This document shows positions 1 to 64,000 of a stretch of DNA of 64,000 bases, in pieces. Location: NCBI GenBank assembly GCA_021851895.1, contig JAJZQJ010000002.1, forward strand, positions 5,046 through 69,045. Reading direction: 5' to 3'. Source of the DNA: a bacterium. Its GTDB lineage: Bacteria; Patescibacteriota; Minisyncoccia; Phycocordibacterales; UBA6899. The notes beneath the pieces are model-generated. The model worked only from the letters and a program-made list of their open reading frames with translations. It was not told the DNA's origin and searched no databases. The number at the start of each line of letters is the position of its first letter. Positions within the stretch are counted from its first letter, which is position 1. Both the position numbers and the translations under genes were made by a program.

Positions 1-1
1 T

Positions 2-334
2 AAGCATGATTCTTACCAAGAAGAATGCGAACTTGTTGAGGTGATTGTGGACACATTGTCTCTCGGGGTTGGGGTGAGCAAGGAGCTTGTTTGGAATTCT
101 CTAGTGCAAGCATACATGTCTGGTTTAGACATTACCTCACCCGAATTCTTAGAAAACATGGGAGAGACGCTTAATTCTGACCTATTTTCTTCTGTTGCTT
201 TTGCGCGCATCACGAATCTGTGGGATGCGGTATATAACAGAAGATCAACGAATATTCCTGACCTAGTTCAGAAGTTTAAGGAACTAAAGGAGACTCTTGA
301 GCATGAAGATCATGCAAAAAAAGAAACTGAATAG
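2..334 (+). CDS. C-terminal fragment of an unknown protein whose reading frame runs in from upstream of the window
   Basis: The frame is open from nt 2 with no upstream stop and ends at TAG 332-334. The track ORF 41..334 begins at an internal GTG. No recognizable motifs. Confidence 0.3.
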   Translation, partial: KHDSYQEECELVEVIVDTLSLGVGVSKELVWNSLVQAYMSGLDITSPEFLENMGETLNSDLFSSVAFARITNLWDAVYNRRSTNIPDLVQKFKELKETLEHEDHAKKETE

Positions 335-531
335 TTTGTATTGCTTAGCACAAATGGGCATATGTCACTGTGCTACGTCGTGAGAAGGGATAATCTCGTT
401 TGGGATCAAGGGAATGGCCCCCTTGATCCCCGATATCATCTCACGATTTCAGCAATGGCTAAAAAGGACGCGCAGGCGTTCTTTTCATTTGCCTTTCTCG
501 GTCGCAAACAAGGCAGCAGCGATAGAATACA

Positions 532-560
532 TTGACATAATACAAATACTATATTATAAT
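532..560 (+). promoter_or_regulatory. consensus sigma70-type promoter (TTGACA-17nt-TATAAT) upstream of ORF 610
   Basis: TTGACA at 532-537, a 17-nt spacer and TATAAT at 555-560. GGGAGG RBS at 600-605, 4 nt before ATG 610. Confidence 0.6.
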
Positions 561-609
561 ATTCTCGACAAGATCTTTAAATTTCACGCACTCTTTTTGG
601 GAGGTAGCA

Positions 610-1161
610 ATGATTCTCGTCGAATACCGTCGTTTTAACGGCGCCGAGGCGCCCGTCATGGTCCACACAAGGACGAGCGCCGATGCGCTCACGAGTCTCG
701 TCAAGTACGAGATCGGGTTTGGTGGTCGCATTATCGAGGTCACCGCGACGCGCGTCGTGGTTTCCACGACGGTGCTGGGCTGCAAGGATGTCGTCATCTT
801 TTCCGGAGATGTGGAGGAGATGCGCCGCCTCGTGCTCGCCGCGCAGGCTGCCACCTACGTCTTCTCCGAGAAGGAGAGCGTACGCGCACTCGCCGAGGGG
901 ACCATCGACGCGATGAAGCAGTGTGGTGCCGATGAGCATGGGCGCATGCGTCCCTTCCTCTCCGCGCACCTCGCGCCCCTCATTGCTGGAGGTGCGGTCG
1001 GGAAGATCGCGCTCTTCGCTGCGATGGAAGTTGAGGATGATTCCGCGCTTCGCCGTCTTTCTCCGCTTTCGCTCGACCAGCTCGTCGAGCTCGCCGAGGT
1101 TGCTGCGTCCACGGGGGCCACGCTCATGGAGTGCGCTACTGTTCTCGGCTGCGTCGCGTAG
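610..1161 (+). CDS. hypothetical protein (GC-rich gene)
   Basis: 183-aa ORF with a strong RBS and a consensus promoter upstream. Balanced amino-acid composition, whereas antisense ORFs are R/S-rich. No recognizable domain. Followed by a hairpin and T-run at 1176-1204. Confidence 0.5.
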   Translation: MILVEYRRFNGAEAPVMVHTRTSADALTSLVKYEIGFGGRIIEVTATRVVVSTTVLGCKDVVIFSGDVEEMRRLVLAAQAATYVFSEKESVRALAEGTIDAMKQCGADEHGRMRPFLSAHLAPLIAGGAVGKIALFAAMEVEDDSALRRLSPLSLDQLVELAEVAASTGATLMECATVLGCVA

Positions 1162-1175
1162 CTGCCAAAGGTTTT

Positions 1176-1204
1176 CCAGTTGTCCTCAACAACTGGTTTT
1201 TTCT
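1176..1204 (+). terminator. intrinsic terminator (CCAGTTGT..ACAACTGG + T-run)
   Basis: 8-bp GC-containing stem followed by TTTTTTCTTTT. Confidence 0.55.
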
Positions 1205-1310
1205 TTTCCAATATCGTGGTGCATGCATGCTATACTTTGTACATGAAAAGAGTCTCGTGTGATCAGGAGGCAGGGGGAGTGCGTTTGAATTTTGGTCGAA
1301 TGCAATAGAT

Positions 1311-2510
1311 ATGAAAAAACATTCCTTATTCACACTTTTGCGTACGGCGCTCTATATAGGTGCGACGGGGTATGGAGGCCCTGCGATCATCATGCAAATG
1401 AAAAAGCACATGGTCGATGAACGCGCATGCGTCACTGAGTCAGAATTTTTTGAGACGCTCGGACTCGCACAAATACTTCCCGGATCGACTGGTGTATCGG
1501 TAATGAGTGGTCTTGGGTTTCGTAAATATGGTTTGATCGGCGGTCTTCTTGCTCCGCTTTTTTATGTCCTGCCCGCGACAATAGCGATGCTCATCCTTTC
1601 ATGGGCATATTTTCGTTATGGGCATTTGTCGATCGTATCAACATTATTTCTCGGCCTCGGCGCGCTCGTCGTTGCGTTGCTCCTCAACGCAACCATTGGT
1701 CTCGGGAGCTCGGTGTTTGGCACTCGGTGGCCTGTCGATTGGAGGGCGCCGCTCATCGCAACATTCGCTTTCGTCGAAGTTGTATTCTTTGATTTCAATA
1801 TCATCGCGATGATTCTCGTTTCTGGGCTACTCGGACTCCTTCTCTACCGTTTGCCGGGTATCCATCGTACACATGGCAAGGATGCTTTAGGTGAAGTGCT
1901 TTCTGCTCCAACGCCGACACGAAAAATCGGCTTGCAGCGGTATGATCCATTGATCATATTTGGAATTGTCTTCCTCTTTGTGACACTGCTCACCGTGCCG
2001 GCTTTTAGCAACATCGTGATGACATTTTTCGGAATCGGCAGCATTGCGTTTGGTGGTGGGTTTGCGGCGATTCCAATCATGCAACATCAGATCGTTGGTG
2101 GTATGCATTGGCTTGATCTCCCTGATTTCATTAATGGAATCGCACTTGGGCAAATCACTCCAGGACCCGTCTTCATCACGACAACTTTCGTCGGTTACCG
2201 CGTTGCGGGTATATGGGGAGGCATCGTCGCGACTTTTGCAGTATTCTTGCCGTCTATCTTTCTTATTATGGGGGTATCGAACTTTCATAAACAGGTATTG
2301 TCTTCGGTTTCCGTGCGCTCTATCGTGAGTGGTTTCCTTTCGGGATTTATCGGCCTACTCGCAGCGATCACGCTGCAGTTCGGCGGCGAGATGTTGATCT
2401 CTTGGAAGGCGTGGTACATCTTTGCGGGTTCCGTAGTGTGGATCATACTCCTTAAAAAGAATCCGGGTTGGGCGATCATTGGTGCCGTGGGGCTCGCTTT
2501 GCTGCTCTAG
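1311..2510 (+). CDS. chrA: chromate ion transporter (CHR family, two CHR domains)
   Basis: 399 aa with about 12 TM segments. Duplicated CHR signature regions (GYGGPA.., GFGGGFAAIPIM.., ITPGPV) typical of ChrA. Confidence 0.8.
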   Translation: MKKHSLFTLLRTALYIGATGYGGPAIIMQMKKHMVDERACVTESEFFETLGLAQILPGSTGVSVMSGLGFRKYGLIGGLLAPLFYVLPATIAMLILSWAYFRYGHLSIVSTLFLGLGALVVALLLNATIGLGSSVFGTRWPVDWRAPLIATFAFVEVVFFDFNIIAMILVSGLLGLLLYRLPGIHRTHGKDALGEVLSAPTPTRKIGLQRYDPLIIFGIVFLFVTLLTVPAFSNIVMTFFGIGSIAFGGGFAAIPIMQHQIVGGMHWLDLPDFINGIALGQITPGPVFITTTFVGYRVAGIWGGIVATFAVFLPSIFLIMGVSNFHKQVLSSVSVRSIVSGFLSGFIGLLAAITLQFGGEMLISWKAWYIFAGSVVWIILLKKNPGWAIIGAVGLALLL

Positions 2511-2532
2511 TACGGACTGTTATACTATCTCT

Positions 2533-3396
2533 ATGCGAAATGCACGTACAAAACATATCCTTGAGAGCATCATCCTCATTGTTGCACTCGTCTGGATAGG
2601 GCTCTATCTCCTTGCAGGGGAGAAGACCGAACTTGAGAAAGCGACCCCGTCTGCTCCAGTCAACGTCGTGCCCGTTCCTGCTGCAACGAGTTCCGTTGAT
2701 CTTCCTGCTCCAACAACAAAAACACCGCCAGTGCAGCCTATTGTGAAGGATACGGTTACGCTTGCCATGGGGGAGACCGCGGTCTTAAGCGGTATTTCTA
2801 TCACTCCCTCAGAAGTCATTGAGGACAGCAGGTGCCCACTCGGTGTTATGTGTATTCAGGCGGGGCGGGTCCGATTGCGCGCTATTTTGAATATTGGTTC
2901 GGAGACTGGTTCACCGATATTTTTAGTTGGAGAGCCCGTACTTACAGATAATGGTACGGTGACGTTGATCGGAGTAGACCCGATCAAACGACGCGATGTC
3001 GAAATCGGAAATTCTGATTACCATTTCACTTTTAAGGTAACGGATGAGCACATGGTCTACTTGAATGCGGCGACGAGTACTGTTGTTGTCGCGACACCGC
3101 AACCGGGTGCTGTTGTGGGGAAGACGTTTACTGTAAAAGGGCAAGCATGGGGGAATTGGTTCTTCGAGGGGTCATTTCCCGTCGTCCTGCGTGACCAAAT
3201 GGATACGGTTATCTCCACGGGTATCGCCAAAGCAGATACTGATTGGATGAAGGATGCGTTCGTGCCATTTACCGCGAAAATTGTCGCGCCGAATACCTAC
3301 TCAGGACCCGCGACACTTGTTTTAAAAAAGGATAATCCATCAGGCCTCCCCGCAAATGATGCTTCAGTTGCGTGGTTGGTCCATGTGGAATACTAA
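2533..3396 (+). CDS. membrane-anchored secreted protein with Pro/Thr-rich linker and C-terminal Gmad2-like immunoglobulin-like domain
   Basis: N-terminal TM anchor and a PT-rich linker. The C-terminal about 110 aa resemble the GerM/Gmad2 Ig-like domain. The ATG at 2533 is preferred over the track's TTG at 2479, which overlaps the chrA end. Confidence 0.5.
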   Translation: MRNARTKHILESIILIVALVWIGLYLLAGEKTELEKATPSAPVNVVPVPAATSSVDLPAPTTKTPPVQPIVKDTVTLAMGETAVLSGISITPSEVIEDSRCPLGVMCIQAGRVRLRAILNIGSETGSPIFLVGEPVLTDNGTVTLIGVDPIKRRDVEIGNSDYHFTFKVTDEHMVYLNAATSTVVVATPQPGAVVGKTFTVKGQAWGNWFFEGSFPVVLRDQMDTVISTGIAKADTDWMKDAFVPFTAKIVAPNTYSGPATLVLKKDNPSGLPANDASVAWLVHVEY

Positions 3397-3417
3397 ACGG
3401 CGAGCGCCGTTTTTTAT
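3395..3417 (+). terminator. intrinsic terminator
   Basis: GC hairpin ACGGCGAGCGCCGT followed by a TTTTTT run. Confidence 0.5.
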
Positions 3418-3513
3418 ACCACTTTGACAACATAAACTATATATTATGTAATTTGACAGATATAAAATATACTGTAGAAAAGGATTAGCGTTCTTTTTCT
3501 GACAGGAGGCTTC

Positions 3514-5259
3514 GTGCCGAGGCAGTTACGTTTCATACGGATTTCGAACAGTCGCAATACGTGGTATATCGTTTCGATATCGACCATATTTGCGATGATC
3601 GTTATGGCTGTCTTCGAATTCTCGCAGCGAGCCATTCATCCCGACATCACTTATACGGAGTCGCGAATCTACACCATCTTTTTTGTTGGTGCGATCGTAG
3701 GTTTGGTCGCCTATTACATCAAGCAGCGAGAAAACAGTTTTATCGCTGAAAAGAATAGGGCACAGCGCACGCTCCGTGAAAACGAAGTGCGTTTTCAAAA
3801 GTTGGTCTCGCACGTCCCAGGTGCGGTCTATCAATTCCGGCGCGACCCTTCCGGGAAATACTCGGTGCCATTCGCAACGGAGGGCCTCACCGAACTTTTT
3901 GGTTGCAGCCCGGAGGAGGTGAGAGATTCCTATGATCCGATCGCCGCAATCGTCGTTCCCGACGATCTTCCTGGCCTTCTCGAGTCGTTTGAGCTGTCTG
4001 CGGCGAGTCTTTCGATGCGCCAGCATGAATTCAGGGTAAAGATTCCGGGTCAGCCGATGAAATGGCTACTGAGTCACTCGACTCCCGAGTGTATTGAAGA
4101 TGGTAGCGTGCTTTGGCATGGTCATGTCGCCGATATCACGAAATATCGCCTCGCGGGTGAAGAGCGGATGCGCTTACAAAAACTCGAATCACTCGGAGTG
4201 CTCGCAGGGGGTATCGCGCATGATTTCAATAACATTTTGACCGCGATTATGGCCAACGCTTCTATGGCGAACCTCACCGCGCGCGACGAGGTGCAAAACG
4301 ATTCGCTTTCCGCAATCGTCAAGGCATCGGAGCGAGCCGCAGGTCTCACTCAGCAATTGCTCGCATTTGCGCGGGGTGGTATACCCTCTACGCAAGTCGC
4401 TTCGATCGCTGACGTGATAAAGGACTCTGCTGAGTTCATTCTCGGTAAGAGTTCGAAATCCGTCTGCGAGATGGATATTGCGGATGATCTTTGGTTGGTC
4501 GACATCGACGGATCGCAGATCGCACAGGTCATACAGAATCTCGTATTGAACGCCGATCAAGCGATGCCTGATGGGGGAAAGATAAAAATTCTTGCAAGGA
4601 ATGTCACTAACCCTCCATCGATCTCTGAAAAAGGGGATTTCGTTCACATCTCGGTCATTGACAAGGGTATCGGGATCCCTAAAGAATCCTTCGACAGTAT
4701 TTTCGAGCCCTACTTCACCACGAAGGGTGCGGGCTCGGGTTTGGGTCTTTCTGTCGTGTTTCGTATCATCGAGAAGCATAAAGGGAGGATCGTGGTGAGC
4801 TCGAAGCAGGGGAAGGGGAGTACGTTCTGTATCTTCTTGCCTGCGGACCATTCGAAGTCGAAGCCTGTTCCGACGATTGATGACGACGCATCTGTTTCGA
4901 AGACATACAAGATCCTTGCGATGGATGATGATCTGATGATGCAGGAAGTGCTGAATGAGGCCCTTTCGATGCTCGGACATCGTGTGACCATGACGGGGAA
5001 TGGAGATGAGGCGATCGATGCGTATCGGACGACCGCTTTCACGGGAGAGCCTTTCGATCTCGTCATCTTAGACTTGACCATCCCCGGAGGGATGGGCGGA
5101 GAAGAGACGCTTCGTCGACTCCTCGAGATCAATCCTGATCTCGTTGCGATCATTTCGAGTGGCTATGCTGACCGAATTCCAACCGGTTTCAAGGCCGCGC
5201 TCCCCAAGCCATACAACCTGAAAACCCTCAGTGGGGTGATCAGGGCTGCCATGCTGTAG
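3514..5259 (+). CDS. hybrid sensor histidine kinase (2 TM, PAS, HisKA, HATPase_c, C-terminal receiver domain)
   Basis: H-box GIAHDFNNILTAI; N/G1/G2 boxes (NLVLNADQAM, DKGIGIP, GSGLGLSV). C-terminal REC domain with DLVILDLTIPGGMGG. AGGAGG RBS 9 nt before GTG 3514. Confidence 0.8.
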   Translation: MPRQLRFIRISNSRNTWYIVSISTIFAMIVMAVFEFSQRAIHPDITYTESRIYTIFFVGAIVGLVAYYIKQRENSFIAEKNRAQRTLRENEVRFQKLVSHVPGAVYQFRRDPSGKYSVPFATEGLTELFGCSPEEVRDSYDPIAAIVVPDDLPGLLESFELSAASLSMRQHEFRVKIPGQPMKWLLSHSTPECIEDGSVLWHGHVADITKYRLAGEERMRLQKLESLGVLAGGIAHDFNNILTAIMANASMANLTARDEVQNDSLSAIVKASERAAGLTQQLLAFARGGIPSTQVASIADVIKDSAEFILGKSSKSVCEMDIADDLWLVDIDGSQIAQVIQNLVLNADQAMPDGGKIKILARNVTNPPSISEKGDFVHISVIDKGIGIPKESFDSIFEPYFTTKGAGSGLGLSVVFRIIEKHKGRIVVSSKQGKGSTFCIFLPADHSKSKPVPTIDDDASVSKTYKILAMDDDLMMQEVLNEALSMLGHRVTMTGNGDEAIDAYRTTAFTGEPFDLVILDLTIPGGMGGEETLRRLLEINPDLVAIISSGYADRIPTGFKAALPKPYNLKTLSGVIRAAML

Positions 5260-5286
5260 AACGTTTCTGTACCATAATGAGAAACA

Positions 5287-5309
5287 TATTCGTTTCAGCC
5301 CGCATTGCG
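5287..5309 (+). terminator. intrinsic terminator (AGCCCGC-ATT-GCGGGCT + T6)
   Basis: Perfect 7-bp GC stem with a T-run. TTGACA -35-like hexamer immediately downstream at 5311-5316. Confidence 0.6.
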
Positions 5310-5343
5310 GGCTTTTTTGTTTGACAGCATACTTTTTGGGTGG

Positions 5344-5386
5344 TAAGTTTTACTAATAATTAGATAAACTAATTATCTAAACTTAC
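5344..5386 (+). promoter_or_regulatory. nested palindrome (candidate MarR operator) abutting the marR start codon
   Basis: Outer inverted repeat GTAAGTTT (5344-5351) / AAACTTAC (5379-5386). Inner inverted repeat TTAGATAA (5360-5367) / TTATCTAA (5373-5380). marR ATG at 5388. Confidence 0.5.
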
Positions 5387-5387
5387 T

Positions 5388-5801
5388 ATGACTACAGAAA
5401 AAGATCTCGAGGATATCATCCTTGGCTTTCACCGAAAGCTCATCGAGGAGCTTCAAAAGGAGGCTGAGCGTTTGCATATTACTCCATCACAGCTGCAGGT
5501 CCTGCAGTGTATCTCGGAAAGGGAACATCCAACGATGAAGGATATTGCGAACGAATTGCGCATCACTCCTCCATCAGTAACGACGATCGTCGAATCATTG
5601 CATGATCAAGGTTTCGTGCGAAGGGAAGAGGATCAGAACGATCGTCGCGTTGTGCGCATTTCGATCACGCCAAAGACGTACAAGATGTACTCCTCGCTTA
5701 AAGATGCGAAATTCATCGTGCTGAAGAATCTCTTTGCAAAGTTGAGTGAAGAAGATAGGTCCGCACTCAGTAAGATCATAACCAAGATCATCAATACATA
5801 A
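5388..5801 (+). CDS. MarR family transcriptional regulator
   Basis: 137 aa. Winged-HTH region ITPSQLQVLQCI...MKDIANELRITPPSVTTIVESLHDQGFVRREEDQNDRRVVRISITPKT is typical of MarR. Confidence 0.8.
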   Translation: MTTEKDLEDIILGFHRKLIEELQKEAERLHITPSQLQVLQCISEREHPTMKDIANELRITPPSVTTIVESLHDQGFVRREEDQNDRRVVRISITPKTYKMYSSLKDAKFIVLKNLFAKLSEEDRSALSKIITKIINT

Positions 5802-5805
5802 TCAT

Positions 5806-6891
5806 ATGAAACATAAGATATTACACATACTCAATAAACCTACGCAAGTGATCGGTGTCACCGCGGTGCTCGCGCTGATCGCAGGTGCTTTTATTTATCG
5901 TTACGTCGGTGTTGCACCAGAGGTGCATATCGAGGAGGGGATAAAGAAGACCGCATCGCTTGTTGGAGGCTACCGTGATGGCGATGAGGTCAATCTCGCG
6001 TTTCCAAAAGGCGGACGCGTTAATGAGGTCACTGTAAAAGTCGGTGATCACGTCCATAAGGGTGATGTGCTCGCACAGCTCGATGCGATCGATGCCGAAG
6101 GTATGGTCAATCAAGCACGCGGCGCACTTGCAGTAGCGCAGGCAAATTACGAGAAGACATTAAGCGGTGCGACGGGTGCAGATATCGATGTCCTGAAGGC
6201 AGCCGTCGATAGAGCTCAGAGTAATCTCGACAAGACAAAGGAGACACAAAATATCGCAGTAAAGAATGCATATTTCAATCTCTTGAATTCAACCATTCAA
6301 GCATTTCCATCAGATGGAACGAGTGATGATTCCGCTCCAGTGATTTCGGGAACATACAATCTCGGCACCGTAGGCGATATCAATCTCGAATTCTTCCATA
6401 GTACAGGGGGAAGCGGTGTCGCATTCCGTGCTTCAGGTATGGCTACGGGCACGGGTCAGATCAATCTTATCAACGAGCAGCCCATTGGTGATTCTGGCCT
6501 TTATGTGAAATTTAAGGACAGTATGCAGATCCAGAATGAACATTGGACGATCAGTATACCAAATAAGAAAGCGCCAAATTATCTCGCAAATCTTAATGCC
6601 TATCAGTCTGCGTTCCGCGTACGTGACCAGATGGTCTCAGATGCACAAGCTGCACTCGAGCAGGCAAAGAGTGTGCTCGTTGCAAGGCAGGCAGCAGCGC
6701 GCCCAGAGGATGTTGCTATTGCTCGCGCAGGCGTTGAAGCTACACAGGGTGCACTCCATATCGCAGAGGGTGCATATAACAACAATTTCATTTACGCGCC
6801 CGAGGATGGTGATGTCACTATGGTGAATATAAAGTCTGGTGAGATCGCGGTCATGAATCAGCGCATCATTACGATGATCGTAAAGAAGTAA
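5806..6891 (+). CDS. periplasmic adaptor / HlyD-family membrane fusion protein
   Basis: N-terminal TM anchor, biotin-lipoyl-like hairpin (VTVKVGDHVHKGDVLAQLD) and coiled-coil segments. In an operon with the MFS DHA2 transporter. Confidence 0.55.
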   Translation: MKHKILHILNKPTQVIGVTAVLALIAGAFIYRYVGVAPEVHIEEGIKKTASLVGGYRDGDEVNLAFPKGGRVNEVTVKVGDHVHKGDVLAQLDAIDAEGMVNQARGALAVAQANYEKTLSGATGADIDVLKAAVDRAQSNLDKTKETQNIAVKNAYFNLLNSTIQAFPSDGTSDDSAPVISGTYNLGTVGDINLEFFHSTGGSGVAFRASGMATGTGQINLINEQPIGDSGLYVKFKDSMQIQNEHWTISIPNKKAPNYLANLNAYQSAFRVRDQMVSDAQAALEQAKSVLVARQAAARPEDVAIARAGVEATQGALHIAEGAYNNNFIYAPEDGDVTMVNIKSGEIAVMNQRIITMIVKK

Positions 6892-6901
6892 TCTGACATA
6901 T

Positions 6902-7558
6902 ATGGAAGAACACAACAATAAGGGAGATGAACTCCTTAAGAAGAACGTCGTACGGAAGCCATGGATGAAAAGCGTCGTCGGTATCGTACTTATTCTCGTT
7001 GCCCTCGCGGCATTCACCTATTGGAGAATGGAATGGAAGAGGGTAAGTATCGAGAATGCATCGATCGAGGCCCCGATCATCGATCTTTCAGCCACTGCAC
7101 CAGGAATCCTCTCAGAGATCTATGTCTCTTCGGGAGATACTGTTCCTGCAAATACCGCGGTTGCAAAGGTGGGCAATGAGCTCATATTCACGAAGATCGC
7201 AGGACTCATTGTGAACGTCAATCGCCAGGAAGGACAATACTTCAACCCCGGTGTTCCTGTCGTGTCGATGATCGACACAAAGGAAGAGAAGGTGCTCGGA
7301 AAGATCGATGAGGATAAGGGCCTCGTTGATCTCAAGGTGGGGCAGCCTGCAACCTTCACTGTCGATGCATTTGGTAGTAAGCGATTCGAGGGATATGTTT
7401 CCTCGATCAGTCCAATGTCGAATCAAAGCGGCGTCATGTTTAACATCTCGGACAAACGCGAGATAAAACAGTTCGACGTCAAAGTGACGTTTGACGGTGC
7501 GCGCTATCCGATGCTGAAGCAAGGCATGTCTGCGAAGATCACTGTCTATACGAATTAA
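6902..7558 (+). CDS. HlyD family secretion protein (short EmrA-like adaptor)
   Basis: N-terminal TM anchor. Lipoyl-like motif (IYVSSGDTVPANTAVAKVG) and beta-barrel region (VGQPATFTVDAF...ISP). Confidence 0.6.
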   Translation: MEEHNNKGDELLKKNVVRKPWMKSVVGIVLILVALAAFTYWRMEWKRVSIENASIEAPIIDLSATAPGILSEIYVSSGDTVPANTAVAKVGNELIFTKIAGLIVNVNRQEGQYFNPGVPVVSMIDTKEEKVLGKIDEDKGLVDLKVGQPATFTVDAFGSKRFEGYVSSISPMSNQSGVMFNISDKREIKQFDVKVTFDGARYPMLKQGMSAKITVYTN

Positions 7559-7561
7559 TGT

Positions 7562-9046
7562 ATGACTGAACGATCTCAAGAAAAATTGAAGTGGATGGTT
7601 TTGCTGACCGTTATAGTGGGAACATTCTTGGGAAGACTCGATCAGACGATCGTGAATCTCGCATTGCCAAAGATGATCGATTCGTTCGGCATCACAGTTG
7701 CTTCCGCGGGGTGGATATCAACCGCATATATCCTCGCGAATGCGATCTTTGTGCCGATCTGGGGGAAACTTGGCGATACTCTGGGGCGTAAGAAGGTTTA
7801 CCTCATTGGTTTCTCGATCTTCATTTTTGGTTCAGTGCTCGCGGGATTCGCATGGAACTTAAGTTCCATGATCGTCTTTCGCATCATCCAGGCGATAGCC
7901 GGTTCCGCTGACTATCCGACCGCGATGTCGATCATCGCGGTGACCTTTGCGGAAGGGAAGGATCGCGCGAAAGCGCTTGGCATCTGGTCCGGCTCTTTTG
8001 CTGCTGCAGCAGTTTTCGGGCCTCTTCTCGGCGGCCCGTTGATCGATACGTTTGGTTGGCGTTCGGTCTTCCTTGTGAATCTTCCGATCGGCATCCTCGG
8101 TATCGTTATGGCAATGCGTTATATCAATGAGTCTCGTTCCGAAATCCGTTCGAAGCATTTCGATTGGTGGGGTGCGATCACGCTTGGCGCATCGCTCTCT
8201 GCGCTCGTCTTAGTGCTCGATAAGGGGCTCAGTTGGGGTTGGCTCTCAATGAACAGCATGCTTTCCTATGTTGCGACGATACTTTTCCTTTGGCTCTTTA
8301 TATTCATAGAGCACCATTCGGAGGAGCCGATCGTCGACCTGAAATTCTTTAAGATCCCTGCATTCGTCAACGTGCTTATGAATAACTTTATTGTATTCAT
8401 GGGCATGATGGGAAGCATGTTTCTTCTTCCCGTCTTCGCGCAGACGTTCCTGGGTTATTCTGCAACGGAGACCGGCTTCTTATTCATGCCGATGGTCGTT
8501 GCCATGATGTCCGCATCGATCTTGGGAGGCAATCTCACTGGAAAAGTGTCCTCGCGCATGGTCATCTTTTGGAGCACCTTGATCGCAGCGATCGGTACCT
8601 TCATGTTTATTGGCATCGATGCGAAATCGACCGCCGCTGATCTCATCTTGCCACTCATGGTAATGGCGTTTGGTCTTGGCCTCGGTATGGCGCAGCGAAC
8701 GAATATCATCGCTTCGCTTGTGGATCCACACGAGATCGGTATTGCTTCGTCGGTCCTTGCGCTCGTGCGTAACATCGCGGGAGCATTCGGCATCGCGCTC
8801 TTTGCAACGTATCTCACGAAGTCGATAGAGAACAACGTGCTTATCATCAATCACTTCAGTACGCTGCGCGCGCATGATCCTGCGACAATAGCGACGTATG
8901 TGCAGCTGGTGATCTTGAAGGCGCAGATCAATGCCTATAAGGATGTCTATATACTCGCAGCACTCGTCATATTTATCGGTGCGATCGTTGCATTATTCCT
9001 TCGCGTCAAAAACGAGGATACTACGGCAGTCGTCCACGTCGAATAA
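7562..9046 (+). CDS. MFS transporter, DHA2 (EmrB/QacA) family, 14 TMS
   Basis: 494 aa. N-terminal signature LLTVIVGTFLGRLDQTIVNLALP and GKLGDTLGRKK motif. 14 predicted TM helices. Confidence 0.8.
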   Translation: MTERSQEKLKWMVLLTVIVGTFLGRLDQTIVNLALPKMIDSFGITVASAGWISTAYILANAIFVPIWGKLGDTLGRKKVYLIGFSIFIFGSVLAGFAWNLSSMIVFRIIQAIAGSADYPTAMSIIAVTFAEGKDRAKALGIWSGSFAAAAVFGPLLGGPLIDTFGWRSVFLVNLPIGILGIVMAMRYINESRSEIRSKHFDWWGAITLGASLSALVLVLDKGLSWGWLSMNSMLSYVATILFLWLFIFIEHHSEEPIVDLKFFKIPAFVNVLMNNFIVFMGMMGSMFLLPVFAQTFLGYSATETGFLFMPMVVAMMSASILGGNLTGKVSSRMVIFWSTLIAAIGTFMFIGIDAKSTAADLILPLMVMAFGLGLGMAQRTNIIASLVDPHEIGIASSVLALVRNIAGAFGIALFATYLTKSIENNVLIINHFSTLRAHDPATIATYVQLVILKAQINAYKDVYILAALVIFIGAIVALFLRVKNEDTTAVVHVE

Positions 9047-9049
9047 AAT

Positions 9050-9079
9050 AAAAACATGCACCATGGGTGCATGTTTTTA
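9050..9079. terminator. bidirectional intrinsic terminator between MFS (+) and dgkA (-)
   Basis: AAAAACATGCACC-ATGG-GTGCATGTTTTT, a perfect hairpin flanked by A- and T-runs. Confidence 0.65.
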
Positions 9080-9466
9080 TTTGATGATATGAGGAACGAA
9101 TATGATGAGGCCTACGGCAAGTGCGATGATCGCAGTGATGAGTACTGCCCCTGCAGCAACGTCTTTGGTGTCCCTGGCATAGGGGTGTTCGTCAGGGGAG
9201 GTGAGGTCGATATCGATCTCTATTGCGGTATTGAAAGCCTCTGCGGCGATGACCATGCCGGAAGTCATGATGAGGAGTATCCATTCGATCTTCGAGATCT
9301 TGAAATACCACGCGAGGCAAAGCGCGAGCACAAAAGCAATGAGATGGATCCAGGCATTGTGTGTGCTTTTAATGAAGACCACAATGCCTCTCCCTGCATG
9401 AGTGAAGCTCTTTGCGCGCCTAACGATAGAGAAACGCTTTTTTTCTGAGAGAAGTCTTTCGTGCAT
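9077..9466 (-). CDS. dgkA: diacylglycerol kinase / undecaprenol kinase (DgkA family)
   Basis: About 129 aa with 3 TM helices. Motifs RAKSFTHAGRGI and EAFNTAIE are characteristic of prokaryotic DgkA. The start is set at ATG 9466, which lies 6 nt downstream of TGGTATAAT (leaderless pattern). The track ORF extends to 9532. Confidence 0.7.
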   Translation of the reverse strand: MHERLLSEKKRFSIVRRAKSFTHAGRGIVVFIKSTHNAWIHLIAFVLALCLAWYFKISKIEWILLIMTSGMVIAAEAFNTAIEIDIDLTSPDEHPYARDTKDVAAGAVLITAIIALAVGLIIFVPHIIK

Positions 9467-9500
9467 GCTGCTATTATACCAAAAGGAGGGGGTGTGAGAA

Positions 9501-10028
9501 TTGCTGACCGTATCGTATAATAGTGCTATCATCCTTTATATGAATACATTCTTCATTTTCGGAGCGAAGTATCTCATCTTTCTACTCGGACTACTTGCGC
9601 TCTACTGGTTTCTTAGGTCTACAAAAGATGACCAACGTAAATTATTTCGATTCGGCGTTGTTTCTCTTCCGATAACATACATATTCGGCACTATTGGGGG
9701 CATGCTCTATAATAATCCGCGTCCGTTCGTTACAGAAGGTATTACGCCGCTGATTGCACATACGGCAAATAATGGTTTTCCATCGGATCATGCGCTTGCA
9801 GCCTTCGCTATTGCAGCAGTGTTCTTTGCTGTCGATCGCAAGAAAGCAACCGTGCTATTCGCGCTCGCAGTGATTGTGGCATTCTCGCGTGTCTTTGTCG
9901 GAGTGCATCACTACCTTGATGTCGAAGCGAGCCTCGTCTTCGTCATTCTTGGATGGCAGTTCACGAGCTTCTTTTTGTCGCGTTTCGGTGATCTCATCTT
10001 TAAAAAGCCGGTCGCTCAGTCGAAGTAA
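9501..10028 (+). CDS. PAP2-family phosphatase (undecaprenyl-diphosphatase-like)
   Basis: PAP2 motifs KX6RP (NNPRPF), PSDH and SRVFVGVHHYLDV. AGGAGG RBS 11 nt before TTG 9501. Alternative ATG at 9540. Confidence 0.75.
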   Translation: MLTVSYNSAIILYMNTFFIFGAKYLIFLLGLLALYWFLRSTKDDQRKLFRFGVVSLPITYIFGTIGGMLYNNPRPFVTEGITPLIAHTANNGFPSDHALAAFAIAAVFFAVDRKKATVLFALAVIVAFSRVFVGVHHYLDVEASLVFVILGWQFTSFFLSRFGDLIFKKPVAQSK

Positions 10029-10030
10029 AT

Positions 10031-10052
10031 AAAAGACCCATAGGGGTCTTTT
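10031..10052. terminator. bidirectional intrinsic terminator between PAP2 (+) and HK (-)
   Basis: AAAAGACCC-ATAG-GGGTCTTTT. Confidence 0.6.
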
Positions 10053-11727
10053 ATTCTATGAGTGTGACTTCGCCAGAGCGTGGCTCCATGCCTTCAAGGG
10101 GTATGCTGACGGAGAATGTCGTCCCTTTACCTTCTTCACTCTCGAACCAGATCTTACCGCCCCAGTCTGAGGCAAGTGTTTTTGCGAAAGAAAGTCCGAG
10201 GCCTGAACCATCTGGTGATGCGATGATCGCTTTTTCGGAACGGAAGAACTTTTCGAAGACACGCTTGCGTTCCTCTTGTGCAATGCCTATGCCGTGATCG
10301 GTCACATGAACTACTGCAGTGTCGTCGCTACGTTCAAGCGCTACATTGATCGTGTCTCCTGGGGCACCATAGAGCTGTGCATTCATAAGAAGATTCAAGA
10401 ATACCTCCCGTGCATAGTCGGGGTCCAACGTGATCATCGGAATAGTATCTCCTGCAATATGCACGGTCTGTTTTTTATTGTTGAGGCGGGGGAGGAGTTC
10501 GGTGACTGCATGTTCGATAACCGTCTTTATGTCGAGAGGAACAGGATTGATGCTGACGCGATTCGTTTCAACACGTGCGGTGCGAAGGAGAAAGTTCACG
10601 AGATTGGTCATCTGCGCGAGACTTGTCTCGATTTGCGAGACATATTGCTGCTGTGAGGTATTCAGTGTTCCTGCGTCGCCGCTTTGAAGCATCTCAATGA
10701 ACCAGCGCATCGTCGTGAGCGGGGTTCGCAATTGGTGTGATGCTGTCGATATGAAATTCGCTCGTGCTTCATCGAGTGCGAGATCGTCGCTGATATTACG
10801 AAAGGTGATGATGACGCCTTTGCGTTCTTGCGTTTGCTCATTAATGATCGGTGCTGCGATACTTGAGGCATAAATGATCCTTCCGTCTTTGCGGACACTC
10901 GAGAGCACGGGGAGGTTGACTGTTTTATCGATATTGACGATCGCGTCACGAAATTCCTGAGAGAGCTCATTACCCTCGCGATCACGCAAGTGCAGCGCGT
11001 CAACGGGTTTTTTGTTGAAGAGGTCTTCTTTCTTCTCTCCGGTCATGTTGACCGTAACGTCGTTCACGATCTTAATGAGGCCATTTTCGTCGAGCACGAT
11101 GACACCTTCACCGATGGACGAGACAAGCTGGTGATAGGTTGCGCGTTCTTCCTCTGCAGTCTTTGCATACATGTTCGCGTTCTCGAGTGCTTTCGCGAGA
11201 TCATTAGCCTGCCGCGTGATCTTCTCTTCGGATTCACGTGCATCCTCAAGGAGGTTGAGCATCGCGCGCTTCGTATCCTCAAGCTCTGCAACGGTACCTT
11301 CTTCGGTCATGAGACGTACGCTCGCCTCATCGGGATGCGCGAGATAGAGGATGATGTCTGAAGGGGAGTCAGTGAGCCGCTCTTGATCTGTGTAGTCTCC
11401 GAATGTTGACTCGGTGATCTTGAGTTTTGGAAAATGTCGCTGCTTGTACGAAAGCAGTCCAACAACGTCCTCGCGTTGTTCGTCGTCGGGATACACGATG
11501 ACTTCCTTTTGTCCGTTTTCAGCGGCGAGCGTAAGATAGAGTTCCGCGAGCTTTATATAGGTCGCTCTCGTGTCATCATAGGCGATATGAATGAACGGTG
11601 TATTCGTTTTTGCGAGGAGGCCATGGGAGACCGAAAGCACGCCAACGATCCTCGAGAAGATGGGCATGACGTGGGGAGCGAACGCACCTCCGAAAATGGC
11701 ATGTTTGATGATGATATTTTTCGCCAT
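10051..11727 (-). CDS. sensor histidine kinase (N-terminal KdpD/Usp-like domain, coiled coil, PAS, HisKA, HATPase_c)
   Basis: H-box FISTASHQLRTPLTTM. G boxes (DHGIGIAQEE, GSGLGLSFAK). The start is set at ATG 11725-11727, preceded by TGCTATACT + 9 nt (leaderless pattern). The track start 11766 lies inside the upstream terminator hairpin. Confidence 0.75.
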   Translation of the reverse strand: MAKNIIIKHAIFGGAFAPHVMPIFSRIVGVLSVSHGLLAKTNTPFIHIAYDDTRATYIKLAELYLTLAAENGQKEVIVYPDDEQREDVVGLLSYKQRHFPKLKITESTFGDYTDQERLTDSPSDIILYLAHPDEASVRLMTEEGTVAELEDTKRAMLNLLEDARESEEKITRQANDLAKALENANMYAKTAEEERATYHQLVSSIGEGVIVLDENGLIKIVNDVTVNMTGEKKEDLFNKKPVDALHLRDREGNELSQEFRDAIVNIDKTVNLPVLSSVRKDGRIIYASSIAAPIINEQTQERKGVIITFRNISDDLALDEARANFISTASHQLRTPLTTMRWFIEMLQSGDAGTLNTSQQQYVSQIETSLAQMTNLVNFLLRTARVETNRVSINPVPLDIKTVIEHAVTELLPRLNNKKQTVHIAGDTIPMITLDPDYAREVFLNLLMNAQLYGAPGDTINVALERSDDTAVVHVTDHGIGIAQEERKRVFEKFFRSEKAIIASPDGSGLGLSFAKTLASDWGGKIWFESEEGKGTTFSVSIPLEGMEPRSGEVTLIE

Positions 11728-11754
11728 TACTATACTAGTATAGCATGAGGTGAT

Positions 11755-11785
11755 TAAAAAACGCATCTGAGGATGCGTTTTTTAT
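11755..11785 (-). terminator. intrinsic terminator downstream of the pilin-like gene
   Basis: AACGCATC-TGAG-GATGCGTT flanked by A5/T5. Confidence 0.55.
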
Positions 11786-12309
11786 TAGCAGTGATCGTTT
11801 GGATTCACGTAATTGAGGAAGAATTCATAGTGAGGAAGGGGGAGTGATTCATAGCGAAAGAGACCGGTACCGAGATTGCCGTCATCGTAGAGTTTGTCAT
11901 AGATGACTGCGATATCCGATGGCATTGTGATGCCGATATAGTAATAGTTGCTCGGAGTGGGGTTGCCAGGGGTGCCCGTATAGCCGAGATAGTAGTCTGT
12001 TCCGAATGGGGTCTTTGGCCAAGGATAGTATTCTTCTACGGCGACTTTTTCATGTGCATCGGTCATATCGTTTGCTGCCATATCGCTATCGATGCACGGG
12101 GATATGGTGTGTTGTGTACGATAGGTTTCCACGGCACGCTCAATCTGTGCGAAGTCTGCGCTCATACGCGCGACAAAAGCACGTTCGCGAGCGCGCATGA
12201 GGGCAGCGAGTACGACTGAAGAGAGGAGGGCGATCACTGAAATAACAACGAGAAGCTCTACGAGCGTGAAGCCACGAGATCGATTGCTGTAGGTGGAGGG
12301 CAAACGCAT
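11785..12309 (-). CDS. prepilin-type N-terminal cleavage/methylation domain protein (type IV pilin / pseudopilin-like)
   Basis: Class III signal MRLPSTYSNRSRG|FTLVELLVVISVIALLSSV. The ATG at 12307-12309 is preferred over the track's TTG at 12318, which lies inside the promoter motif. Confidence 0.8.
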   Translation of the reverse strand: MRLPSTYSNRSRGFTLVELLVVISVIALLSSVVLAALMRARERAFVARMSADFAQIERAVETYRTQHTISPCIDSDMAANDMTDAHEKVAVEEYYPWPKTPFGTDYYLGYTGTPGNPTPSNYYYIGITMPSDIAVIYDKLYDDGNLGTGLFRYESLPLPHYEFFLNYVNPNDHC

Positions 12310-12342
12310 GGTATACAAAGTATAGCATGAAATAAATATATG

Positions 12343-12366
12343 AAAAAAGAGGCCCGAAGGCCTCTC
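12343..12366 (-). terminator. intrinsic terminator after the histidine-phosphatase gene
   Basis: AGAGGCC-CGAA-GGCCTCT with a flanking A/T run. Confidence 0.55.
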
Positions 12367-12372
12367 GACTGA

Positions 12373-13260
12373 TCAAAGGATACGCGGATGTTGCTCGATG
12401 AACGCACGCATTTCCTCAGGAGTGCGACAGCTGTGGCGGATTTCGCGCCACGGACCGAACTCGGTCGGGTGCTCTCTGGTCGTTTCGCGAACGCGTTCGA
12501 AGTAGAAGGGGTTGTTCGCCTTCGGGTTGTCTTCGTCGAGTTCATCCACGTGGTAGTGAATGATCGCACCATTATCCGGAATGCGGTCGCGCCAGAGGTA
12601 TTTGCCGTTGGTGTCGAGACTCGTTTTGTTCTCCAAGACGGACATACACGCGAGGATGAAATCTCCATGCGTGACGATGAGCGGGCTCTTGAACTTGCGT
12701 GCATGAACATCGCGCAAGATGTCGCCAGCACGTCCCTGAGTGACGACGAACGGTTCACCATTCGGCGGAACCCAAGTGAAGATGTCTTCGATCATGCGAA
12801 TTTCGATGACCTGTCCATCAGGTAGTCTGAGTTCGCGCGTGATCTCGCCCTCGCGTCGCTTGCGATGTTCCTCAACGAGATCCATATGCTTCCAGCCGGG
12901 CTGCTCGAGGTCGCCCCAGAAACGCTCGCGAATGCGACCGGTGACCTGCCATCCGAGGTAGCGGTCCTCTGGTTTGAAGTAGCCACCCTTTTCGTTGAAG
13001 ATGAGGGCGGTCTCGATGGCGCGGTCCATGTCAGAGCAGTAGCACCAATCGAAGTAGGGGAATTGCGAGCGAAGGAATTCTCCGATCGCAACGCCCATGT
13101 CTGCGCCTTCTTGCGTGAGGCGGTACTGCGGATGGGGGACATGTCGAAGGAGTTCCCCCATGGTGAAGGTGTGGCTCTCCACGATCTCGTGAATCGCTTT
13201 GTTCGCGACAGAGGGAAGATGACGGACGAGGATGAGATCACGAGCAGGACGTTTGCACAT
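12373..13260 (-). CDS. histidine phosphatase superfamily protein (phosphoglycerate-mutase-like), GC-rich gene
   Basis: LILVRH.. near the N-terminus, CYCSDMDRAIETA and a C-terminal IVTHGDFI. AAGGAG RBS 7 nt upstream of the ATG. The RH is followed by L rather than G, so activity is uncertain. Confidence 0.5.
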   Translation of the reverse strand: MCKRPARDLILVRHLPSVANKAIHEIVESHTFTMGELLRHVPHPQYRLTQEGADMGVAIGEFLRSQFPYFDWCYCSDMDRAIETALIFNEKGGYFKPEDRYLGWQVTGRIRERFWGDLEQPGWKHMDLVEEHRKRREGEITRELRLPDGQVIEIRMIEDIFTWVPPNGEPFVVTQGRAGDILRDVHARKFKSPLIVTHGDFILACMSVLENKTSLDTNGKYLWRDRIPDNGAIIHYHVDELDEDNPKANNPFYFERVRETTREHPTEFGPWREIRHSCRTPEEMRAFIEQHPRIL

Positions 13261-13429
13261 ACGTGCGCTCCTTGTAGGGAAGAACGTTATCTACGTTGAA
13301 ACTACCGTAAAATCTTGGAAAAGCAAGCATGTCTCGATCCTATTCTCATTGTCACTTTCGATTGCTGTAGCTACTTTTCCATGCTAGCATCGTTGCAGAA
13401 TAATACTTTTTGTTCCTTGAGGAGGAAAC

Positions 13430-14878
13430 ATGGACAGGAACCGGTTTCTCGCCGATCCAAGGGGTGCCATGCTTGCACTTTTCGGTGCAAGCGAAGCGAA
13501 TATCGTCGCCGTCGTGCGCGATGCGCTTTCGGGCGCCGATGATGGTGAGTTGTTCGTCGAGTGCACTTTTACCCGCGGTATCTCCTTCGAAGGAGGGAAG
13601 GTCGAGTCGCTTTCATACACAGAGAGTGGCGGAATCGGCCTGCGCCGTGTTGTCAAAGAAGCGCAGTATTACGCGTCGGGGAACGAGTTTTCTCTGAGTG
13701 CGGTGCGCGACTTCGGTGCACGACTGCGTGCAGCTTCTGGCGACGGGGAATTCATCGAAGATATCCCTGCTGTGCAAACAAAGCAGCACTATGATGCGGT
13801 GGATGTCTTTGCTCATTCAGTCGAAGAGATCATCGAGCGACTCCGTGCGCTCGACCGTGAGGCGCGTGCATTCACTTTCGAGAAATGCCCGTCGATCACT
13901 GTCGAGGATACAGAGCTCAGCATCGTGTCACAGATGAAGTGCGTGCTCATCGTTCGACCTGACGGATTCGTCGCAAGTGATATTCGTCCGATGTTGCGTT
14001 TCTCCGCTTCTGTGCGTTGCGCCGATGGCGAGAACACTGAGTGGGGAACAGTGCGGCTTGCGGGCCGTCGTTCCTTCGATGACCTGCTGACCAAGGATGT
14101 GCTCTCGCGTACCGCGAGAGAAGCTGCCGAGTTGGCGTATGACCTCATTTTCGCGAAGCCCTGTCCGTCAGGCAGCATGCCTGTTGTGATCGGTAACGGT
14201 TGGGGTGGAGTGCTCGTGCACGAAGCCATCGGGCATGCGCTTGAAGGCGATGCGATCCGAGAAAAGGATTCCGTTTTCGTCGGCAAGCTCGGTACGCAAG
14301 TGGCGAGCCCGATCGTGACCATCGTCGACGATGGCACGCTCTATGGTCTGCGTGGGTCACTCACCTTCGACGACGAAGGCACACCGACTGAGCGTTCGGT
14401 GCTCATCGAGAATGGTATGCTCAAAGCGTTCATGAACGATCGCCTGAGCGCGCGAGTGCTTGGGCTTCCGCAGACGGGGAGCGCGCGGCGTGAGTCGTAT
14501 CGCTTTCCTCCGATCGTGCGCATGCGCAATACGTTCGTCGAGGCTGGCAACGATGACCCCAAGAGCATCATCGCGGATACGGCGTACGGTCTCTATATCA
14601 AAGATTTCTCTGGAGGGCAGGTGGATTCCCGAACAGGGAAGTTTACCTTCACCGCAGACATCGGTTACGTCATCGAAAACGGTGCTCTCGCGCACGCAGT
14701 GCGCGGAGTCACCCTCATCGGTGATTGCAGAGAAGCACTTCTCTATATCGATCGCGTGGGCAATGACCTTGACCACGGGAGCGGTAATTGTGGGAAGTCT
14801 GGTCAATCCGTTCCGGTGTGTGTGGGGCAGCCCACAGTGCGCTTGAACGGTGGTGTCACTGTCGGTGGAACGGTCTGA
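13430..14878 (+). CDS. tldD: TldD metalloprotease
   Basis: 482 aa. HEXXXH motif in VLVHEAIGHALEGD and a conserved TldD C-terminal region. GAGGAGG RBS. Confidence 0.85.
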   Translation: MDRNRFLADPRGAMLALFGASEANIVAVVRDALSGADDGELFVECTFTRGISFEGGKVESLSYTESGGIGLRRVVKEAQYYASGNEFSLSAVRDFGARLRAASGDGEFIEDIPAVQTKQHYDAVDVFAHSVEEIIERLRALDREARAFTFEKCPSITVEDTELSIVSQMKCVLIVRPDGFVASDIRPMLRFSASVRCADGENTEWGTVRLAGRRSFDDLLTKDVLSRTAREAAELAYDLIFAKPCPSGSMPVVIGNGWGGVLVHEAIGHALEGDAIREKDSVFVGKLGTQVASPIVTIVDDGTLYGLRGSLTFDDEGTPTERSVLIENGMLKAFMNDRLSARVLGLPQTGSARRESYRFPPIVRMRNTFVEAGNDDPKSIIADTAYGLYIKDFSGGQVDSRTGKFTFTADIGYVIENGALAHAVRGVTLIGDCREALLYIDRVGNDLDHGSGNCGKSGQSVPVCVGQPTVRLNGGVTVGGTV

Positions 14879-14888
14879 GGAGGATGAG

Positions 14889-16220
14889 ATGGACAAGATG
14901 AACATGATCGCGACCGCGCAAGCTCTCCTCGATGCAGCCAAGCGAGAGGGGGCGAGTGATGCACGTTGCGTCGTCGCCAGTACCCGCAATGAGCGGCTGA
15001 CGATACGCGAGAGCAAGGTCAGTGGATATTCTCCGAAGACAAGCTACAGTCTCGTGCTCACCGTTTTCTGTGGTGATCGGCGTGCGGTCGTCAAAGGCGT
15101 GTCCTCGGATGCGAAGGCGATCGAGACGCTCGCGCGCGAAGGCGTTGCGCTTGCGCGCGTAAGTGGTGCGCATGAGTTCGATGGTGTGCCGGGGCCGGAA
15201 TATTGGCCGTGCACCTCCGAGGAGTTCGATGAATTGCAGGAAGGACTTTCCTGCGTCGACCGCGGACCCATTCCGGATTTCCACGTGCTCAAAGGGTACG
15301 CAGAGGAATTGCACGATCTTTCCCTCGCGAATGAGGGAGTCGTGCGCGTGGAAGTCAGTGTCATTTACCTGAAAAGTGCGCAAGTATTCGCGACGACGGC
15401 GGGCTTCACCGCTTTCGAAGAGGGCTCCACGTGGAGCGTCTTCGCTGAGGTAGTCGGAGACGATAACGGTGAGATCATCGTTGGCGTCGACGGCTCGCGT
15501 GCCTGCACGAGAGCAGCACTTCGCCCATTCAAAGCTGTCGCAGCAAGAGCGTATCACAACATGTGCGAGCGCAGAGGCGCGGTGCGTCCGAAGTCGGACA
15601 CTATCCACGTCATCCTGCGTTCTGATGTTGCAGAGAGAGCCATCGATACGATGATCGATGCACTGGATGCCGATGCGGCATTCCGCAAGAAGACGTATCT
15701 CCTGGGGTCGATCGGCGAACGCTGCATGAGTGAAGCGCTGACGATCACGGATTTCCCGCGCATCAAGTACTCTCCGTTCGCGGGACTCTTCGATAATGAC
15801 GGCGTTGCCACGAAGGATCGTGTGCTTGTCGATCGCGGTGTTCCGACGGGATGGATCGGTGGCTATGAGGAGTGTCGCAGGCTCGGTATCGAACCGACTG
15901 GTAACTCCTCAGGCTGCTCTCAAGTGTTCGTGAATCCTGGCTCGATGAATCTCGATGAGCTCTGCGGAAAGTTTCCCCGCGTGCTCGTCGTGACTGATTT
16001 CTGCGGCAGAGGTTTCGACCCGGAGACTGGAGAGGTTTCTGTGGGTGTCGAAGGATATATTATCGACAAAGGGAAGCGCGAGGTTGTCCATGAGGCGATC
16101 ATCGCCGGCACCTTGCAGGAGATGCTGAAGCAGTGCATCCCCGCGAACGATGTCGATACCGAAGGGCCGATTCACGTCCCCTCACTCTATGTGGGGGAGA
16201 TGCGGCTCTCGGGGGTTTAA
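14889..16220 (+). CDS. pmbA: PmbA/TldE family metalloprotease partner of TldD
   Basis: About 443 aa, PmbA-like throughout. GAGGAGG RBS 5 nt before ATG 14889. The track start 14850 overlaps the tldD end. Confidence 0.8.
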   Translation: MDKMNMIATAQALLDAAKREGASDARCVVASTRNERLTIRESKVSGYSPKTSYSLVLTVFCGDRRAVVKGVSSDAKAIETLAREGVALARVSGAHEFDGVPGPEYWPCTSEEFDELQEGLSCVDRGPIPDFHVLKGYAEELHDLSLANEGVVRVEVSVIYLKSAQVFATTAGFTAFEEGSTWSVFAEVVGDDNGEIIVGVDGSRACTRAALRPFKAVAARAYHNMCERRGAVRPKSDTIHVILRSDVAERAIDTMIDALDADAAFRKKTYLLGSIGERCMSEALTITDFPRIKYSPFAGLFDNDGVATKDRVLVDRGVPTGWIGGYEECRRLGIEPTGNSSGCSQVFVNPGSMNLDELCGKFPRVLVVTDFCGRGFDPETGEVSVGVEGYIIDKGKREVVHEAIIAGTLQEMLKQCIPANDVDTEGPIHVPSLYVGEMRLSGV

Positions 16221-16282
16221 TTGCAAAGCTCGCTACGGCGAGCTTTTTCTATGGCACTCAGATATGGTATACTTTGTATAGT

Positions 16283-16594
16283 ATGCCACAAGTAAGAAAA
16301 GAAAAACGCACGTACGCAGATCGTAGGGAATACCTTAAGCGTGCAGTTTCTGAACGTAGGAGAAAACTGAAGCTCATGCTGATAGAGTATAAGGGTGGAA
16401 AATGTGCCCGTTGTGGATATTTCTCATGCCCTGCGGTTTTTGATTTACATCATCTCGACGAGTCAAAGAAGGATTTTGGTTTTGGGGTAGGGGGTATTAC
16501 TCGATCATGGGATAGACTAAGGACAGAGGCTGACAAATGCATTCTTCTCTGTGCAAATTGTCATAGGGAATTACATGCAGAAAATGCAAGATGA
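16283..16594 (+). CDS. HNH endonuclease (small, free-standing)
   Basis: 103 aa with CARCGY...DLHHLD...N...CANCHRELH (a zinc-finger HNH motif). The ATG at 16283 lies 9 nt downstream of TGGTATACT. The track's upstream extension overlaps pmbA. Confidence 0.75.
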   Translation: MPQVRKEKRTYADRREYLKRAVSERRRKLKLMLIEYKGGKCARCGYFSCPAVFDLHHLDESKKDFGFGVGGITRSWDRLRTEADKCILLCANCHRELHAENAR

Positions 16595-16624
16595 AATAGA
16601 TAAAATTAGGCATTTTATACTACT

Positions 16625-16652
16625 TGCAAACGGCAAACAATTTTGCTATTAT
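16625..16652 (+). promoter_or_regulatory. promoter for the tRNA gene (TTGCAA - 16/17 nt - TGcTATTAT)
   Basis: -35 TTGCAA at 16625-16630 and an extended -10 TGCTATTAT at 16644-16652. Confidence 0.5.
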
Positions 16653-16706
16653 GCTATTCACTCTAAGGCAAGAGCCGCTAATATTCTTAGAGTAATTGAA
16701 ACACAT

Positions 16707-17036
16707 TCCGGTGTAGCTCAGCGGTAGAGCAGTACGCTGTGGCGTTAAACGCAGCCCATTTCAGTAATGAAATGGTGAACAACGAGGTGAATTGCTGGAA
16801 ACCCTAACGAGAAAGACGAGGGCGATCAGCAGCCAAGCTTTGCGAGGAATCGCACTGAAGGTTCAGAGACTATCCGAAAGGAGTACTGAATATGCAAATA
16901 TTTGGGAAGCGCCTCGCACCCCACTCTTATAAAGCCGCAAGGCTTAACGAAGAAGGGTGATGATATAGTCCTCCCACTACGAAAGTAGTGAACATGAGTA
17001 ACGTATTGGTCGCAGGTTCGAATCCTGCCGCCGGAG
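16707..17036 (+). tRNA. tRNA-Asn(GUU) split by a group I intron; exon 1 16707-16740, exon 2 16999-17036
   Basis: Acceptor stem TCCGGTG/CGCCGGA (one G-U pair); D arm GCTC-AGCGGTA-GAGC; anticodon stem GTACG/CGTAT. The spliced anticodon loop is CTGT|TAA, giving anticodon GTT. T arm GCAGG-TTCGAAT-CCTGC, discriminator G73. Confidence 0.7.
16741..16998 (+). ncRNA. group I self-splicing intron (IC3-like, no ORF) inserted between anticodon positions 35/36
   Basis: Conserved R element GTTCAGAGACTA (16861-16872) and S element GATATAGTCC (16961-16970) form P7. P-like AATTGCTGGAAA and Q-like GATCAGCAGCC are present. P1: exon GCUGU pairs with IGS GCAGC, with a terminal U.G. P10: intron CGUUA pairs with 3' exon UAACG. 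The intron ends in G. Confidence 0.7.
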
Positions 17037-17037
17037 C
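17019..17037 (+). repeat. att-like core, copy 1 (inside the tRNA 3' end, from the T-loop to the discriminator)
   Basis: CGAATCCTGCCGCCGGAGC, identical to 17229-17247. Confidence 0.6.
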
Positions 17038-17049
17038 AGAAAACATTAA

Positions 17050-17082
17050 TCCATGAAGCGAAGCTTCATGGATTTTTGTTTT
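17050..17082 (+). terminator. intrinsic terminator after the tRNA
   Basis: TCCATGAAGC-GA-AGCTTCATGGA followed by TTTTTGTTTT. Confidence 0.6.
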
Positions 17083-17228
17083 CCTCCGCCGCAGGATTCG
17101 AAGGGCGGAGGCCGCGAAGCCGGCCGCTGAGGTTCCGACCGAAGCGGTCGACGCCGAGCCCTGGCCCTACCTGCACCCCCTATTTCTCAAGCCGAAGGCG
17201 CTAGAGAAAAACGGAGGTGACAGAGGGG

Positions 17229-17247
17229 CGAATCCTGCCGCCGGAGC
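17229..17247 (+). repeat. att-like core, copy 2 (direct repeat of the tRNA 3' end, 210 bp downstream)
   Basis: 19/19 identity with 17019-17037. The flanks differ, so this is not a full tRNA copy. Confidence 0.6.
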
Positions 17248-17252
17248 CAATC

Positions 17253-17287
17253 AAAAAACGAGACACGAAGGTGCCTCGTTTTTTTGC
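17253..17287. terminator. bidirectional intrinsic terminator
   Basis: AAAAAACGAGACAC-GAAG-GTGCCTCGTTTTTTT. Confidence 0.55.
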
Positions 17288-17327
17288 TTTCACGATAATT
17301 CGAGATAAAGGATCTGTGATAGAGAAC

Positions 17328-17540
17328 CTACTTCTTTGTGAGCTGCATGGAGATGTATGCGAGATACACCGCTGCGATACCAACGAGACCATAGACGATT
17401 CTTGCGATCATCGACATCGCGCCAAAAAGGGTAGCGACGAGATCGAAATCGAACAGGGCGACCAGTCCCCAGTTCAGTCCACCGACAATGACAAGCACGA
17501 TAGCAAGCCAGTCGAGCGTATTGAGTTTGTTCATGTTGTT
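17328..17540 (-). CDS. DUF378-like small membrane protein
   Basis: 70 aa from MNNMNKLN.. onward. WLAIVLVIVGGLNWGLVALF is typical of the DUF378 family. The track's N-terminal extension to 17669 is doubtful. Confidence 0.55.
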   Translation of the reverse strand, partial: NNMNKLNTLDWLAIVLVIVGGLNWGLVALFDFDLVATLFGAMSMIARIVYGLVGIAAVYLAYISMQLTKK

Positions 17541-17656
17541 CATTATTAATGCACGAGTGCGCTCTTCGACCACATGCGCATTAGTATGATTATAACACGA
17601 AAGTATAGTATGGTAATATAATGATATCGTTAACATGGTATTAACATAGAGATCGT

Positions 17657-18118
17657 ATGTCATTTCCACTTCTCGACAGCATCGGTTTATTTCTCATGCT
17701 CTCAGGTTTCATCATCGGGCTCGGTGCAGTGACGGTCATCGACATCCATGGCTTTCTTGGTCGCACATCCTCATATTGGACTGAGGCGACCACGCGAACG
17801 CATAAAGTTACGAAGCCCATGATATGGGCCGGCATCTTTCTCTCTATCGTCGGTGGCGTCATATTCTATCGCAATCAGCCGTTCGCGGGGATTCCTGCGG
17901 CGCATGCGCTCATCGTCGTCGCGCTCCTCTTTAATGGATATTTCCTGTCCTGCAAAGTGAGTCCATTTCTCTTAGCTCGTGAGAGCGAAGGGAAGTCGGG
18001 GGAATTACTCCCGAGTGCATGGCAGCATAAGATCATGGTGAGCCTCATCGTGTCTGACATCGGCTGGTGGGGAGGACTCGTTCTCCTCGTTGTGTACCTC
18101 ACGAGTCGTTTATCATAA
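17657..18118 (+). CDS. hypothetical membrane protein (4 TM)
   Basis: 153 aa with four hydrophobic helices. No motif recognized. Confidence 0.4.
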   Translation: MSFPLLDSIGLFLMLSGFIIGLGAVTVIDIHGFLGRTSSYWTEATTRTHKVTKPMIWAGIFLSIVGGVIFYRNQPFAGIPAAHALIVVALLFNGYFLSCKVSPFLLARESEGKSGELLPSAWQHKIMVSLIVSDIGWWGGLVLLVVYLTSRLS

Positions 18119-18212
18119 ATGGGTGCCAGCGCGTAGGCACAAGTGCTTCGTGTATTGCGCTCCTCTTGTCCGTCGCTCTTTCTGTTCCGCTGCGGGAGTA
18201 TTTATGTGTAAT

Positions 18213-18242
18213 GAAAAACCGGGCGCAAATTGCGCGCCCGGA
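18213..18242 (-). terminator. intrinsic terminator for the GC-rich membrane-protein gene
   Basis: CCGGGCGC-AAATT-GCGCGCCCGG preceded by A5 (a T-run on the minus strand). Confidence 0.65.
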
Positions 18243-18257
18243 GTTTATTCTAATGTG

Positions 18258-20135
18258 CTATTTCTTCTGCTCACGGAGCAGCTGGAGCATCTTCTGCTTC
18301 TCGGCGTCCGTGAGGTTTTCCATCTGACTCGTCGCTTCACGAGCGTCCTTGATGACCGCGTCGGCCTCCGTGGAGACTTTGTGCTGGGCATCGAAGGACT
18401 CTTGGACCTTCGTCTTCGCGAGGGTGAGACCCTGGCACTTGATCGAGTTCAGTGCGATGACCGACTCGTCGTTCTCGAGGAACGATACGGTCACGATGTC
18501 GCCGACGTGGAGCACAGGCGCGACGCGCACGGCTTCATCGGTTCCGCGGGTGGCGAACAGGCGATCGTTCACGCCCTCAAGCGTGAAGTAGAAGGTCTTG
18601 TTCCCGCCGATGACGGTGTCGCCGGTGCGCGTGATGCGCACGGGACCGAGGGTCTTCTTCGCGAGCGCCTTGCCACTCGCCGCGACGGCGTTGCCGTCGC
18701 TCGCGAGCTTCTGGCGGTACGACTCGAGCGCGGTCGTGAGATCACTCTCGATGACGAGCGTATTCACGTTCTCCATAGAGACGAGCGCGACCTTCTGGAA
18801 GAAGGACTGCTCGTTGCTCACGATAGGGATGACCCAGGTGGCCTTGCCGAAGATGTTGTATGGCGTCGGGTGCGTGGGGTGCCAGGTCGTCGCATTCGCG
18901 CCGAGCTGACTGCTCACGGCCTTCATCGCACCGTCTTCGGTCGTGCCACGCATCGGATAGTACTCGGCGCCAGCGATACCCTTGCGGGAGTCGATCAGCA
19001 TGAGTCCGATGAGGGAATCATCCTTCGCATTACTGCTCGTGATGCCGACGCTCCAGTAGAGCTTGTCGCCGAGCTTCACGAGCCACAGGTCGCCCGCAGG
19101 CTTCACGCGGTCATGGTCGTCCCAATTGATGAAACCATGGACGAGGTTGCCCCAGTCGACGATCTGTTCCTTCGCTTGCGCCATGGGGCGGACGCGATCG
19201 ATCCACGAGGGAATCGTGCCGTCCTGCTTGTACTCGCAAGAACCGGTTTCGGGATCAGCGATGATGACGCCGACGGTCTGTTCGCCCCAGAAGCCGATGG
19301 TGGGAGTCATGACGCCGTACGTGTAGTACGGATGCCAGTTCTCGTCCACCTCGAAGGTGACGTCACTTCGGTTCGCCCAGGGAATGTCCTTGTAGACCTT
19401 GCGGTCCAGGTTGTCCCCGAAGACCGCGTTCGGTGTGTACCGAATGGCGAACTTCTTGCCGAGGGCATCCTCGGTGACGAGGGTCGCCTCACGGTTCGGG
19501 TCCTGCGCCGACACCCTGATGTAGCCGGGGATGATGTTGTCGTTGAGACTCGCGAAGTCCGTTGCGTAGTCGAGGGGGAAGATCCACCAGAGTTCGCCGC
19601 GGACCTCTTGGACGGCTCCGTGTTCGAAATCGACATCGAACAGCGACCCGAGGGATTTCCCGTCGGCATTCTGTCCGAGCGCTTTCTTCGCGATGGTGTG
19701 CGCCGTTGCCGCGGAGACCAAGCGGATGTGCTTGGTGTCGGCGAGGGGCACGTTTTCGTTGAAGCGCTGCTTCATCGAGACGTTCCCGATCACGTTGCGG
19801 TACGCTTCCGCATTGAACATCGGACTTGTGCCGATGGCCATGCCGAAGAGGCCGACGAGGATGAGGACGGGGACGGCAATCCCCGCGTGGGGATGGAAGT
19901 CGAAGTATTCGTCTTTTTCGAAGCTGAAGACGAGGCCGAGCACCGCGCCGGTGAGGACGAGGAGCCAGGACTCCGCGAAGCGGAACCCGACCGTGGGGAG
20001 GGCGAAGTACCCGCCGCAGAGGACGAGCAGGAAGGAGAGGCTGCCAGCGGTGATGTACCGCCACGGCGTCTTGATCTTCGCGAGGCCGATGGTGACGATC
20101 GCTGCGATCGCGGCCAGGATGGCGAGGGTGAGCAT
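18258..20135 (-). CDS. large membrane protein: N-terminal TM helices + about 520-aa extracytoplasmic domain (strongly GC-rich gene)
   Basis: 625 aa with hydrophobic N-terminal helices, then a soluble domain with balanced composition and a charged coiled-coil tail. The opposite-strand 695-aa ORF is R/D/G-rich, typical of an antisense artefact. Confidence 0.55.
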   Translation of the reverse strand: MLTLAILAAIAAIVTIGLAKIKTPWRYITAGSLSFLLVLCGGYFALPTVGFRFAESWLLVLTGAVLGLVFSFEKDEYFDFHPHAGIAVPVLILVGLFGMAIGTSPMFNAEAYRNVIGNVSMKQRFNENVPLADTKHIRLVSAATAHTIAKKALGQNADGKSLGSLFDVDFEHGAVQEVRGELWWIFPLDYATDFASLNDNIIPGYIRVSAQDPNREATLVTEDALGKKFAIRYTPNAVFGDNLDRKVYKDIPWANRSDVTFEVDENWHPYYTYGVMTPTIGFWGEQTVGVIIADPETGSCEYKQDGTIPSWIDRVRPMAQAKEQIVDWGNLVHGFINWDDHDRVKPAGDLWLVKLGDKLYWSVGITSSNAKDDSLIGLMLIDSRKGIAGAEYYPMRGTTEDGAMKAVSSQLGANATTWHPTHPTPYNIFGKATWVIPIVSNEQSFFQKVALVSMENVNTLVIESDLTTALESYRQKLASDGNAVAASGKALAKKTLGPVRITRTGDTVIGGNKTFYFTLEGVNDRLFATRGTDEAVRVAPVLHVGDIVTVSFLENDESVIALNSIKCQGLTLAKTKVQESFDAQHKVSTEADAVIKDAREATSQMENLTDAEKQKMLQLLREQKK

Positions 20136-20380
20136 GTATGCTCCTGTGTTGTGCCGGATATCGATCCGGTGTGTTGAAGGGAAAGAGCTTCGGCTGTCCG
20201 AAACTGGGAGATATTATACAATATTTTTATAGATTTGTAAATAGTATCGATGTGAGGGTTTTTCTCGCTTAAAATATTCCCCGGAACTTGCGAAAAGACA
20301 TCCTGATCTGACACGGAAGGGTCCTATCGGAGTTTTCGCATGTCCTGTGCGGAAAACTGAGAAATTTAGAGCTGAATTTA

Positions 20381-20413
20381 TTCACAATACTATATAAAAT
20401 GATATTATTGTGA
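20381..20413 (+). promoter_or_regulatory. inverted repeat TTCACAATA-N15-TATTGTGAA overlapping the radC promoter/start
   Basis: 9-bp perfect arms at 20381-20389 and 20405-20413. The right arm ends 2 nt before ATG 20416, and the AT-rich spacer is -10-like. Confidence 0.5.
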
Positions 20414-20415
20414 AC

Positions 20416-21093
20416 ATGAAACTAAAGGAATTGCATCGTGTCGAGCTTCCACGAGAGAAGTTGGTGAAATATGGCCCCAAGCGTCTCCAATCTGAGGAGT
20501 TGTTTGCAATAATTCTTGGCTCTGGTATTAAAGGGGTCAATGTTCTTACGCTTGCACGTACTGTACTCAAGCACATAGAGAAGAACAAAAATGAGACGAG
20601 CTTAGAAAGTCTCCTGAAGATTAAAGGGTTAGGGACGACTAAGGCGTTGCAGATTATTTCAATATTAGAAATATCTCGTAGGCTACAAGAAAAAGAGAAA
20701 GTAGAAATACTTTCCGCAAAAGATGTTTGGCAGCAGTGCGCAGATTTCCGTGGATCCAAGAAAGAGCACTTCGCCGCCTTCTATCTCGATACACAAAACC
20801 GCCTCATTGAAAGGCAGATCATTTCCGTTGGTACGCTCGATTCTTCTCTCGTCCATCCCCGTGAAGTCTTCGAGCCAGCACTCCGACTTTCTGCTGCATC
20901 GGTCATCGTCGCACATAATCATCCATCTGGTGATCTTGTGCCTTCGGGCGAAGACTTAAGGTTAACGAAACGCCTTAAAGGGGCGGGGGAGTTAATAGGC
21001 ATTAACGTCCTGGATCACATTATCTTGTCTGGCTCAGAACACGGAAGCATAGCTGAGTCAATTGACGATGTACTTAGTGAGAGTATGCTGTAG
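20416..21093 (+). CDS. radC: RadC-like JAB/MPN domain protein (UPF0758)
   Basis: N-terminal HhH-like region plus a JAMM motif (SVIVAHNHPSGDLVPSGED). Confidence 0.8.
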   Translation: MKLKELHRVELPREKLVKYGPKRLQSEELFAIILGSGIKGVNVLTLARTVLKHIEKNKNETSLESLLKIKGLGTTKALQIISILEISRRLQEKEKVEILSAKDVWQQCADFRGSKKEHFAAFYLDTQNRLIERQIISVGTLDSSLVHPREVFEPALRLSAASVIVAHNHPSGDLVPSGEDLRLTKRLKGAGELIGINVLDHIILSGSEHGSIAESIDDVLSESML

Positions 21094-21095
21094 TA

Positions 21096-21686
21096 ATGAA
21101 GCATGGCTGCGCTAAATTAGAGGAAGTCGCGGAAATCATTACAGGTTACTCCTTCCGAAAGAGCATAGAGCCTGATCCCAATGGTCAGATTTTTGTGGTG
21201 CAGGCAAAAGATATCGTAAATGGTGAAATAATTCAGTCTACCGAAAAGCTCACACGCATTCTTGAGGAGCCAAACCATCCAGCATATCTTCAGCGTGATG
21301 ATCTCTTATTGCTATCAAAAGTCTACCCTGGAGCGCAGTTTCGTACGACAATATATCAAGGTTTATCAGGGAAGGTTTTAGCAAGTTCTTCGATTCATGT
21401 GATCCGACTCAAGAATGATTCGGTGCTCCCAGAATACTTATTCATGCTCTTTTCTTCTGGTTTTACGCAGAAGTGGTTGCAAGAAAATTCAAGCGGTGTG
21501 AATACTCCGACGATGCCGCGCGCCACTCTTGGCACACTCACTATCCCAATCATTAGCATTGAGCAACAAAAAGCATATATTTCGCTGTCAAAAGAAATGA
21601 AAAACATGCAGCGTTTGCTCCAAGAGAAAGCTGACCTTATTGCTATCGTACAAGAACAGACACTTGTAAGCTTGATCACCTCGTAA
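21096..21686 (+). CDS. hsdS: type I R-M specificity subunit, half-size (single target-recognition domain)
   Basis: 196 aa. N-terminal KLEEVAEIITG, a TRD, then a conserved coiled-coil region (IPIISIEQQKAYISL...). The start overlaps the radC stop (TAATG). Confidence 0.7.
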   Translation: MKHGCAKLEEVAEIITGYSFRKSIEPDPNGQIFVVQAKDIVNGEIIQSTEKLTRILEEPNHPAYLQRDDLLLLSKVYPGAQFRTTIYQGLSGKVLASSSIHVIRLKNDSVLPEYLFMLFSSGFTQKWLQENSSGVNTPTMPRATLGTLTIPIISIEQQKAYISLSKEMKNMQRLLQEKADLIAIVQEQTLVSLITS

Positions 21687-21706
21687 AGATATAAAACAAA
21701 TTACGT

Positions 21707-22546
21707 ATGGCACAAACAATTTTTGAACAAATCAAGAAGGTAAATGAGTTCGGCGGAGAATATTGGCAGGCGCGTGAGCTCGCAAAGGTTCTTGAATATG
21801 CTGACTTTGGGAATTTTGAAAATGTCATTAAAAAGGCAATGGACGCCTGTGAGGCAAGTGGGCAGGAGGTTGCGGACCATTTCGGTGCTCTCACCGAGAT
21901 GGTCGAAATTGGGTCAGGAGCAAAGCGAGAAATGTCAAGTTATGCACTTTCACGCTATGCCTGTTATCTCATAATCCAGGGCGCAGATACGACGAAGATT
22001 ATTATCGCGAAAGCGCATACATATTTTGCCATACAGACAAGAAGGCAAGAAGTAGCCGACCTCCTTGTCGAAGACAATAAGCGTGTCTTCCTGCGTGAGG
22101 AGATGAAAAAGCATAATAAGAATCTGGTCAGTGCGGCAAAGGACGCAGGTGTGACCAATTATGCGAATTTCCAGGATGCAGGATATATGGGACTTTACGG
22201 TGGTATGCGCCAAAAAGACATTCTCGCGCGCAAGCGTCTCTCCGTGAAAGAGGGCATCCTCGATCACATGGGAAGCGAGGAGCTCGCTGCGAATCTTTTC
22301 CGCGCCACACAAACAGAGGCGAAATTACGACGAGACAACATTAGGGGCCAAATTAAGGCAAATCAAACGCACTATGATGTTGGAGGTAGAGTGCGTGCAA
22401 CCATTAAAGAATTAGGAGGAACGATGCCAGAGAAGTTGCCAAATCCAGGTCCGATAAAGGATTCCGTTAAGCGCATTAAGAGCTCAGCGAAGGCCAAGAG
22501 CATTGTTGAGGGGAAAGTAGTTGCGAGGAAAAAGAAAAAAGCGTAA
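21707..22546 (+). CDS. dinD: DNA-damage-inducible protein D (DinD)-like
   Basis: 279 aa. The segments YWQARELAKVLEY.DF.NF..V...A..ACEASGQ...DHF and SRYACYLIIQ..D..K...A..YFAIQTRRQE match the DinD family as recalled from memory. Confidence 0.55.
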   Translation: MAQTIFEQIKKVNEFGGEYWQARELAKVLEYADFGNFENVIKKAMDACEASGQEVADHFGALTEMVEIGSGAKREMSSYALSRYACYLIIQGADTTKIIIAKAHTYFAIQTRRQEVADLLVEDNKRVFLREEMKKHNKNLVSAAKDAGVTNYANFQDAGYMGLYGGMRQKDILARKRLSVKEGILDHMGSEELAANLFRATQTEAKLRRDNIRGQIKANQTHYDVGGRVRATIKELGGTMPEKLPNPGPIKDSVKRIKSSAKAKSIVEGKVVARKKKKA

Positions 22547-22568
22547 TGCTTAAGAAAAAATAAACATC

Positions 22569-24083
22569 ATGTCTACAAAAACATTCAATCAAGAGGAGCT
22601 CAATAAAGTACTTTGGGCAGCGGCTGATTCCTCTCGAGGTAAGGTTGACGCAAGTATCTATAAGGATTATGTGCTCACGATGCTCTTCTTCAAGTACATG
22701 AGTGATCTGCATAAGAAGACTTATGCAGAGTACCTTAAGCGTTTCGACGGAGATATTGATCGCGTTGAGGAGAAAATGCGTCTCGACCGCTTTGTGCTCC
22801 CCGAGACAGCAACTTTTGAAGCAGTATATGCACAGATAGAGAAGGACAACATCGGCGAAATCATCAATATCGCGCTTAAAGAGGTGGAGGCTGAGAACAG
22901 GGGGAAGCTTGATAAGGTCTTTGCCGTAGACTTCAATTCCGAAAACACCCTCGGTAAGCTCGATGAGCGTAATCGTATGCTGCGTAATTTGCTCAAAGAT
23001 TTCGCAAAGGTGGACTTCAGTGAGGCTGATGAAGACATTGTGGGAAATGCATACATGTATATGATTGAGCGCTTTGGCTCAGCGGCAGGGAAGAAAGCAG
23101 GAGAGTTCTTTACCCCCCGCTCTATCGCTTCGCTCGTCGCACGTCTTGCTGCACCAAAAGCAGGAGATCGTATCGCCGATATGGCCTGTGGGTCAGGCGG
23201 CCTCCTTTTGCTCGCAGGTGAGGAAGTCGAGAAGACTGGCTCAAAGAATTATGCTCTCTATGGTCAAGAGCTTACTGGTACTACCTACCAGCTCGCGCGT
23301 ATGAACATGTTCCTACATCAGAAGGATTCGGCACGCATTGAATGGGGCGATACGCTCAATAGTCCGCTCCTTGTGGAGAACGATCAGCTCATGCGCTTTG
23401 ACGTCTCTGTTGCAAATCCTCCCTTCTCGCTCAAGAAGTGGGGTGCAGAGAATGCAGAGAATGATAAGTACAATCGTTTCTGGCGCGGAATACCACCGAA
23501 GGACAAAGGAGACTATGCCTTCGTAACCCATATGGTTGAAACCACGAAGCCAAAGTCGGGTCGTGGTGTTATCGTCGTGCCCCATGGAGTGCTCTTCCGT
23601 GGTGGAGCGGAAGGGAGAATTCGTGAAGCATTGCTCAAGGAAAATATCATCGATGCAGTCATTGGGCTTCCTGCTGGGCTTTTCCAAACGACAGGTATCC
23701 CCGTCGCAATCCTTATATTCGATCGCTCTCGAGAAGTGGGGGGTGCGAACGAATCTCGCAAAGATGTGCTCTTCATTGAAGCCTCGAAAGAATTCAAGGC
23801 AGGCAAAGCGCAAAGTACCCTCACTGATGAGAATGCGGCAAAGATTATTGATACGTACAAGGGGAGAAAAGAAATCGAAAAGTTCTCTCGTAAAGTCTCG
23901 CTTAAAGAGATCGAGGAGGAAAATGACTTTAATCTAAATATCACTCGATATGTCGATACCTTTGAAGAGGAGGATGAAATTGATATTTCTGCAAATCTCA
24001 AAGAGTTATCTAAGGTAAACGCTGAATTGAAGGAGGTCGAGAAGAAGATGGAGGAGTATTTAAAGATGCTTAATATCGCATAA
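22569..24083 (+). CDS. hsdM: type I R-M N6-adenine DNA methyltransferase subunit
   Basis: 504 aa. N-terminal HsdM helical domain, AdoMet motif I (DMACGSGGLLL) and motif IV NPPF (VANPPFS). Confidence 0.9.
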   Translation: MSTKTFNQEELNKVLWAAADSSRGKVDASIYKDYVLTMLFFKYMSDLHKKTYAEYLKRFDGDIDRVEEKMRLDRFVLPETATFEAVYAQIEKDNIGEIINIALKEVEAENRGKLDKVFAVDFNSENTLGKLDERNRMLRNLLKDFAKVDFSEADEDIVGNAYMYMIERFGSAAGKKAGEFFTPRSIASLVARLAAPKAGDRIADMACGSGGLLLLAGEEVEKTGSKNYALYGQELTGTTYQLARMNMFLHQKDSARIEWGDTLNSPLLVENDQLMRFDVSVANPPFSLKKWGAENAENDKYNRFWRGIPPKDKGDYAFVTHMVETTKPKSGRGVIVVPHGVLFRGGAEGRIREALLKENIIDAVIGLPAGLFQTTGIPVAILIFDRSREVGGANESRKDVLFIEASKEFKAGKAQSTLTDENAAKIIDTYKGRKEIEKFSRKVSLKEIEEENDFNLNITRYVDTFEEEDEIDISANLKELSKVNAELKEVEKKMEEYLKMLNIA

Positions 24084-24086
24084 AAC

Positions 24087-25100
24087 ATGGCAAAGGTAAA
24101 ACAGGCAACAAAAACTTGGGAAGAGCTCGAGAAATTAAGACTCGAATTCGAACAGAGGCTCTTTCCGCAGGTTAAAGCAAAAATTGATGAAATAGAAGCC
24201 TATAGAGATACTCTTCTCGATGACAATGAAAAGAAGTCATTAAGCACGACTATTTCTGAGTTGTCGGATAAAATCACCGAACTAGAGGAGTCCTTCAAAG
24301 AAAAATTCAGTGACATAGAAACTTTGCATGAGAGGATTTTTCACGGGGATGAGGAGAATGATGCGTTGTCTGATCAGGTTGATGAGTTTGTAAATAAAGC
24401 AAAAGGAGAGCTTGCTGGCTTGAATACAAAACACGCTGATATTAATAGGTATCATGAAAAGGTATTTGGTGAGAAGGATGCTTCTGGAAAGTATTCAGGT
24501 GGGCTCGCGTCAGAGCTAGAAAAGTATGGAAAGAAGTATGAAGCCCTATTTGGCCAAATAGAAGGCTTATTGCCAGGTGCTACAAGTGCTGGTCTTGCTC
24601 AGGCATTTAGCGATAAGGTTGATGAATACAAGAAAGAGGCTTCAAAGTGGAAGTGGATTACTTTTGGCTCCTTGTGTATCGCAGTCGTTCTTAGTATCGT
24701 CTCATACTGGCTTGATCGTGGTCAGGTGCTCTCGTTTTCATTTGTCATGATCCGGCTTGCACAGAAATTGCCTTTTGTTTTGTTTGCAGTTTGGCTGGTT
24801 GTATATGCAAATAATCGACGTGCAGAAAATAAAAAACTCGAAGAGTCATATAAGCATAAAGAGGTAATCGCGAGATCTTTTGTGGGCTATAGGAAGCAAA
24901 TTGAGGATCTCGATCTCGACACTGAAGATAATAATTTACTTATTTCGCTCACGACAGGATTACTTGATGCCATCATGATCAATTCATCAGATTTCTTAAC
25001 AGCGACTGGCGAGAAGAGTCCGATTCATGAAATGCTTGATAAAGCTGCAGATACTGCGAGTGCCGCAGTATCTAGCCCTGTAATTTCTATAAAGAAATAA
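24087..25100 (+). CDS. coiled-coil / 2-TM protein of unknown function embedded between hsdM and hsdS (candidate membrane effector)
   Basis: 337 aa. About 190 aa of heptad-rich helical N-terminus, then two adjacent TM helices (WKWITFGSLCIAVVLSIVSYWL; LPFVLFAVWLVVYANN) and about 100 aa of C-terminus. ATG 3 nt after the hsdM stop and 3 nt before the hsdS start. Confidence 0.6.
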   Translation: MAKVKQATKTWEELEKLRLEFEQRLFPQVKAKIDEIEAYRDTLLDDNEKKSLSTTISELSDKITELEESFKEKFSDIETLHERIFHGDEENDALSDQVDEFVNKAKGELAGLNTKHADINRYHEKVFGEKDASGKYSGGLASELEKYGKKYEALFGQIEGLLPGATSAGLAQAFSDKVDEYKKEASKWKWITFGSLCIAVVLSIVSYWLDRGQVLSFSFVMIRLAQKLPFVLFAVWLVVYANNRRAENKKLEESYKHKEVIARSFVGYRKQIEDLDLDTEDNNLLISLTTGLLDAIMINSSDFLTATGEKSPIHEMLDKAADTASAAVSSPVISIKK

Positions 25101-25103
25101 TTC

Positions 25104-26246
25104 ATGGAACTAGCGAAACAAAAAATTCCGTCCACTTGGCAAAAACTTCGCCTCGGTGATTGTCTGACAATAAAGCATGGTAAATCACAAAAAGAAATTG
25201 AAGTAGTCGATGGTAAATATCCCATCCTTGCTTCAGGTGGAGTTATAGGGAGAACTAATACTCCACTATATAGTAAGCCATCAGTATTAATCGGTAGAAA
25301 AGGGACGATTGATAAGCCTAGATACATGGATACTCCTTTTTGGACGGTAGATACGCTATTTTACAGTCAGGTAAAGGACAACTCTGTACCCAAGTATTTG
25401 TTTTATGTATTCAATTTCATTGACTGGTATGAATACAATGAGGCTTCGGGAGTCCCAAGTCTTTCGTCGAGCACTATTTCCTCAATAGAAGTTCTACTTC
25501 CTCCTCTCCCTGAACAAAACCGCATCGTTTCGGTTCTTGAAACCTGGGATAAGGCAATTGAAAAACTTTCTCGAAAGATTGAAATTAAGAAGGAAATCAA
25601 GAGGGGATTGATGCGGGGCTTACTGACTGGCAAGCTCAGGGTAACAGGTCGCGGTGGGAGTTGGGATGTCTATAAAATCGGTGACATAATTGTTGAAAGT
25701 CGAATTCCTTCCAAGAGTTTTGATGTTACTAAAAGGATTAGTGTGCGACTAAATATGAATGGCGTAGAGAGTAGGGAAGTGCGAGGTACTGAGGCTGAGG
25801 GCTCGACCATGTTTTTCGTTAGGAGCGCTGGTCAGTTTGTTTATGGAAAGCAAAATTTATATAAGGGAGCGATGGGGATTATTCCAGAACAGCTTAATGG
25901 TTATGAGAGCACTCAAGATATCCCCTCTTTTGATTTCAGGGAAGGATTTGATTCTAAGTGGTTCTTGTATTTCATGGGCAGAGAAAGTTTTTATTCGCAA
26001 CTTGAAGATATTGCAACTGGTTCAGGGTCCAAGCGAATTCATCCACGAGATTTATTTAAAATTAAGATTCGGGTACCTAAATATGACGAACAGTTAGCAA
26101 TTGCATCTGTGCTATCGGTTGCCGATTCGGAAATCCGCATACTTACCCAAAAACAGCAGTGTCTAGAGAGGCAGAAAAAGTTTCTCCTTAATAATCTTGT
26201 CACTGGAAAAATTCGTACTCCAGAAAACCTACAATATGCTAAATAA
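25104..26246 (+). CDS. hsdS: type I R-M specificity subunit (two TRDs)
   Basis: 380 aa. Two TRDs separated and followed by conserved regions (LLPPLPEQNRIVSVLE...; VPKYDEQLAIASVL...). Confidence 0.85.
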   Translation: MELAKQKIPSTWQKLRLGDCLTIKHGKSQKEIEVVDGKYPILASGGVIGRTNTPLYSKPSVLIGRKGTIDKPRYMDTPFWTVDTLFYSQVKDNSVPKYLFYVFNFIDWYEYNEASGVPSLSSSTISSIEVLLPPLPEQNRIVSVLETWDKAIEKLSRKIEIKKEIKRGLMRGLLTGKLRVTGRGGSWDVYKIGDIIVESRIPSKSFDVTKRISVRLNMNGVESREVRGTEAEGSTMFFVRSAGQFVYGKQNLYKGAMGIIPEQLNGYESTQDIPSFDFREGFDSKWFLYFMGRESFYSQLEDIATGSGSKRIHPRDLFKIKIRVPKYDEQLAIASVLSVADSEIRILTQKQQCLERQKKFLLNNLVTGKIRTPENLQYAK

Positions 26247-29200
26247 AGTCCATTTTGATGAAGCGCGTCAGGTACAGTTGCCCGCAGTAGAGTTGCTCAT
26301 AAGCCTTGGTTATGAGTATATTTCGGTGAGCGAGGCGCTGCGTGAGCGTGGGGGAGATGAACGTAACGTAATACTGCGTGATATCGCGCGTGCGAAGTTA
26401 ATGGAAATTAATAGCTATGAGCTCGATGGTGAAAAGATGCAATTCACTCCTCGCGATGTGAATGAGGCTATTGATGAGCTCGAAAACCTTCCATTTGAGG
26501 GACTTCAGAAGACCGCACAAAACATTTACCGCATGATCATGCCGACGAGTGGCGGGAAGACTGTCGAGGTGCGTAAGGGAGACTCGAAAAACTTTCGTTT
26601 CATCGATTTTGCGGAACCCCATAATAATGCTTTTCATGTGACGGTAGAATATACCGTCGTTGGTAAAGAAGAGATCCGCCCGGATATCGTTTGTTTTGTG
26701 AATGGTTTTCCTATTGCGGTTATCGAAAGCAAGAAGCATACGGTATCGGTGGAAGAAGCACTAGAGCAGATGGTGCGCAATCAAGGCGTCGAATATGCTC
26801 CAAAACTATATACCTTTGCACAGATACTTGTGGGCTCAAATGGTACTGATTTCCGCTATGGTACAACCGGCACTGGCGAGAAATTTTATGCAGTCTGGAA
26901 AGAAAAGCCTAGAGAGAAAGGAGAGGCGGATCTTGAGCGACTTGATGCGCGCGTAAAGGAATTAATTGCTCAGCCGATTGCCGTAGGTGTGTATCAAGAA
27001 TTGCTCAATGACTTGAGCCGAGGCCAATCACATCATGAGCAACTTTGCGATCGCCCTATTACTGCGCAAGATCGCAGTATCGTCGCACTCTTTACGCCAG
27101 AGCGCTTACTTGATCTCACAAAGCACTTTGTGATTTTCGATGCAATGGAGAAGAAGATTGCACGCTATCAGCAGTATTTTGCTATTGAGAAGATGCGTCG
27201 CCGTGTGATGGAGAAGGAGGCCGCACCTGAGGGCGGCGAGCGTCGCCGTGGCGGTATCGTCTGGCATACACAAGGGTCTGGAAAGTCGCTGACGATGGTG
27301 CTCTTCGTGAAGGCGCTTATAGAGGATGAGCATATTAAGAATCCTCGTGTCATTATTGTTACCGACCGCAGAGATCTTGATAGGCAAATCAAGGGAACGT
27401 TTGAGAATTGTGGACTCAAGAAGGACGTCGTCCAGGCAAAGACGGGACAGCACCTGCTTGATCTTATTCAAGAGAAGAATCTTGGAGTCATCACCACTCT
27501 CGTGCAAAAGTTTGAGAGCGTCGCGAAGAAGCGTGAAGATTTTGTTGACCCCGATGAGAACATCTTTGTGCTCATCGATGAGGCGCATCGTACCCACGGC
27601 GGTATGGCGAGCCTTGAGATGTCCCGCACAATACCGAATGCTTGCTATATTGCCTTTACGGGTACGCCACTCATGCGCGAGGAGAAGGAGAGCTGGAGGC
27701 GTTTTGGGGCATATATTGACAAATATACCATTGATGACGCCGTGCTCGATGGTAATGTGCTCCCACTGATCTATGAGGGACGCTTTGTGCCGCTTGTGCA
27801 GAATGCAAAGAAGATTGATGAGCTTGTTGATCGTGTAAAAGAGCGTGCAATACACAAATACCAGTCCAATGGTGAAGAAGATAAACGCGAAGAGGAGTCG
27901 GTAAATCGCGAAGCGTTGGTCAATAATCCACAGCGCCTCCGTGAAATAGTCCATGATATTGAATCGCATTATAAGATGGAGCTGCAGGGGACAGGACTTA
28001 AGGCGCAAGTTGTTGCTCCCAGCAAATTTGCGGCAGTAAAAATGCAACAAATGTTTCTCGAGAGCGGGTTGGTGAAGTCTGCGGTCGTTGTCTCAGATGA
28101 GTCGGGGATTGTTCATGAGGATGACTACCGAAGGCAGGAAGTTGTCGATTTCTTGGATAAGATAAAAGATACTCATTCGAGTATTGAAGAATATGAGAAA
28201 GAAGTGATTCGCGACTTCAAGGATAATGCAGATGGTGTCGAAGTGCTTATCGTTGTCCATAAGCTCCTCACGGGTTTTGATGCCCCAAGAAATACCGTGC
28301 TTTACCTCGCAAAGAGTTTGAGGGACCATGACTTACTTCAAGCAATTGCTCGTGTGAACAGGCTTTGCGATAAGGGCAAGAAGCAGAAAACATCAGGGTA
28401 TATTATTGATTATTCCGAGAATGCACAACACCTCAAGAGTGCGATGCAGCTCTTTGGGAACTACGAGGAGGACGATGTGCACGGCACGCTTGTGGACGTG
28501 GGAGAGAAGATGCAGGAACTGGCACAAGCATATGCGGCCATACATGATATTTTTCGTGGCGTGCATGGGGCGAAGACGGTAGAACCGTTCATGGAGGTGC
28601 TCAAGGCAGAGGATACACGCGTGGAATTTAATGCCGCAGTAAATACATACACAAAGCTCTTCAGTGAATGTCTTGCGTTGAAGGATTTCAATGAGAACTT
28701 CAAAGATATTGATCTGTATAAGCGAGAGCTCAGAAAGTTCGTCGAATTAAGAAAGCTTTCGCGGTTCAGATACGGCGAGCGAACGGACTTTAATGAGTAC
28801 AAATTTGCGTTGATGCGTATCCTTGATCAGTATGTTGATACCGAAGGAGGCGTGGAGCGTCTTACTGAAAAGATTGATGTTCGCGATATTGCTCAGGTGC
28901 GTAAGGCTGTTGAAGAGATCGTAGATAGCAAGGAGAAGGCTGAGGCGATTGCGACACAGGTGAATAAGACTATTCACGACCGTGAGGCTGAGGATCCTGT
29001 CTACTATAAGTCACTCTCGGAACGAGTTGAGGAAATTATACGAGCGATGCGAGAGGGGAGAATGCAAGACCTCGTTGCCCTTGAAGGGCTCGAAGAATTG
29101 CTCATTGCCGCAAATGAGAAGAAGCAGGCCTCAGTACCAAGTCAGATTGAAGCTGAACATGGAGCAGATCTATTTTATCGAAATTTACTTCCACATTTTG

Positions 29201-29454
29201 AGCGTTTTCATCTTATCTCAGATCAAGAGGTGATGCTTTCATTGAGTGTCTTTAAGATTATTAAAGAATTTGCAATAGTCGATTTTGAGCATAACGTCGA
29301 TGTACAGCGCCGCATGCGTAGTGCGCTTGATGACTACTTGTATGATGGTTTCCCTTCCGAGTGGAATGTTTCGCTATCTTCGAGAGAAAGGGGAGACATA
29401 GTTGCCGCAATGGTTGAACTCGCAAAACACAATCATGAGCTCTTTAGTGCATAA
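26236..29454 (+). CDS. hsdR: type I R-M restriction subunit (helicase/endonuclease)
   Basis: About 1072 aa. N-terminal nuclease region, SF2 helicase motifs (GSGKSLTM Walker A; DEAH: LIDEAHRTHGG; motif VI QAIARVNR). The ATG at 26236 overlaps the hsdS stop. Confidence 0.9.
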   Translation: MLNKVHFDEARQVQLPAVELLISLGYEYISVSEALRERGGDERNVILRDIARAKLMEINSYELDGEKMQFTPRDVNEAIDELENLPFEGLQKTAQNIYRMIMPTSGGKTVEVRKGDSKNFRFIDFAEPHNNAFHVTVEYTVVGKEEIRPDIVCFVNGFPIAVIESKKHTVSVEEALEQMVRNQGVEYAPKLYTFAQILVGSNGTDFRYGTTGTGEKFYAVWKEKPREKGEADLERLDARVKELIAQPIAVGVYQELLNDLSRGQSHHEQLCDRPITAQDRSIVALFTPERLLDLTKHFVIFDAMEKKIARYQQYFAIEKMRRRVMEKEAAPEGGERRRGGIVWHTQGSGKSLTMVLFVKALIEDEHIKNPRVIIVTDRRDLDRQIKGTFENCGLKKDVVQAKTGQHLLDLIQEKNLGVITTLVQKFESVAKKREDFVDPDENIFVLIDEAHRTHGGMASLEMSRTIPNACYIAFTGTPLMREEKESWRRFGAYIDKYTIDDAVLDGNVLPLIYEGRFVPLVQNAKKIDELVDRVKERAIHKYQSNGEEDKREEESVNREALVNNPQRLREIVHDIESHYKMELQGTGLKAQVVAPSKFAAVKMQQMFLESGLVKSAVVVSDESGIVHEDDYRRQEVVDFLDKIKDTHSSIEEYEKEVIRDFKDNADGVEVLIVVHKLLTGFDAPRNTVLYLAKSLRDHDLLQAIARVNRLCDKGKKQKTSGYIIDYSENAQHLKSAMQLFGNYEEDDVHGTLVDVGEKMQELAQAYAAIHDIFRGVHGAKTVEPFMEVLKAEDTRVEFNAAVNTYTKLFSECLALKDFNENFKDIDLYKRELRKFVELRKLSRFRYGERTDFNEYKFALMRILDQYVDTEGGVERLTEKIDVRDIAQVRKAVEEIVDSKEKAEAIATQVNKTIHDREAEDPVYYKSLSERVEEIIRAMREGRMQDLVALEGLEELLIAANEKKQASVPSQIEAEHGADLFYRNLLPHFERFHLISDQEVMLSLSVFKIIKEFAIVDFEHNVDVQRRMRSALDDYLYDGFPSEWNVSLSSRERGDIVAAMVELAKHNHELFSA

Positions 29455-30169
29455 ACAAAACATACGACATAAAGGTGAAGTCTTTGAGTACCAAGTGTGG
29501 CGTTCTGGTCGTAAAACTCTCGCCCTCACGGTAACTCCTGCCATGGAGCTTATTGTGCGTTCTCCTTTTGAAAAGAGCCTAGAGGAGATTGAGAATTTTC
29601 TCATGCGTAAAATACAATGGGTTCGAAAGCAGCTCGCATTCTTCGGCACACAGGAGCCTGCTCAGGTTGAACGTCGATATATTTCCGGGGAAGCGCATTA
29701 TTATCTTGGGAGGCAGTATATGCTCGAAGTTGCTGAAAGTCATCGAGAATATGTAAGTGTTTCTCGTGAGCGTATTATGCTTTATCGTAGGTCCGAGAAT
29801 TCTCGTGATTTGATGGGAGCAAAGCAATTATTTCTGAAGTGGCAGAGTGAGATGGTTGCGAAACATCTTAATGAGCGATATCGTGCAATGTCACGACTCT
29901 TTGATTATAAGGACATACCAACTATGGAGATCAAAGCCATGGAAAAGCGTTGGGGGAGTTACCGTGTGAAGACAAAATCAATCGCGCTTAATGCAAAGCT
30001 GATCCATGCTCCACTCGATGCCATTGATTATGTTATCGTGCATGAACTTTGTCATCACGAGCATCATGATCATGGTAAGGAGTTTTATAAGCTTCTAAGT
30101 AGAAAGATGCCAAACTGGCAGGTTGAAAAGAAGAAACTTGAGCGATACGGCGCTCTTGTGTGCGGATGA
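29435..30169 (+). CDS. DUF45/YgjP-like zinc metallohydrolase (WLM/SprT-like), overlapping the hsdR 3' end
   Basis: HELCHHEHHDHGKEFY motif (HEXXH...H). This family is commonly encoded next to hsdR. The ATG at 29435 lies 20 nt inside hsdR. Confidence 0.7.
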   Translation: MSSLVHKQNIRHKGEVFEYQVWRSGRKTLALTVTPAMELIVRSPFEKSLEEIENFLMRKIQWVRKQLAFFGTQEPAQVERRYISGEAHYYLGRQYMLEVAESHREYVSVSRERIMLYRRSENSRDLMGAKQLFLKWQSEMVAKHLNERYRAMSRLFDYKDIPTMEIKAMEKRWGSYRVKTKSIALNAKLIHAPLDAIDYVIVHELCHHEHHDHGKEFYKLLSRKMPNWQVEKKKLERYGALVCG

Positions 30170-30171
30170 GT

Positions 30172-30196
30172 AAAAATGGGGTCATGCCCCATTTTT
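30172..30196. repeat. REP-like palindrome AAAAATGGGG-TCATG-CCCCATTTTT (also acts as a terminator)
   Basis: Same family as the hairpins flanking the RAYT gene at 35882 and 36665. Confidence 0.55.
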
Positions 30197-30257
30197 CTTG
30201 CAACTCATTTGCATCTCCATGGTATAATACCCATATTCTTGTCTCTTCTGCCCTGTT

Positions 30258-30938
30258 ATGAAACTCTCGAAATCTTCACATTTCCGGCCACTTGGGGAGG
30301 ACCGTTCACTGCATCAGCATCAACGGCAAATGCTCCATATGCTCGCTGCTATCGAGGCGTCGCGCGCTGAGCTTTCGCGACTTCGCGCGGAATTGCGGAA
30401 GGTGGGAGAGGAGTCAGTGCGCGATCCGCTTACTAATCTACTCAATACGCGTGGTCTCGAGCGTGCTTGGGAGCGTTTTGCGTCCGCATTCACTCGTGGT
30501 CACTATAGGGAGGTCGCGATCGCTTTCATCGATCTCAATGGTTTCAAGTTCGTGAATGATTATGCGGGACATGATGTTGGTGACGGTCTTTTGCGTGCGT
30601 TTGGTGTGCGGCTCTCTGAAACATTACGCCCGACCGATATCGTTGCTCGTGTTGGTGGGGATGAGTTCGTACTCGTGCTCCCTGGTGTTGGAGAGGGCGG
30701 TGCTCGAGCGCTCGTCGATCGCATTCGTATGCGCTCTGCAGATCTTTATATGGATCACCCGGATTGTATACGTGTCGCGAAAGCGAGCGGTGCTGGTAGA
30801 GTGCTCGACTTCTCTTCGGGAGCTATCGATGTCCGACATCCTGATACACTTCCGCCGCTCTCGCATCTACTTAAAGCGGCGGAGGGACGTGTTGAGAAAT
30901 TCAATGCGCGTCGCCAGCTTTTCGATGTGCATGCATAG
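30258..30938 (+). CDS. GGDEF-domain diguanylate cyclase (short coiled-coil N-terminus), GC-rich
   Basis: DPLTNLLNTRG, IDLNGFKFVNDYAGHDVGD and RVGGDEFVLVL (GGDEF motif). Confidence 0.8.
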   Translation: MKLSKSSHFRPLGEDRSLHQHQRQMLHMLAAIEASRAELSRLRAELRKVGEESVRDPLTNLLNTRGLERAWERFASAFTRGHYREVAIAFIDLNGFKFVNDYAGHDVGDGLLRAFGVRLSETLRPTDIVARVGGDEFVLVLPGVGEGGARALVDRIRMRSADLYMDHPDCIRVAKASGAGRVLDFSSGAIDVRHPDTLPPLSHLLKAAEGRVEKFNARRQLFDVHA

Positions 30939-30991
30939 ATAAAAGAAAAACTCCTCAGTGGAGTTTTTTCATTTCAACGAATAAGTTTTCG

Positions 30992-31294
30992 TTAGAAGAT
31001 CTTGATGAGTACGATGAGTGTTGTGGTGATGATAGCGAAGCCAAATATCGTCTTCCCGAGAAAAGTGAATGCTGACTGCTTTTCTCCATCGAGATAGAGC
31101 ATGATCGGTTTGCCGAAAAAGAGGTATCCCATGACTGCCGCAGAGAGTGTGACGAGTGAGAGTGCGGCGATGGAATCAAGGAAGGTGTCGCGAGTATTCT
31201 GTTTTCCGATCGTATGGATCACGGTAGCAACCGTGATGATATAGGCTTCGGCGAAAAGGCTATTGATATAGGGATTATGGGATAGTTTTTGCAT
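30992..31294 (-). CDS. small hypothetical membrane protein
   Basis: 100 aa with 3 hydrophobic helices. Confidence 0.4.
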   Translation of the reverse strand: MQKLSHNPYINSLFAEAYIITVATVIHTIGKQNTRDTFLDSIAALSLVTLSAAVMGYLFFGKPIMLYLDGEKQSAFTFLGKTIFGFAIITTTLIVLIKIF

Positions 31295-31389
31295 AAGCGT
31301 TGTTTCATTATGGAGAACACTGCCAAAGTAGAAAAGTCACTGTTTGCCTGGTACCGGCATACTGATAGAATAGAGTAAACAAATAGCCT

Positions 31390-31953
31390 ATGTCTTCTAA
31401 GAAACTTACAAAAACACAAAGTGAGGCGCTGCTCACTGTATTACACGCGCGTTTTGAGAAGCACTCAAAGCGACATAAAACAATAAAGTGGGCTGCGGTC
31501 GAGGCGCGACTCCGCGCGCACGGAGAAAAATTGTGGTCGCTTAGTGAGATGGAGCGTACTGAAGGTGAGCCTGATGTCGTTGGCTTTGATAAAAAGTCCG
31601 GCGCATACGTATTTATGGACTGTGCTCCAGAGAGTCCGAAGGGGAGGAGGGGTGCGTGTTACGATCGCGAAGGACAAAAGTTGCGAGAAAAAGATGGCTT
31701 ACACCCCGGCAGTGCGATGGATATGGCAAAGCTGATGGGTATCGAGATGCTTTCCGAGGAAGAGTATCGTACCTTGCAGGCACTGGAGGCATTCGATCAA
31801 AAGACATCGAGTTGGGTCCGCACACCTGAAGCGATTCGTAAGAAAGGGGGAGCACTTTTCTGTGATCGTCGCTATGATCATGTATTTCTCTATCATAATG
31901 GTGCTGAGTCGTTTTATTCCGCAAGAGGATTCCGCGGAGTACTGCACGTATAA
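31390..31953 (+). CDS. conserved hypothetical protein (DUF4256-like, assigned from memory)
   Basis: 187 aa, soluble and conserved-looking (GEPDVVG...GAYVFMDC..ESPKGRR..CYDRE). Followed by a terminator hairpin at 31953-31975. Confidence 0.4.
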   Translation: MSSKKLTKTQSEALLTVLHARFEKHSKRHKTIKWAAVEARLRAHGEKLWSLSEMERTEGEPDVVGFDKKSGAYVFMDCAPESPKGRRGACYDREGQKLREKDGLHPGSAMDMAKLMGIEMLSEEEYRTLQALEAFDQKTSSWVRTPEAIRKKGGALFCDRRYDHVFLYHNGAESFYSARGFRGVLHV

Positions 31954-31975
31954 AAACAGGCAATGCCTGTTTTTG
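31953..31975 (+). terminator. intrinsic terminator AAAAACAGGCA-ATGCCTGTTTTT
   Basis: Perfect palindrome with A/T runs. Confidence 0.6.
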
Positions 31976-32011
31976 TTTGTACTTTGGTTTTGAATTGTTT
32001 ACAATGTTCTT

Positions 32012-32611
32012 ATGAAGAAGATTCTTGTTATCAAGGGCCACCCAAGAGATATCTGTTTTTGCAATCAGCTCGTTGATCAGTATATCGAAGGTGCGAAGAA
32101 AGAGTATGCGGAAGTGAAGGTGCTTAACATTCATGAATTGCAGCTCGAGCCGTGGCTCAAGTATGACTGGGACCGCAATCACGATTCGATACCATTCTCT
32201 GATGATTTGAAGCAGGCGCAAGAGCTCATTAAGTGGAGCGACCATATCATGATCGCCTATCCGACGTATTGGGCGGGACCACCAGCGATCGTAAAATTGT
32301 TCATTGAGGTCATTGTTACTTCTGGTTTCGCTTTCAAATACTATCAACCATTGTGGGGGATCATTCCACGCTGGCATCGACTTCTTAAGGGTCGTACGGC
32401 GACGATCATCTCGACGATGGATGCGCCGCCCATATTCATGAACGTCGTTGATCGCGACCCGGGCGGTAAGATGATGTTCGATGTGCTCAGTTTCGTTGGC
32501 ATAAAGCTGAAGCATAAATACTATTTCGGTTCCGTCATCCTTAGAGTCAAGAAGATGCATGATGTGTGGCTCAAGAAGGCATTCCGCGCAGGAGAGAATG
32601 ACGCACGATAA
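32012..32611 (+). CDS. NAD(P)H-dependent oxidoreductase, flavodoxin-like fold (quinone reductase family)
   Basis: MKKILVIKGHPR... N-terminus is typical. TACAAT -10 sits 6 nt upstream of the ATG. Confidence 0.65.
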   Translation: MKKILVIKGHPRDICFCNQLVDQYIEGAKKEYAEVKVLNIHELQLEPWLKYDWDRNHDSIPFSDDLKQAQELIKWSDHIMIAYPTYWAGPPAIVKLFIEVIVTSGFAFKYYQPLWGIIPRWHRLLKGRTATIISTMDAPPIFMNVVDRDPGGKMMFDVLSFVGIKLKHKYYFGSVILRVKKMHDVWLKKAFRAGENDAR

Positions 32612-32676
32612 AACGAGGCATATCCTCGTTTTTTCATATACTGTCATTATAGTTACTCCGGGTGTATAATTACATT

Positions 32677-32913
32677 ATGGATACTTCATTAAGTTTTGCG
32701 CTCCCTGTGTGGGTACAGGCGCATCAGTCATTATCATTCGTGGCGATCATTTGGAGTATGTTCTGGGCAGGGCTCGCGCTTTGGCATACTGCGAAGAGAG
32801 GGAAGGTTGGTTGGTTCCTCGTCTTCATGCTCGTGCATACATTGGGTTTGCTCGAGATCATCTATCTCTTCGGCGTGCTCAGATTGAAATTTGCCGATCT
32901 TTTTAAGAAATAA
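32677..32913 (+). CDS. small hypothetical membrane protein (2 TM)
   Basis: ATG 32677 lies 6 nt downstream of TGTATAAT. 78 aa. Confidence 0.4.
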   Translation: MDTSLSFALPVWVQAHQSLSFVAIIWSMFWAGLALWHTAKRGKVGWFLVFMLVHTLGLLEIIYLFGVLRLKFADLFKK

Positions 32914-33008
32914 AAACGGGAAATGGCCCGTTTTTTGATTTTTGAAAGACCATACATCTCGTGACTTACATAGATGCGATTTGTGCTCAATTATGTTATA
33001 CATAGCAC

Positions 33009-34166
33009 ATGATGAAAGTTGCATTCATTCATAATGAGAAGAAGATCGGAACCGGAGCTCATTACATCAACGATCTCATGGCACTTCGCCTTAAGGAGGC
33101 TGGTGTTGATCTGAAAAACTTCTACCCATCAGTCTCGCTCGATGGCCCGGTCCATATGGGTGGCTTAAGGAATATCCTCTTTTTCTACTCCTTGCTCGAG
33201 AAGCGACAGAAGATACTCAAATATGATCTCATTCAGGGGACGACATACACGCCGCTCCCGTTTCTTTCCTTTCCTATTCCTGTCATCTCCCATTTTGGGT
33301 CAACGACGAAGGGATTTTTAGATGCGACGCCGCTTGCGAGCAAGATGAAGGAAGATACGAAGGACATCTGGTACCGACTCAAGAAGGATGGAGCTATTAA
33401 AGAGCTTAACCTCATGACGCGCCGACCGCTTCGTGATATTGCGGAAATCGAGGAATATGTCGCTAAGCGTGCTGATGCGGTCGTTGCAACTTCGCAGAAT
33501 GTGAAAAATGAACTGCTTGCAATGGGTGTCAAAGAAGAGCGGGTTCATCTCATTCATAATGCAATAGAGGACTATTGGTTTGAGGCGGCGGATCTGCCGA
33601 TGACTGATGCGCCACAAATCGTCTTTCTTGGTCGTCTTGGTGGAGATGCATTCAATTTGAAGTTGAAGGGTCTCGATCGTTTGATCGATGCCTATCAGCA
33701 CTTCAAAGATATCGGAAAGACGACGATATGCATGACGACGAATAAGCCACTCGTGAATTGGTTTTTGACACACCTCTCCAGCCATTCACTTTTCGTGAAT
33801 GTACAGAAGGACAAGATACCCGATATCGTGAGGAAGATGCGGGGGAGCATCCTCTTTATCACTTCTCGTTATGAAGGATTCTCGTTGAGTCTTATCGAAG
33901 GTATGTCGCAGGGGCTTGTGCCCGTAGCGTACCCAGTCGGTGTGGTTCCAGAGATCATACGGAACGGCGAGAATGGTTTCATTGTTCATTCGCAGAAAGA
34001 GGCCATTGAGAAGATCACTCTTTTGCTCCGCGATAAGGAATTGCGTGAGCGTTGTTCGCGGGAGGCGGAAAAGACCTCAAAAGAATTCAAAGGAGTGTTC
34101 ATTGCTGAGAAGTTGATGAAATTATATGAGGAGGTCGTGCATTCGAGTAAGAAGAAGGAACAATAA
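33009..34166 (+). CDS. glycosyltransferase family 4 (GT-B fold)
   Basis: C-terminal ITSRYEGFSLSLIEGMSQGLVPVA...GENGFIV motif typical of GT4. Confidence 0.8.
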   Translation: MMKVAFIHNEKKIGTGAHYINDLMALRLKEAGVDLKNFYPSVSLDGPVHMGGLRNILFFYSLLEKRQKILKYDLIQGTTYTPLPFLSFPIPVISHFGSTTKGFLDATPLASKMKEDTKDIWYRLKKDGAIKELNLMTRRPLRDIAEIEEYVAKRADAVVATSQNVKNELLAMGVKEERVHLIHNAIEDYWFEAADLPMTDAPQIVFLGRLGGDAFNLKLKGLDRLIDAYQHFKDIGKTTICMTTNKPLVNWFLTHLSSHSLFVNVQKDKIPDIVRKMRGSILFITSRYEGFSLSLIEGMSQGLVPVAYPVGVVPEIIRNGENGFIVHSQKEAIEKITLLLRDKELRERCSREAEKTSKEFKGVFIAEKLMKLYEEVVHSSKKKEQ

Positions 34167-34255
34167 AACGGGGGAGCGCCCCGTTTTTTCATGTTTGCAT
34201 TATGGAGATTTCGGCGTAATATGCCCTAAAGGTATGTACATCATAAGGAGGTGCT

Positions 34256-35032
34256 ATGCACCCGCTGCGGCCCTACATCGGAATCACTGATTTCATGAAT
34301 GCGAAGCAAGTGGAGCTCATGCGCAAAGTATTTCTCAAGCATGCACCCGCGCATTCTGCGCGCGTACTCCACGTTGGCGTAATGATGAGCTATAAGACGC
34401 TCAACGATATCGAGACCAAGTGGTCGAAGGCTTTTCCTGATAAGGAATCGATCATCGATATCTTCTGGTCCGACGATGTCTTCAACTGCTTGCACTACGC
34501 TGACTACGATCACGCAAATGATTTCGCGCTCGATCTTGCGACTGCGATCGCTTATGGAGGAAGCCACCTGCACGGATTGCAGCTCGATATGGTATGGCCG
34601 AACCCGAGCGATATTTTTCAGGCGATACAGTTTTCGGGTGTGGCCCCTGAGATCATCTTGCAGGTAGGAAAGAATGCAATCGAGGCAGCAGGTAATGATC
34701 CTAAACAGGTCGTTGACCGACTTGGGGATTATCATGGCCTCGTTCACCGCGTACTTCTCGACAAGAGCATGGGGAAGGGGCTCGGCATGGATGCAGAGGG
34801 CCTGCTTCCTTTCGCTCGCGCGATTCGTGAAGCATTCCCGGACATGGGGATCGGCGCAGCTGGCGGCCTCGGGCCAATGACGATGGACCTCGTCACTCCG
34901 CTCCTTGCGGAGTTCTCCGATCTTTCCATCGACGCCCAGGGACGTCTGCGTCCAAGTGGTAATGCCCTCGATCCGATCGATTGGGGTATGGCGGGGGAAT
35001 ACCTCCGCAAGGCGATCGAAATGACGCGATGA
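34256..35032 (+). CDS. hypothetical protein (GC-rich gene; possible alpha/beta-barrel enzyme)
   Basis: 258 aa. AAGGAGG RBS 5 nt upstream. Balanced composition, whereas the antisense 264-aa ORF is R/S-rich. Confidence 0.45.
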   Translation: MHPLRPYIGITDFMNAKQVELMRKVFLKHAPAHSARVLHVGVMMSYKTLNDIETKWSKAFPDKESIIDIFWSDDVFNCLHYADYDHANDFALDLATAIAYGGSHLHGLQLDMVWPNPSDIFQAIQFSGVAPEIILQVGKNAIEAAGNDPKQVVDRLGDYHGLVHRVLLDKSMGKGLGMDAEGLLPFARAIREAFPDMGIGAAGGLGPMTMDLVTPLLAEFSDLSIDAQGRLRPSGNALDPIDWGMAGEYLRKAIEMTR

Positions 35033-35118
35033 CATGATAACGGGGCAGTGCCCCGTTTTTGCTTGCTCTCTGCATTTTACTCCTGTACTATCACCTTAGA
35101 GTATTTGAAGGAGCTACT

Positions 35119-35448
35119 ATGCGAGCGCGGAAGACGATTCCTGTCAGCAAGATCCCTGATACCATCCGAACGCTGCTTGACAGTGAGTTCGGTATGCTCG
35201 AATTGAGCAGTGAACGCTCCGTGCACCGATTGCATGATGAACAAGATGGGACAGGGCAGGGCGAACTGCACGTCTCCTTTCTCCCGAATGGAGACATGGT
35301 CGTCTCTATTACGGGGGATGAAGAGCAGGTTTCACCCGCGCTACGCTTTCGTACTTATGAGGGCGGGGGACACTCGCTGCGCACACGCAACGCACTGTTC
35401 ATCCTCCTTGAGGCGATTCGTCTCGACAATCTCTATAACCCTATTTGA
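35119..35448 (+). CDS. hypothetical protein
   Basis: 109 aa from MRARKT... GAAGGAG RBS 6 nt upstream. Confidence 0.4.
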   Translation: MRARKTIPVSKIPDTIRTLLDSEFGMLELSSERSVHRLHDEQDGTGQGELHVSFLPNGDMVVSITGDEEQVSPALRFRTYEGGGHSLRTRNALFILLEAIRLDNLYNPI

Positions 35449-35466
35449 TGCACAACACCCCTTCGG

Positions 35467-35874
35467 GTGTTTTTGTTTTTGGTGTACACTATACTCATGG
35501 AAACCATAATGAAAGGAGCACAAGTGCAATCAGAGCGAGCGCTCCAGTATTTTGAACTTCCTATTTATCCATTGCGCGCTCCCGATCATGCGAAGTACAT
35601 CATCGCGCAAAATGAGAAAGGAGAAGAGTATCTGATCGCTGTTTCCTTGCGAGATTATCCGAATGATCTCTATCATGACGATATCTTGCGCGAGGCACGT
35701 CTTGTCTTGGGTAAGACCCTGCGCTGTATTGGTGGTGGACGATTAAAGCCAGGAGAGCATGGCGAATGGTTCGTTACAGGGAAAAGTACGGTCTTCGGAG
35801 AAGATCTCGACAAAGAACGCACCGCTGCAACATTTACGCAGCATTTCAAGGGCACACGGTTCATCGTCGGATGA
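35467..35874 (+). CDS. hypothetical protein
   Basis: 135-aa ORF. The probable start is an internal Met (METIMKGAQ...). Confidence 0.35.
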   Translation: MFLFLVYTILMETIMKGAQVQSERALQYFELPIYPLRAPDHAKYIIAQNEKGEEYLIAVSLRDYPNDLYHDDILREARLVLGKTLRCIGGGRLKPGEHGEWFVTGKSTVFGEDLDKERTAATFTQHFKGTRFIVG

Positions 35875-35881
35875 GTATATG

Positions 35882-36690
35882 AAAATGGGGTCTGACCCCA
35901 TTTTTCTTCGTTTTGTGTGGTATAATGTTGAACACTTACTATATAATATATATTGCATATCAAATGGCACGTCAGCATCGCCTCGATCTCCCTGGTCGCG
36001 CATTCCACATCATGAATCGCGCAGTTGGACGCTTGCAGTTATTCAACAATCCTCAGGATTACTTATTGTTTTTAAAAGTCTTTAGGGAGACATGGGAAGT
36101 CAATCCCATCACTATCTATGCGTACTGCGTCATGCCAAATCACTTTCATGTGCTTGTACGTGCTCAGGCGGAAGGGGATATTTCCCGCTTCATGCAGCGC
36201 CTCGCGACGACCTATACTCGTAGGCTACATTTGAAAACAGGGACTGTGGGAGGTGGGCCAGTATTCAAAGGGCGTTATAAATCAATTCTTGTTGATGACG
36301 AATTTGTTTTTAATACGATGTTGCGATATGTGGAGCTGAACGCCGTGCGCGGACAACTCGTATCTCGAGCAGAAGAGTGGGAGTGGGGCAGTGCATACGC
36401 GAGAATAAAGAATGATATGGCATTTGCTCAGATCCTTGCTGAGTTGCCTGAAGAAATACCGAAATCGGCTGATGCCTATCTCGAGTGGTTGCGTGAAGAT
36501 GTTGAAGATCAATCCATTAAGCAAATTCGTGAGTCGATCAAGAAGGGCAGGCCGTATGGCCGCCCGAGTTGGGTCGAGCTCATGGCTGAAGAGCACAATC
36601 TTGCATATACAATGCGTGGCCAAGGTCGGCCAACTATTAAATAACATTACAACACACATTTTAACAAAAAATGGGGTCAGACCCCATTTT
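35882..36690 (+). mobile_element. REP-RAYT-REP unit: REP-associated tyrosine transposase flanked by inverted-repeat hairpins
   Basis: AAAATGGGGTCTGACCCCATTTT (35882-35905) and AAAAAATGGGGTCAGACCCCATTTT (36665-36690) bracket the IS200-like Y1 transposase gene. Confidence 0.65.
35964..36644 (+). CDS. REP-associated tyrosine transposase (IS200/IS605-like Y1 HuH transposase)
   Basis: HuH motif YAYCVMPNHFHVLV. Catalytic Y region (ELNAVRGQLV..EEWEWGS) is typical of RAYT. Confidence 0.8.
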   Translation: MARQHRLDLPGRAFHIMNRAVGRLQLFNNPQDYLLFLKVFRETWEVNPITIYAYCVMPNHFHVLVRAQAEGDISRFMQRLATTYTRRLHLKTGTVGGGPVFKGRYKSILVDDEFVFNTMLRYVELNAVRGQLVSRAEEWEWGSAYARIKNDMAFAQILAELPEEIPKSADAYLEWLREDVEDQSIKQIRESIKKGRPYGRPSWVELMAEEHNLAYTMRGQGRPTIK

Positions 36691-36708
36691 CTGCTATAAT
36701 TTGATAGT

Positions 36709-37086
36709 ATGAAAAAATTCAAAATAACATTCTGGACCACTACGATGATCATCGCGCTCTTTGAGGGCGGTGGCTCCATACTGACGTATGGTTCGCCGAT
36801 GGCGGTCGCGGGAATAACGCATCTCGGTTATCCTGTTTACTTCGTAACGCTGATCGGTGCCTTCAAGGTACTTGGTGCACTCGCGCTCGTCATTCCGCAG
36901 GTGCCGGTTCGGGTGAAGGAGTGGGCATTTGCAGGTTTCGGTATCGATTTCATTTCTGCATCGGTCAGTATTGCGGTGGTCGACGGACTTGGCTTCGGCG
37001 CGTTCTTCCCGCTCATCTTCCTCGGTCTCCTTATTGCATCAAATGTAAGCCATCACAAACTGCTCGATGTGCAAAAAGCACAGTAA
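36709..37086 (+). CDS. DoxX family membrane protein
   Basis: 125 aa, 4 TM, DoxX-like. ATG lies 8 nt after TGCTATAAT. Confidence 0.65.
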   Translation: MKKFKITFWTTTMIIALFEGGGSILTYGSPMAVAGITHLGYPVYFVTLIGAFKVLGALALVIPQVPVRVKEWAFAGFGIDFISASVSIAVVDGLGFGAFFPLIFLGLLIASNVSHHKLLDVQKAQ

Positions 37087-37087
37087 G

Positions 37088-37112
37088 AAAAAACGGGGAT
37101 ACCCCGTTTTTT
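37088..37112. terminator. bidirectional terminator AAAAAACGGGG-ATA-CCCCGTTTTTT
   Basis: Member of the ACGGGG..CCCCGT hairpin family. Confidence 0.6.
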
Positions 37113-37470
37113 ATTGGAACAACCCTAGCTTGAAGACGACGAGAAGGTATAGTGATGCAAGCAAGAAGAATACCGCCATTCCGAGTCCTATCGCTTTATA
37201 TGCACCGAATTTTGGCGCAAGTATGATCACGGTGATCATGTAGGGTACCCAAGATACAAATGTTCCATATAGTACGAATTTCGCATTCTGGCTCACTGCG
37301 AGACCGCCTCCCGTTTGTCCAATGAAGATATAAGAGATGAGGGTGAAGACGGGCATGAGTGCGAGGAAGCCGGAGAGGAGTCGTGAACCGCTCTGATCAA
37401 GGACGACGATGAGCGTCGTGAAGAATCCACCGGAAATGAAATAGATGAGCATGTTGGTCATGTGGTGCAT
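37111..37470 (-). CDS. hypothetical membrane protein
   Basis: About 119 aa from MHHMTNM..; 4 TM. The track's N-terminal extension overlaps the decarboxylase gene. Confidence 0.4.
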   Translation of the reverse strand: MHHMTNMLIYFISGGFFTTLIVVLDQSGSRLLSGFLALMPVFTLISYIFIGQTGGGLAVSQNAKFVLYGTFVSWVPYMITVIILAPKFGAYKAIGLGMAVFFLLASLYLLVVFKLGLFQ

Positions 37471-37516
37471 TATAGCAAAGAAAAACCCGCGGTTGAAACC
37501 GTGGGTGTGGTAGTGT

Positions 37517-38704
37517 TCACTTCGGCAGAATCGCAGTCCGAAGCGGAGCGAATCCGTTGAAGTTGACGGCGGCGTAGCTTGCCGTGTAGGCGCCCGTCGA
37601 GAGCAGGTAGATGCGGTCGCCTTCCTTGAGGGAGGCGGGAGCCGCATACAGATCCTTCTGGTACATGATGTCCGCGCTGTCGCAGGTGGGGCCCGCGATG
37701 ATCACATCGCCCCAATCCTCGCCACTTTCGTGTGCGTGATCGGGGAAGTAGATCGGGTAGCGGATGGCTTCGCCCTCAGTCTCGGCGAGTCCGCCGAAGC
37801 GGCCGATGTCGAGGAAGAGCCAGCGTACGGGATCGTTGTTCGACTTCTTGCTGATGCGGACGACCTCGGTGCAAAGCACACCAGCATCACCCGCGAGGGA
37901 GCGGCCGGGCTCGACGATGATGTCGAGGTCGTCGATCTTGAAGTCCTCGCGGAGGTACTGCATGACCGAGGACCCGTACTCTTCCTGGGTCTGCGTCGGC
38001 TTGAGGTACTCTGCGGGGAATCCTCCGCCGATGTTAATGCACTTCAGCGCGATGTCCTTCTCATGGAGGAGGGCGTCGAACAGGTGCTTCACCTGGGCGA
38101 GAGCAGTGTCCCACTGGCCGATGTCGCGCTGCTGGGAGCCGACATGGAACGCGATGCCGTACGGCACGAGTCCCAATTCTTTGGCCTTCACAGCGAGGCG
38201 GAACGCCATGCCGGGATGGCAGCCGAACTTGCGGGAGAGGGGCCAGTCGGCACCCTTTCCGTCGAGGATGATCCTGAAGTTGACCTTGGCGCCCGGGGCG
38301 CACTCGGCCAGGTTGATGAGGTCCTCCTCGGAGTCAGAGGTGTACAGCGTGACCCCATGCGTGAACGCGAACGCGATGTCCGCGCGCTTTTTGATGGGGT
38401 TGCCATAGCTGATCTTCTCACCGGTGATGCCGAGCGCGAGCAGCTGCTCGATCTCGGGCCGCGAGGCGACGTCGAAATTCGAGCCGCGCTTCGCGATCGA
38501 GGTGATCACCTCGTCCATCGGGCACGCCTTGATGGCGTAGAAAATGCGCGTGCCCGGCATCGAGCTCACCAGACGATCGTAGGCCGCATTGATGCGGTCA
38601 AGGTCGATGATGAGCAGCGGCGTCTGTTGCGTCTGCGCGAACTTCTGGATGTTCTCGAAGTCGAGCTGCGGAAGCAGCTGGGCCGCGCGGTTCTTGTTCT
38701 CCAC
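37517..38704 (-). CDS. PLP-dependent decarboxylase, fold III (ornithine/lysine/diaminopimelate decarboxylase family), strongly GC-rich
   Basis: FYAIKACP (PLP-lysine motif), a GGG loop (INIGGGFP) and C-terminal beta-domain motifs (GPTCDSAD..GAYT). Confidence 0.8.
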   Translation of the reverse strand: MENKNRAAQLLPQLDFENIQKFAQTQQTPLLIIDLDRINAAYDRLVSSMPGTRIFYAIKACPMDEVITSIAKRGSNFDVASRPEIEQLLALGITGEKISYGNPIKKRADIAFAFTHGVTLYTSDSEEDLINLAECAPGAKVNFRIILDGKGADWPLSRKFGCHPGMAFRLAVKAKELGLVPYGIAFHVGSQQRDIGQWDTALAQVKHLFDALLHEKDIALKCINIGGGFPAEYLKPTQTQEEYGSSVMQYLREDFKIDDLDIIVEPGRSLAGDAGVLCTEVVRISKKSNNDPVRWLFLDIGRFGGLAETEGEAIRYPIYFPDHAHESGEDWGDVIIAGPTCDSADIMYQKDLYAAPASLKEGDRIYLLSTGAYTASYAAVNFNGFAPLRTAILPK

Positions 38705-38850
38705 TGGAGCTCCTTGTAGGGGAAAGAGCGGACAAGGAAATCTTGTCGTTCGGGGGATACAGTAGCATATATTTCAAAACATGCAAGTTGAAATATGTCA
38801 AGAAATGGGGAAAACATAACCCTATCTCTCCGCGATGCTATACTAAGTAT

Positions 38851-39336
38851 ATGATAAAACAAGCAGTATTTGCTGGCGGATGTTTTTGGGGTCTCGAGGA
38901 GCTCATTCGGAGACAAAAAGGGGTGGTGGATACCGAGGTTGGTTATGCGGGCGGGACAGAACCAGATCCTACGTATGAGCATCATCCTGGTTATGCTGAG
39001 TCGGTTGCGATCTCCTATGATGATACGAAGACCTCATATCGAGAATTACTCGATTTCTTCTTTCGCATACATGATCCAACAACACCGAACAGGCAAGGAG
39101 GAGACATCGGATCCTCTTATCGCTCTGCGATTTTCTATGGTGATGAGATAGAAAAGAAAGAGGCTGAAGATTTTATTCTGCTCGTCAATAAATCGGGGAG
39201 ATGGAAAGATCCCGTGGTGACAACGCTTGAACCCCTTACAAAATTTTACAAAGCAGAGGAGTATCACCAGGATTATCTCGAGAAGAATCCAGGCGGATAT
39301 ACTTGCCACTTTATTCGTTTTGGTAGCTATCTTTGA
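38851..39336 (+). CDS. msrA: peptide-methionine (S)-S-oxide reductase
   Basis: GGCFWG active-site motif. ATG lies 6 nt after TGCTATACT. The track's upstream extension is unlikely. Confidence 0.9.
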
Positions 39337-39722
39337 TCATGCAATTGAATGAACTTTCACCAGAAGAGCATAGGGTGATCATCGATAAAGGTACAGAGTT
39401 ACCTTTTAGTGGAGAATATGATCAGAAGTTCGACAGTGGCATCTATGTGTGTCGCCAATGTGATACGCCACTCTATCGTTCCGAAGATAAATTTGATGCA
39501 CATTGCGGTTGGCCTGCTTTTGATGCTGAAATAGAAGGAGCGATCATCCATCATCCTGATCCCGATGGAGAGCGCACGGAGATCGCGTGTGCTCGATGTG
39601 GGGCACATTTGGGCCACGTTTTTCTGAATGAGCAGTTCACTCCAAAGAACGTGCGCCATTGTGTGAATTCGTTGTCATTGAAATTCGTACCCGGCGGGGA
39701 TACTGAATCCCTTGCCAAGTAG
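39333..39722 (+). CDS. msrB: peptide-methionine (R)-S-oxide reductase
   Basis: CxxC...CxxC zinc site and RHCVNS catalytic motif. Overlaps the msrA stop (ATGA). Confidence 0.9.
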
Positions 39723-39748
39723 GTTGGAAGCCCTTACTCTTATGTCAT

Positions 39749-40150
39749 ATGCTGAAAGATTTCAAACAATTCTTGCTTCGTGGTAATGTCGTCGATCTTG
39801 CCGTCGGTGTCGTTGTCGGAGCTTCGTTTGGCGCCGTGGTCACTGCGCTTGTCGCTGATGTGCTCACACCCTTTATTGCGGCCATTGCAAAAGTGCCCGA
39901 TTTTTCTGGTATTGCATTCACGCTTAATGGGAGTAAGTTTCCCATCGGCCATTTCATGAATGCGCTTGTGTCATTTATCTTGGTATCGACCGCAGTATTC
40001 TTTTTTGTCGTTAAGCCGATGAATCATCTCATTGCTCGGTCCCGAAAGGAGGTTCCTGCTGATCCGACGACAAAAAAGTGCACAGAATGTCTTAGTGAGA
40101 TCCCTATTGAAGCAAAGCGATGTGCACATTGTGCACAGGTGCAAATATGA
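39749..40150 (+). CDS. mscL: large-conductance mechanosensitive channel with a C-terminal CxxC..CxxC extension
   Basis: N-terminal FKQFLLRGNVVDLAVGVVVGASFG. Two TM helices. The tail CTECLSEIPIEAKRCAHCAQ has 4 Cys. Confidence 0.85.
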   Translation: MLKDFKQFLLRGNVVDLAVGVVVGASFGAVVTALVADVLTPFIAAIAKVPDFSGIAFTLNGSKFPIGHFMNALVSFILVSTAVFFFVVKPMNHLIARSRKEVPADPTTKKCTECLSEIPIEAKRCAHCAQVQI

Positions 40151-40311
40151 AGAACAGGCATGATAAAAAACCGCTGCCAATGGCGGTTTTTTGCATTGCG
40201 CCAAATATTACAACACGAAATGGCATTCTGTCTTCATCACAAAAACTTCATCTGGGTGTCATAATATAATAAGCATGAGTAGCTCTCGTAGTTACTCCTT
40301 AATTTATATTT

Positions 40312-40890
40312 ATGCAGATCATCGTACTTATTTTACTCACGCTCTCAGGGGGACTTTCCTATATTGCAAAGAGCGCGCTTCCTGGTGACATGCTCTATCC
40401 TGTGAAGACGGGAATAGACGAACCCATCGAAGAGGCTTTGGCGTTTGGTCCTGAGGCGAAAAGTGCCGTTCACGTCAGTCATGCCCTTGAGCGCCTTTCC
40501 GAGATCGCACAGTTGCAATCAGCGGGTAAGCTTTCTCATCGTGACGAGGTCTTCACAAAATTCGCTTTTGAAAATGAACTCAGTAAAGTGAACGCTGATA
40601 TTGAAACATTAAATACAATAAAGAACTACCGAGTCGCACGAGAGGTCGAGAAGACCATGCGCGAAGGAATGCAAAGAAGTCCGGTGCTCGCGACACTCTA
40701 TGGCAATCAACAGGCAACGAGCAGCGATAAGAATATCGCTGACGGTGCTTTGGTGGAAGGTCAGCAGGATAGACCGACAACCCCTACGACTGCACCAGTG
40801 CTTTCCTCTACGACGAAATACGTCCCCAAGCTCTTACCGCCCCGAAATAATATCTCTCGCGGAGATGATAATGAGGAGGAAGACGACTAG
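40312..40890 (+). CDS. secreted hypothetical protein (DUF5667-like; acidic C-terminus)
   Basis: Signal peptide, then the LPGDMLYPVK motif. Low-complexity PTT and D/E tail. Confidence 0.4.
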   Translation: MQIIVLILLTLSGGLSYIAKSALPGDMLYPVKTGIDEPIEEALAFGPEAKSAVHVSHALERLSEIAQLQSAGKLSHRDEVFTKFAFENELSKVNADIETLNTIKNYRVAREVEKTMREGMQRSPVLATLYGNQQATSSDKNIADGALVEGQQDRPTTPTTAPVLSSTTKYVPKLLPPRNNISRGDDNEEEDD

Positions 40891-40902
40891 AAGTACATAC
40901 AC

Positions 40903-41481
40903 ATGAAAAAATATTTTCTTTCTATATTCACCATATTGTCCTTTGTGGGCTACGCGCTCTATGAGCGTCAGGTAAACCCTGCACCGCCACTTATCGACAA
41001 TACGATCACTGCAACTGCAGGAAATGGACGGCCAGGACGAACCCTGGCAGTAACTGATATTGTCACACCTCCTACGGTGACGACGAACACTCCGACGCCA
41101 GAGGGTAGGGTGCCAAAGCCTATTCCAACTCCAGTAACTCCCGTGACGAAGCCTGCGCCTACACCTGCGCCGACACCAGCACCCGTTGCTCTTGGAAAGT
41201 TTAAGGATGGCACATATGATGGAGACATTGCTGATGTTTATTATGGTCTCGTGCAGGTGCGCGCGGTCGTACAAGGCGGTAAGCTCGTCGATGTCGTCTG
41301 GCTTAATTATCCGCAGGATAACCAGACCTCACTCAGTAAGAGTGCCCGAGCACGTCCTCTATTGACCGCAGAAGCTATCGCAGCACAAGATGCTCAGGTG
41401 GATCGTGTTTCTGGTGCATCCGCAACGAGCGGCGGTTTCGTAGATTCTCTTGCGTCTGCATTGCTCCAGGCAAAAGCATAG
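40903..41481 (+). CDS. secreted FMN-binding domain protein (NqrC/RnfG-like FMN_bind)
   Basis: Signal/anchor, PT-rich linker, then GKFKDGTYDG...VQVRAVVQGGKLVDV...VDRVSGASATSGGF, typical of the FMN-binding domain (covalent flavinylation target). Confidence 0.65.
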   Translation: MKKYFLSIFTILSFVGYALYERQVNPAPPLIDNTITATAGNGRPGRTLAVTDIVTPPTVTTNTPTPEGRVPKPIPTPVTPVTKPAPTPAPTPAPVALGKFKDGTYDGDIADVYYGLVQVRAVVQGGKLVDVVWLNYPQDNQTSLSKSARARPLLTAEAIAAQDAQVDRVSGASATSGGFVDSLASALLQAKA

Positions 41482-41484
41482 CTT

Positions 41485-42231
41485 ATGAAAATGATGCGTA
41501 CCTACATGACGATGCCATGCATCGTCGAGATAGTCGACGCGAATGCTGATGTGAAAGACATCGAGGCAGTCTTTGATTATTTCCAACATACCGACGAGTC
41601 ATTCAGTTATTTCAAGCCCACAAGCGAGCTTTCCGCGATAAACTCAGGGAAGTTGAAGCTCGAGGATGCAAGCGCTGAAATGCGCGAGATCTTTGCGCTT
41701 TGCGAAAAGACCAAGGAGCAAACCGATGGATTCTTCGATATTCTGCAGCCTGACGGAACATATAACACCTCAGGGCTTGTGAAGGGACTCGCAGTGCATC
41801 GTGGCGCCGAGATCTTGCGCAGGCGCGGATACAAGAATTTTTGCGTTGAGATCGCAGGCGATATGGAGGTCTCTGGACACAATGAAGACGGTACGGATTG
41901 GGTGATCGGCATACAGAATCCATTCAATAGATACGAAGTCATCAAACGCGTCGCGTTGACCAATAAAGGTATCGCGACCTCTGGTGTTTATGAAAGAGGG
42001 AGCCATATTTATAATCCAAAGGACTGGACGGATAAGATCGAGAAGATCGTCGGACTTACGGTCATCGGCCCGAATGTTTATGAGGCGGATCGTTTTGCGA
42101 CCGCGTGCTATGCGATGGGGGAGGAAGGCATATACTTCCTCGAGTACCTCGATGGTTTCGAGGGCTATCTCGTCGGTAGTAATGGAATCGCGATGATGAC
42201 GACAGGATTCGCAAAATACATAATTACTTAA
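41485..42231 (+). CDS. apbE: FAD:protein FMN transferase (ApbE/Ftp family)
   Basis: 248 aa with ApbE-like motifs (ALTNKGIATSGVYERG; GLVKGLAV). Confidence 0.75.
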   Translation: MKMMRTYMTMPCIVEIVDANADVKDIEAVFDYFQHTDESFSYFKPTSELSAINSGKLKLEDASAEMREIFALCEKTKEQTDGFFDILQPDGTYNTSGLVKGLAVHRGAEILRRRGYKNFCVEIAGDMEVSGHNEDGTDWVIGIQNPFNRYEVIKRVALTNKGIATSGVYERGSHIYNPKDWTDKIEKIVGLTVIGPNVYEADRFATACYAMGEEGIYFLEYLDGFEGYLVGSNGIAMMTTGFAKYIIT

Positions 42232-42238
42232 CGAAACT

Positions 42239-43762
42239 ATGATGAAATTCATCGACAGTATTCTCAATCGTTTCACCATGTATAGGGTCGTGCTCTATTA
42301 TCTCATAGGGCTTTTCGTCATCGCACTCCTTTTTGGTGCGTTTGGGATAATAGCGTATAACCCCGCTTATCTGCTTGCAGAGGCAGCGTTCATCATCGCA
42401 GTGAGCTGGCTCACAAATGAGATCTTTTCGCGAGCGTTCAATGCACCAACAAACGTCGAGTCGGTGTATATCACCGCACTCATTTTGACGCTGCTCATCA
42501 CTCCTGGAAAACCTATGGAGATGATGGGTATGTACTTCTGGTCAGCAGTGATCGCGATGGCCGCAAAATATATCTTCGCGTTCAAGAAGCAGCATATATT
42601 CAATCCTGTCGCGATTGCCGCGGTCATCATGGCCTTCGCGACCAATCAGGTTGTCGATTGGTGGGTGGCCGGCACACCAGTGTTGTTTCCATTCGTATTC
42701 TTCGGTGGCTTGCTCATTGTGCGTAAGTTGAAGCGCACTGAAACGCTGGCCGCATTCTTTGGTGTTTTCGCGTTCGTGACCGTGGCAAATATCGTGATCA
42801 ATGGAGGCAACCTGCTCACAACAATAGTAAATGTGTTCTTACGCTCGCCGATCTTCTTCCTCGGTTTTGTGATGCTCACAGAGCCGCTTACCGCTCCGAC
42901 ACGCAAGATCCCTCGTATTGTTTATGGAGCACTTGTTGGTGCACTTGCGGTCCCGAGTGTGAAATACTTCGGCATGAATACGACGCCAGAACTCGCGCTC
43001 GTTATAGGAAACGTCTTTGCATTCAGTATCACTGCGCGAGATCGCGTCATGCTGTCTCTAAGGAAGGCACAGTCGCTCGCGCTGAATACTTATGAATTCA
43101 TCTTCCATCCTGATAGGGTGCCGAAGTTTCATCCGGGGCAATATATGGAATGGACGTTACCGCACGAGAAGAGCGATTCACGCGGCACGCGACGTTACTT
43201 CACGATCGCCTCATCGCCTACAGAGAAGGATTTCTTGCTTGGCATAAAAGCGTTCCCTGAAGGGAGTTCATACAAGAAAGCATTATTGCAGATGGGAGGA
43301 GGCGAGATGATGACTGCAGCACAGGTTGCTGGCGATTTCATTCTTCCGAAAGACCCAAAGAAGAAGCTCGTATTCATCGCAGGCGGTATCGGCATCACTC
43401 CATTTCGCAGTATGCTGAAGTATCTCGTCGACATGAATGAGCACCGCGATATTGTTGTCTTCTATTTGAATAAGGTTGCGGGGGAGATCGCATACACTGA
43501 TGTGCTCGAGGAGGCGTCAAATAAGCTCGGCATACGTACCGTCTTCGTGCTTACTGATCCCGGCGCGGCAAAGGGACATGTGTGGGCTGAGGGCGGACCT
43601 TGTGATGCGGCGATGATACAAAAGTACGTCCCTGATTTCAATGCACGAACATTTTATATATCTGGTCCTCATGGTATGGTCGATGCATTCGAGCGGATGC
43701 TCACGACAATGGGTGTTCCGAAAAAACAAGTCACCGTCGACTTCTTCCCAGGATTCGCTTAG
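42239..43762 (+). CDS. membrane-anchored FAD/NAD(P)-binding oxidoreductase (polytopic N-domain fused to ferredoxin-reductase-like domain)
   Basis: About 290-aa multi-TM N-domain. The C-domain has RRYFTIASSP (FAD RxYS) and FIAGGIGITPFRSM (NAD GxGxxP). Confidence 0.6.
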   Translation: MMKFIDSILNRFTMYRVVLYYLIGLFVIALLFGAFGIIAYNPAYLLAEAAFIIAVSWLTNEIFSRAFNAPTNVESVYITALILTLLITPGKPMEMMGMYFWSAVIAMAAKYIFAFKKQHIFNPVAIAAVIMAFATNQVVDWWVAGTPVLFPFVFFGGLLIVRKLKRTETLAAFFGVFAFVTVANIVINGGNLLTTIVNVFLRSPIFFLGFVMLTEPLTAPTRKIPRIVYGALVGALAVPSVKYFGMNTTPELALVIGNVFAFSITARDRVMLSLRKAQSLALNTYEFIFHPDRVPKFHPGQYMEWTLPHEKSDSRGTRRYFTIASSPTEKDFLLGIKAFPEGSSYKKALLQMGGGEMMTAAQVAGDFILPKDPKKKLVFIAGGIGITPFRSMLKYLVDMNEHRDIVVFYLNKVAGEIAYTDVLEEASNKLGIRTVFVLTDPGAAKGHVWAEGGPCDAAMIQKYVPDFNARTFYISGPHGMVDAFERMLTTMGVPKKQVTVDFFPGFA

Positions 43763-43768
43763 TTGTAA

Positions 43769-43797
43769 AAATTCGAGGCATTGCCTCGAATTTTTGT
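43769..43797 (+). terminator. intrinsic terminator TTCGAGGCA-TT-GCCTCGAA + T-run
   Basis: Perfect 9-bp stem followed by TTTTTG. Confidence 0.6.
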
Positions 43798-43817
43798 TCA
43801 GGTGTATACTATGAATA

Positions 43818-44171
43818 ATGTCTATGAAAAAATATTTTCAAGAAATTCGCGAATATTTAAATGACAACCCTGAGGGCTATTGGTTCAAAGCGAAGCTCTA
43901 TGGTTGGGGCTGGACTCCTGCACGTAAGGAAGGTTGGTGGACGATAGGCATATTCATTTTGCTCATCATAGTGCTCTCCATGCAACTACAGCCACATATG
44001 GAATTACGGCAGATGCTCCCGACATTCTTTCTCCCATTGTTCTTACTTATCATCGCATTGACGGTGATCATGTTTGCAAAAGGTGAGCGACCTCGCTGGC
44101 AATGGGGTGTACCAAAGAAAAAAAGTAACCGATCAACTGATTCAGAAAATAACGAAAATACCCCTGTATAA
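43818..44171 (+). CDS. small hypothetical membrane protein
   Basis: 117 aa, 2 TM. ATG lies 7 nt after TGTATACT. Confidence 0.4.
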   Translation: MSMKKYFQEIREYLNDNPEGYWFKAKLYGWGWTPARKEGWWTIGIFILLIIVLSMQLQPHMELRQMLPTFFLPLFLLIIALTVIMFAKGERPRWQWGVPKKKSNRSTDSENNENTPV

Positions 44172-44316
44172 GGGGATTTTTTGTCTCATGAGACCTTCAT
44201 CTCCTCTTTGTATGATTTCACAAGCATAGGAGAGTGCCTTATAGGAACGATTCACATTTTCCTATCGATGCCATCGATCGTGGTGGTAGTTTATCATCTA
44301 ACTCACTAACATAATA

Positions 44317-45144
44317 ATGAATAAAAGATATTTATCCTTTTTTGTTTTGATGGGCCTTGCGCTTGTTGCCGGCACAGCGCAAAAGGCGTCTGCGGAAGAT
44401 GTTACAACAGGAGATACTCGAGCACAAATCGGACATCACGAGGGCTTTGAGCGTGGACCTGGCATTTGGAAAACGCAAAATGGTGTATTTGGTGTGGTCA
44501 CGGGCGTGAGTGGCTCGGCGATCACGCTTGATGCAACGCAGCGACAGAACGTGGCTGCCGCAGTAAAGACATATACTGTGGACACTACTAATGCGAAGTT
44601 TATAAAAAACGGAGCAGAAAGTACACTCAGTGCGATCGCAATGGGCGACCATATCATGGTCCAGGGTACAGTGAATGGACAGAATGTGACTGCGACTCTC
44701 GTCCGCGACGGAATGGAATTTGGAGGCCCGCGAGAGGGTGTGGGGATGGCGACAGGTACGCGCGCGTCTCGTGGTCGTGGGATAGAGCATTCGGCAGTCG
44801 CAGGGCTTCCTACGGGTAATGGGCAGCCGGTCATTGCGGGAACAGTGACTGAAGTACGTGGGAATGCGGTGACGATCACCAATCGCGGGAATATCCCATA
44901 CACTGTTGACGTGACGAATGCGAATATTCAAAAAGCAGGAGCTACATCTACGGCTTCAGGTATTGCTGTCGGTGATAACGTGATTGTGCAGGGTTCAGTA
45001 TCAGGGACTACGATCACCGCAACTTCGTTTATCGATCGAGGGGTGATGCCAACAGTACAGGCCAACGCAAATGACGCACCTGCTCCGCAATCTCGCGTGG
45101 GGATATGGGGGCATGTGAAAAATTTCTTCAGTCGATTCTTCTAA
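44317..45144 (+). CDS. secreted protein with two internal about 70-aa repeats (DUF5666-like)
   Basis: Signal peptide. Repeat 1 VVTGVSGSAITLDAT...HIMVQGTVNGQNVTAT and repeat 2 VIAGTVTEVRGNAVTITN...NVIVQGSVSGTTITAT. Confidence 0.5.
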   Translation: MNKRYLSFFVLMGLALVAGTAQKASAEDVTTGDTRAQIGHHEGFERGPGIWKTQNGVFGVVTGVSGSAITLDATQRQNVAAAVKTYTVDTTNAKFIKNGAESTLSAIAMGDHIMVQGTVNGQNVTATLVRDGMEFGGPREGVGMATGTRASRGRGIEHSAVAGLPTGNGQPVIAGTVTEVRGNAVTITNRGNIPYTVDVTNANIQKAGATSTASGIAVGDNVIVQGSVSGTTITATSFIDRGVMPTVQANANDAPAPQSRVGIWGHVKNFFSRFF

Positions 45145-45195
45145 GTTTGCAAAAGGAGCATTCGTGCTCTTTTTGTTTTGCGCTATACTATGTAT

Positions 45196-45501
45196 ATGAA
45201 CCTACTTGAACTACAAGAATGGGTCAGGGCTGATTGGGAACAGCATTCACCTGTGAGGCCCGATCCACATATGCAGCTGCTTTACCTCTTTGAAGAGCTC
45301 GGTGAAATGGCCGAGGCGATCCGTCAGAGATCGGGGCAAAAAGAACATGCGACACACACGACTGATCTTGGAGAAGAGATGGGCGATGTGCTCGTCGCAC
45401 TTGCAACGGTTGCAAATAATTATCAGGTCGATCTTGAAGAGGCTTTCGAGAAGGCGAGGGCGAAGATCGAAGCACGACATAAGTTGGGCACTGAAGCATA
45501 A
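45196..45501 (+). CDS. MazG-like nucleotide pyrophosphohydrolase (single-domain)
   Basis: EELGEMAEA...EEMGDVL..LA motifs. ATG 45196 lies downstream of GCTATACT. Confidence 0.6.
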   Translation: MNLLELQEWVRADWEQHSPVRPDPHMQLLYLFEELGEMAEAIRQRSGQKEHATHTTDLGEEMGDVLVALATVANNYQVDLEEAFEKARAKIEARHKLGTEA

Positions 45502-45523
45502 AACCGGCATATGCCGGTTTTAA
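45500..45523. terminator. bidirectional terminator AAAACCGGCATATGCCGGTTTT
   Basis: Perfect palindrome between convergent genes. Confidence 0.6.
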
Positions 45524-46374
45524 TTTGGAAAGATATCGCGAAGCTCCGTTGAGTCGAAGAATGCCTTGCCAAGTTCACCATAGGTATAATCTCTTCCGCC
45601 GGTTGTGATGATGGCGCCACCCGGAGTTGGGTGATCATGAGGCGTAGAGTGTTTAAAACCGATGTTGAAGAGGGTGACGATCGTTCCAGGATCTTTTTCG
45701 ATATCGAATCCTGATCTTTTCCATTGCGCTGCGATCTCTTTTATGAAGAGTGCGGTATAGAGGTAGGAGTAACGGTGATTCTTTGGATCAGTCAGGCGAT
45801 CATAGAGCGTCTTGTCGTGGTCTTCTCCAGGCGCATAGGCGATAAGTGGCGCATATTCGGGGCCTGGATAGAAGGGGGAGGTGGGGTCGTTCGCATATTG
45901 TTCTATCTCGAGCGCAGTATCCTGTTTGATGCCCGAGACACCGAGGGAGAATTTTGATAGTGAACCAAGAATCTTGAGTGGCTCAAAATAGCGCTTGAAT
46001 ACCTCACGCTCCGCGGTGAAGAATCGGGTTTGCTCGGGTACGACGATCGCAGCAATGAGTCGTGGTGATACTCCTACGTCCTTCGCAGTGTCTTCAATGA
46101 TCTGCTTATCTTTCGTGAGCCCACCACTTACCACCTGCCATTCACGCGTTTCGTTCCAGTTGCAGATAGTTGCGCCATTTGTACATGATCGTTCATCCTG
46201 ACCAGTTCTCGTATTCGACGAGCTTGTCGCAAAGAAATCGTTTCGCGCGTTTATCGATCCTCGTACGTTAAAAATGCCGAACTGCATGCCGACGAAAACG
46301 AATGAAAATATAAAACCGATGAGTGCGAACATGAGTATGATCGCGATGCCGACAAGTCGAAGATTTTTTCGCAT
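45520..46374 (-). CDS. membrane-anchored hypothetical protein
   Basis: 284 aa from MRKNLRLVGIAIILMF.. The ATG lies 7 nt downstream of TTGCCC-17-TGCATAAT (leaderless pattern). The track's 103-aa N-terminal extension looks non-coding. Confidence 0.45.
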   Translation of the reverse strand: MRKNLRLVGIAIILMFALIGFIFSFVFVGMQFGIFNVRGSINARNDFFATSSSNTRTGQDERSCTNGATICNWNETREWQVVSGGLTKDKQIIEDTAKDVGVSPRLIAAIVVPEQTRFFTAEREVFKRYFEPLKILGSLSKFSLGVSGIKQDTALEIEQYANDPTSPFYPGPEYAPLIAYAPGEDHDKTLYDRLTDPKNHRYSYLYTALFIKEIAAQWKRSGFDIEKDPGTIVTLFNIGFKHSTPHDHPTPGGAIITTGGRDYTYGELGKAFFDSTELRDIFPN

Positions 46375-46470
46375 CGGAGTGATTATGCAATATTCGGTGA
46401 TTTTGGGCAAGCGAGACGTGCGGGTGTCGTCGTGTGCTATACTATTGTCATATAGGTAACATGAAATGAT

Positions 46471-46818
46471 ATGGAGCAGGGTAAAACACACATAGGGTTG
46501 GGCGTGCACGAAGGGAGTGTGCTCCACGGCAAAAGAGGGGTACTTCTTCTCGTCAGCTCGTTGTTCATACTCTCTTTGCTCCTTACGGTCATTGGCTTGT
46601 TGTTCTCTGGAGGTGGGATATGGGCACTCGTGTTCATCGTTCTTTGGCTCTTGTTTCTGGTGTACCTTTTTCGATTCTCTCAAGGATATTTCGGTCTATG
46701 GAAGATCTCGCTTGTTTTTTTGGTGTATGTCATATTGCTTTCGTTTTTGTTTTTCTCTGCACTTTCACACAATACTCCGGCGGGTGGCGTGCAAGTATCA
46801 TCGGCCACTCGACCTTGA
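46471..46818 (+). CDS. small hypothetical membrane protein
   Basis: 115 aa, very hydrophobic. Weak support. Confidence 0.3.
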   Translation: MEQGKTHIGLGVHEGSVLHGKRGVLLLVSSLFILSLLLTVIGLLFSGGGIWALVFIVLWLLFLVYLFRFSQGYFGLWKISLVFLVYVILLSFLFFSALSHNTPAGGVQVSSATRP

Positions 46819-46879
46819 GTGCTGGTTGATAAAATATGATTTTCGAGTAATCTGGTGAAAGCTCGTTCTTGGAGATTCT

Positions 46880-47425
46880 ATGTACTTCGTCATTGGTTCA
46901 ACGAACCCTTCGAAGATCTGCGCACTGACCGAAGTTCTTGTTGAGTACGATGAATTCAAGCATGCCTCACTGAGCTCCGTGAAGACGGCGTCAGGTGTCT
47001 CGGAGCAGCCCATGTCGCTCGAAGAGATTTGCCTTGGTGCGAGGAATAGGGCGTATGAAGCTTTTCATTCAAGGGCGGGCGCCGCTGATTACGGGGTCGG
47101 CTTAGAGAGCGGTCTCATCTTGGTGCCTGGGACAAAGACGGGCATGATGGCCACCTCGGCATGCATGATCTATGACGGGGTAGTGTTTGCTCCCGGTCTT
47201 TCTTCTGCCTTCGAATGTCCGGCAAAGGTCATTAGGCTCGTTAAGGAAGGCGGCTTAGATCTCAATCGCGCTTTCCACGATGCGGGATTGAGCAATAATC
47301 TCAAACTTGGAAACGAAGGTGGGGCGATCGGAGAGCTCTCTAAGGGGCATGTGAGTCGTTCGCAGTACATGATGCAAGCGATCCGTATGGCGCTCATTCA
47401 TCTGCAGAATCCCGAATTGTATTGA
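46880..47425 (+). CDS. inosine/xanthosine triphosphatase (YjjX family, non-canonical purine NTPase)
   Basis: N-terminal VIGSTNPSK and overall YjjX-like sequence. Confidence 0.7.
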   Translation: MYFVIGSTNPSKICALTEVLVEYDEFKHASLSSVKTASGVSEQPMSLEEICLGARNRAYEAFHSRAGAADYGVGLESGLILVPGTKTGMMATSACMIYDGVVFAPGLSSAFECPAKVIRLVKEGGLDLNRAFHDAGLSNNLKLGNEGGAIGELSKGHVSRSQYMMQAIRMALIHLQNPELY

Positions 47426-47477
47426 CCCAAGCGGCCGCTTGAAGGCCGCTTTTCAATTGCATGGTATAATATTCTAT

Positions 47478-47873
47478 ATGAAAGGATATGTAACCAACAT
47501 CGAAGAGCTCACTCGAGAGAACGAGGATTTTCGTCGAGTACTCTATACGAGTCATAATGGACAGCTCGTCCTCATGACGCTGCCTCGTGGTGTGGAGATC
47601 GGCGAGGAGATCCATGATGAGTCGGATCAGTTCTTCCGCATCGAAGAGGGAGAGGGTAAGGTTATCATCAATGATACTCCTCACGACATAAGTGATGGAA
47701 GTGTTGTCATCGTGCCAAAGGGTGCGAAACATAATGTCATCAATACAGGAGTAGGACCACTTCGTCTCTATTCGCTCTATATGCCACCACATCATCGCGA
47801 TGGTGTCGTGCATCACAGCAAGGCTGCTGCGGAAGAAGACGAAGAGCATTTCGATGGGGTGATCTCAGAGTAA
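47478..47873 (+). CDS. cupin domain protein
   Basis: Two-motif cupin core (G(X)5HxH-like EIGEEIHDESDQFF ... VIVPKGAKHNVINTG). ATG lies 7 nt after TGGTATAAT. Confidence 0.6.
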   Translation: MKGYVTNIEELTRENEDFRRVLYTSHNGQLVLMTLPRGVEIGEEIHDESDQFFRIEEGEGKVIINDTPHDISDGSVVIVPKGAKHNVINTGVGPLRLYSLYMPPHHRDGVVHHSKAAAEEDEEHFDGVISE

Positions 47874-47904
47874 TCGATGCGGCCACTGGCCGCATCAACT
47901 GTTT

Positions 47905-48429
47905 ATGCAAAGAAAAAAGCTCGTTCATGTGCACGATAAGATGCAGTCTTCGTATGTATATCATCTGACTGCGGGGGTGGGTAGGGGATTTGCAGAAGAT
48001 TTTCGACCCGATCTTACTCCAAGGGAGATGCTCGCTCTTGGCGTTTTTGGTGGCCGCTATATGCGTGACTGTAAAGACGAGTTCCCAAAAAGTTGGTTCG
48101 CTCGTGCGCGCTTCCATGAGGAGGGAGTTCCCGGCCATGACTCGAAGCTTAATTATTTCGGTATCGATGCAAGCCAGCCGCTTCGCGAATGGAGAAAGAA
48201 AGGTTGGATCGATGAAGCGCATGACCCACGTGGTTGGTTCCAGTGGTATTGTCGCTATTACATGGGGAGGCGTTTACCGGATATCGATGAACGACAAATA
48301 AAGCGTTGGAAAGCAATGCGACGTCATATCGCGCAAATCGCTCGTCATTGCACGCAGGGCGACCTCGCTTGCCACAAGAAACAGCGACAGGCATTGCTCC
48401 ATTGGGCGTACGATAGCCGAAAGTTCTAG
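47905..48429 (+). CDS. hypothetical protein
   Basis: 174 aa, basic and W-rich. No motif recognized. Confidence 0.4.
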   Translation: MQRKKLVHVHDKMQSSYVYHLTAGVGRGFAEDFRPDLTPREMLALGVFGGRYMRDCKDEFPKSWFARARFHEEGVPGHDSKLNYFGIDASQPLREWRKKGWIDEAHDPRGWFQWYCRYYMGRRLPDIDERQIKRWKAMRRHIAQIARHCTQGDLACHKKQRQALLHWAYDSRKF

Positions 48430-48506
48430 TCGGACTCTTTACTGTACGTGAAAAATGTGCTATCGTGCATTTACGATAAACCCGCAAGGGCTTTTCTTTT
48501 TCTTAT

Positions 48507-49961
48507 ATGGCAACGAACGAAGTCGTTTTACGTTTTGATGAAGTCAATTTTGAATATGCCCACAATAAGCCCATTTTAAGTGAGGTTTCTTTTTCGGTGC
48601 GTAAGGGATCGAAGATAACGCTCATGGGGCAGAATGGTGGTGGAAAAAGTACGATCTTTGGTTTGATCACTGGACGTTTGAAACCCGAGGATGGCGATAT
48701 TCATATCGGTAGGGGGATGTCCGTTGCTATCGCACGTCAGGTCATACCACGTGACGAGCTCGAGCTCACCGTGCGTGAGTTCTTTGAGCGCTGCTTCGCA
48801 CAGAAGGTCTATGCCATCGACCCAAAGATCGATGCGGTGTTGGAGGTGGTCAATCTTCATGCACCTCTCGATCGAAAGATCAGTGCACTTTCTGGAGGAC
48901 AGCAAGCGCGCCTGCTGCTCGCTTCAGCGCTCATACAGGATCCAGATATCTTGCTTCTTGATGAGCCAACGAATAACCTCGATCACGCAGGTATCGAACA
49001 TCTCACACAGTTCCTGAAGGATTTCAAGAAGACATTGATCGTCATTTCGCATGATGCTGATTTTCTTAACGCGTTTTCTGACGGCGTTCTCTACCTTGAT
49101 ATCTATACGCGAAAGATAGAGCAGTATGTAGGAAACTATCACAATGTAGTTCGCGATATCGCAGCCCGTGTCGAGAAAGAGAACATGGCGAATGCGCGTC
49201 TTGCGAAGAAGATATCAGAGAACAAGGAGAAGGTGAATTTTTTTGCGCAGAAGGGTGGTAACATGCGTAAACTCGCAGCACGCATGCGCGAAGATATCGA
49301 GGAGATGGAAGATGAAAAGGTTGAGGTTCGAAAGGAGGACCGCACCATAAGGAAGTTCGTCATTCCTGCTCAAGAAGATCTTTCCGGTCCGCTGCTCACC
49401 ATCTCATCGTTTACGATGATGAAGCATCATAAAGTCGTGCAAAGGACGGCAAACATCATATTGAAGAAAGGGCAGCATCTTCAGCTCGTCGGGCCAAATG
49501 GAATCGGAAAGACGACATTACTCGAAACGATCGCAAGTGGACGATCCGAGGGTGCGCGTTTTGCAGACGGTGTGCGCATCGGATATTACCGACAAGACTT
49601 CTCTACACTCAGTCCTGATGAGACTGTCTATAAGGCTCTCGAGCGAGCGTTCGTTGGGAGGCCGATCGATGAGGAATTGCGACGCGTTGCAGGTGGTCTG
49701 TTGCTTTCAGGGGCCATCATGGAAACAAAGATCCGCTCATTGTCAGAGGGCCAGAAGGCACTCGTCTGTTTCGCACAGCTCATATTGCAGAAACCCGGAG
49801 TACTTATTGTTGATGAGCCGACGAACCACGTGAATTTTCGTCATATTCCAGTCATTGCCGCTGCGCTGAGTGAATATAAGGGTGCGCTCGTACTCGTATC
49901 ACATGTACGTTCATTCGTGGAACAAATCAGAATCGATGAGGTATTCGACCTCGATAAGTGA
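48507..49961 (+). CDS. ABC-F family ATPase (two tandem ABC domains, no TMD)
   Basis: Walker A GQNGGGKST and GPNGIGKTT. Signature LSGGQQARL and LSEGQKALV. Confidence 0.85.
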   Translation: MATNEVVLRFDEVNFEYAHNKPILSEVSFSVRKGSKITLMGQNGGGKSTIFGLITGRLKPEDGDIHIGRGMSVAIARQVIPRDELELTVREFFERCFAQKVYAIDPKIDAVLEVVNLHAPLDRKISALSGGQQARLLLASALIQDPDILLLDEPTNNLDHAGIEHLTQFLKDFKKTLIVISHDADFLNAFSDGVLYLDIYTRKIEQYVGNYHNVVRDIAARVEKENMANARLAKKISENKEKVNFFAQKGGNMRKLAARMREDIEEMEDEKVEVRKEDRTIRKFVIPAQEDLSGPLLTISSFTMMKHHKVVQRTANIILKKGQHLQLVGPNGIGKTTLLETIASGRSEGARFADGVRIGYYRQDFSTLSPDETVYKALERAFVGRPIDEELRRVAGGLLLSGAIMETKIRSLSEGQKALVCFAQLILQKPGVLIVDEPTNHVNFRHIPVIAAALSEYKGALVLVSHVRSFVEQIRIDEVFDLDK

Positions 49962-50054
49962 AACCGCGCCGCTAAGGGGCGGTTTTCTCTTAGATTGCAT
50001 CCTCGGCGTGGTATCATTAGGATGTTCAGCATTTGCTGTATAGACGAATACAAC

Positions 50055-52697
50055 ATGAAAATCCATTATTTCGATGAAATCCGGTCATTTATATTCCGTA
50101 CGCATGTTGCAGGAGTGAAGCCGAAGGAGCATATTTTGACTACACTTACCGAGGCCGCAGAACGGTCTGCTGGGGTCATCATGAAAGAACTCGCTACAAG
50201 TGAGCGGGGGCTTACAAGCAAAGAGTTCCGATCGGCCTTTAAGGGGTTTGGCCCGAATATCATCGTTCGAGAAAAACGTAAGGCATGGCCGATACGACTT
50301 TTTAAGATCATGCTCAATCCGCTCGTGCTCCTACTCCTTGTGTTGGGTGGTGTCTCTTTTTTCACCTCAGACATTGCGACGGGTACGATCATCTTTGCGA
50401 TGGTTTTCATCAGCGTGTCCATTCGTTTCGTTCAGGAGAATCAAGCCTATAGCTCCGCGCAGGCGTTGCGCAAGATGGTGCATACGACATGCTCGGTGAT
50501 CAGAGATGGTGTACAGAAGGAGATCAATATCGATCACGTCGTTCCCGGAGATATTGTGCAGCTCAATGCGGGTGATATCGTCCCCGCTGACTCGAGGATC
50601 ATTTCTAGTAAGGACTTGTTCGTGAATCAGTCGCTCCTTACTGGTGAGGCACTTCCCGTTGAAAAACATGCGACATTGCCGGAAGGGTTCAAGGCAGAGA
50701 GTCCGCTTGAGTATCAGAATATCTGTCTTATGGGTTCAAATGTCGAGAGTGGCACCGCGCTCGTTGTTGTCATTTCGACTGGTAGTGCCACGTTCTTCGG
50801 TAGCCTCGCAAAGGACATCGTCGGCGAGAGAGAGATAACGAGTTTCGATAAGGGCATCAATAGATTCACTTGGCTCATGATGGGATTCATGGGGATCATG
50901 GTTCCCGTTGTATTCCTCATTAATGGTCTGGATAAACATGATTGGGGAGAGGCGTTCCTCTTTGCGGTCTCTGTGGCTGTCGGGTTGACCCCCGAGATGC
51001 TTCCTGCGCTTGTTACCGTCAATCTTAGTAAGGGGGCGATCGCCATGGCAAAAAAGAAGGTTATCGTAAAGCACTTAAGTTCCATCCAGAATTTTGGCGC
51101 GATGAATGTACTCTGCTCGGATAAAACAGGTACGCTGACGCGCAATGAGGTCGTCCTCATAAAGAATATCGATATCGACGGTAAGGCAAACGATGCGGTG
51201 TTGCGTTCGGCGTTTCTCAATAGCTTTTATCAGACGGGTTTCAAGAACCTGCTCGATGGAGCGGTCTTGAAGCATGGAAAGGATAAGGAAATCGAGCATC
51301 TTAAGGATGAATACAAGAAGGTCGACGAGCTACCGTTTGATTTCGTTCGCCGCAGAGTGTCGCTGATAGTGGAAAATGGTCAGCATCGTCAGTTCCTCTA
51401 TTGTAAGGGCGCATCTGAGGAGGTTGTTGGTCTCTGTAATAAATATGCCCTTGATGGTGAGATCAAAGATCTCGATCCCTCGAGTACCGCAAAGATCTGG
51501 GAGCTTGAACGTTCATTGAGTAGTGAGGGCTATCAGGTGCTTGCTGTTGCAGAACGCGAAATCGATACTCCGAAAGTGAGCTACACGAAGGAAGATGAGC
51601 ATGATCTCGTTTTGCTCGGCTTCATGGCGTTTCTCGATCCCGCAAAGGAATCCGCAACTGAAGCGATCGAGCAGCTGACGAAATACGGTGTATCTGTGAA
51701 AATTCTCACTGGAGATAATGAGCTCGTCACGAAGAAGATCTGTCATGATGTGGGGCTCGATGAGCATGCGGGTGTTTTGCTCGGCGGTGATATCGAAAAG
51801 ATGAATGATAACGAGCTCGATGCGGTAGTCATGCAGACGACGATCTTTGCAAAACTTTTACCAGACCATAAGCGTCGCGTCGTAAAATCTCTGCAGCGCA
51901 ATGACTGCGTCGTTGGTTTCATGGGGGATGGCATCAACGATGCACCGGCGCTCCGTACTGCGGATGTGGGAATCTCTGTCGATACTGCAGTCGACATCTC
52001 TAAGGAATCTGCAGATATCATCCTCTTGGAGATGAGCCTCTCGGTGCTCGGTGACGGTGTCGTCGAAGGTCGTAAGGTCTTCGGTAACATCATGAAATAC
52101 ATTAAAATGGGTGCGAGCTCGAATTTCGGAAACATGTTCAGTGTGCTCGGTGCAAGTATTCTACTCCCATTCTTGCCGATGACGCCCGTGCAGATCATCA
52201 CAAATAATCTCCTCTATGATTTCTCTCAGACGACGATTCCGACAGATAACGTCGATGATGAGTATGTGGAAAAACCAAGGAAGTGGCATATCAGCGATGT
52301 GGGGAGATATATGTTGTTCATCGGGCCGATCAGTTCGCTGTTCGATTATATGACCTTTGCGATCATGTGGTTCGTGTTCCACGCACAGTCTGCTCCGTCA
52401 CTCTTGCAGACAGGTTGGTTCGTTGAATCATTGGTTACGCAAACACTTATTGTGCATGTCATACGCAGTAGGAAGATCCCGTTCTTCCAGACATGGCCAA
52501 GTCGTCCTTTGTTCATATCGACACTTCTCGTCATTTTGAGTGGTATCGTACTGACATTCTCTCCGATCGCACCGCACCTCGGGATGCAGCGTTTGCCTAT
52601 GCTCTATTGGCCGATCTTGTTTGGTATGATGGTTTCGTATATGTTGCTTACACAGCTTGTAAAGACGTGGTACATTCGAAAATTCGGATACAATTAA
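50055..52697 (+). CDS. mgtA: magnesium-translocating P-type ATPase
   Basis: DKTGTLT phosphorylation motif, TGES, GDGINDAPAL, VAVGLTPEMLPALVT. Collinear with MgtA family sequences throughout. Confidence 0.9.
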   Translation: MKIHYFDEIRSFIFRTHVAGVKPKEHILTTLTEAAERSAGVIMKELATSERGLTSKEFRSAFKGFGPNIIVREKRKAWPIRLFKIMLNPLVLLLLVLGGVSFFTSDIATGTIIFAMVFISVSIRFVQENQAYSSAQALRKMVHTTCSVIRDGVQKEINIDHVVPGDIVQLNAGDIVPADSRIISSKDLFVNQSLLTGEALPVEKHATLPEGFKAESPLEYQNICLMGSNVESGTALVVVISTGSATFFGSLAKDIVGEREITSFDKGINRFTWLMMGFMGIMVPVVFLINGLDKHDWGEAFLFAVSVAVGLTPEMLPALVTVNLSKGAIAMAKKKVIVKHLSSIQNFGAMNVLCSDKTGTLTRNEVVLIKNIDIDGKANDAVLRSAFLNSFYQTGFKNLLDGAVLKHGKDKEIEHLKDEYKKVDELPFDFVRRRVSLIVENGQHRQFLYCKGASEEVVGLCNKYALDGEIKDLDPSSTAKIWELERSLSSEGYQVLAVAEREIDTPKVSYTKEDEHDLVLLGFMAFLDPAKESATEAIEQLTKYGVSVKILTGDNELVTKKICHDVGLDEHAGVLLGGDIEKMNDNELDAVVMQTTIFAKLLPDHKRRVVKSLQRNDCVVGFMGDGINDAPALRTADVGISVDTAVDISKESADIILLEMSLSVLGDGVVEGRKVFGNIMKYIKMGASSNFGNMFSVLGASILLPFLPMTPVQIITNNLLYDFSQTTIPTDNVDDEYVEKPRKWHISDVGRYMLFIGPISSLFDYMTFAIMWFVFHAQSAPSLLQTGWFVESLVTQTLIVHVIRSRKIPFFQTWPSRPLFISTLLVILSGIVLTFSPIAPHLGMQRLPMLYWPILFGMMVSYMLLTQLVKTWYIRKFGYN

Positions 52698-52716
52698 AAA
52701 ACCGCAATGCGGTTTT

Positions 52717-54843
52717 TTAATTTCTCGTATTCTCAAGGGGGAGGGCGACGCGCACAGTCGTTCCTTTTTCATTAAGGCTCGTGATCACCATTGTTCCGCC
52801 ATGTTGCTTTATGGTTCCTTGTGCAATCGCAAGTCCGAGACCGAGGCCTTGTTCGACGTCCTCTTCGTGATGTGCATTGAAGAGCGGCGTGCCAATACGG
52901 TCGATCATCGTGCCAGGGATACCAATACCGGTATCGCGCACGACGAAGATCGCTTGTTCATTATTTGCCGAGAGTGAGATGAATATTTCCTTCGGACCGT
53001 CTTCACTGAGATAGCGAAAAGCATTCTCAATGATCTGTGCAAGAGCATTATGAACGCTCATGCTGTTGCCGTTACAGCGTACATTTTCGGCAATATCATA
53101 ACGGAGGGAAACGCCATTCTTATTCGCGATATCCTGTGCGCCATCGATCAATCCATGCACAATTGCACTGAGCTCAAAAGTCCGACTTGGGGTAAATGGA
53201 GCACTCTTTGCTCTTGTGAATGTAAGCAATCCTTTGGCGATCTCCTCGATTCTGTTCGTTAATTGCAATGCGTCCTCGAAAATAACATGTGTTTCACTGT
53301 TGGTTTCGTGTGGCTGCTCGAGCGCTTCACGGAGAGACTCCGCAGCATTCATCACCTTAAGGGCAAGTCCATAGAGCACATCGCGCTCCTCTTCTTGCGT
53401 GTGTCGTATCGCAAGGGTTCTCCTCGCGACTTCTTCTTCGAGTGCCTTCGTAACCTCATTAGCATGATCGATGATCGATGCGCGTATCAGAAGAGGAGAC
53501 AGAATGCGTGCTGCCGTTGCGAGCATGAGTGCGTCACGCTTTGTGTATCCTCCTCCATCGGTCTTCTTTCCGAGCGCGAGGATACCGATGACGTGTTGAT
53601 GGTGGGTGATCGGCACGATGACTTGCGCATCAAGCGCTCGCGCGAGCGCGCTCACCGCCAAGCGATGCGGATCACTTTCGTTCGGCATCGTGATCGAGAG
53701 TCCATCGATGATATATGTTGCGGGTGGATTGACGGTACAGGTTCGTATGTCCGCTATCTTTGCGACATGCGCCGCAATATCTGGTGAGATCTTCTCTGCG
53801 AGTATGATCCTAGTGAATGATGAGCGGAGTGATTCTTCGAAGATGTTGCCGAGTATGGTTGTGATCTCGTCGACTGAGGTGGTATGGGCGAGCGCTTCTA
53901 CGAGCCCTCTGGTTGCACCGATCACTTCGACATTGCGCCTGTCTTTCTGGAGAAGTATGGATTCACCAAAGACTCGTATGGATGGCCCTAAGACGAAGAT
54001 GGTGATCGCGGTCGCCGTCGCAGCAATGATATGGTTGACGATCGACTCAGCGCTACCGAGCGCAAGGAGGAGTGATATGCTTGAGAATATGACGATCGTC
54101 GCAGCCGCGAGTGAAAGTCGTCCCGTGATGATGCCGAAGATGTTTCGTGAATCGACATAGTGCTCGCGCGAAGTGATCCAGACGATGATCGTAGCGAGCA
54201 TCATGGAGAATGCTGGTCCGACGCTATTCAAGTAGGGAAAATCGAGAAAATTAGGGAGAAAGACGTTCGTGATGAAACTACCGCCAAAGGTGATGAGTGA
54301 TGCCGTCGCTATCCAGTGTAGTCGCTGTCTTGTCTGGATGTTCTGCTCATGGACTTTTTTAAAATAGAGGATGGCCGTAGGTATGATGCCTGCGAGCAGT
54401 GCATAGAGTGAAAACCACGAGAGCGCTCCATTGCGAATGAGCGAGAGATAACCATGGCTATCTATCACAAGACCATTAATGAATAGCCTCGGAATGAGCG
54501 ATGCGATGCCAACGATGACTCCGGGGATGAGGAAGAAGAAGTAGTGCTTTTTGTAGTGCTCCTCTGGATAAACGAGCGCAAACCATGCAAAGCCAGTGAG
54601 GGCGACTATTGTAGAGAAGAATGCAAAGTGTGCAGCGGGGAGAAAAGCACTGAGGAGTAGAGTGAGGATACTGCCCGTCCAGCCGAAGAGTCCGATGAGC
54701 ATAAAAGCCAGTCCGTAATCTGATGGTCTATTTCGTGAATTACGATAGAGCGCGACAAGGCCCCAAATGTTCACTACGAGCGTTAGTAGGAGGATCGCCT
54801 TTTGTCCGGCGAGGAAGGTGGAGATTGTTTCAGAGGTAAGCAT
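52717..54843 (-). CDS. multi-TM sensor histidine kinase (about 8 TM N-domain, GAF-like, HisKA, HATPase_c)
   Basis: HATPase N box ENAFRYL, G1 DTGIGIPG and G2 GLGLGLAIAQG. A polytopic N-terminal sensor domain. Confidence 0.75.
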   Translation of the reverse strand: MLTSETISTFLAGQKAILLLTLVVNIWGLVALYRNSRNRPSDYGLAFMLIGLFGWTGSILTLLLSAFLPAAHFAFFSTIVALTGFAWFALVYPEEHYKKHYFFFLIPGVIVGIASLIPRLFINGLVIDSHGYLSLIRNGALSWFSLYALLAGIIPTAILYFKKVHEQNIQTRQRLHWIATASLITFGGSFITNVFLPNFLDFPYLNSVGPAFSMMLATIIVWITSREHYVDSRNIFGIITGRLSLAAATIVIFSSISLLLALGSAESIVNHIIAATATAITIFVLGPSIRVFGESILLQKDRRNVEVIGATRGLVEALAHTTSVDEITTILGNIFEESLRSSFTRIILAEKISPDIAAHVAKIADIRTCTVNPPATYIIDGLSITMPNESDPHRLAVSALARALDAQVIVPITHHQHVIGILALGKKTDGGGYTKRDALMLATAARILSPLLIRASIIDHANEVTKALEEEVARRTLAIRHTQEEERDVLYGLALKVMNAAESLREALEQPHETNSETHVIFEDALQLTNRIEEIAKGLLTFTRAKSAPFTPSRTFELSAIVHGLIDGAQDIANKNGVSLRYDIAENVRCNGNSMSVHNALAQIIENAFRYLSEDGPKEIFISLSANNEQAIFVVRDTGIGIPGTMIDRIGTPLFNAHHEEDVEQGLGLGLAIAQGTIKQHGGTMVITSLNEKGTTVRVALPLENTRN

Positions 54844-54966
54844 GACTTTTCCTTACTTACTATAATGTCATATTAATGCTTATGGTCAATACCAATACCC
54901 ACCGAAATGTAAGCAGTTCATGAAGATGATAAATAAAAACCCGTCGTCTTGCGACGGGTATGACAT

Positions 54967-55617
54967 TTAAGAGCCGATAAGTGCGCAACAGGCCTCAATG
55001 GATTCATGGAGGCTGATGCCGAGGGTCAGTAAAAGGCTCGTCATGATCTCGTCTTTCACTCGCTGTGCAGGAGCTGTTGGGACCGTGTACGCGTTCCGTC
55101 CGACGCTGAAATAGCGCTCAAGTTTCGCGCGGAATTCAGGTTCGATGTGCTCAGGTGTCACACGGCCGAAGTTGGTGAAGGGCACTCCGAAGAGTTTCGA
55201 GAAACGGGGGAGAAGTCGATCCCCGATAAAAACAAGATGCTCGATATCATGGAAGTTTGCTATAAGCGTTGCGGTAATAAGTATGACCGCGGCGAGTTGT
55301 CCTGTTTGTTTTGCAAGTATTGGCGGCGCCTCGATCGCGAGCGCACCAAGCTCTGCAATGCGCTCGCGCGTATCCTTTGGTTCGATGTTTTGGAGTATTG
55401 GATACTCGAAAAAGCGCTCAAAGAAGAGCGGCTGGTGGGTTGTTGCATTGAAGAGGCCGACGCAGGCTATGGGTTTGTCTTCAAGGAAGATCGCTGCGAA
55501 TGCGTCCGGATTCGCGGGGTTAATAACTTCGAGGCGCTTGGTGTAGACGCTGCTCGCGAAGGCGCGCACGTCGGGGAAGAGGGGGTCATCGGGAAAGACC
55601 GCGTGGAGGGTGAGCAT
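54967..55617 (-). CDS. hypothetical protein, possibly GNAT-fold N-acyltransferase (LuxI/N-acyl amino acid synthase-like); weak
   Basis: 216 aa. Segment RIAELGALAIE resembles the E-x-S-R-F-A-V core of acyl-transferases in that fold. Low certainty. Confidence 0.3.
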   Translation of the reverse strand: MLTLHAVFPDDPLFPDVRAFASSVYTKRLEVINPANPDAFAAIFLEDKPIACVGLFNATTHQPLFFERFFEYPILQNIEPKDTRERIAELGALAIEAPPILAKQTGQLAAVILITATLIANFHDIEHLVFIGDRLLPRFSKLFGVPFTNFGRVTPEHIEPEFRAKLERYFSVGRNAYTVPTAPAQRVKDEIMTSLLLTLGISLHESIEACCALIGS

Positions 55618-55831
55618 GATAGTCTCCTTTCTTGGTTGTTTTTGAAGAGCTTCTATACTGATTGTAACCTATGTATTACATGGATGTACCTTAAAAATAT
55701 GTTAGTTATGTGGATAACTTTTATGTATATGAAATAATTCATATAAATAAAGATATTTTTCATGCCTATGGGACAAGTGCGGTGCATTGCCTGTGGATTA
55801 CGTCGTGGTGTTTGTTGTGTATGATTGCGTT

Positions 55832-56548
55832 ATGAGTACGGCAAGACAGGCTAAAACGCGCCTTCGCGCGCATGTGAGTAGGGAGCGCGCCTTGGGCGCA
55901 AAAAGGTTCTTTAAGACTGCTAGAGGTGAATATGGATATGGGGATCGATTTATTGGCGTCACTGTCCCTGATATCCGCAGGGTCGCAAGAGAGTTCTCCG
56001 ACCTGCCGGAGCGTGAGGTGGAGGGGTTGCTTTCAAGTGGAATACACGAAGAACGTTCGCTCGCACTCATCATTCTTGTGAACCGATTTGAGCACGCCGA
56101 TGAAAAGACGAGAGGTGTTCTTTTTGCGCTTTATCTATCATTACGGTCCTATGTGAATAATTGGGATCTGGTGGATATCTCAGCTGCGCGTATCCTTGGT
56201 GAGCATGCCCGTCAAAATGTTGGCGCTTATAAATTACTTCAGGATTATGCCCGAAAAGGTACTCTTTGGGAAAGGCGTATGGCTGTTGTCGCTACACATG
56301 CATTCATAAAAAATGGAAGTAGTAAGGAAATATTTTCCATAGCGAGAATACTCATGCATGATTCAGAAGATCTCATACAGAAAGCAGTGGGTTGGATGCT
56401 TCGGGAGGTTGGAAAGAATATTTCTCTCACAGAGCTTGAATGTTTTCTTGATGAAAATGCGAGCGTGATGCCTCGCACGATGTTGCGCTATGCCTTAGAG
56501 CATATGAGCGCAGTGAAGAAGTCTGCGTACATGAAACATACGCGCTAG
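55832..56548 (+). CDS. DNA alkylation repair protein (AlkC/AlkD-like HEAT-repeat glycosylase family)
   Basis: Family-typical segments (KRFFKT..GEYG.GDRFIGV.VP..R.VA; NWDLVD; WERRMAVVAT..FI; KAVGWMLREVGK). Confidence 0.7.
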   Translation: MSTARQAKTRLRAHVSRERALGAKRFFKTARGEYGYGDRFIGVTVPDIRRVAREFSDLPEREVEGLLSSGIHEERSLALIILVNRFEHADEKTRGVLFALYLSLRSYVNNWDLVDISAARILGEHARQNVGAYKLLQDYARKGTLWERRMAVVATHAFIKNGSSKEIFSIARILMHDSEDLIQKAVGWMLREVGKNISLTELECFLDENASVMPRTMLRYALEHMSAVKKSAYMKHTR

Positions 56549-58659
56549 TGCGCGTATGATCGGTCGAGTAGTCCGCCAAAGTCCTCACTTGTATCCATGG
56601 TAAGCGTTATCAGTGTCTCTGCACTGTAGTCGTTTCTTAAAAGCACGCGTACCGTTCCTCCATTGCGTTTGATGATCGCGCGCACCTCGCTGTCATCACT
56701 TGCGGAAAGACATCGACGTTGTGCATCAAGCTCGTGGTCAGGGAGGACCCCAGAACTTGGATCAAAGGATTGCCTGACGTCTATCTCGACATCCTTGTCG
56801 TTTGGGGTGACCTTAAAGGTGATGTATTCACGGTGAAAACATTCCGTATGGAGCATCGCATCGAGTAATCGGACGAATGCCTCGTAAACTTGTTGTTGGT
56901 CGCAAGAAGCATAAATTGTTTCGGGAAGTTCAAAGGTGAGCTTTCCGTGCGTATTTCTCGTGCGGGCCTTGTAGTCATCCGCAAGTTTGTGGAAGAGTGA
57001 GGAGAGGTCAGTGCGCGTCACTGTCGGTCGTGCTTGTTCTCTTTCGAGTTCAGTAAGTCGTTGATCGAATTCAAGATGTATCTTCTCGAGCGATTCCTCC
57101 GCAGGTGGTAGCGATTTGATGCCGAAGAGTTTCATTCGGTCCATTTTTTGTCTGAGGAGGTGGAGCGCATTGTGCCCGTGAATATGTAGCGTCCTGAGGA
57201 GCTGTGTGATCTTCATGTTCTTTCGCGCTGCTTGCTCGCAGAGTTTGCGCGCCTCATTATCATTTGACGTCGTAAGCATGCTGATCTTCGCTCGGAATGT
57301 CGCCTCGGCGAGCGCAGAGGAGAGGGGGACAAGGAGGCGTTCGATCAAATTGATATCTTGCTTGGAATATCCTCTCTTGTCGACGCGTTCACTCAGTAAG
57401 AGCAATCCATAGAGCGTATGTTGTGATGAGAGTGTGACGATGAGCGAAGCGCCATAAATGTTCCGCAATTGTTCGGCGAGTTTCTCTCTTTTTGTAGGTA
57501 CACCGATTTCACTTTGCGCAGTCGTCTCAAGGACAAGTATCGTGGGTTCTACAGTGAGGTCGGGATCATGTGATCGTATGTGTTCAAGAAGGTCGACTTC
57601 ATGTTCATTCGTCTCTTTGTCGGTAATGAGAAGAGAGCGCTCGGTGCTGAAAATATCCTTACAGAGTTCAGTTGTTTTTTGGGTGATTTCGGCTATCGAG
57701 TATTGTTCTTCGAAGAGTCGTATTGAGAATGCAGCTATTTTTTGTTCTCTGAGTTTTTCTCTTGGGCCCGCCGCGAGTTTTGTTGCTGCATTTTCAAAGA
57801 ACGGTGCTATACGGAGCGAGAGGAGGAGTGTAATGAGGAATGCAGTGTGATAGGTGAGCACATTATGACCGCGCGCTATTGGTCCAACGATGAGTAGTGC
57901 GATGAGGTAGATCACTCCAGCGAGAAGGAAGAGTGAGATTTTGCTGATGACAGTATAAAAGACGTATTTCGTATCAACGTAGTAATATTGTTCAACGATC
58001 TTTATTGTGATGAATGCATATGCGAAAGCGAAAACAGGGCTGAAATCAGTCATTGTTGTGATGCCGAGGAAGCCTGACAGTATGATGCCAGAAAAAAGCT
58101 GTATGACGGTGAACGCAACGATAGAAAAGGAGATGAACGTGAGCTGTTGTTTGAGTGTCGCATTCCGTGTTTCTTTGTGCCGTGAATAAAGCGTACTAAT
58201 TGCAAGGCCAAGGTATATGAAGAAAAGCATTGGCACGATGAAGAATCCAGGACCGCTCACGACTCCGAGTAAGCCATCCGCGCGATAACTGAAGTCATTG
58301 AAGAGCGTTCCAGGAATGAAAGAAAGGACACTGGCGATGATCGCTGGGGCGGAAAGGAGTGCAAGTACGCGCTGTGGTTTGTTGTCGGGGAAGACATATA
58401 CAAACCATAAGATCGACACAGAAAAAAGCATACTGCTCGCATAGAGAGTTTCAAGGATAATAGGGTGTTCGATCCAGAGGCTAAGGAGCGTGGCGAGTGT
58501 CCAGGCGCCGCTGCTTACGATGATCCCGGCCATCGCATAAGTGCCCTGTGTGTGCACTTTACGGAAGGCGGTCTTCAAAAAGAGTGCAACGCTTCCGAAT
58601 AGGGTGAGCATCAGCACGATCTTCAGGATGACAATGGTGATCTCAGTGGTGTCATTCAT
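56545..58659 (-). CDS. multi-TM sensor protein paralogous to 52717-54843, with a degenerate kinase/ATPase C-terminus
   Basis: About 8 TM N-domain similar in architecture to the neighbouring HK. The C-terminus lacks clear G1/G2 boxes. Confidence 0.5.
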   Translation of the reverse strand: MNDTTEITIVILKIVLMLTLFGSVALFLKTAFRKVHTQGTYAMAGIIVSSGAWTLATLLSLWIEHPIILETLYASSMLFSVSILWFVYVFPDNKPQRVLALLSAPAIIASVLSFIPGTLFNDFSYRADGLLGVVSGPGFFIVPMLFFIYLGLAISTLYSRHKETRNATLKQQLTFISFSIVAFTVIQLFSGIILSGFLGITTMTDFSPVFAFAYAFITIKIVEQYYYVDTKYVFYTVISKISLFLLAGVIYLIALLIVGPIARGHNVLTYHTAFLITLLLSLRIAPFFENAATKLAAGPREKLREQKIAAFSIRLFEEQYSIAEITQKTTELCKDIFSTERSLLITDKETNEHEVDLLEHIRSHDPDLTVEPTILVLETTAQSEIGVPTKREKLAEQLRNIYGASLIVTLSSQHTLYGLLLLSERVDKRGYSKQDINLIERLLVPLSSALAEATFRAKISMLTTSNDNEARKLCEQAARKNMKITQLLRTLHIHGHNALHLLRQKMDRMKLFGIKSLPPAEESLEKIHLEFDQRLTELEREQARPTVTRTDLSSLFHKLADDYKARTRNTHGKLTFELPETIYASCDQQQVYEAFVRLLDAMLHTECFHREYITFKVTPNDKDVEIDVRQSFDPSSGVLPDHELDAQRRCLSASDDSEVRAIIKRNGGTVRVLLRNDYSAETLITLTMDTSEDFGGLLDRSYAH

Positions 58660-58740
58660 AGAGGATGAGACTTATACTTTACTTTAGTATACCATGAGCC
58701 CTCGGAAGATGAAAAAAGACGCACAAGGTGCGTCTTCCTT

Positions 58741-59472
58741 TTATTCGAGGTGGGCGAGATCTCCACTCCAGAGTCGCCATCCTACATATGGCCCCGAGAA
58801 GCGATGGTATTTCCCATGGGTGAACTTCACGATGCCCGAATTTCCCATATAGGCAGGCATTCGTTCAAGTATCTCGGAGGTGACTGCGTCCCCATGAATC
58901 GCAACATTGAATAAATAGGTACAAAAATTTCCGTGTGATACAACCGCGATGCAGTCGTCGTCCATTTCAAGAAGGTGGGCGAGCGCACGCGATGCCCTGT
59001 TTCGTGCTTGCGTAAATGTTTCCCCATCTTCGTAGGTGAAAAGGGGATCATGGTATCGCTTTATAAGGGAACCGATCGTGCTTAGCGCATCGGGGTGATC
59101 GACGTTGAGTCCCCAAATACGTGATGGGTGCAGACATTCATGGAAAAGGGGTGAATATTCTACGGGCACTCCAGTCGCTTTCGCGATCGCTTCGGCGGTC
59201 TCTCTTGCACGGAGGAAGTCGCTTGATACTATCTTCGTGAAAGCAAATTTGCTTTTTGCGCGCGCGAGGCGCGCGGCAAGGAGCTCAACCTGCTGTTTCC
59301 CATTCGTATTGAGTGGTTCGTCAGGACTCTGTATTGTTTGTGTTAGGTTCGAGTTAGTCTGCCCATGTCGTATGAAGAAGATCGTCTTTTCACACACCGT
59401 CGCTCCTTGAAGATTCTCAGTCGATACTAGTCGATGTTGAGCTCTCGCGCAAGCATCATGTAAGATGATCAT
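58741..59472 (-). CDS. histidine phosphatase family protein (phosphoglycerate mutase-like)
   Basis: IFFIRHGQTNSN (RHG motif), SDFLRARETA and VVSHGNF. Confidence 0.7.
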   Translation of the reverse strand: MIILHDACARAQHRLVSTENLQGATVCEKTIFFIRHGQTNSNLTQTIQSPDEPLNTNGKQQVELLAARLARAKSKFAFTKIVSSDFLRARETAEAIAKATGVPVEYSPLFHECLHPSRIWGLNVDHPDALSTIGSLIKRYHDPLFTYEDGETFTQARNRASRALAHLLEMDDDCIAVVSHGNFCTYLFNVAIHGDAVTSEILERMPAYMGNSGIVKFTHGKYHRFSGPYVGWRLWSGDLAHLE

Positions 59473-59679
59473 CTTCGAGTATGCGTTGCTCTTCGTGTGA
59501 AAAAATTTTCTTTCGATAAAAAGTTATCCACACTAAAATCTTTTTCATCATTGTTCTTCACTCCAATGTGCGGGATAATAAAGTAAAGAGTGTCCTTGTG
59601 CTTGCACAGTGAGACTCTCCTCGCTTACTCGTGGTCAGCGTAAGCTCTTTATCATCGTACACACTTCTCAAAAAATATC

Positions 59680-59796
59680 ATGGCAGTAGCAAAGAAGAAG
59701 GCAGTCAAGAAGGTTGCTAAGAAGGCGGTCAAGAAGGTCGCTAAGAAGGCAGTCAAGAAGGTTGCTAAGAAGGCAGTAAAGAAGGCAAAGAAGTAA
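59680..59796 (+). CDS. 38-aa lysine/alanine-rich repeat peptide (MAVAKKKAVKKVAKKAVKKVAKKAVKKVAKKAVKKAKK); not in the ORF track
   Basis: ATG..TAA ORF built from about 3.5 tandem 24-nt repeats (59701-59793). Followed by a strong terminator at 59816-59840. Confidence 0.4.
   Translation: MAVAKKKAVKKVAKKAVKKVAKKAVKKVAKKAVKKAKK
59701..59793 (+). repeat. tandem 24-nt repeats (about 3.5 copies) encoding (A-V-K-K-V-A-K-K)n
   Basis: GCAGTCAAGAAGGTTGCTAAGAAG, repeated with 1-2 substitutions. Confidence 0.6.
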
Positions 59797-59815
59797 TTCT
59801 TTCTCTCACATATTT

Positions 59816-59840
59816 AAAACCGCTCCTCGTGAGCGGTTTT
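59816..59840 (+). terminator. intrinsic terminator AAAACCGCTC-CTCGT-GAGCGGTTTT
   Basis: Perfect 10-bp stem with a T-run. Confidence 0.65.
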
Positions 59841-60238
59841 AAATATGTTCCGTTTTTCGCATCGCTGCTTTGCAGCAATGAGCGGTGCTGCGCACCCGCT
59901 TGCGAAAAACTGGTTTCTACTGCTTTGGTTTGGCCCCGGTTATTTTGCCAGGGGAGGCCTCACGCTTCGCTCTCGCGGTACCATTGTACCGCTTCAAGCT
60001 CCAGCGAGGCCTCCTCTGCCAAAATTCCTCGGGGTTTCATGGGGCAGGGCGGGTGCGATTCGCGCAGGAGCATGATTTTATGTTTGTCGTAGATACGGAG
60101 GGGGTTCATGGGTTTGGGCGTGTAAAATGCGCACAAAATACTCGGGGTTTGATTAAGAGGGAAAAGGCGGAGCAGTGCATTTTACATTACGATTATCCAT
60201 GTTAGTCTTCTCTAAGACATAACACCACCAAGGAGAGC

Positions 60239-62278
60239 ATGATGAAATATACCAACCATAACGGACTGACGCTCCCTTTGTGGGAGTCCTTTACAACCGA
60301 AGGTTTCCTCGATGAACTCAAGGAGTTCCATCAGAAGGGGCTTGCACTTGCAGACGAGGTCGCGGCGCTTCCTGCTCCGACTTTTGCTGATGTCGTGAAT
60401 CGTTTCGAGGAGCTCGACGTTATCCGCAATTTGCACGTGCGCACGCTTTCACACATGAAGAGCGTTTCGCTTGATGCCTATCCAGGAATCGATAAGATCG
60501 AGAGCGATTGTTACGCGCAAGAAAGCGCATATGAGTCAAATATCGATTTTCACAAAGGCCTCTATCAGGCACATCTGTACGTGCGAGCACATGAATATGA
60601 AAGACTCGATGCAGAGCAGCGCTACATCATTGATGAGCGCATCAAACAGTTCGAGCAGAACGGTGTTTCGCTCCCAGAGCAGAAACAGGCTCGCTTGCGC
60701 GAACTCTATGAGGAGATCGCGCGTGATCAGAGTCTTTTCGAGACGAATGTCGTCGGTGCAACCGATGGCTGGTCACTGTCAGTGCACGATCGCGAGCGAC
60801 TCAATGGCGTCCCCGGGGACGTTATCCGGGCCGCAGCGCAGTTAGCAAAAGAGAAGGATGTTGAGGGTTTCCTCATTTCCCAAAAGACGAATGTTGTGCT
60901 CACCGTTCTTGATTACGCTGAAGATCGTTCACTGCGTGAAGAGCTTTGGCGTGCATTCAGTACGCGAGCCTCCGAGCTTGGTCCGGCTGGTGCTGAGTTC
61001 GACAATACTCCCGTGATGGAGCGATTGCTTCGAAACAGGAATGAATCCGCCGTACTCCTTGGTTTCTCCTCTCATGCGGAGCATTCATTGCAGCCCAAGA
61101 TGTCTGGTTCTGTCGGCGTCGAAGGGGTCACGAATTTTCTCGCGACGCTTGCAGGTGCATCGCTTCCGAAGTCCTATTCCGATCGCACTATACTGCAGGA
61201 CTTTGCAGCGCAGGAGCTCGGTATCACCGACATTCAGCCCTGGGACATCGGTTATGTTTCCCGTGTGTACAAGGATCGTTTTCTCGCCATTGACGACGAG
61301 GAGATCAGGGATTACTTACCTGCGGGTAAGGTCATTGATGGCCTACTCGGCCTTATCCAGCGTTTCTATGGCTGTACACTCAGGGAGTCAAAGGTAAGTG
61401 TTTGGCATCCGAGTGTTCGCTTTTTCGAACTATGCGACGAAAGTGGGGAGGTCTTCGGTGGTTTTTACATCGACCTACTCGCCCGTCCTGGAAAGCGAGG
61501 CGGCGCATGGATGAACGACCTAGGTTGGCGACTCGACCATGATGGAATAAAACAACTTCCCGTCGCCTTCCTCTGCTGTAATTTCCGTACGCCAAGTGGT
61601 GGTGGAGAACCCTATCTCACTCATGATGACGTCGTCACGACGTTCCATGAGACGGGGCATGTGTTCCATCACCTTCTCGCACGAGCGCACTATTTCGATT
61701 CCGCGATGATGTATGTCGAGTGGGATGCGATCGAATTGCCTTCACAGCTCATGGAGCATTGGGCGTGGAGTAAGGATATGCTGCGCGACATGTCTGCGCA
61801 CAAAGACACTGGAGCACAGCTCCCTCGCGAACTCATCGATAAGATGATCGCTGCGAAGCATTATCTCGCAGGTCTTGTCTATGGGCGTCAGTTCGGCCTC
61901 GCGCTTTTCGACTGGAATTTGCACAAGAAGGAACCTGTCGCCATCGACGGGATCATGTCTTGCTTCAGAGATGCGATGTCTCACACGAGCGCTTCTCCAG
62001 TGCACGAAGGTGCCCGTGGGCCGCATAATTTCACGCATGCTTTTGGTGGCGGATACGATGCAGGTTACTTTAGCTATTCATGGGCGAATAGTCTCGTTGC
62101 CGACGTTGCTGCGGCATTCGATGATGCAGGAAAGGATGGTGAAGTTGCAGTAGCGCTTCGTTATCGAGACGAGATCCTTGCACCAGGCGCGAGTCGTCCG
62201 ATCGCTGAGTCGTTCCGTGCGTTCCGAGGCCGTAATCCTGACCCGAAGTATCTCATTCCGTATATCGGTTTGAATTAA
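60239..62278 (+). CDS. M3 family metallopeptidase (oligopeptidase A / dipeptidyl carboxypeptidase-like)
   Basis: 679 aa with HEXXH (FHETGHVFHHLL) and a downstream E. GGAG RBS. Confidence 0.85.
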   Translation: MMKYTNHNGLTLPLWESFTTEGFLDELKEFHQKGLALADEVAALPAPTFADVVNRFEELDVIRNLHVRTLSHMKSVSLDAYPGIDKIESDCYAQESAYESNIDFHKGLYQAHLYVRAHEYERLDAEQRYIIDERIKQFEQNGVSLPEQKQARLRELYEEIARDQSLFETNVVGATDGWSLSVHDRERLNGVPGDVIRAAAQLAKEKDVEGFLISQKTNVVLTVLDYAEDRSLREELWRAFSTRASELGPAGAEFDNTPVMERLLRNRNESAVLLGFSSHAEHSLQPKMSGSVGVEGVTNFLATLAGASLPKSYSDRTILQDFAAQELGITDIQPWDIGYVSRVYKDRFLAIDDEEIRDYLPAGKVIDGLLGLIQRFYGCTLRESKVSVWHPSVRFFELCDESGEVFGGFYIDLLARPGKRGGAWMNDLGWRLDHDGIKQLPVAFLCCNFRTPSGGGEPYLTHDDVVTTFHETGHVFHHLLARAHYFDSAMMYVEWDAIELPSQLMEHWAWSKDMLRDMSAHKDTGAQLPRELIDKMIAAKHYLAGLVYGRQFGLALFDWNLHKKEPVAIDGIMSCFRDAMSHTSASPVHEGARGPHNFTHAFGGGYDAGYFSYSWANSLVADVAAAFDDAGKDGEVAVALRYRDEILAPGASRPIAESFRAFRGRNPDPKYLIPYIGLN

Positions 62279-62410
62279 CATGAAACACCCCAATTGGGGT
62301 GTTTTTTATAGTGCCCATGTCAAAATTCTCTAGAGCATGTTCTGGTGTAGATGACGATTGACGATGACTTGGTCGATGCTATCGTTAAGAGAGACCAGAA
62401 GGGAGGCACT

Positions 62411-64000
62411 ATGCAGTATCGACGTTTTGGAAGCCTGCGACTCCCCGTATGGAGTACATTTTCAACAGAGGGAATCATTCCGGAACTCGAGAAGTTGATC
62501 CGCGAAGGCATGTGTCTTGCATGGCGAGTATCTACGAAAAAAGATCCCCGATTCGAGGATTTAGTGACGCGCTTCGAAGAACTTGAAGAGCGCATCTGGC
62601 GTCTCGTGAGCCCACTGTATCTTTTGTGTGATACCGATATAGCGCGCTATCAAGGGATTGAGTCGGTCAAGAGTACTGTTGAGGGTATGATGTCTCGCTA
62701 TACGGTGAGCTTGAATCTTCGACGCGGGCTGCTTCGCGTTGCGAACAACATCATTTCGCGACCCGGTTTTGGCAGGCGACCTGCTGAAGATAGATTCATC
62801 ATCGAGCGACTTGCAGTAACGATCAAAGAATCAGGAGGAGGTCTTTCGCGCCAACAAAAGCGAAGACTTCATGATCTTTCACTGCGTCTCGTTGCACTCG
62901 AAAGTCTTTATCAGAGAAACGTCATAACGTCCATCGATTGTTGGACGCTCGATGTGCACGATGAGCAGTCGCTCGTCGGGATCTCTTCTGATGTCCTTCT
63001 CGCTGCGAAGTCTCGAGCGATGTCTCTCGGAAAAGAAGGATATGCGTTTAGTCTGCAACATCATGATTATCTTTCTATCATCGAATTTGCGGCATCTCGT
63101 GAATTGCGCAGGAAGATGTGGCGTGCCTATAACTCTCGTGCATCAAGGACTGGGCCAGGCGGCCCAGAGTGTGATAACGGACGGGTCATGTGCCAGATCT
63201 TGAAAGTGCGTGATGAGATCGCAAAGTTGCTCGGTTATGCGAATTTCATAGAACAGAATATCGGTTCCACGATGGCAGAGAAGCCATATGTGGTTGAAAC
63301 ATTTCTCGCTCACCTTGCAAAGGCTACGAAGAAAAAGTGCAAAGAAGACAAGAGTGTGCTTAGGAGATATGCCAGGGAAAAACTTGGAATAAGAGAGCTT
63401 CGTGACTGGGATATCGCATTTGTTGAGCGTTGCATGCGTGACGAACTTTTTCACATTAACGATGATCAGTTCCGCGAATACTTCACTGAAACCTCGATCA
63501 CGAAGGGTCTTGCAAGCCTTTTGGAACGTCTTTTCAATTGTACTATGGTTGAAAAAGAAGTACCGACTTGGCACGAAAGCGTTCGCTTTTTCGAAGTGCA
63601 AAATACTAAAGGGAGAGCGATTGGAGGTTTTTACCTCGATCTCTATTCACGTCCAGGAAAGGCAACTGATGCCTGGGCGGTAAGTATCATGATGCGCTAT
63701 CAGCGACGAGGGCGCCTGCAGCGACCGGTCGTCGGAATCTGCGCAAATGTGCGGAATCCGCCTGAAGGAGAAGTCGCAACTTTTACCCATCGCGATATCT
63801 GTGAGATCTTTCATGAATTTGGTCACGCGATGCATCTCTTGCTTGGGACGAACAAGCATCGCGATAGTAGTGGCTATTATGTTGAGACGGACGTGGGCGA
63901 AGTGCCCTCGATGCTCCTTGAAGAGTGGGGCTGGAAGAAAGAGATGCTTCGATTGATCTCTGGACACAAAGATGATGGTACAAAGATTCCCGAGGCGATG
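62411..64000 (+). CDS. second, divergent M3 family metallopeptidase paralog (3' end beyond the window; missing from the ORF track)
   Basis: Open frame from ATG 62411 (GGGAGG RBS 5 nt upstream) to the window end. HEXXH motif FHEFGHAMHLL. N-terminus aligns with 60239's (LPVWSTFSTEG vs LPLWESFTTEG). Confidence 0.75.
   Translation, partial: MQYRRFGSLRLPVWSTFSTEGIIPELEKLIREGMCLAWRVSTKKDPRFEDLVTRFEELEERIWRLVSPLYLLCDTDIARYQGIESVKSTVEGMMSRYTVSLNLRRGLLRVANNIISRPGFGRRPAEDRFIIERLAVTIKESGGGLSRQQKRRLHDLSLRLVALESLYQRNVITSIDCWTLDVHDEQSLVGISSDVLLAAKSRAMSLGKEGYAFSLQHHDYLSIIEFAASRELRRKMWRAYNSRASRTGPGGPECDNGRVMCQILKVRDEIAKLLGYANFIEQNIGSTMAEKPYVVETFLAHLAKATKKKCKEDKSVLRRYAREKLGIRELRDWDIAFVERCMRDELFHINDDQFREYFTETSITKGLASLLERLFNCTMVEKEVPTWHESVRFFEVQNTKGRAIGGFYLDLYSRPGKATDAWAVSIMMRYQRRGRLQRPVVGICANVRNPPEGEVATFTHRDICEIFHEFGHAMHLLLGTNKHRDSSGYYVETDVGEVPSMLLEEWGWKKEMLRLISGHKDDGTKIPEAM

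Follow-up and report, generated by a model that had tools for sequence, protein, structure and literature searches.

The window, that is the whole stretch of 64,000 nucleotides that was analysed, carries a cluster of co-oriented genes in which a gene encoding a protein of 337 aa, designated here as X, is placed between hsdM and hsdS. The genes of the cluster are the following:

20410-21093, + strand, RadC-like JAB-domain gene, first of the cluster (Pfam RadC 7.2e-40 and UPF0758_N)
21096-21686, + strand, half-size hsdS-like gene, 196 aa, one target-recognition domain (Pfam Methylase_S 1.9e-10)
21707-22546, + strand, gene with a Bro-N domain, 279 aa, the second accessory gene carried by the operon (Pfam Bro-N 6.8e-09)
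22569-24083, + strand, hsdM, type I methyltransferase subunit (Pfam N6_Mtase 2.5e-97, HsdM_N 8.4e-19; catalytic NPPF at residue 283)
24087-25100, + strand, X, 337 aa, member of an unannotated family with helical bundle, 2-TM hairpin and conserved cytosolic helix (ORF and homologues)
25104-26246, + strand, hsdS, specificity subunit, two target-recognition domains (Pfam Methylase_S 2.5e-28, two stretches)
26236-29454, + strand, hsdR, restriction/translocase subunit (Pfam HSDR_N 8e-37, SWI2_SNF2 4.2e-74, ResIII, T1R_D3-like)
29435-30169, + strand, YgjP-like metallopeptidase gene, last of the cluster (Pfam YgjP-like 5.8e-49)

The ORF listing gives the order hsdM-X-hsdS with X starting at an ATG and with gaps of 3 nt on both sides: the TAA of hsdM ends at 24083 and the ATG of X begins at 24087, and the TAA of X ends at 25100 and the ATG of hsdS begins at 25104. 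A preliminary description of this DNA had placed the 337-aa ORF 3 nt past hsdM and 3 nt before hsdS; its position agrees with these coordinates and stop and start positions, and the identity of both flanking genes with the Pfam matches listed above. The longest ORF of hsdR starts at 26197 and the coordinates given here follow the public gene call at 26236 (L061, 12150-15368, corresponding to 26236-29454 of the window); its product contains a Walker A motif (GSGKS) at 360, DEAH at 461 and a PD-ExK-like motif. No terminator-like site was found on the + strand between 23203 and 27521, from hsdM to mid-hsdR. With co-oriented HsdM, HsdS and HsdR genes and their catalytic motifs, the R-M system of the window is, as judged by sequence, a complete type I operon with an intact-looking hsdR. 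The order RadC, half-hsdS, hsdM is shared with locus L006, where the half-hsdS also lies upstream of hsdM, Bro-N homologues accompany relatives of X in L001, L011, L022, L025 and L057, and a YgjP-like gene occurs downstream of hsdR also in L001, L006 and L011. The GC content of X (0.403) and hsdS (0.402) differs from that of hsdM (0.469) and hsdR (0.47).

X is a genuine gene and a chance ORF is excluded, because it has 190 database homologues (the best with 48% identity) and its family includes 3339 representative clusters at E≤1e-3, of which 1728 are retained at E≤1e-10. No significant family match for X was found in Pfam, NCBIfam or PADLOC, and the family is large and so far unannotated, with no model in any of the three collections. 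It is concentrated in candidate-phyla-radiation bacteria and falls into length classes of 241, 295, 333 and 485 aa, among which the length of the N-terminal helical domain (160-300 aa in the family) differs. The parts of X are arranged along the gene as follows:

24087-24566, + strand, residues 1-160, variable N-terminal helical domain, modelled by AlphaFold as four helices and a small beta-hairpin (128-137)
24567-24650, + strand, residues 161-188, pre-TM1 motif LLPGATSAGLAxxFxDKVxEY, conservation 0.74
24651-24713, + strand, residues 189-209, predicted TM helix 1, hydropathy peak, continuous with helix 163-209
24735-24815, + strand, residues 217-243, predicted TM helix 2 region, hydropathy peak, P229 nearly invariant and W236 invariant
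24816-24908, + strand, residues 244-274, family signature, predicted juxtamembrane cytosolic helix RRAENKKLEESYKHKEVIARSFVGYRKQIED, most conserved block
24909-25097, + strand, residues 275-337, helical C-terminal domain, conserved to about residue 315 with a variable tail (AlphaFold helices and conservation)

Two AlphaFold models (pLDDT 75 and 87) depict X as an all-helical protein with helices at residues 2-44, 52-86, 94-127, 139-160, 163-209, 217-274, 279-297 and 312-328; in the better model the TM2 region is formed by helices 217-226 and 228-274, and a short helix (300-303) appears in the C-terminal domain. Kyte-Doolittle hydropathy peaks at residues 191-209 (2.05) and 217-235 (1.63), and among the first 60 homologues nearly all have two hydrophobic segments at the matching place, a few showing a single peak above the threshold. 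X is predicted to be a resident inner-membrane protein, with both termini in the cytoplasm and a short outside loop between the TM helices. The two adjacent hydrophobic helices and the helical C-terminus of the preliminary description are both recovered in this analysis, the former by the hydropathy peaks and their recurrence in homologues and the latter in the AlphaFold helices. The roughly 190 aa of heptad-rich helices that it proposed are indeed helical, but the N-terminal 160 aa are modelled as an antiparallel bundle with the beta-hairpin at 128-137 and not as one long coiled coil. No ATPase, P-loop, nuclease, DNA-binding or enzyme-interaction domain was found in X with Pfam, NCBIfam or PADLOC, and the earlier remark that no enzymatic motif is visible is consistent with the lack of a family match; yet a polar cluster, Y255-x-H257-K258-E259, is invariant or nearly so among 114 diverse members.

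Conservation is distributed unevenly along the protein, the mean identity to relatives being 29% in the N-terminal domain versus 46% in the C-terminal part, and it peaks at the cytosolic flanks of the TM hairpin. The family signature consists of a near-invariant cytosolic helix after TM2, NRRAExKKLEESYKHKEVMARSFVGYK (shorter consensus KLEExYxHKExxAxSxxGYK), together with the PGATSAGLA motif before TM1. Among 114 sequences, the pre-TM1 segment has two invariant positions (L161 and L170) and three (G164, A165 and T166) with conservation of 90% or more; in the signature helix L251, Y255 and K258 never vary, and H257, E259, A262 and S264 likewise reach at least 90%. TM1 is poorly conserved (0.45 over residues 181-200 and 0.35 over 201-220), the signature block reaches 0.91 over residues 241-260, and the mean is 0.74 for residues 244-315 (0.56-0.70 in the 20-residue blocks from 261 to 320) and 0.24 for 316-337. 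The signature motif is kept even in plasmid homologues only 21-25% identical.

The genomic neighbourhoods were counted over distinct informative loci of the clade of 300-350 aa relatives, which includes the protein of the window and is composed mostly of Patescibacteria. In 31 of about 37 such loci (84%) X lies inside or beside R-M genes, which belong to four R-M types:

Type I, 22 loci: window, L001, L006, L007, L011, L017-L021, L031, L033, L034, L040, L041, L043, L047, L051-L053, L057, L059 (in L031 and L034 only the downstream side of X is visible)
Type III, 4 loci: L013, L039, L046, L048
Type IIG (Eco57I-like), 2 loci: L023, L025
Type II (BsaWI, MutH-like, EcoRI-MTase), 3 loci: L014, L049, L055

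The gaps between X and the flanking R-M genes are mostly of -35 to +28 nt, and at the non-R-M locus L003 they measure 355 and 235 nt. In the subclade of the window (window, L001, L006, L011, L033) the order is almost always hsdM-X-hsdS, with gaps of 1-14 nt or overlaps. The R-M types are interspersed on the tree of X proteins, and distant homologues that bear the signature motif are found alone on conjugative plasmids, beside Tn7-like tniB/tniQ, near transposases and in genomic islands. Across about 45 loci the neighbours include R-M genes, Bro-N, AlbA_2/HATPase_c_4 and YgjP genes and transposases, and no nucleotide cyclase, SMODS, SLOG or reverse-transcriptase partner was found near X.

Genes lying within BREX, Hma and type I R-M systems often turn out to be defence systems themselves. 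Payne et al. (bioRxiv 10.1101/2024.01.29.577857) described such 'guilt-by-embedding' as a mark by which accessory defence genes can be recognised, and the recurrent embedding of X in R-M loci matches it. TgvAB, from the VPI-2 island of V. cholerae, is embedded in an R-M operon and is a validated defence system (PMC11411939). Like X, TgvAB and the HEC and PDC candidates interrupt a type I R-M operon and likely provide complementary protection; unlike X, they are GmrSD-like, ABC-ATPase, HEPN or RelE-type enzymes, and the PADLOC HEC and PDC models gave no significant match to X.

The relationship of X with known membrane effectors was explored by profile and structure searches. X had been proposed to match SLATT-like 2TM pore-forming effectors, and the conserved 2-TM hairpin with its cytosolic helices agrees with that architecture, a generic and not diagnostic resemblance. 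The Pfam search against SLATT profiles suggested at the time did not return one among the best 25 of 26 matches of X (hmmscan, Pfam-A, E≤10), SLATT was not recurrent in 43 full-length relatives (E≤1) or in 20 diverse C-terminal modules (E≤10), and SMODS, SLOG and RT neighbours are absent from the loci described above, so that homology to SLATT was rejected. SLATT-type modules are mobile, exchangeable accessory or effector parts of defence systems (PMC9226505). The SLATT effectors of CBASS, retron/UG-RT and RADAR resemble X in combining TM helices (two or three) with cytosolic ones and in lacking an enzyme domain, but their partners are nucleotide cyclases or reverse transcriptases whereas those of X are R-M enzymes, and X has in addition a 160-300 aa N-terminal helical domain and an invariant motif of its own. 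PycTM (PADLOC PDLC02365), the sole 2-TM effector to be matched, aligned with full-length X at E 0.24 and its C-terminal module with E 0.0043, over the TM region only and in one of 20 diverse members; a significant match across the family was not found in these 20. The remaining PADLOC matches (JetC, LmuB, HamB) were coiled-coil noise, and known defence proteins were discarded as relatives.

Searches for solved relatives by sequence returned coiled-coil artefacts (designed coiled coils, interferon-gamma, syntaxin, chemoreceptors), and no solved structure was found to resemble either AlphaFold model. With the first model, the top Foldseek matches were ClyA-type toxins, non-significant (E 0.14 or worse, TM-scores of about 0.16), a ranking that was not reproduced with the better model, and no sequence-profile support for ClyA-type toxins was found in the family. 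The ClyA family (ClyA, Hbl/Nhe, AhlB, XaxAB/YaxAB), to which DinC of the Dionysus defence system has been likened as ClyA/Hbl-like (bioRxiv 10.1101/2025.09.30.679545), resembles X in being all-helical, of about 330 aa and with long helices that have a hydrophobic hairpin at their centre; these proteins are secreted toxins, unlike X with its predicted residence in the membrane. A relationship with housekeeping membrane proteins, for instance chemoreceptors, considered beforehand as the finding that would speak against an effector, did not emerge, and a chemoreceptor fragment was rejected: MCPsignal (PF00015) is absent among the best 25 of 26 matches of X at E≤10 and is not recurrent in 43 members, the PDB chemoreceptor matches (E 1e-4) are limited to the N-terminal coiled-coil-like region and stand beside designed coiled coils and syntaxins, and Tsr was matched by Foldseek with E 0.4.

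The explanation that we favour, tentatively and at a little short of an even chance, is that X may be an accessory gene for defence, mobile and embedded in R-M operons, whose product works at the membrane; in function it would resemble PrrC, RonA or the SLATT effectors while belonging to none of these groups. X is credible as a candidate anti-phage accessory and is not recognisable as a SLATT protein. Within the clade, the gene has the behaviour of a mobile accessory cassette, repeatedly inserted into type I, II, IIG and III R-M operons, as suggested by the interspersion of R-M types on the X tree and by the GC content of X and hsdS (0.40) against that of hsdM and hsdR (0.47), and it would be co-transcribed and often translationally coupled with the host R-M genes. 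Because of this embedding, its function would most likely be that of an accessory second-line anti-phage or anti-MGE protein at the membrane. The architecture suggests that the action could consist in disturbing membrane integrity or potential, or in blocking a membrane step of infection. Given the asymmetric conservation, the juxtamembrane cytosolic module and the TM hairpin would form the effector or oligomerisation core, with sensing or regulation falling to the N-terminal helical domain, which evolves fast. X would gain from co-expression and co-mobility with R-M and would not be an obligatory R-M subunit, since distant signature-bearing homologues stand alone on mobile elements, which points to self-sufficiency.

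Several observations weigh against this explanation. No homology ties the X family to any validated defence protein, and neither model gave a fold match that would back pore formation. Since TM1 is poorly conserved, the hairpin could be a mere anchor. Some distant relatives reside in ordinary-looking neighbourhoods, such as L062, and the family as a whole need therefore not be defensive; R-M operons may also be simply a permissive place for any cargo in the small genomes of Patescibacteria.

A more specific version, which we consider rather unlikely as a whole, is that X represents a new class of R-M companion able to join any R-M type, a membrane sensor/effector with a particular prevalence among the CRISPR-poor Patescibacteria. 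Failed or inhibited restriction would lead it to collapse the membrane, or else it would couple restriction to the place on the membrane where DNA enters, and the invariant Y-x-H-K-E helix and PGATSAGLA would constitute its signalling or gating module, of a kind not described before.

Coupling to a type I complex was also weighed. The anticodon nucleases PrrC and RloC are linked to type I R-M loci, PrrC with EcoprrI (PMC12707154). As in the case of X, each is an accessory gene inside an otherwise complete R-M operon and is co-expressed with it, but they are soluble proteins combining an ABC-ATPase and an RNase, whereas X is a 2-TM protein that has neither a P-loop nor a nuclease domain. In work of Davidov & Kaufmann from 2008, PrrC and RloC reportedly occur in type III R-M loci too; X, unlike them, is present also in type II and IIG operons. 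RonA (Ronin, Silas et al.), a protein of 61 aa with one TM helix, is neutralised by HsdMS, and its homologues invariably accompany hsdS/hsdM at loci without hsdR, a decoy R-M (bioRxiv 10.1101/2023.04.06.535777). Among membrane effectors linked to hsd genes, RonA is the nearest precedent: it has a membrane helix, its gene is in tight linkage with hsdM/hsdS, and disruption of the inner membrane is the proposed way in which it kills. By description, X differs in its 337 aa, two TM helices, large conserved cytosolic parts, an intact-looking hsdR and an occurrence beyond type I. By analogy with both systems, X could be held inactive by HsdM2S1 and released for membrane damage once a phage-encoded anti-restriction protein (for example Ocr or ArdA) inhibits R-M. 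The tiny gaps of hsdM-X-hsdS in the subclade of the window, which favour equimolar synthesis of X, M and S, argue for such a guardian, as do the precedents of RonA (bioRxiv 10.1101/2023.04.06.535777) and PrrC (PMC12707154). However, close relatives of X are found in type II, IIG and III operons that lack HsdM and HsdS, others stand alone on mobile elements, and, in contrast to Ronin, the window has a complete R-M in which hsdR looks intact. A mimicry of helices from HsdS or HsdM was rejected as well (hhalign probability ≤0.2%), X having no profile similarity to them. The PrrC-like coupling first proposed is hence sustained as regards the embedding in an R-M operon and weakened as regards a physical link with type I enzymes, and this guardian role is considered improbable.

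Of similarly low probability is the view that X is a passenger not concerned with defence, such as an envelope or stress membrane protein or an addiction-type toxin stabilising its carrier, for which R-M operons are tolerated insertion sites in reduced genomes. The flavobacterial L062 and Shewanella L063 relatives, whose neighbours are housekeeping genes or transposases and include no defence genes, the splitting of X into two ORFs in L024 and L058, and weak compositional matches to DUF948, YtxH and PspB-type membrane and stress proteins are consistent with it, as is the presence of several unrelated cargo genes in the same operon slots (Bro-N, DUF3644, AlbA_2/HATPase_c_4 and YgjP genes). Tolerance alone can hardly explain that R-M linkage reaches 84%, extends over many lineages and four R-M types and goes along with translational coupling, and other cargo of these slots (GmrSD-like, AlbA_2/HATPase_c_4, NYN) is itself defence-associated.

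A slim chance is given to X acting as a non-lethal membrane scaffold or sensor, which would hold or gather restriction enzymes, or a signal, where DNA enters at the membrane, or block injection or uptake in the manner of superinfection exclusion, strengthening first-line restriction with no killing of the cell. Such a role would suit an association independent of R-M type and the location of the conserved parts in the cytosol and next to the membrane, with a poorly conserved TM1, as expected for an anchor with an interaction surface; defence at the membrane while a genome is being injected has a precedent (PMC13190303). The standalone distant relatives speak against dependence on a partner enzyme, and no DNA-binding or enzyme-interaction domain was detected in X by the searches mentioned above. 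That X is a divergent member of a known pore-forming family, be it SLATT, a ClyA/Hbl/AhlB-type alpha-pore-forming toxin or a CorA-like channel, is very improbable despite its SLATT-like 2-TM hairpin with cytosolic helices and the PycTM match over its TM region, the CorA-like channel having been rejected for its lack of a GMN motif and for sporadic and weak CorA matches.

New immune mechanisms have demonstrably come from accessory genes embedded in R-M loci (PrrC, RonA, TgvAB, HEC systems). The X family, with thousands of 50%-identity clusters, tracks R-M regardless of type and has its main concentration in bacteria of the candidate phyla radiation, a group whose repertoire of defences is little known. 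Should X prove to be an effector of defence, the immune catalogue would gain a new module acting at the membrane, together with a handle on restriction back-up in ultra-small bacteria; should it rather assist restriction at the membrane, it would inform the question of where R-M enzymes encounter incoming DNA and how. The analysis provides as resources the signature motif, targets for mutation (Y255, H257, K258, E259, W236 and P229) and natural operon variants.

A phage origin of X was rejected, as no match was found in IMG/VR or in 50,697 phage records with three family members as queries. Two PHROG families of unknown function, phrog_34659 and phrog_30912, match the X family.

The gene between hsdM and hsdS, hereafter X, was recovered in the ORF listing exactly where the preliminary description had placed it, with the 3-nt gaps reported on either side (the hsdM stop ends at 24083, the hsdS ATG lies at 25104), and the identity of both neighbors was borne out by Pfam. 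The operon and the genes around it are:

20410-22546, same strand as hsdM and directly upstream: RadC-like JAB gene, half-size hsdS (one target-recognition domain) and Bro-N gene (Pfam)
5' neighbor of X: hsdM (N6_Mtase 2.5e-97 and HsdM_N)
24087-25100, + strand: X, ATG start, 337 aa
3' neighbor of X: hsdS (Methylase_S 2.5e-28, two target-recognition domains)
downstream: hsdR (HSDR_N, SWI2_SNF2, ResIII)
downstream of the restriction-modification (R-M) genes: YgjP-like metallopeptidase gene (Pfam)

Judged by its motifs (NPPF in HsdM; GSGKS, DEAH and a PD-ExK-like motif in HsdR) the R-M system looks functional, and no terminator-like site was found on the + strand from 23203 to 27521. The GC content of X and hsdS is 0.40 (24000-26250) against 0.47 for hsdM and hsdR and 0.49 for the whole window, which fits a horizontally exchanged variable cassette and suggests that the two genes, the variable portion of this operon, were exchanged jointly. 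The order RadC, half-hsdS, hsdM is common to the window and L006, whose operon is the nearest syntenic one (HsdM 70% identical); its hsdM-hsdS slot (8017-9449) contains X along with two further genes, one of 147 aa and one for a DUF3644 protein, and thus takes several cargo genes. Bro-N proteins of ~280 aa accompany X relatives in the loci L001, L011, L022, L025 and L057, in L022 directly 3' of X with no R-M genes seen there, and the Bro-N gene may be a second cargo that recurs with R-M systems.

X is a real, conserved inner-membrane hairpin protein in which the cytosolic juxtamembrane module is conserved and the N-domain variable. The two hydrophobic helices noticed earlier were confirmed as Kyte-Doolittle peaks at residues 191-209 and 217-235, and nearly all of the first 60 homologues examined carry the pair at the equivalent position. 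Two AlphaFold models (pLDDT 75 from 43 input sequences; pLDDT 87 and pTM 0.52 from 114) are all helix except for a small hairpin at 128-137. Since basic residues flank the hydrophobic pair (KKEASKWK ahead of TM1, NRRAENKK past TM2), both termini would be cytoplasmic according to the positive-inside rule. Conservation is strongly lopsided, mean identity to relatives being 29% over the N-terminal 160 aa vs 46% over the C-terminal part. TM1 is poorly conserved; a near-invariant block, NRRAExKKLEESYKHKEVMARSFVGYK, follows TM2, in which L251, Y255 and K258 are invariant in 114 diverse sequences and conservation is at least 90% at H257, E259, A262 and S264. Further conserved elements are LLPGATSAGLA, immediately ahead of TM1, and W236 and P229 within TM2.

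The strongest evidence on X is its genomic context. Loci carrying relatives were collected from single-protein look-ups, a species-level genome collection, metagenomes and plasmids, applying genetic code 25 where coding density called for it, and neighbors were annotated with precomputed Pfam matches, our own Pfam scans and iterated HMMs built from the HsdM, HsdS and HsdR of the window. In the clade of 300-350 aa proteins that includes the window's own, X lies inside or directly beside R-M genes in 31 of ~37 informative loci after removal of duplicates, a raw tally and a lower bound, as it rests in part on the HMMs built from the window's proteins and divergent R-M genes may be missed. Twenty-two of these loci are type I (mostly M-X-S, also M-S-X-R and M-X-cargo-S), four are type III (Mod-X-Res in L039 and L013, X-Res in L048, Res-126aa-X in L046) and two are type IIG (L023 and L025, with X 3' of an Eco57I-like enzyme). 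The three type II loci are:

L014: MTase-BsaWI-X-MTase
L049: MutH/Sau3AI-like
L055: EcoRI-MTase with GmrSD_N/HNH

Distances between X and the flanking R-M genes are typically -35 to +28 nt, with several overlaps, compared with 355 and 235 nt in the non-R-M locus L003. R-M types are interspersed in a neighbor-joining tree of X proteins (a type II/I group, for instance, is the sister of the type III pair L048/L039). Most hosts belong to the Patescibacteria (among them Saccharibacteria, Gracilibacteria, Peribacteria and Moranbacteria), and some are Proteobacteria. X shows repeated, R-M-type-independent operonic insertion into R-M systems. A Schlafen-like protein of ~500-550 aa is encoded immediately 3' of X in the type III locus L013 (7839-9320; HATPase_c_4 only) and the type IIG locus L023 (4890-6551; AlbA_2 and HATPase_c_4), and this gene is another recurrent R-M-embedded cargo adjoining X.

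By the principle of 'guilt-by-embedding' (Payne et al., bioRxiv 10.1101/2024.01.29.577857), X would most likely be an accessory defence gene, as are other genes associated with R-M systems such as TgvAB, whose genes interrupt a type I operon (PMC11411939), and the R-M guardian PrrC (PMC12707154). Since the protein combines a conserved TM hairpin with no enzyme domain, it would most likely act at the membrane, by permeabilising or depolarising it or by disturbing a step of infection that takes place there, and the variable N-domain may be the sensing or regulatory part. This reading is the one we favor, tentatively. The model proposed at first, in which X is freed from HsdMS upon anti-restriction attack as described for PrrC or RonA (bioRxiv 10.1101/2023.04.06.535777), fits the M-X-S position and the tight coupling in the window's own subclade, which is almost uniformly hsdM-X-hsdS in the tree; however, close relatives occur in operons without HsdM or HsdS, and the model appears unlikely. 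A non-defence passenger is put at a similarly low probability, and a non-lethal scaffold or a role in DNA entry slightly lower.

Membership of a known pore-former family, of which X would be a divergent member, is very improbable. A relationship to SLATT effectors found no support: no SLATT profile appears among the best 25 of 26 Pfam matches of X at E<=10, nor among the families recurrently matched by 43 relatives or by 20 diverse C-terminal modules from which the coiled-coil region had been left off. PycTM was the only 2-TM effector matched, through the TM segment only (E 0.24 with the full protein, 0.0043 with the module) and in 1 of the 20 members. Sequence searches of solved structures with X returned coiled-coil artefacts only. 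Foldseek placed AhlB, an alpha-pore-forming toxin of the ClyA family, in the top five for the first model (full length, E 0.14-0.47, TM-score 0.16); the better model gave mixed top matches, with YaxA, XaxAB and ClyA at ranks 4, 9 and 16 (all E>0.29). The ClyA-like appearance (a central hydrophobic helical hairpin in a helical protein of ~335 aa) is thus a lead from predicted structures rather than a result. For the defence system Dionysus, an effector resembling alpha-pore-forming toxins has been put forward (DinC; bioRxiv 10.1101/2025.09.30.679545), so a pore-forming reading would not be exotic. Mimicry of HsdS or HsdM helices found no support in similarity, a CorA-like channel was rejected as the GMN motif is absent, and the housekeeping alternative named earlier, a chemoreceptor fragment, found no backing: MCPsignal is absent from the same 25 of 26 matches of X and from the families recurrently matched by the 43 relatives.

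X had no significant match in Pfam, NCBIfam or PADLOC, its listed matches being coiled-coil regions of SMC, Rad50, JetC and LmuB-type proteins. A word-seeded search gave 190 homologues, and an exhaustive profile search of representative clusters gave 3339 at E<=1e-3, 1728 at E<=1e-10 and 453 at E<=1e-30, with no meaningful Pfam annotation or name among the family proteins listed. The size classes (~241, 295, 333, 400-418 and 485 aa) differ in the N-terminal helical region. The signature is kept as KLEQEYSHKEALAKSYERYK in plasmid proteins 21-25% identical (hhalign probability 98.6-98.9% against the family alignment). Conjugative plasmids of Campylobacter encode such proteins, as do plasmids from Acinetobacter, E. 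coli, Klebsiella and Citrobacter, with the E. coli record that was inspected typed as IncA. None of the distant size classes is linked to R-M genes:

485-aa form (L008): IS-rich island
418-aa form (L030): 3' of tniB/tniQ in a Tn7-like element
397-aa form (L029): conjugative plasmid
241-aa form (L063): amid transposases
295-aa form (L062): unremarkable flavobacterial neighborhood

As relatives stand alone on mobile elements, X is not an obligate R-M subunit. No homologue was detectable in phage genomes (IMG/VR; 50,697 phage records with three family members as queries). Two PHROG families of unknown function were matched (phrog_34659 by 21 of 43 members; phrog_30912 at E 4.7e-7 over residues 28-288 of X), and these probably derive from prophage regions.

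Some loci within the clade depart from the R-M linkage. The L003 group lies on a mobile element of Saccharibacteria that also encodes a resolvase and a Rep protein; a 44-aa ORF (L003, 5593-5727) stops 3 nt ahead of X, with a DUF2726 gene upstream, and could be a partner or regulator outside R-M operons. In L027, X adjoins ribonucleotide reductase. A Rickettsiales MAG (L024, 6836-7174 and 7301-7750) and a related metagenome contig (L058, 635-973 and 1022-1549) carry X as two ORFs, broken at the same point, and in both a conserved 427-aa protein without Pfam match is encoded 3' of it; pseudogenization, a frameshift or a two-part form of the protein could each account for the split. The gammaproteobacterial chromosome OZ244039.1 encodes three divergent paralogues on the same strand within ~12.7 kb, adjoining a 1989-aa GLUG-motif protein, with no R-M genes detected at these loci:

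L026, 6818-7690: X paralogue
L028, 2347-3126: X paralogue
L028, 6296-7495: X paralogue

In function X is likened to R-M-embedded effectors (PrrC/RloC, RonA) and to mobile 2-TM accessory effectors such as SLATT proteins, which have 2-3 TM segments, are predicted to form pores and are highly exchangeable modules (PMC9226505); it falls outside the PrrC/RloC, RonA and SLATT families by the tests applied (sequence profiles; for RonA, its description). Accessory effectors encoded within immune operons are already known as a kind, and X is a solid, testable candidate rather than a surprise. Neither the family and its signature motif nor its preponderance in Patescibacteria and its indifference to R-M type is described in the literature and profile libraries searched.

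Elsewhere in the window, two features were recorded:

16707-17035, + strand: group I intron inside a tRNA gene
18000-20200: GC-rich stretch (0.59-0.62 against the window mean of 0.49)

The intron matches Rfam Intron_gpI at 16736-16991 (74.5 bits, E 4.6e-17); ARAGORN found no tRNA in the unaltered window and one once the intron was removed in silico, with exons TCCGGTGTAGCTCAGCGGTAGAGCAG... and ...GGTCGCAGGTTCGAATCCTGCCGCCGGAGCA and an anticodon call that varied with the splice boundaries chosen. The GC-rich stretch carries a 695-aa ORF (18090-20177, + strand) without Pfam match, almost all of which is covered by an antisense ORF (18258-20135), and may represent a foreign or compositionally unusual gene.

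Follow-up and report, generated by a model that had tools for sequence, protein, structure and literature searches.

A RAYT-type transposase gene between inverted terminator-like hairpins in Candidatus Paceibacterota: a probable TIRtron

A Y1 HuH transposase gene stands between two G+C-rich palindromes in the window, the whole stretch of 64,000 nucleotides analysed here. Do the gene and the palindromes form a REP system or another kind of element, or are the palindromes ordinary terminators? A sequence-only reading had described the locus as REP-RAYT-REP, with two families of palindromes. The present analysis suggests, with a probability of about 0.75, that the locus is a TIRtron: a single group 1 RAYT gene (TnpAY1 subclass 2.1, TIRYT) bracketed by cognate GGGGWSAS inverted repeats. 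This element type has already been described, and the case in the window extends a known class. The features are listed in Table 1.

Table 1. Positions of the transposase gene, its flanking repeats and the other hairpins in the window
Feature	Position	Strand	Remarks
Diverged third copy AAAAATGGGGTCATGCCCCATTTTT	30172-30196		3 nt past YgjP-like gene, end of type I R-M operon
ACGGG-type hairpin	32912-32935		after DUF5652 gene
ACGGGG-type hairpin	34165-34187		after GT4 glycosyltransferase gene
ACGGGG-type hairpin	35039-35057		after 258-aa gene
TIR-L, left flanking repeat AAAATGGGGTCTGACCCCATTTT	35882-35904		11-bp stem; 8 nt past Ocnus-like stop (35874)
Promoter-like leader of transposase gene	35905-35963	+	TGGTATAAT at 35918-35926
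RAYT-type Y1 HuH gene	35964-36644	+	226 aa; H60/H62 (NHFH), Y122 (YVELNA)
ATTACAACAC block	36646-36655	+	12 nt 5' of TIR-R (alignment A2)
TIR-R, right flanking repeat AAAATGGGGTCAGACCCCATTTT	36668-36690		24 nt past transposase stop codon
Hairpin AAAAAACGGGGATACCCCGTTTTTT	37088-37112		after DoxX_2, between convergent genes

That palindromes flank the gene on both sides was confirmed. The repeat core reads AAAATGGGGTC[T/A]GACCCCATTTT, and TIR-L and TIR-R are exact reverse complements over 23 nt, bracketing the ORF in a unit of 809 bp. The repeat forms a perfect palindrome bordered by an A-run at one end and a T-run at the opposite end. RNA folding gave -13.4 kcal/mol for both copies (z = -3.4 for TIR-L and -3.9 for TIR-R). 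The segment GGGGTCAG of TIR-R matches GGGGWSAS, the published consensus of the TIRYT flanks (PMC3733652), and TIR-L holds the reverse complement of this motif. The 64 kb contain exactly three matches to the pattern ATGGGG-N3-7-CCCCAT (30176-30192, 35885-35901, and 36671-36687; shuffles 0.00); the full palindromes, including the A/T runs, are the flanking repeats and the third copy in Table 1. The leader with TGGTATAAT is conserved in three related contigs, L002, L003, and L004 (alignment A2), and probably acts as a promoter.

The ORF, which contains YAYCVMPNHFHVLV, matches Pfam Y1_Tnp (PF01797) with 50 bits. Its top family match is the REP-associated tyrosine transposase model (NCBIfam NF047646, REP_Tyr_transpos; 73.2 bits, E = 1.9e-20, with the cutoff of 80 slightly above the score); the IS200 model (NF033573) lies far below, with 13.9 bits against a cutoff of 55. 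No sequence match was detectable among solved structures. The residues H60, H62, Y122, and N126 are invariant among 13 homologues (alignment A1), and the HuH and Tyr motifs are intact. The Tyr motif is YVELNA in the window protein, where NA replaces NP, and YIELNP in L004; the window protein has VFKGR, and L002-L004 have VFQGR. There are homologues with Bac_DnaA_C tails. These sequence features support a predicted RAYT-type Y1 HuH protein, not an IS200 transposase. The neighbours are an Ocnus-like gene and a DoxX_2 gene, with no tnpB. One RAYT copy was found in the 64-kb window and none in the ~13 kb beyond it (~77 kb read in all). The transposase is rare on plasmids (16/72,556 records) and in viral contigs (3 loci).

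Homologues were found on the three other contigs (73% identity in L002, 71% in L003, and 64% in L004), where ATGGGGAC-N-GTCCCCAT or ACGGGGAC-N-GTCCCCGT stands on either side of the gene. The repeats of L003 and L004 carry GGGGACAG, which fits GGGGWSAS, and those flanking the gene in L004 use ACGGGG stems. Three of the 11 stem pairs are changed on both sides, and 94% of the cells are paired, compared with 26-58% when the 3' partners were slid by 1-3 columns. The ATTACAACAC block after the gene is conserved in all four related contigs (alignment A2). In L003 and L004 this block is also found 5' of TIR-L, so that it precedes both hairpins in a direct arrangement, unlike L095, which has the classic inverted layout. 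The palindrome is asymmetric at its central base only, and the window has this base flipped compared with L003, L004, and L095. L002 contains two full repeat copies ~58 bp apart and one partial copy. In the syntenic sister genomes L205 and L207, the gene is absent at the orthologous locus; in L207, a perfect solo copy of the hairpin lies elsewhere, after BacA. Although identity is 64-71%, the window, L003, and L004 share one gene neighbourhood, and vertical descent is therefore indicated. The upstream 109-aa gene has an intact terminator of its own in the window, L205, and L207; this terminator is lost in L003 and L004, where TIR-L is the sole hairpin remaining after the gene.

The association extends beyond close relatives. 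Among 120 listed loci, chosen by the hairpin pattern alone, a homologue is encoded at six, and the hairpin adjoins the gene at five of these six (Vicinamibacterales of the Acidobacteriota, Actinomycetes, and Gamma/Betaproteobacteria). At least four further phylum-level groups (GC content ~44-70%) have the hairpin next to homologous genes, and the A-run/T-run flanks are kept by the repeat type even in ~70% GC genomes. For 80 metagenome homologues, GGGGWSAS was present in the 200 bp upstream of 26/74 and on both sides of 15/57, against a background of 4.6% for a 200-bp window; beside these independent homologues, its enrichment is 6- to 8-fold. In Burkholderiales and similar MAGs, several contigs of a genome carry the motif, frequently as inverted doublets (among the matches listed). 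The two flanking palindromes are supported as putative cognate repeats of the transposase, because the gene-plus-hairpin pairing recurs in four related contigs and in several distant phyla, with compensatory stem changes.

The class has been named several times: TIRtron or TIRYT (Di Nocera et al. 2013, PMC3733652) is equivalent to TnpAY1 subclass 2.1 (Quentin et al. 2018, PMC6006769) and to group 1 RAYT (Bertels et al. 2017, PMC5581495). Subclass 2.1 proteins have a median length of 238 aa, a C-terminal tail, and the motifs NH[YF]H or NHVH, FQ or W[EQ], and YIELNP or Y[IV]HLNP (PMC6006769, Table 1). The window protein was assigned to this subclass by its motifs and not by phylogeny; NHFH, YVELNA, the 226 aa, and homologues with Bac_DnaA_C tails all fit. 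The locus resembles the TIRtrons in its ~230 aa Y1 HuH protein (NH[YF]H plus YxELN(P), C-terminal tail) and in its single gene with GGGGWSAS-bearing inverted repeats on both sides; repeat families in this class are small or absent, and some published repeats are self-complementary. It differs from the described cases (PMC3733652, PMC6006769, PMC5581495) in three respects. None of them comes from Patescibacteria, the phylum of the host; the palindrome is perfect over 23 nt and, with A/T runs exactly at the gene ends, resembles a bidirectional terminator; and the extra ATTACAACAC block is repeated directly, not invertedly, in two relatives. Counted against the TIRtron reading are the three copies in ~77 kb, all within 6.5 kb, the direct ATTACAACAC layout in L003 and L004, the flipped central base, the NCBIfam score of 73 against a cutoff of 80, and NA instead of NP.

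Alternatively, all seven A[C/T]GGG hairpins might be ordinary terminators, the flanking pair being alike through duplication at gene insertion, with no link between protein and hairpin. Such hairpins are indeed general here: from 29.4 to 37.1 kb, each of the 11 genes ends in one, which begins between 2 nt ahead of the stop codon and 24 nt past it, and no copies lie outside 30-37 kb in the ~77 kb read. Unrelated look-alike terminators, the AAAACCG[C/G] group, occur elsewhere in the window (40165, 45499, 52692, and 59808). This explanation is opposed by the hairpins beside homologous genes in other phylum-level groups, the motif enrichment, the covariation of the stems with the gene lineage, and the match to the published TIRYT consensus (PMC3733652). 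It is improbable for the locus as a whole, being largely refuted for the two flanking copies; for the hairpins at 32912, 34165, and 35039 it is the best reading.

The pattern ACGGG-N3-8-CCCGT was found four times, against 0.19 expected. A family AACGGGG-N3-5-CCCCGTT had been proposed from these sites; the four hairpins are present, but the one placed at 35018 really lies at 35039, and the 32912 copy has three G's, not four (ACGGG/CCCGT only). Their kinship is unconvincing because the AAAACCG[C/G] terminators make an equally good look-alike group. The hairpins at 32912, 34165, and 35039 are each most likely an ordinary intrinsic terminator, and the L207 orthologue of the 258-aa gene ends with a hairpin unrelated to that at 35039. 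Comparative support was obtained for 37088 only, whose orthologue in L004 is a perfect copy of the flanking repeat of L004 itself. This hairpin folds on both strands (-15.6 and -13.6 kcal/mol); it probably derives from a repeat copy by decay and would still act as a bidirectional terminator. With this exception, the ACGGG(G) hairpins are probably for the most part ordinary intrinsic terminators that follow the same compositional rules.

The supposed third copy after the R-M operon is a palindrome (-15.6 kcal/mol), but its centre is TCATG, compared with TC-N-GA in TIR-L and TIR-R, and it therefore falls outside the GGGGWSAS consensus. It has in common with TIR-L a TTTTTCTT 3' flank and a downstream TGGTATAAT. 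The two are plausibly homologous.

A canonical active REP/REPIN-RAYT system would have hundreds of dispersed REPs, with both hairpin families as subfamilies like Y, Z1, and Z2 of E. coli. As in canonical REPtrons, the gene is flanked by its own palindromes in inverted orientation. The ACGGGG stems of the L004 repeats fit as well, since the C/T variants are therefore interconvertible, and so do the multi-contig doublets of the Burkholderiales-like MAGs (among the matches listed). The seven A[C/T]GGG hairpins all lie close to the gene, within 30.1-37.1 kb of the ~77 kb read (hypergeometric P = 5e-4, the region being chosen post hoc). However, the 5' GT[AG]G tetranucleotide at the foot of canonical REP hairpins (PMC6006769) is absent from the flanking hairpins, as GTAG or GTGG; their flanks read AAAATGGGG.... 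The flanking-type repeats amount to three copies, one of them diverged, inside 6.5 kb; the other ~70 kb of the ~77 kb read contained no further copies, and no dispersed high-copy family was found. No REPs were reported for subclass 2.1 by Quentin et al. (PMC6006769), and group 1 flanking 16-mers occur only ~12 times per replicon (Bertels et al., PMC5581495). The WC-N-GW centre is missing from three of the four ACGGG(G) hairpins, and no repeat-copy orthologue was found for those three. A canonical system is thus quite unlikely, and REP-RAYT-REP, correct as to the general kind of element, is more exactly named a TIRtron. The E. coli REPtron (TnpA-REP or RayT, with REP/BIME; Ton-Hoang 2012; Messing 2012, PMC3479197) likewise has a domesticated-looking Y1 HuH gene with its own extragenic palindromes in 3' untranslated regions, and effects on termination and mRNA stability have been proposed for its REPs. 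It belongs to a different subclass (2.2). The window element lacks the GTAG guide at the hairpin foot and, in the ~77 kb read, the hundreds of dispersed copies.

An autonomous IS200/IS605-type insertion sequence such as IS608 or ISDra2, with the hairpins as left and right subterminal ends, would share the HuH/Tyr chemistry and the recognition of hairpins as single-stranded DNA, and could draw on the directly repeated hairpin plus ATTACAACAC in L003/L004 (as in IS608 LE/RE), the TTAC within this block (the IS608 target), and the gene's absence from the two sister genomes, but it is highly improbable given the low IS200 score, a Tyr motif of Y---N(A/P) and not Y---Q, a protein of 226 aa with a C-terminal tail instead of ~150 aa, one copy in the window and no tnpB where this type has multiple near-identical copies and often tnpB, a conserved neighbourhood indicating vertical descent, and rarity on plasmids and viral contigs.

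The TIRtron hairpins also have the layout of intrinsic (Rho-independent) terminators, with a G+C-rich stem-loop and a U-run just past the stop codon. The A-run/T-run flanks noted earlier were verified for all seven hairpins, whose starts range from 2 nt before a stop codon to 24 nt past it and whose folds have energies of -12 to -16 kcal/mol. As judged from position and fold only, the flanking repeats are very probably bidirectional intrinsic terminators of the upstream gene and the transposase gene, because a G+C stem is followed by a U-run on either strand directly after the stop codon. The sequence-only reading had left two directions, a REP co-opted as a terminator or derived from one. Co-option appears favoured, because the A-run/T-run flanks belong to the repeat type even at ~70% GC. 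In Neisseria (DUS) and Haemophilus (USS), a genome-specific motif also forms inverted pairs after genes that double as terminators; these motifs are tied to DNA uptake, not to a transposase, and have thousands of copies.

If it works as the E. coli REP transposase and IS608 do, the Y1 HuH protein would recognise the hairpin in single-stranded DNA, cut and rejoin beside it, and occasionally copy or move hairpin units. Such cleavage and mobility by a group 1 RAYT would explain the solo and tandem copies at non-orthologous sites in the relatives. A further, rather unlikely idea is that RAYT and hairpin form a host-serving "terminator seeding" system in streamlined Paceibacterota genomes. Here the transposase would supply new intergenic sites nearby with copies of a ready-made bidirectional terminator, and in L004 the copied unit would be a terminator plus promoter. 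Seeding would explain the A[C/T]GGG clustering within 7 kb of the gene and the decay of the native terminator once a copy arrives (L003, L004), and the ACGGGG hairpins could be older decayed copies.

If the TIRtron reading holds, the group 1 RAYT/TIRtron class would be extended to Patescibacteria. Part of the largest and least understood RAYT group, for which the survey of Quentin et al. reported no REP-like sequences (subclass 2.1, PMC6006769), would possess a genuine REP-like hairpin, namely GGGGWC-N-GWCCCC between A/T-run flanks. This hairpin is conserved across phyla and, among the matches listed, dispersed as inverted doublets in some Betaproteobacterial and Acidobacterial MAGs. Its built-in resemblance to a bidirectional terminator offers a concrete, testable idea of how a host might benefit from keeping the element. 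For the annotation of the source genome, the locus is a routine feature. The host is a tiny groundwater bacterium of Candidatus Paceibacterota (Patescibacteria), and its transposase is of a domesticated type.

The transposase gene (ORF 35964-36644; 226 aa) is bracketed by two hairpin repeats, TIR-L on its left and TIR-R on its right, each the exact reverse complement of the other (see table). The palindromes that the sequence-only reading placed on either side of the Y1 HuH gene are thereby present as exact inverted repeats. The third copy that it listed also exists, but its centre is unlike that of TIR-L and TIR-R. The sole asymmetry of the palindrome is the central base. In the window, the upstream copy has T there and the downstream copy A; the reverse holds in two related contigs carrying the transposase homologue (L003 and L004) and in a locus selected by hairpin pattern (L095). 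The pattern ATGGGG-N3-7-CCCCAT matched three times in the 64-kb window (30176, 35885, and 36671), against 0.00 in shuffled sequence; ACGGG-N3-8-CCCGT matched four times (32916, 34168, 35040, and 37093; expected 0.19). No further hairpin copies were found in the window, about 5 kb upstream, or about 8.5 kb downstream. Under explicit criteria, the window has 26 terminator-like palindromes, 11 of them at 30.1-37.2 kb, and these 11 include all seven A[C/T]GGG hairpins (hypergeometric P = 5e-4, to be treated with caution as the region was picked post hoc). These counts point to a small local family, which is normal for TIRtron-type elements, i.e., a RAYT-like gene with flanking inverted repeats. 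No Rfam RNA family overlapped the hairpins, and a literature text search for the strings GGGGTCAGACCCC and GGGGTCTGACCCC found neither.

Features of the window and of related contigs (window coordinates unless stated)
Feature	Position	Sequence or identity	Basis or source
Full palindrome, third copy	30172-30196	AAAAATGGGGTCATGCCCCATTTTT	palindrome scan
Full palindrome, TIR-L	35882-35904	AAAATGGGGTCTGACCCCATTTT	palindrome scan
Full palindrome, TIR-R	36668-36690	AAAATGGGGTCAGACCCCATTTT	palindrome scan
Flanking repeat, L002 and L003		AAAATGGGGAC-N-GTCCCCATTTT	
Flanking repeat, L004		AAAAACGGGGAC-N-GTCCCCGTTTTT	
DoxX of sister contig L205		87% identical	groundwater metagenome
DoxX of sister contig L207		81% identical	GCA_035583355.1
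Apparent tRNA gene, split	16707-17045 (+)	5' part TCCGGTGTAGCTCAGCGGTAGAGCAGTACGC..., 3' part ...GGTCGCAGGTTCGAATCCTGCCGCCGGAGCA	
Group I intron	16736-16991 (+)		Rfam RF00028, 74.5 bits
27-nt hairpin	17048-17074; L207, 1802-1828	AATCCATGAAGCGAAGCTTCATGGATT	
Variable hotspot	22569-37647		comparison with L205 and L207
258-aa gene	34256-35032		
264-aa ORF	34241-35035 (-)		
Terminator-like hairpins, AAAACCG[C/G]...[C/G]CGGTTTT stems	40165-40192; 45499-45522; 52692-52722; 59808-59848		

Pfam Y1_Tnp recognises the 226-aa product (50 bits), and the NCBIfam model for REP-associated tyrosine transposases (RAYTs) scores it at 73.2 bits, slightly below the model's cutoff of 80. In an alignment with 12 homologues, H60 and H62 (HuH), the catalytic Y122, and N126 are invariant. 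The motifs read NHFH, VF(K/Q)GR, and Y(V/I)ELN(A/P), and two homologues (P0010 and P0018) have a Bac_DnaA_C tail. The motifs, the length, and the Bac_DnaA_C-tailed homologues match subclass 2.1 (Table 1, PMC6006769), an assignment made by motif and not by phylogeny. According to Quentin et al. 2018, subclass 2.1 corresponds to Bertels' group 1 RAYTs and to most of Di Nocera's TIRYTs (PMC6006769). A PDB search with the transposase gave no match below E = 0.8. Carriage by a phage or plasmid was rejected, homologues being very rare there (16 of 72,556 plasmid records and three loci in viral contigs). An IS200 identity was ruled out by the NCBIfam IS200 score (13.9 bits against a cutoff of 55), the Tyr motif, and the copy number, one in the window.

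The names TIRtron and TIRYT were given by Di Nocera et al. 2013 to RAYT-like genes with terminal inverted repeats and to their proteins (PMC3733652). Many TIRtron repeats share the consensus GGGGWSAS; self-complementarity, partial or complete, is seen in some; moderately abundant families, arranged as dimers or clusters, exist for some; and many genomes with TIRYT genes have no repeat family whatever (PMC3733652). All four points apply to the window element. Bertels et al. 2017 (PMC5581495) counted only about 12 occurrences per replicon of the 16-mers that flank group 1 genes, and Quentin et al. found no REP-like structures for subclass 2.1 (PMC6006769). The window repeats contain GGGGTCAG and its complement, and therefore fit the TIRtron definition. 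Canonical REPs feature a GT[AG]G foot (PMC6006769), whereas the window repeats have no GTAG foot and fail the definition there. Judged by its sequence, this Paceibacterota element is a TIRtron, in which GGGGWSAS hairpins accompany a group 1 RAYT. The REP-RAYT-REP unit first proposed was right in kind, as a RAYT with inverted flanking hairpins, but it is a TIRtron without the GTAG foot.

The pairing of gene and hairpin recurs in relatives. Homologues on three Logan contigs (L002, 73% identity; L003, 71%; L004, 64%) have the same kind of hairpin on both sides of the gene, with lineage-specific stems. In L002, an additional full copy (ATGGGGTCTGACCCCAT, the same type as in the window) follows after about 58 bp, and there is also a partial copy. 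When 15 hairpin copies from eight loci were aligned, two-sided changes were seen in three of the 11 stem pairs (A-T/T-A, T-A/C-G, and T-A/A-T), and 94% of the stem cells were paired, a share that drops to 26-58% once the 3' partners are shifted by 1-3 columns. A block, ATTACAACAC, is found at a distance of 12 nt on the 5' side of TIR-R in all four related contigs. L003 and L004 have it 5' of TIR-L as well, which makes it a direct and not an inverted repeat there; in L004 the repeated stretch runs on through a TGG(T/C)(A/G)TAAT promoter-like box. The 30172 copy and TIR-L have in common a TTTTTCTT flank and a TGGTATAAT box.

The pairing also extends to other phyla. A pattern scan for AAAYGGGGWCNGWCCCCRTTT over one genome per species (596 Gb) matched at least 120 stretches, against a chance expectation of about 0.5 by our arithmetic. 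Among the matches listed, most are from high-GC MAGs of Burkholderiales, Steroidobacteraceae, Vicinamibacterales, and Actinomycetes, often with several contigs per MAG, and many are inverted doublets spaced by 25-100 bp. Six motif-selected loci among the matches listed encode a protein homologous to the window transposase (27-35% identity), and the hairpin directly adjoins the gene in five: L095 (Vicinamibacterales) and L025 (Actinomycetes) have it on both sides, and L015, L086, and L039 only 3'. For the converse test, 80 homologues from JGI metagenomes were used. A scan for perfect-stem hairpins overlooked most repeats, which are imperfect palindromes, and was replaced by counting GGGGWSAS or its complement in 200-bp flanks with a background control. 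The motif was present on the upstream side of 26/74 homologues and on the downstream side of 19/63, and 15/57 had it in both flanks, against a background of 4.6% per 200-bp window, mostly forward upstream and reverse downstream.

Two further patterns were observed in these genomes. Genomes of Burkholderiales, Steroidobacteraceae, Vicinamibacterales, and Pseudoduganella have the GGGGWC-N-GWCCCC motif as inverted doublets (spacing 25-100 bp) and on several of their contigs; examples include L014, L018, L063, L074, L078, L117, L121, and L123. These occurrences look like REPIN-type populations of group 1 RAYTs, a group reported to be without REPs. In L015, L086, and L039 (Gamma/Betaproteobacterial MAGs), the homologue, with ACAAA(A)TTAAATGGGGTCAGACCCCATTTAATTT after it, immediately precedes a glutamate-synthase-like gene (…GLYDPS.EHDACGVGF…), a synteny kept across classes.

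At 29.4-37.1 kb, every gene is closed by a hairpin with an A-run, a G+C stem, and a T-run, whose start falls between 2 nt ahead of the stop codon and 24 nt past it; most were also picked up by a terminator consensus scan. The A[C/T]GGG hairpins have fold energies of -12 to -16 kcal/mol; six of the seven have z-scores of about -3.3 to -4.5, and the one at 35039 has -2.4. The 37088 sequence forms a fold on either strand. No hairpin other than TIR-L follows the Ocnus-like gene, and none but TIR-R follows the transposase gene. A role as putative terminators is well motivated by these features. In L003 and L004 the element lies directly 3' of the 109-aa gene, whose own terminator is degenerate in L003 (AAAAGCCCCC, 3' arm missing, 665-700), absent in L004 (230-290), and intact in L205, L207 (AAAAAGCCCCC-N4-GGGGGCTTTTT), and the window. 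This fits TIR-L having taken over the predicted terminator job there. The repeat is more likely to have been co-opted as a predicted terminator than derived from one, because the A-run and T-run are part of it even in genomes of about 70% GC.

The ACGGG(G) hairpins had been proposed as a second palindrome family, with one at 35018 that in fact lies at 35039, and with the 32912 hairpin as an AACGGGG type, although it has only three G. The 37088 hairpin (ACGGGGATACCCCGT) has orthologues in L004, where a third perfect copy follows DoxX_2, and in L207, as a decayed ACGGGGTTCAGTCCCGT; by this comparison it is plausibly an old repeat copy. The hairpins at 32912, 34165, and 35039 are without the WC-N-GW centre, and no orthologue that is a repeat copy was found for them; in L207 an unrelated hairpin closes the 258-aa gene. 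Most of the family is read as ordinary intrinsic terminators, because few sequences are possible once an A-run leads into a G/C stem of 4-5 nt, and because an equally good group with AAAACCG[C/G] stems lies away from the gene. On these grounds, the reading of ACGGG(G) as an established second family of repeats was rejected. The four AAAACCG[C/G] hairpins have no transposase nearby; such a look-alike "family" shows how easily terminators converge in this genome.

The transposase gene neighbourhood is the same in the window, L003, and L004, which fits vertical descent with loss in a variable region that also has type I R-M systems. The syntenic sister contigs L205 and L207 keep the backbone of the 258-aa gene, the 109-aa gene, DoxX_2, and PMSR-SelR-MscL, and the transposase gene is missing at the locus. 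L207 has a perfect solo hairpin copy (TAAAATGGGGTCTGACCCCATTTTA) after BacA, at a site non-orthologous to every window copy; the L205 contig has none. Between the 258-aa gene and PMSR-SelR-MscL, related Paceibacterota have a variable hotspot, in which type I R-M operons, cupredoxin, BacA, N_methyl, and Ocnus-like genes were gained, lost, or reordered. The 264-aa ORF is exactly antisense to the 258-aa gene; neither has a Pfam match, and the former is probably a functionless mirror ORF.

Close relatives were found by DoxX_2 homologues, one of which (P0024) is named Candidatus Paceibacterota. The window also has DUF5652 and DUF5667 genes, which we take to be consistent with Patescibacteria. A group I intron splits an apparent tRNA gene, and ARAGORN reported no tRNA in the window. 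Intron-containing tRNA genes were recently described in Patescibacteria (PMC13011429), and the intron is consistent with such a host. An identical 27-nt hairpin is found after this tRNA gene and in L207.

Follow-up and report, generated by a model that had tools for sequence, protein, structure and literature searches.

Within the window, the whole 64,000-nucleotide stretch of DNA that was analysed, three consecutive genes on the plus strand, here termed A, B and C, form a compact cassette that encodes a membrane-anchored FMN_bind protein, an ApbE flavin transferase and a membrane domain fused to a FAD/NAD(P)H module (Table 1). The initial annotation had placed three open reading frames between positions 40903 and 43762, and we recovered A, B and C exactly there; the domain assigned to each was borne out by Pfam, profile searches, comparison with PDB entries and fold comparison.

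Table 1. Genes, domains and sequence elements of the cassette and its upstream neighbour
Feature	Position	Strand	Description
DUF5667 protein gene	40312-40890	+	Pfam DUF5667, 43.6 bits
Gene A	40903-41481	+	192 aa; membrane-anchored FMN_bind protein, predicted ApbE substrate
Signal anchor of A	40912-40962	+	Residues 4-20 YFLSIFTILSFVGYALY, after MKK; from hydropathy and flanking charge
Flavinylation motif of A	41401-41421	+	D167-R-V-S-G-A-S173; read from sequence
Gene B	41485-42231	+	248 aa; short leaderless ApbE (FAD:protein FMN transferase)
Gene C	42239-43762	+	507 aa; membrane domain fused to FAD/NAD(P)H module
N-terminal domain of C	42239-43042	+	About residues 1-268; 10-helix NqrB/RnfD fold without flavinylation loop
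C-terminal domain of C	43046-43762	+	About residues 270-507; FNR-type FAD/NAD(P)H-binding module, no Fe-S domain
Hairpin with T-run	43763-43801	+	Likely intrinsic terminator; RNA fold and sequence read

Organization and conservation of the cassette

All three genes share one strand and are separated by only 3 nt (A-B) and 7 nt (B-C). Immediately 3' of the stop codon of C, the RNA is predicted to fold into a hairpin with an energy of -18.4 kcal/mol (z=-6.2), a stability reached by none of 200 shuffled sequences, which likely closes the operon as an intrinsic terminator. The close spacing and the terminator support co-expression of A, B and C, congruent with the co-transcription proposed from the sequence at the outset. 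The DUF5667 gene ends 12 nt before gene A and is itself preceded by a terminator-like site (40173-40187) and a promoter-like site (40236-40265). Two close relatives (L082 and L083) likewise have it ahead of the cassette, but just one of 80 wider loci does; it may be the first gene of the A-B-C transcript in this lineage, outside the conserved core.

The genes flanking the cassette encode the DUF5667 protein, a small membrane protein, a DUF5666 protein and MazG, and no metal transporter or two-component system adjoins it in the window. We rejected DUF5667, DUF5666 and the small membrane protein as core subunits, as they are lineage-specific at most; DUF5666-like genes occur in six CPR loci. Upstream, msrA-msrB synteny is kept in close relatives, however a functional link to the cassette is unsupported, considering that both proteins lack signal peptides and that a terminator-like site follows mscL.

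Across at least five phyla (Patescibacteria, Chloroflexota, Alphaproteobacteria, Spirochaetota and Actinobacteria), 68 of 80 related loci keep A, B and C in this order and orientation, frequently with gene overlaps. Such an arrangement is not due to chance, and that the three are mere neighbours with no joint function is contradicted to a degree that makes it extremely improbable. Dictyobacter and Mesorhizobium are among the carriers of the cassette.

Properties of the three proteins

Protein A carries one FMN_bind domain, for which the Pfam match is marginal (22.8 bits at a cutoff of 22); a profile built from 21 A orthologues matched 8p2a_A, a solved ApbE-type FMN-binding domain, with E=3e-22. 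The same profile aligns the flavinylation motif of A with the S-G-A-T site of 8p2a_A, and the alignment column of S173 holds Ser or Thr in all 71 orthologues. The conserved Thr/Ser motif that the initial annotation had proposed to look for is hence present. With its FMN-binding fold and, close to the C terminus, a motif of the [S/T]-G-A-[S/T] type, A belongs to the ApbE substrate class (PF04205), with S173 as the predicted site of FMN attachment.

The N terminus of A consists of MKK and a 17-residue hydrophobic helix, followed by a Pro/Thr-rich linker of about 97 residues. Orthologues of A that belong to subtype 1 share this start, and those from Actinobacteria show a lipobox (...AGC) in its place. 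Of the earlier designation of A as a secreted FMN-binding protein, the second part stands, whereas signal-anchored is a better term than secreted as an obvious cleavage site is absent; the N-terminal segment may or may not count as a signal peptide. Judged from the N-in signal anchor, the linker and the actinobacterial lipoboxes, the FMN_bind domain looks exported. Tat export of pre-folded, flavinylated A was considered and rejected, since the A family has no conserved twin-arginine motif and RR precedes the helix in only two of 72 sequences.

Protein B matches Pfam ApbE (PF02424) with 129 bits and solved FAD:protein FMN transferases (ApbE/FmnB in the PDB) with E ~1e-12. Its alignment to 4xgw_A and 7esa_A conserves the segments T-S-G, S-H-I-x-N-P and A-D-x-x-x-T, and we take T-S-G, the His of H-I-x-[DN]-P and A-D-x-x-x-T to be the catalytic and metal-binding segments of ApbE. 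The reading frame opens at the first beta-strand (M-T-M-P-C-I-V-E), leaving no N-terminal Sec or lipoprotein signal, and, with the TAG stop of A only 3 nt ahead of the ATG of B, an upstream extension is impossible. Neither a signal peptide nor a lipobox was found on the ApbE of any of the 68 A-B-C cassettes, nor on any of the best 120 database relatives of B (235-281 aa). An N-terminal signal is typical of, and not strictly defining for, ApbEs with extracytoplasmic targets, and for periplasmic targets ApbE has been reported to require periplasmic localisation. The pairing of a leaderless ApbE with an exported-looking FMN_bind partner is thus unexplained by a simple export model. A and B share one frame at this locus (TAG CTT ATG); programmed readthrough fusing the two in order to export ApbE was nevertheless rejected, as the frames differ in other loci, where the junction is a gap of 2, 3 or 5 nt or an overlap.

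The membrane domain of C was assigned to the NqrB/RnfD fold by Pfam, profile search and fold comparison, with the sequence profile aligning only the C-terminal half to RnfD in the PDB and the whole domain requiring fold comparison. This answers in the affirmative whether the domain is NqrB/RnfD-like, a check suggested in the initial annotation. Its 10 helices display a charge bias, with 10 Lys and Arg residues inside and three outside; in this topology, the FNR domain and both termini of C are cytoplasmic and the vestigial loop between TM5 and TM6 faces outwards. In an hhalign comparison with E. coli RsxD, the loop with T188 aligns to gaps and about 80 RsxD residues lack a counterpart in C. 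The RnfD loop bearing the flavinylated Thr is accordingly deleted, beyond mere mutation. Most RnfD-like domains of the family contain a conserved S-A-[S/T]-W-W segment, V-V-D-W-W in this C, which we dismissed as a vestigial flavinylation site because hhalign matches it with M-T-S-W-L of RsxD (~140-144) and not with the D-G-I-S-Q-A-T188 loop. The cofactor motifs of the FNR module are invariant or nearly so across the family, and a Fer2 (2Fe-2S) domain was not detected by Pfam.

Relation to published systems

In gene content and flavinylation sites, the cassette qualifies as an "NQR/RNF-like system" as operationally defined by Méheust et al. 2021 (eLife, PMC8238504) and Huang et al. 2024 (PMC10979944). 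The definition asks for an ApbE or FMN_bind gene no more than five genes away, and both are directly upstream of C; the NqrB/RnfD-like subunit is without the conserved flavinylated Thr while the site of the NqrC/RnfG-like partner is kept. The architecture is identical (an NqrC/RnfG-like FMN_bind protein, ApbE and a PF03116-PF00175 fusion), the flavinylated Thr of the NqrB/RnfD-like domain is lost likewise, and the taxa (CPR, Actinobacteria, Ktedonobacteria) and the proposed one-way path from NAD(P)H to the outside are the same. The locus, which probably belongs to a genome of the Paceibacterota (CPR), is a further member of that system, with no difference in kind. The published descriptions rest on bioinformatics and AlphaFold models (PMC8238504, PMC10979944), and we found no biochemical characterisation of any member in the literature. 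What is added here to the two papers is the deletion of the RnfD loop, the consistently leaderless ApbE of the cassettes examined and a family that looks larger. The 2021 survey reported 127 clusters in 31,910 genomes (PMC8238504), and we count more than 436 confirmed cassette loci among 185,579 species-representative genomes. The family was probably under-counted, since that survey discarded clusters in which neither a signal peptide nor a lipobox was predicted (PMC8238504).

The initial annotation had likened the module to minimal Nqr/Rnf-like or Listeria-type extracellular electron transfer (EET) systems, and only the first comparison holds, in line with the hypothesis already in print. In C, a membrane domain of the NqrB/RnfD fold is joined to a FAD/NADH module like that of NqrF; A is the counterpart of NqrC and RnfG, the subunits with covalent FMN, and ApbE represents the maturation factor. 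Compared to the complete Na+-NQR (NqrABCDEF), however, the three-gene cassette is without NqrA and NqrD/E, and its FNR module is without the 2Fe-2S domain. Compared to RNF (RnfABCDGE), it is without RnfA, B, C and E, no other Rnf gene being called across the surrounding 13.5 kb, and its RnfD-like domain is without covalent FMN. Moreover, the path is predicted to be one-way rather than semicircular, with no evident quinone or ferredoxin partner. It is conceivable that electron flow through the NqrB-like domain is coupled to Na+ or H+ translocation, so that the cassette would mainly energise the membrane rather than reduce an external substrate. Considering that NqrD/E and RnfA/E, integral to the pumping complexes, are absent, and that an electron acceptor would still be required, we regard such a pump as decidedly unlikely.

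The likeness to the Listeria route (Ndh2, EetA/EetB, PplA, FmnB, FmnA) lies in an ApbE-flavinylated, surface-tethered FMN_bind protein as extracytoplasmic carrier and in NADH as the ultimate donor. In Listeria, however, Ndh2 feeds a quinone and EetA/B, and FAD is secreted; no homologue of Ndh2 or EetA/B was called in the 13.5 kb around the cassette, and a quinone step was not found. Furthermore, FmnB is an exported ApbE lipoprotein as opposed to the unexported enzyme here, and PplA is a lipoprotein with more than one FMN_bind domain as opposed to the single one of A. In NOX/FRE-type transmembrane reductases such as the bacterial NADPH oxidase SpNOX, and also in the MsrQ-like-FNR fusions that Méheust 2021 described, the membrane conduit is a di-haem six-helix domain, whereas the cassette is predicted to employ a flavin-type NqrB/RnfD fold and a separate, covalently flavinylated partner.

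Proposed electron path and site of flavinylation

From these features we infer, as a reasonably probable reading, that A and C make up a transmembrane NAD(P)H dehydrogenase of two subunits, with B as its maturation enzyme, and that electrons are directed from NAD(P)H to a flavoprotein outside the cytoplasm. The cassette would represent a pared-down relative of the portion of Na+-NQR formed by NqrB, NqrC and NqrF. In the cytoplasmic FNR-type domain of C, NAD(P)H would reduce the FAD, and electrons would then traverse the membrane via the NqrB/RnfD-fold domain, probably by a non-covalently bound flavin, to reach the FMN that B is predicted to attach to Ser173 of membrane-anchored A. This tethered FMN probably docks in or near the vacated outer-face flavin pocket of C and would finally pass electrons on to an extracytoplasmic acceptor. 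The absence of the loop in C agrees with the AlphaFold-multimer model of Huang et al. 2024, in which the flavinylation site of the partner is located beside the NqrB-like flavin pocket (PMC10979944). The same route from NAD(P)H to the outside has already been put forward for the NQR/RNF-like system (PMC8238504, PMC10979944).

As for the acceptor, no gene is universally linked to the cassette among the related loci. Neighbours in some lineages hint at metals, for example Fe(III) or Cu(II). Two-component systems were uninformative as a clue to the signal, their best NCBIfam matches being generic OmpR/PhoB-type and all below the family cutoffs. The direction of flow may also be questioned: FNR modules and flavins are in principle reversible and RNF runs both ways, and an extracellular donor or host-derived reductant could thus serve to reduce cytoplasmic NAD(P)+. 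Uphill reduction of NAD(P)+ is however met by no evident energy-coupling subunit, nor was a donor-oxidising enzyme linked to the cassette found, rendering reverse operation very unlikely.

The leaderless ApbE, found in 68 of 68 cassettes and in the best 120 relatives, bears on where A resides. An arrangement in which the flavinylated FMN_bind domain of A is kept on the cytoplasmic face would accommodate it, as cytoplasmic ApbEs for cytoplasmic targets are known; the tethered FMN would then pass electrons one at a time from the FNR-bound FAD to the membrane domain, replacing the 2Fe-2S domain of NqrF, with the final acceptor in or at the membrane. The lack of an Fe-S relay in C between FAD and membrane domain also suits such an arrangement. 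Nevertheless, the charges around the helix of A (MKK before, few after) favour N-in, C-out, actinobacterial orthologues bear lipoprotein signal peptides, a Pro/Thr-rich linker is characteristic of tethers outside the cytoplasm, the flavin pocket emptied by the loop deletion is that of the outer face and CPR bacteria are not known to produce quinones. The published multimer model likewise has the partner outside the cell (PMC10979944). Aggregated, we judge a cytoplasm-facing A to be unlikely. The cytoplasmic ApbE of Klebsiella pneumoniae, which similarly has no signal peptide, serves a soluble cytoplasmic fumarate reductase (PMC12052999), whereas the only candidate target in the cassette possesses a signal anchor or, in Actinobacteria, a lipobox.

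Returning to an extracytoplasmic A, the protein could be flavinylated in the cytoplasm at its C-terminal motif, before or during Sec translocation, and then exported. ApbE can act on a tag of 7 residues, preferably one placed at a terminus. We offer this order of events tentatively and consider it rather doubtful. If true, cytoplasmic flavinylation ahead of export would be a maturation route without FAD secretion, and could allow minimal CPR cells, devoid of respiratory chains, to discharge electrons from NAD(P)H outside the cell, perhaps to a host or a mineral.

The idea behind the cassette is already published, and the locus adds an example rather than a new concept. The leaderless ApbE in every cassette examined nonetheless raises a testable question on where in the cell flavinylation takes place. 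CPR/Patescibacteria, a group with a poorly understood energy and redox metabolism, commonly carry the cassette; where such a bacterium has no respiratory chain, the cassette could serve as a sink for NAD(P)H re-oxidation. If the proposed mechanism is right, this two-subunit module would be among the simplest known flavin-only routes for NAD(P)H electrons across a membrane.

Gene layout and the two predicted redox partners

The initial annotation read a three-gene flavin-transfer module, and open reading frames were found at precisely the claimed coordinates, all on the forward strand (see table), encoding an FMN_bind protein (A), an ApbE (B) and a membrane protein with a FAD/NAD(P)H module of the ferredoxin-reductase (FNR) type (C). 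The TAG stop of A, a 3-nt gap and the ATG of B follow one another directly, 7 nt separate the stop of B from the ATG of C, and a T-run hairpin comes immediately 3' of C, with a folding energy of -18.4 kcal/mol (z=-6.2) that 0 of 200 shuffles match. Since the DUF5667 gene stops 12 nt 5' of A and has a terminator-like site (after mscL) and a promoter-like site on its own 5' side, it may share a four-gene transcript with A-B-C in this lineage.

Features of the window
Feature	Position	Strand	Remarks
TldD/PmbA metallopeptidase pair	13430-16220		within GC-rich stretch
tRNA gene split by group I intron	16707-17033	+	Rfam RF00028, 74.5 bits, intron match 16736-16991
ORF, unannotated	18090-20177		695 aa, no Pfam match; within GC-rich stretch
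HsdR, type I restriction enzyme R subunit	26197-29454	+	SWI2_SNF2 and HSDR_N domains
IS200/IS605-type Y1 transposase gene	35913-36644	+	Pfam Y1_Tnp annotation; few kb 5' of cassette
DUF5667 gene	40312-40890
Gene A	40903-41481	+	ORF, 192 aa
Gene B	41485-42231	+	ORF, 248 aa
Gene C	42239-43762	+	ORF, 507 aa
DUF5666 gene	44317-45144	+	~550 nt 3' of C

Protein A matches Pfam FMN_bind marginally (22.8 bits, cutoff 22), and a profile of 21 orthologues reaches 8p2a_A, a solved ApbE-type FMN-binding domain, at E=3e-22 with the S-G-A-T site in register. The proposed flavin acceptor indeed carries a flavinylation motif, D167-R-V-S-G-A-S173, and 71 of 71 orthologues have Ser/Thr at the predicted flavinylated position; they fall into subtypes with D-x-[VI]-[ST]-G-A-[ST] or [SA]-G-[SA]-S. 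With MKK and a 17-residue hydrophobic helix at its N-terminus, and a Pro/Thr-rich linker of ~97 residues, A looks exported as an N-in signal anchor, with lipoboxes in actinobacterial orthologues; no twin-arginine motif is conserved among the orthologues. The Microbacteriaceae loci L075-L080 (Agreia, Herbiconiux, Pseudolysinimonas, Schumannella) have an FMN_bind partner with a lipoprotein-type signal (...AGC).

Protein C combines Pfam NQR2_RnfD_RnfE (32.9 bits, cutoff 27.7) with NAD_binding_1 (43.5 bits), congruent with the suggested fusion of a membrane protein to a FAD/NAD module and identifying the membrane domain as NqrB/RnfD-like, and no Fe-S domain was found in it. The FNR motifs R-R-Y-F-T-I-A-S, G-G-I-G-I-T-P and S-G-P are invariant or near-invariant across the family. 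The AlphaFold model (mean pLDDT 80.6, input alignment of 16 sequences) has ten membrane helices, and the distribution of Lys and Arg over the predicted loops, 10 inner versus 3 outer, puts the FNR domain and the two termini of the model on the cytoplasmic side. The membrane-domain profile aligned with RnfD 8ahx_D (E=1.2e-5) only from residue ~153 on. In a global hhalign comparison with E. coli RsxD, anchored by F-N-P (residue 121 in both) and T-D-P-V-T / T-E-P-L-T, RsxD residues ~145-225, including the flavinylation loop D-G-I-S-Q-A-T188-P-L, lie opposite gaps, so the outer-face covalent-FMN loop is deleted in C, not just mutated. This deletion fits and refines the statement that the NqrB/RnfD-like subunit's flavinylation site lacks conservation (Huang et al. 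2024, PMC10979944).

A leaderless ApbE with an apparently exported partner

The assignment of the second gene as ApbE held (Pfam ApbE, 129 bits; PDB ApbE/FmnB, E ~1e-12), and B keeps the T-S-G, S-H-I-x-N-P and A-D-x-x-x-T segments, which have catalytic roles in ApbE enzymes. It starts at the first strand of the fold, and upstream extension of the ORF is impossible. Every cassette ApbE across 68 related loci is likewise leaderless and begins at this strand, in a short subtype (~247 aa, M-K-x-T-R-x-x-M-G-M-P-x-T-V-E) or a long one (~290 aa, F-E-A-I-G-T-x-W); independent gene calls agree, with the 120 nearest relatives of B at 235-281 aa. Many leaderless relatives of ~248 aa bear the JGI name 'thiamine biosynthesis lipoprotein', which looks like a carried-over misnomer, as they have no lipobox.

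Periplasmic localisation of ApbE has been reported as needed for periplasmic targets, and known cytoplasmic ApbEs act on cytoplasmic enzymes; leaderless ApbE with an apparently exported partner is discussed neither by Méheust et al. 2021 (PMC8238504) nor by Huang et al. 2024. This export paradox takes its sharpest form in L075-L080, where a ~290-aa ApbE adjoining the lipoprotein-type partner still has no leader. The C-terminal motif of A could be flavinylated in the cytoplasm before Sec export; a tag of 7 residues is accepted as substrate by ApbE and works best at a terminus. It is also possible that the FMN_bind domain of A faces the cytoplasm, or that ApbE is exported by an unconventional route. 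An A-B readthrough fusion was ruled out, as the frames vary among loci.

Distribution and genomic surroundings

Full-length relatives of C number in the thousands (7744 matches among scored candidates), the best 120 all being ~505 aa with identity >=48%. The membrane domain as sole query recovered, at E<=1e-30, 294 clusters (50% identity); almost every full-length member measures ~500 aa and thus carries the FNR fusion. Scanning one genome per species gave more than 436 confirmed loci, a lower bound, of which 80 were kept for comparison; they span many Patescibacteria lineages, Chloroflexota (Dictyobacter, Ktedonospora), Alphaproteobacteria (Mesorhizobium, Kaistia), Spirochaetota and Microbacteriaceae. 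Using iterated HMMs, the same-strand order FMN_bind, ApbE, RnfD-FNR fusion was found in 68/80. In three loci (L003, L016, L058) no ApbE gene separates FMN_bind from the fusion gene, and ApbE may have its gene at another site of the genome; L016 has two tandem FMN_bind genes.

In the close relatives L082 and L083 (a Paceibacterota MAG and a groundwater metagenome; C identity 75-77%), the msrA-msrB-mscL-DUF5667 order 5' of the cassette (window region 38851-40150) is kept, as is a membrane protein of ~112-117 aa 3' of it. MsrA and MsrB have no signal peptides, and hence no direct link to the cassette is evident.

No neighbour gene is universal among the loci compared. OmpR/PhoB-type two-component systems recur, as do MacB-type permeases with adaptors; 22 loci have a histidine kinase, often right next to the cassette, 6 have CopA-type P-type ATPases and 4 have VIT1. 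Small DUF5666-like secreted proteins accompany the cassette in 6 CPR loci (L004, L008, L018, L020, L031, L068), within <100 nt in 4/6, and the window DUF5666 protein gives a very weak NCBIfam match (16 bits, far under cutoff) to ExtJ, a protein of a selenite/tellurite reduction operon. Metals as electron acceptor are a lineage-specific hint only. The window holds no second ApbE or FMN_bind gene.

Elsewhere, positions 12000-20200 are GC-rich (0.54-0.60 versus 0.45-0.51 in the rest of the window) and may be foreign or mosaic DNA, and the HsdR gene adjoins the lowest-GC part (24000-26000, GC 0.40). ARAGORN found no tRNA in the unspliced window sequence; in silico excision of the intron yielded a cloverleaf from 16707, the anticodon depending on the exact splice site.

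Relation to known systems

The initial annotation likened the module to minimal Nqr/Rnf-like or Listeria EET-type systems. The other defining subunits of NQR, of RNF and of Listeria-type EET are absent from the locus, and the cassette is thus none of these; the Listeria-type likeness falls away, and the Nqr/Rnf-like one stands, as a PF03116 + PF00175 fusion located in a flavinylation-associated cluster is what operationally defines the 'NQR/RNF-like system', and the cassette has one. The survey of Méheust et al. 2021 described 127 such clusters, chiefly in Actinobacteria and CPR; it retained only clusters for which a signal peptide or lipobox was predicted, a filter that may lie behind the low count and the reported CPR under-representation. 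For the Ktedonobacter complex, Huang et al. 2024 built a model and proposed that the covalent flavin carried by the NqrC/RnfG-like subunit visits the NqrB/RnfD-like flavin site; in both studies electrons are proposed to flow one way, with NAD(P)H as donor and an extracytosolic acceptor. NOX/FRE-type reductases likewise fuse a membrane conduit to a C-terminal FNR domain, but use haems where the cassette's design would have flavins.

We found no experimental characterisation of the system in the literature. Aggregated, the initial observation is confirmed and its interpretation supported, for a system already published as a hypothesis, of which the cassette is a further, ordinary member. The remaining interest lies in the still hypothetical function of the family and in its leaderless ApbE.
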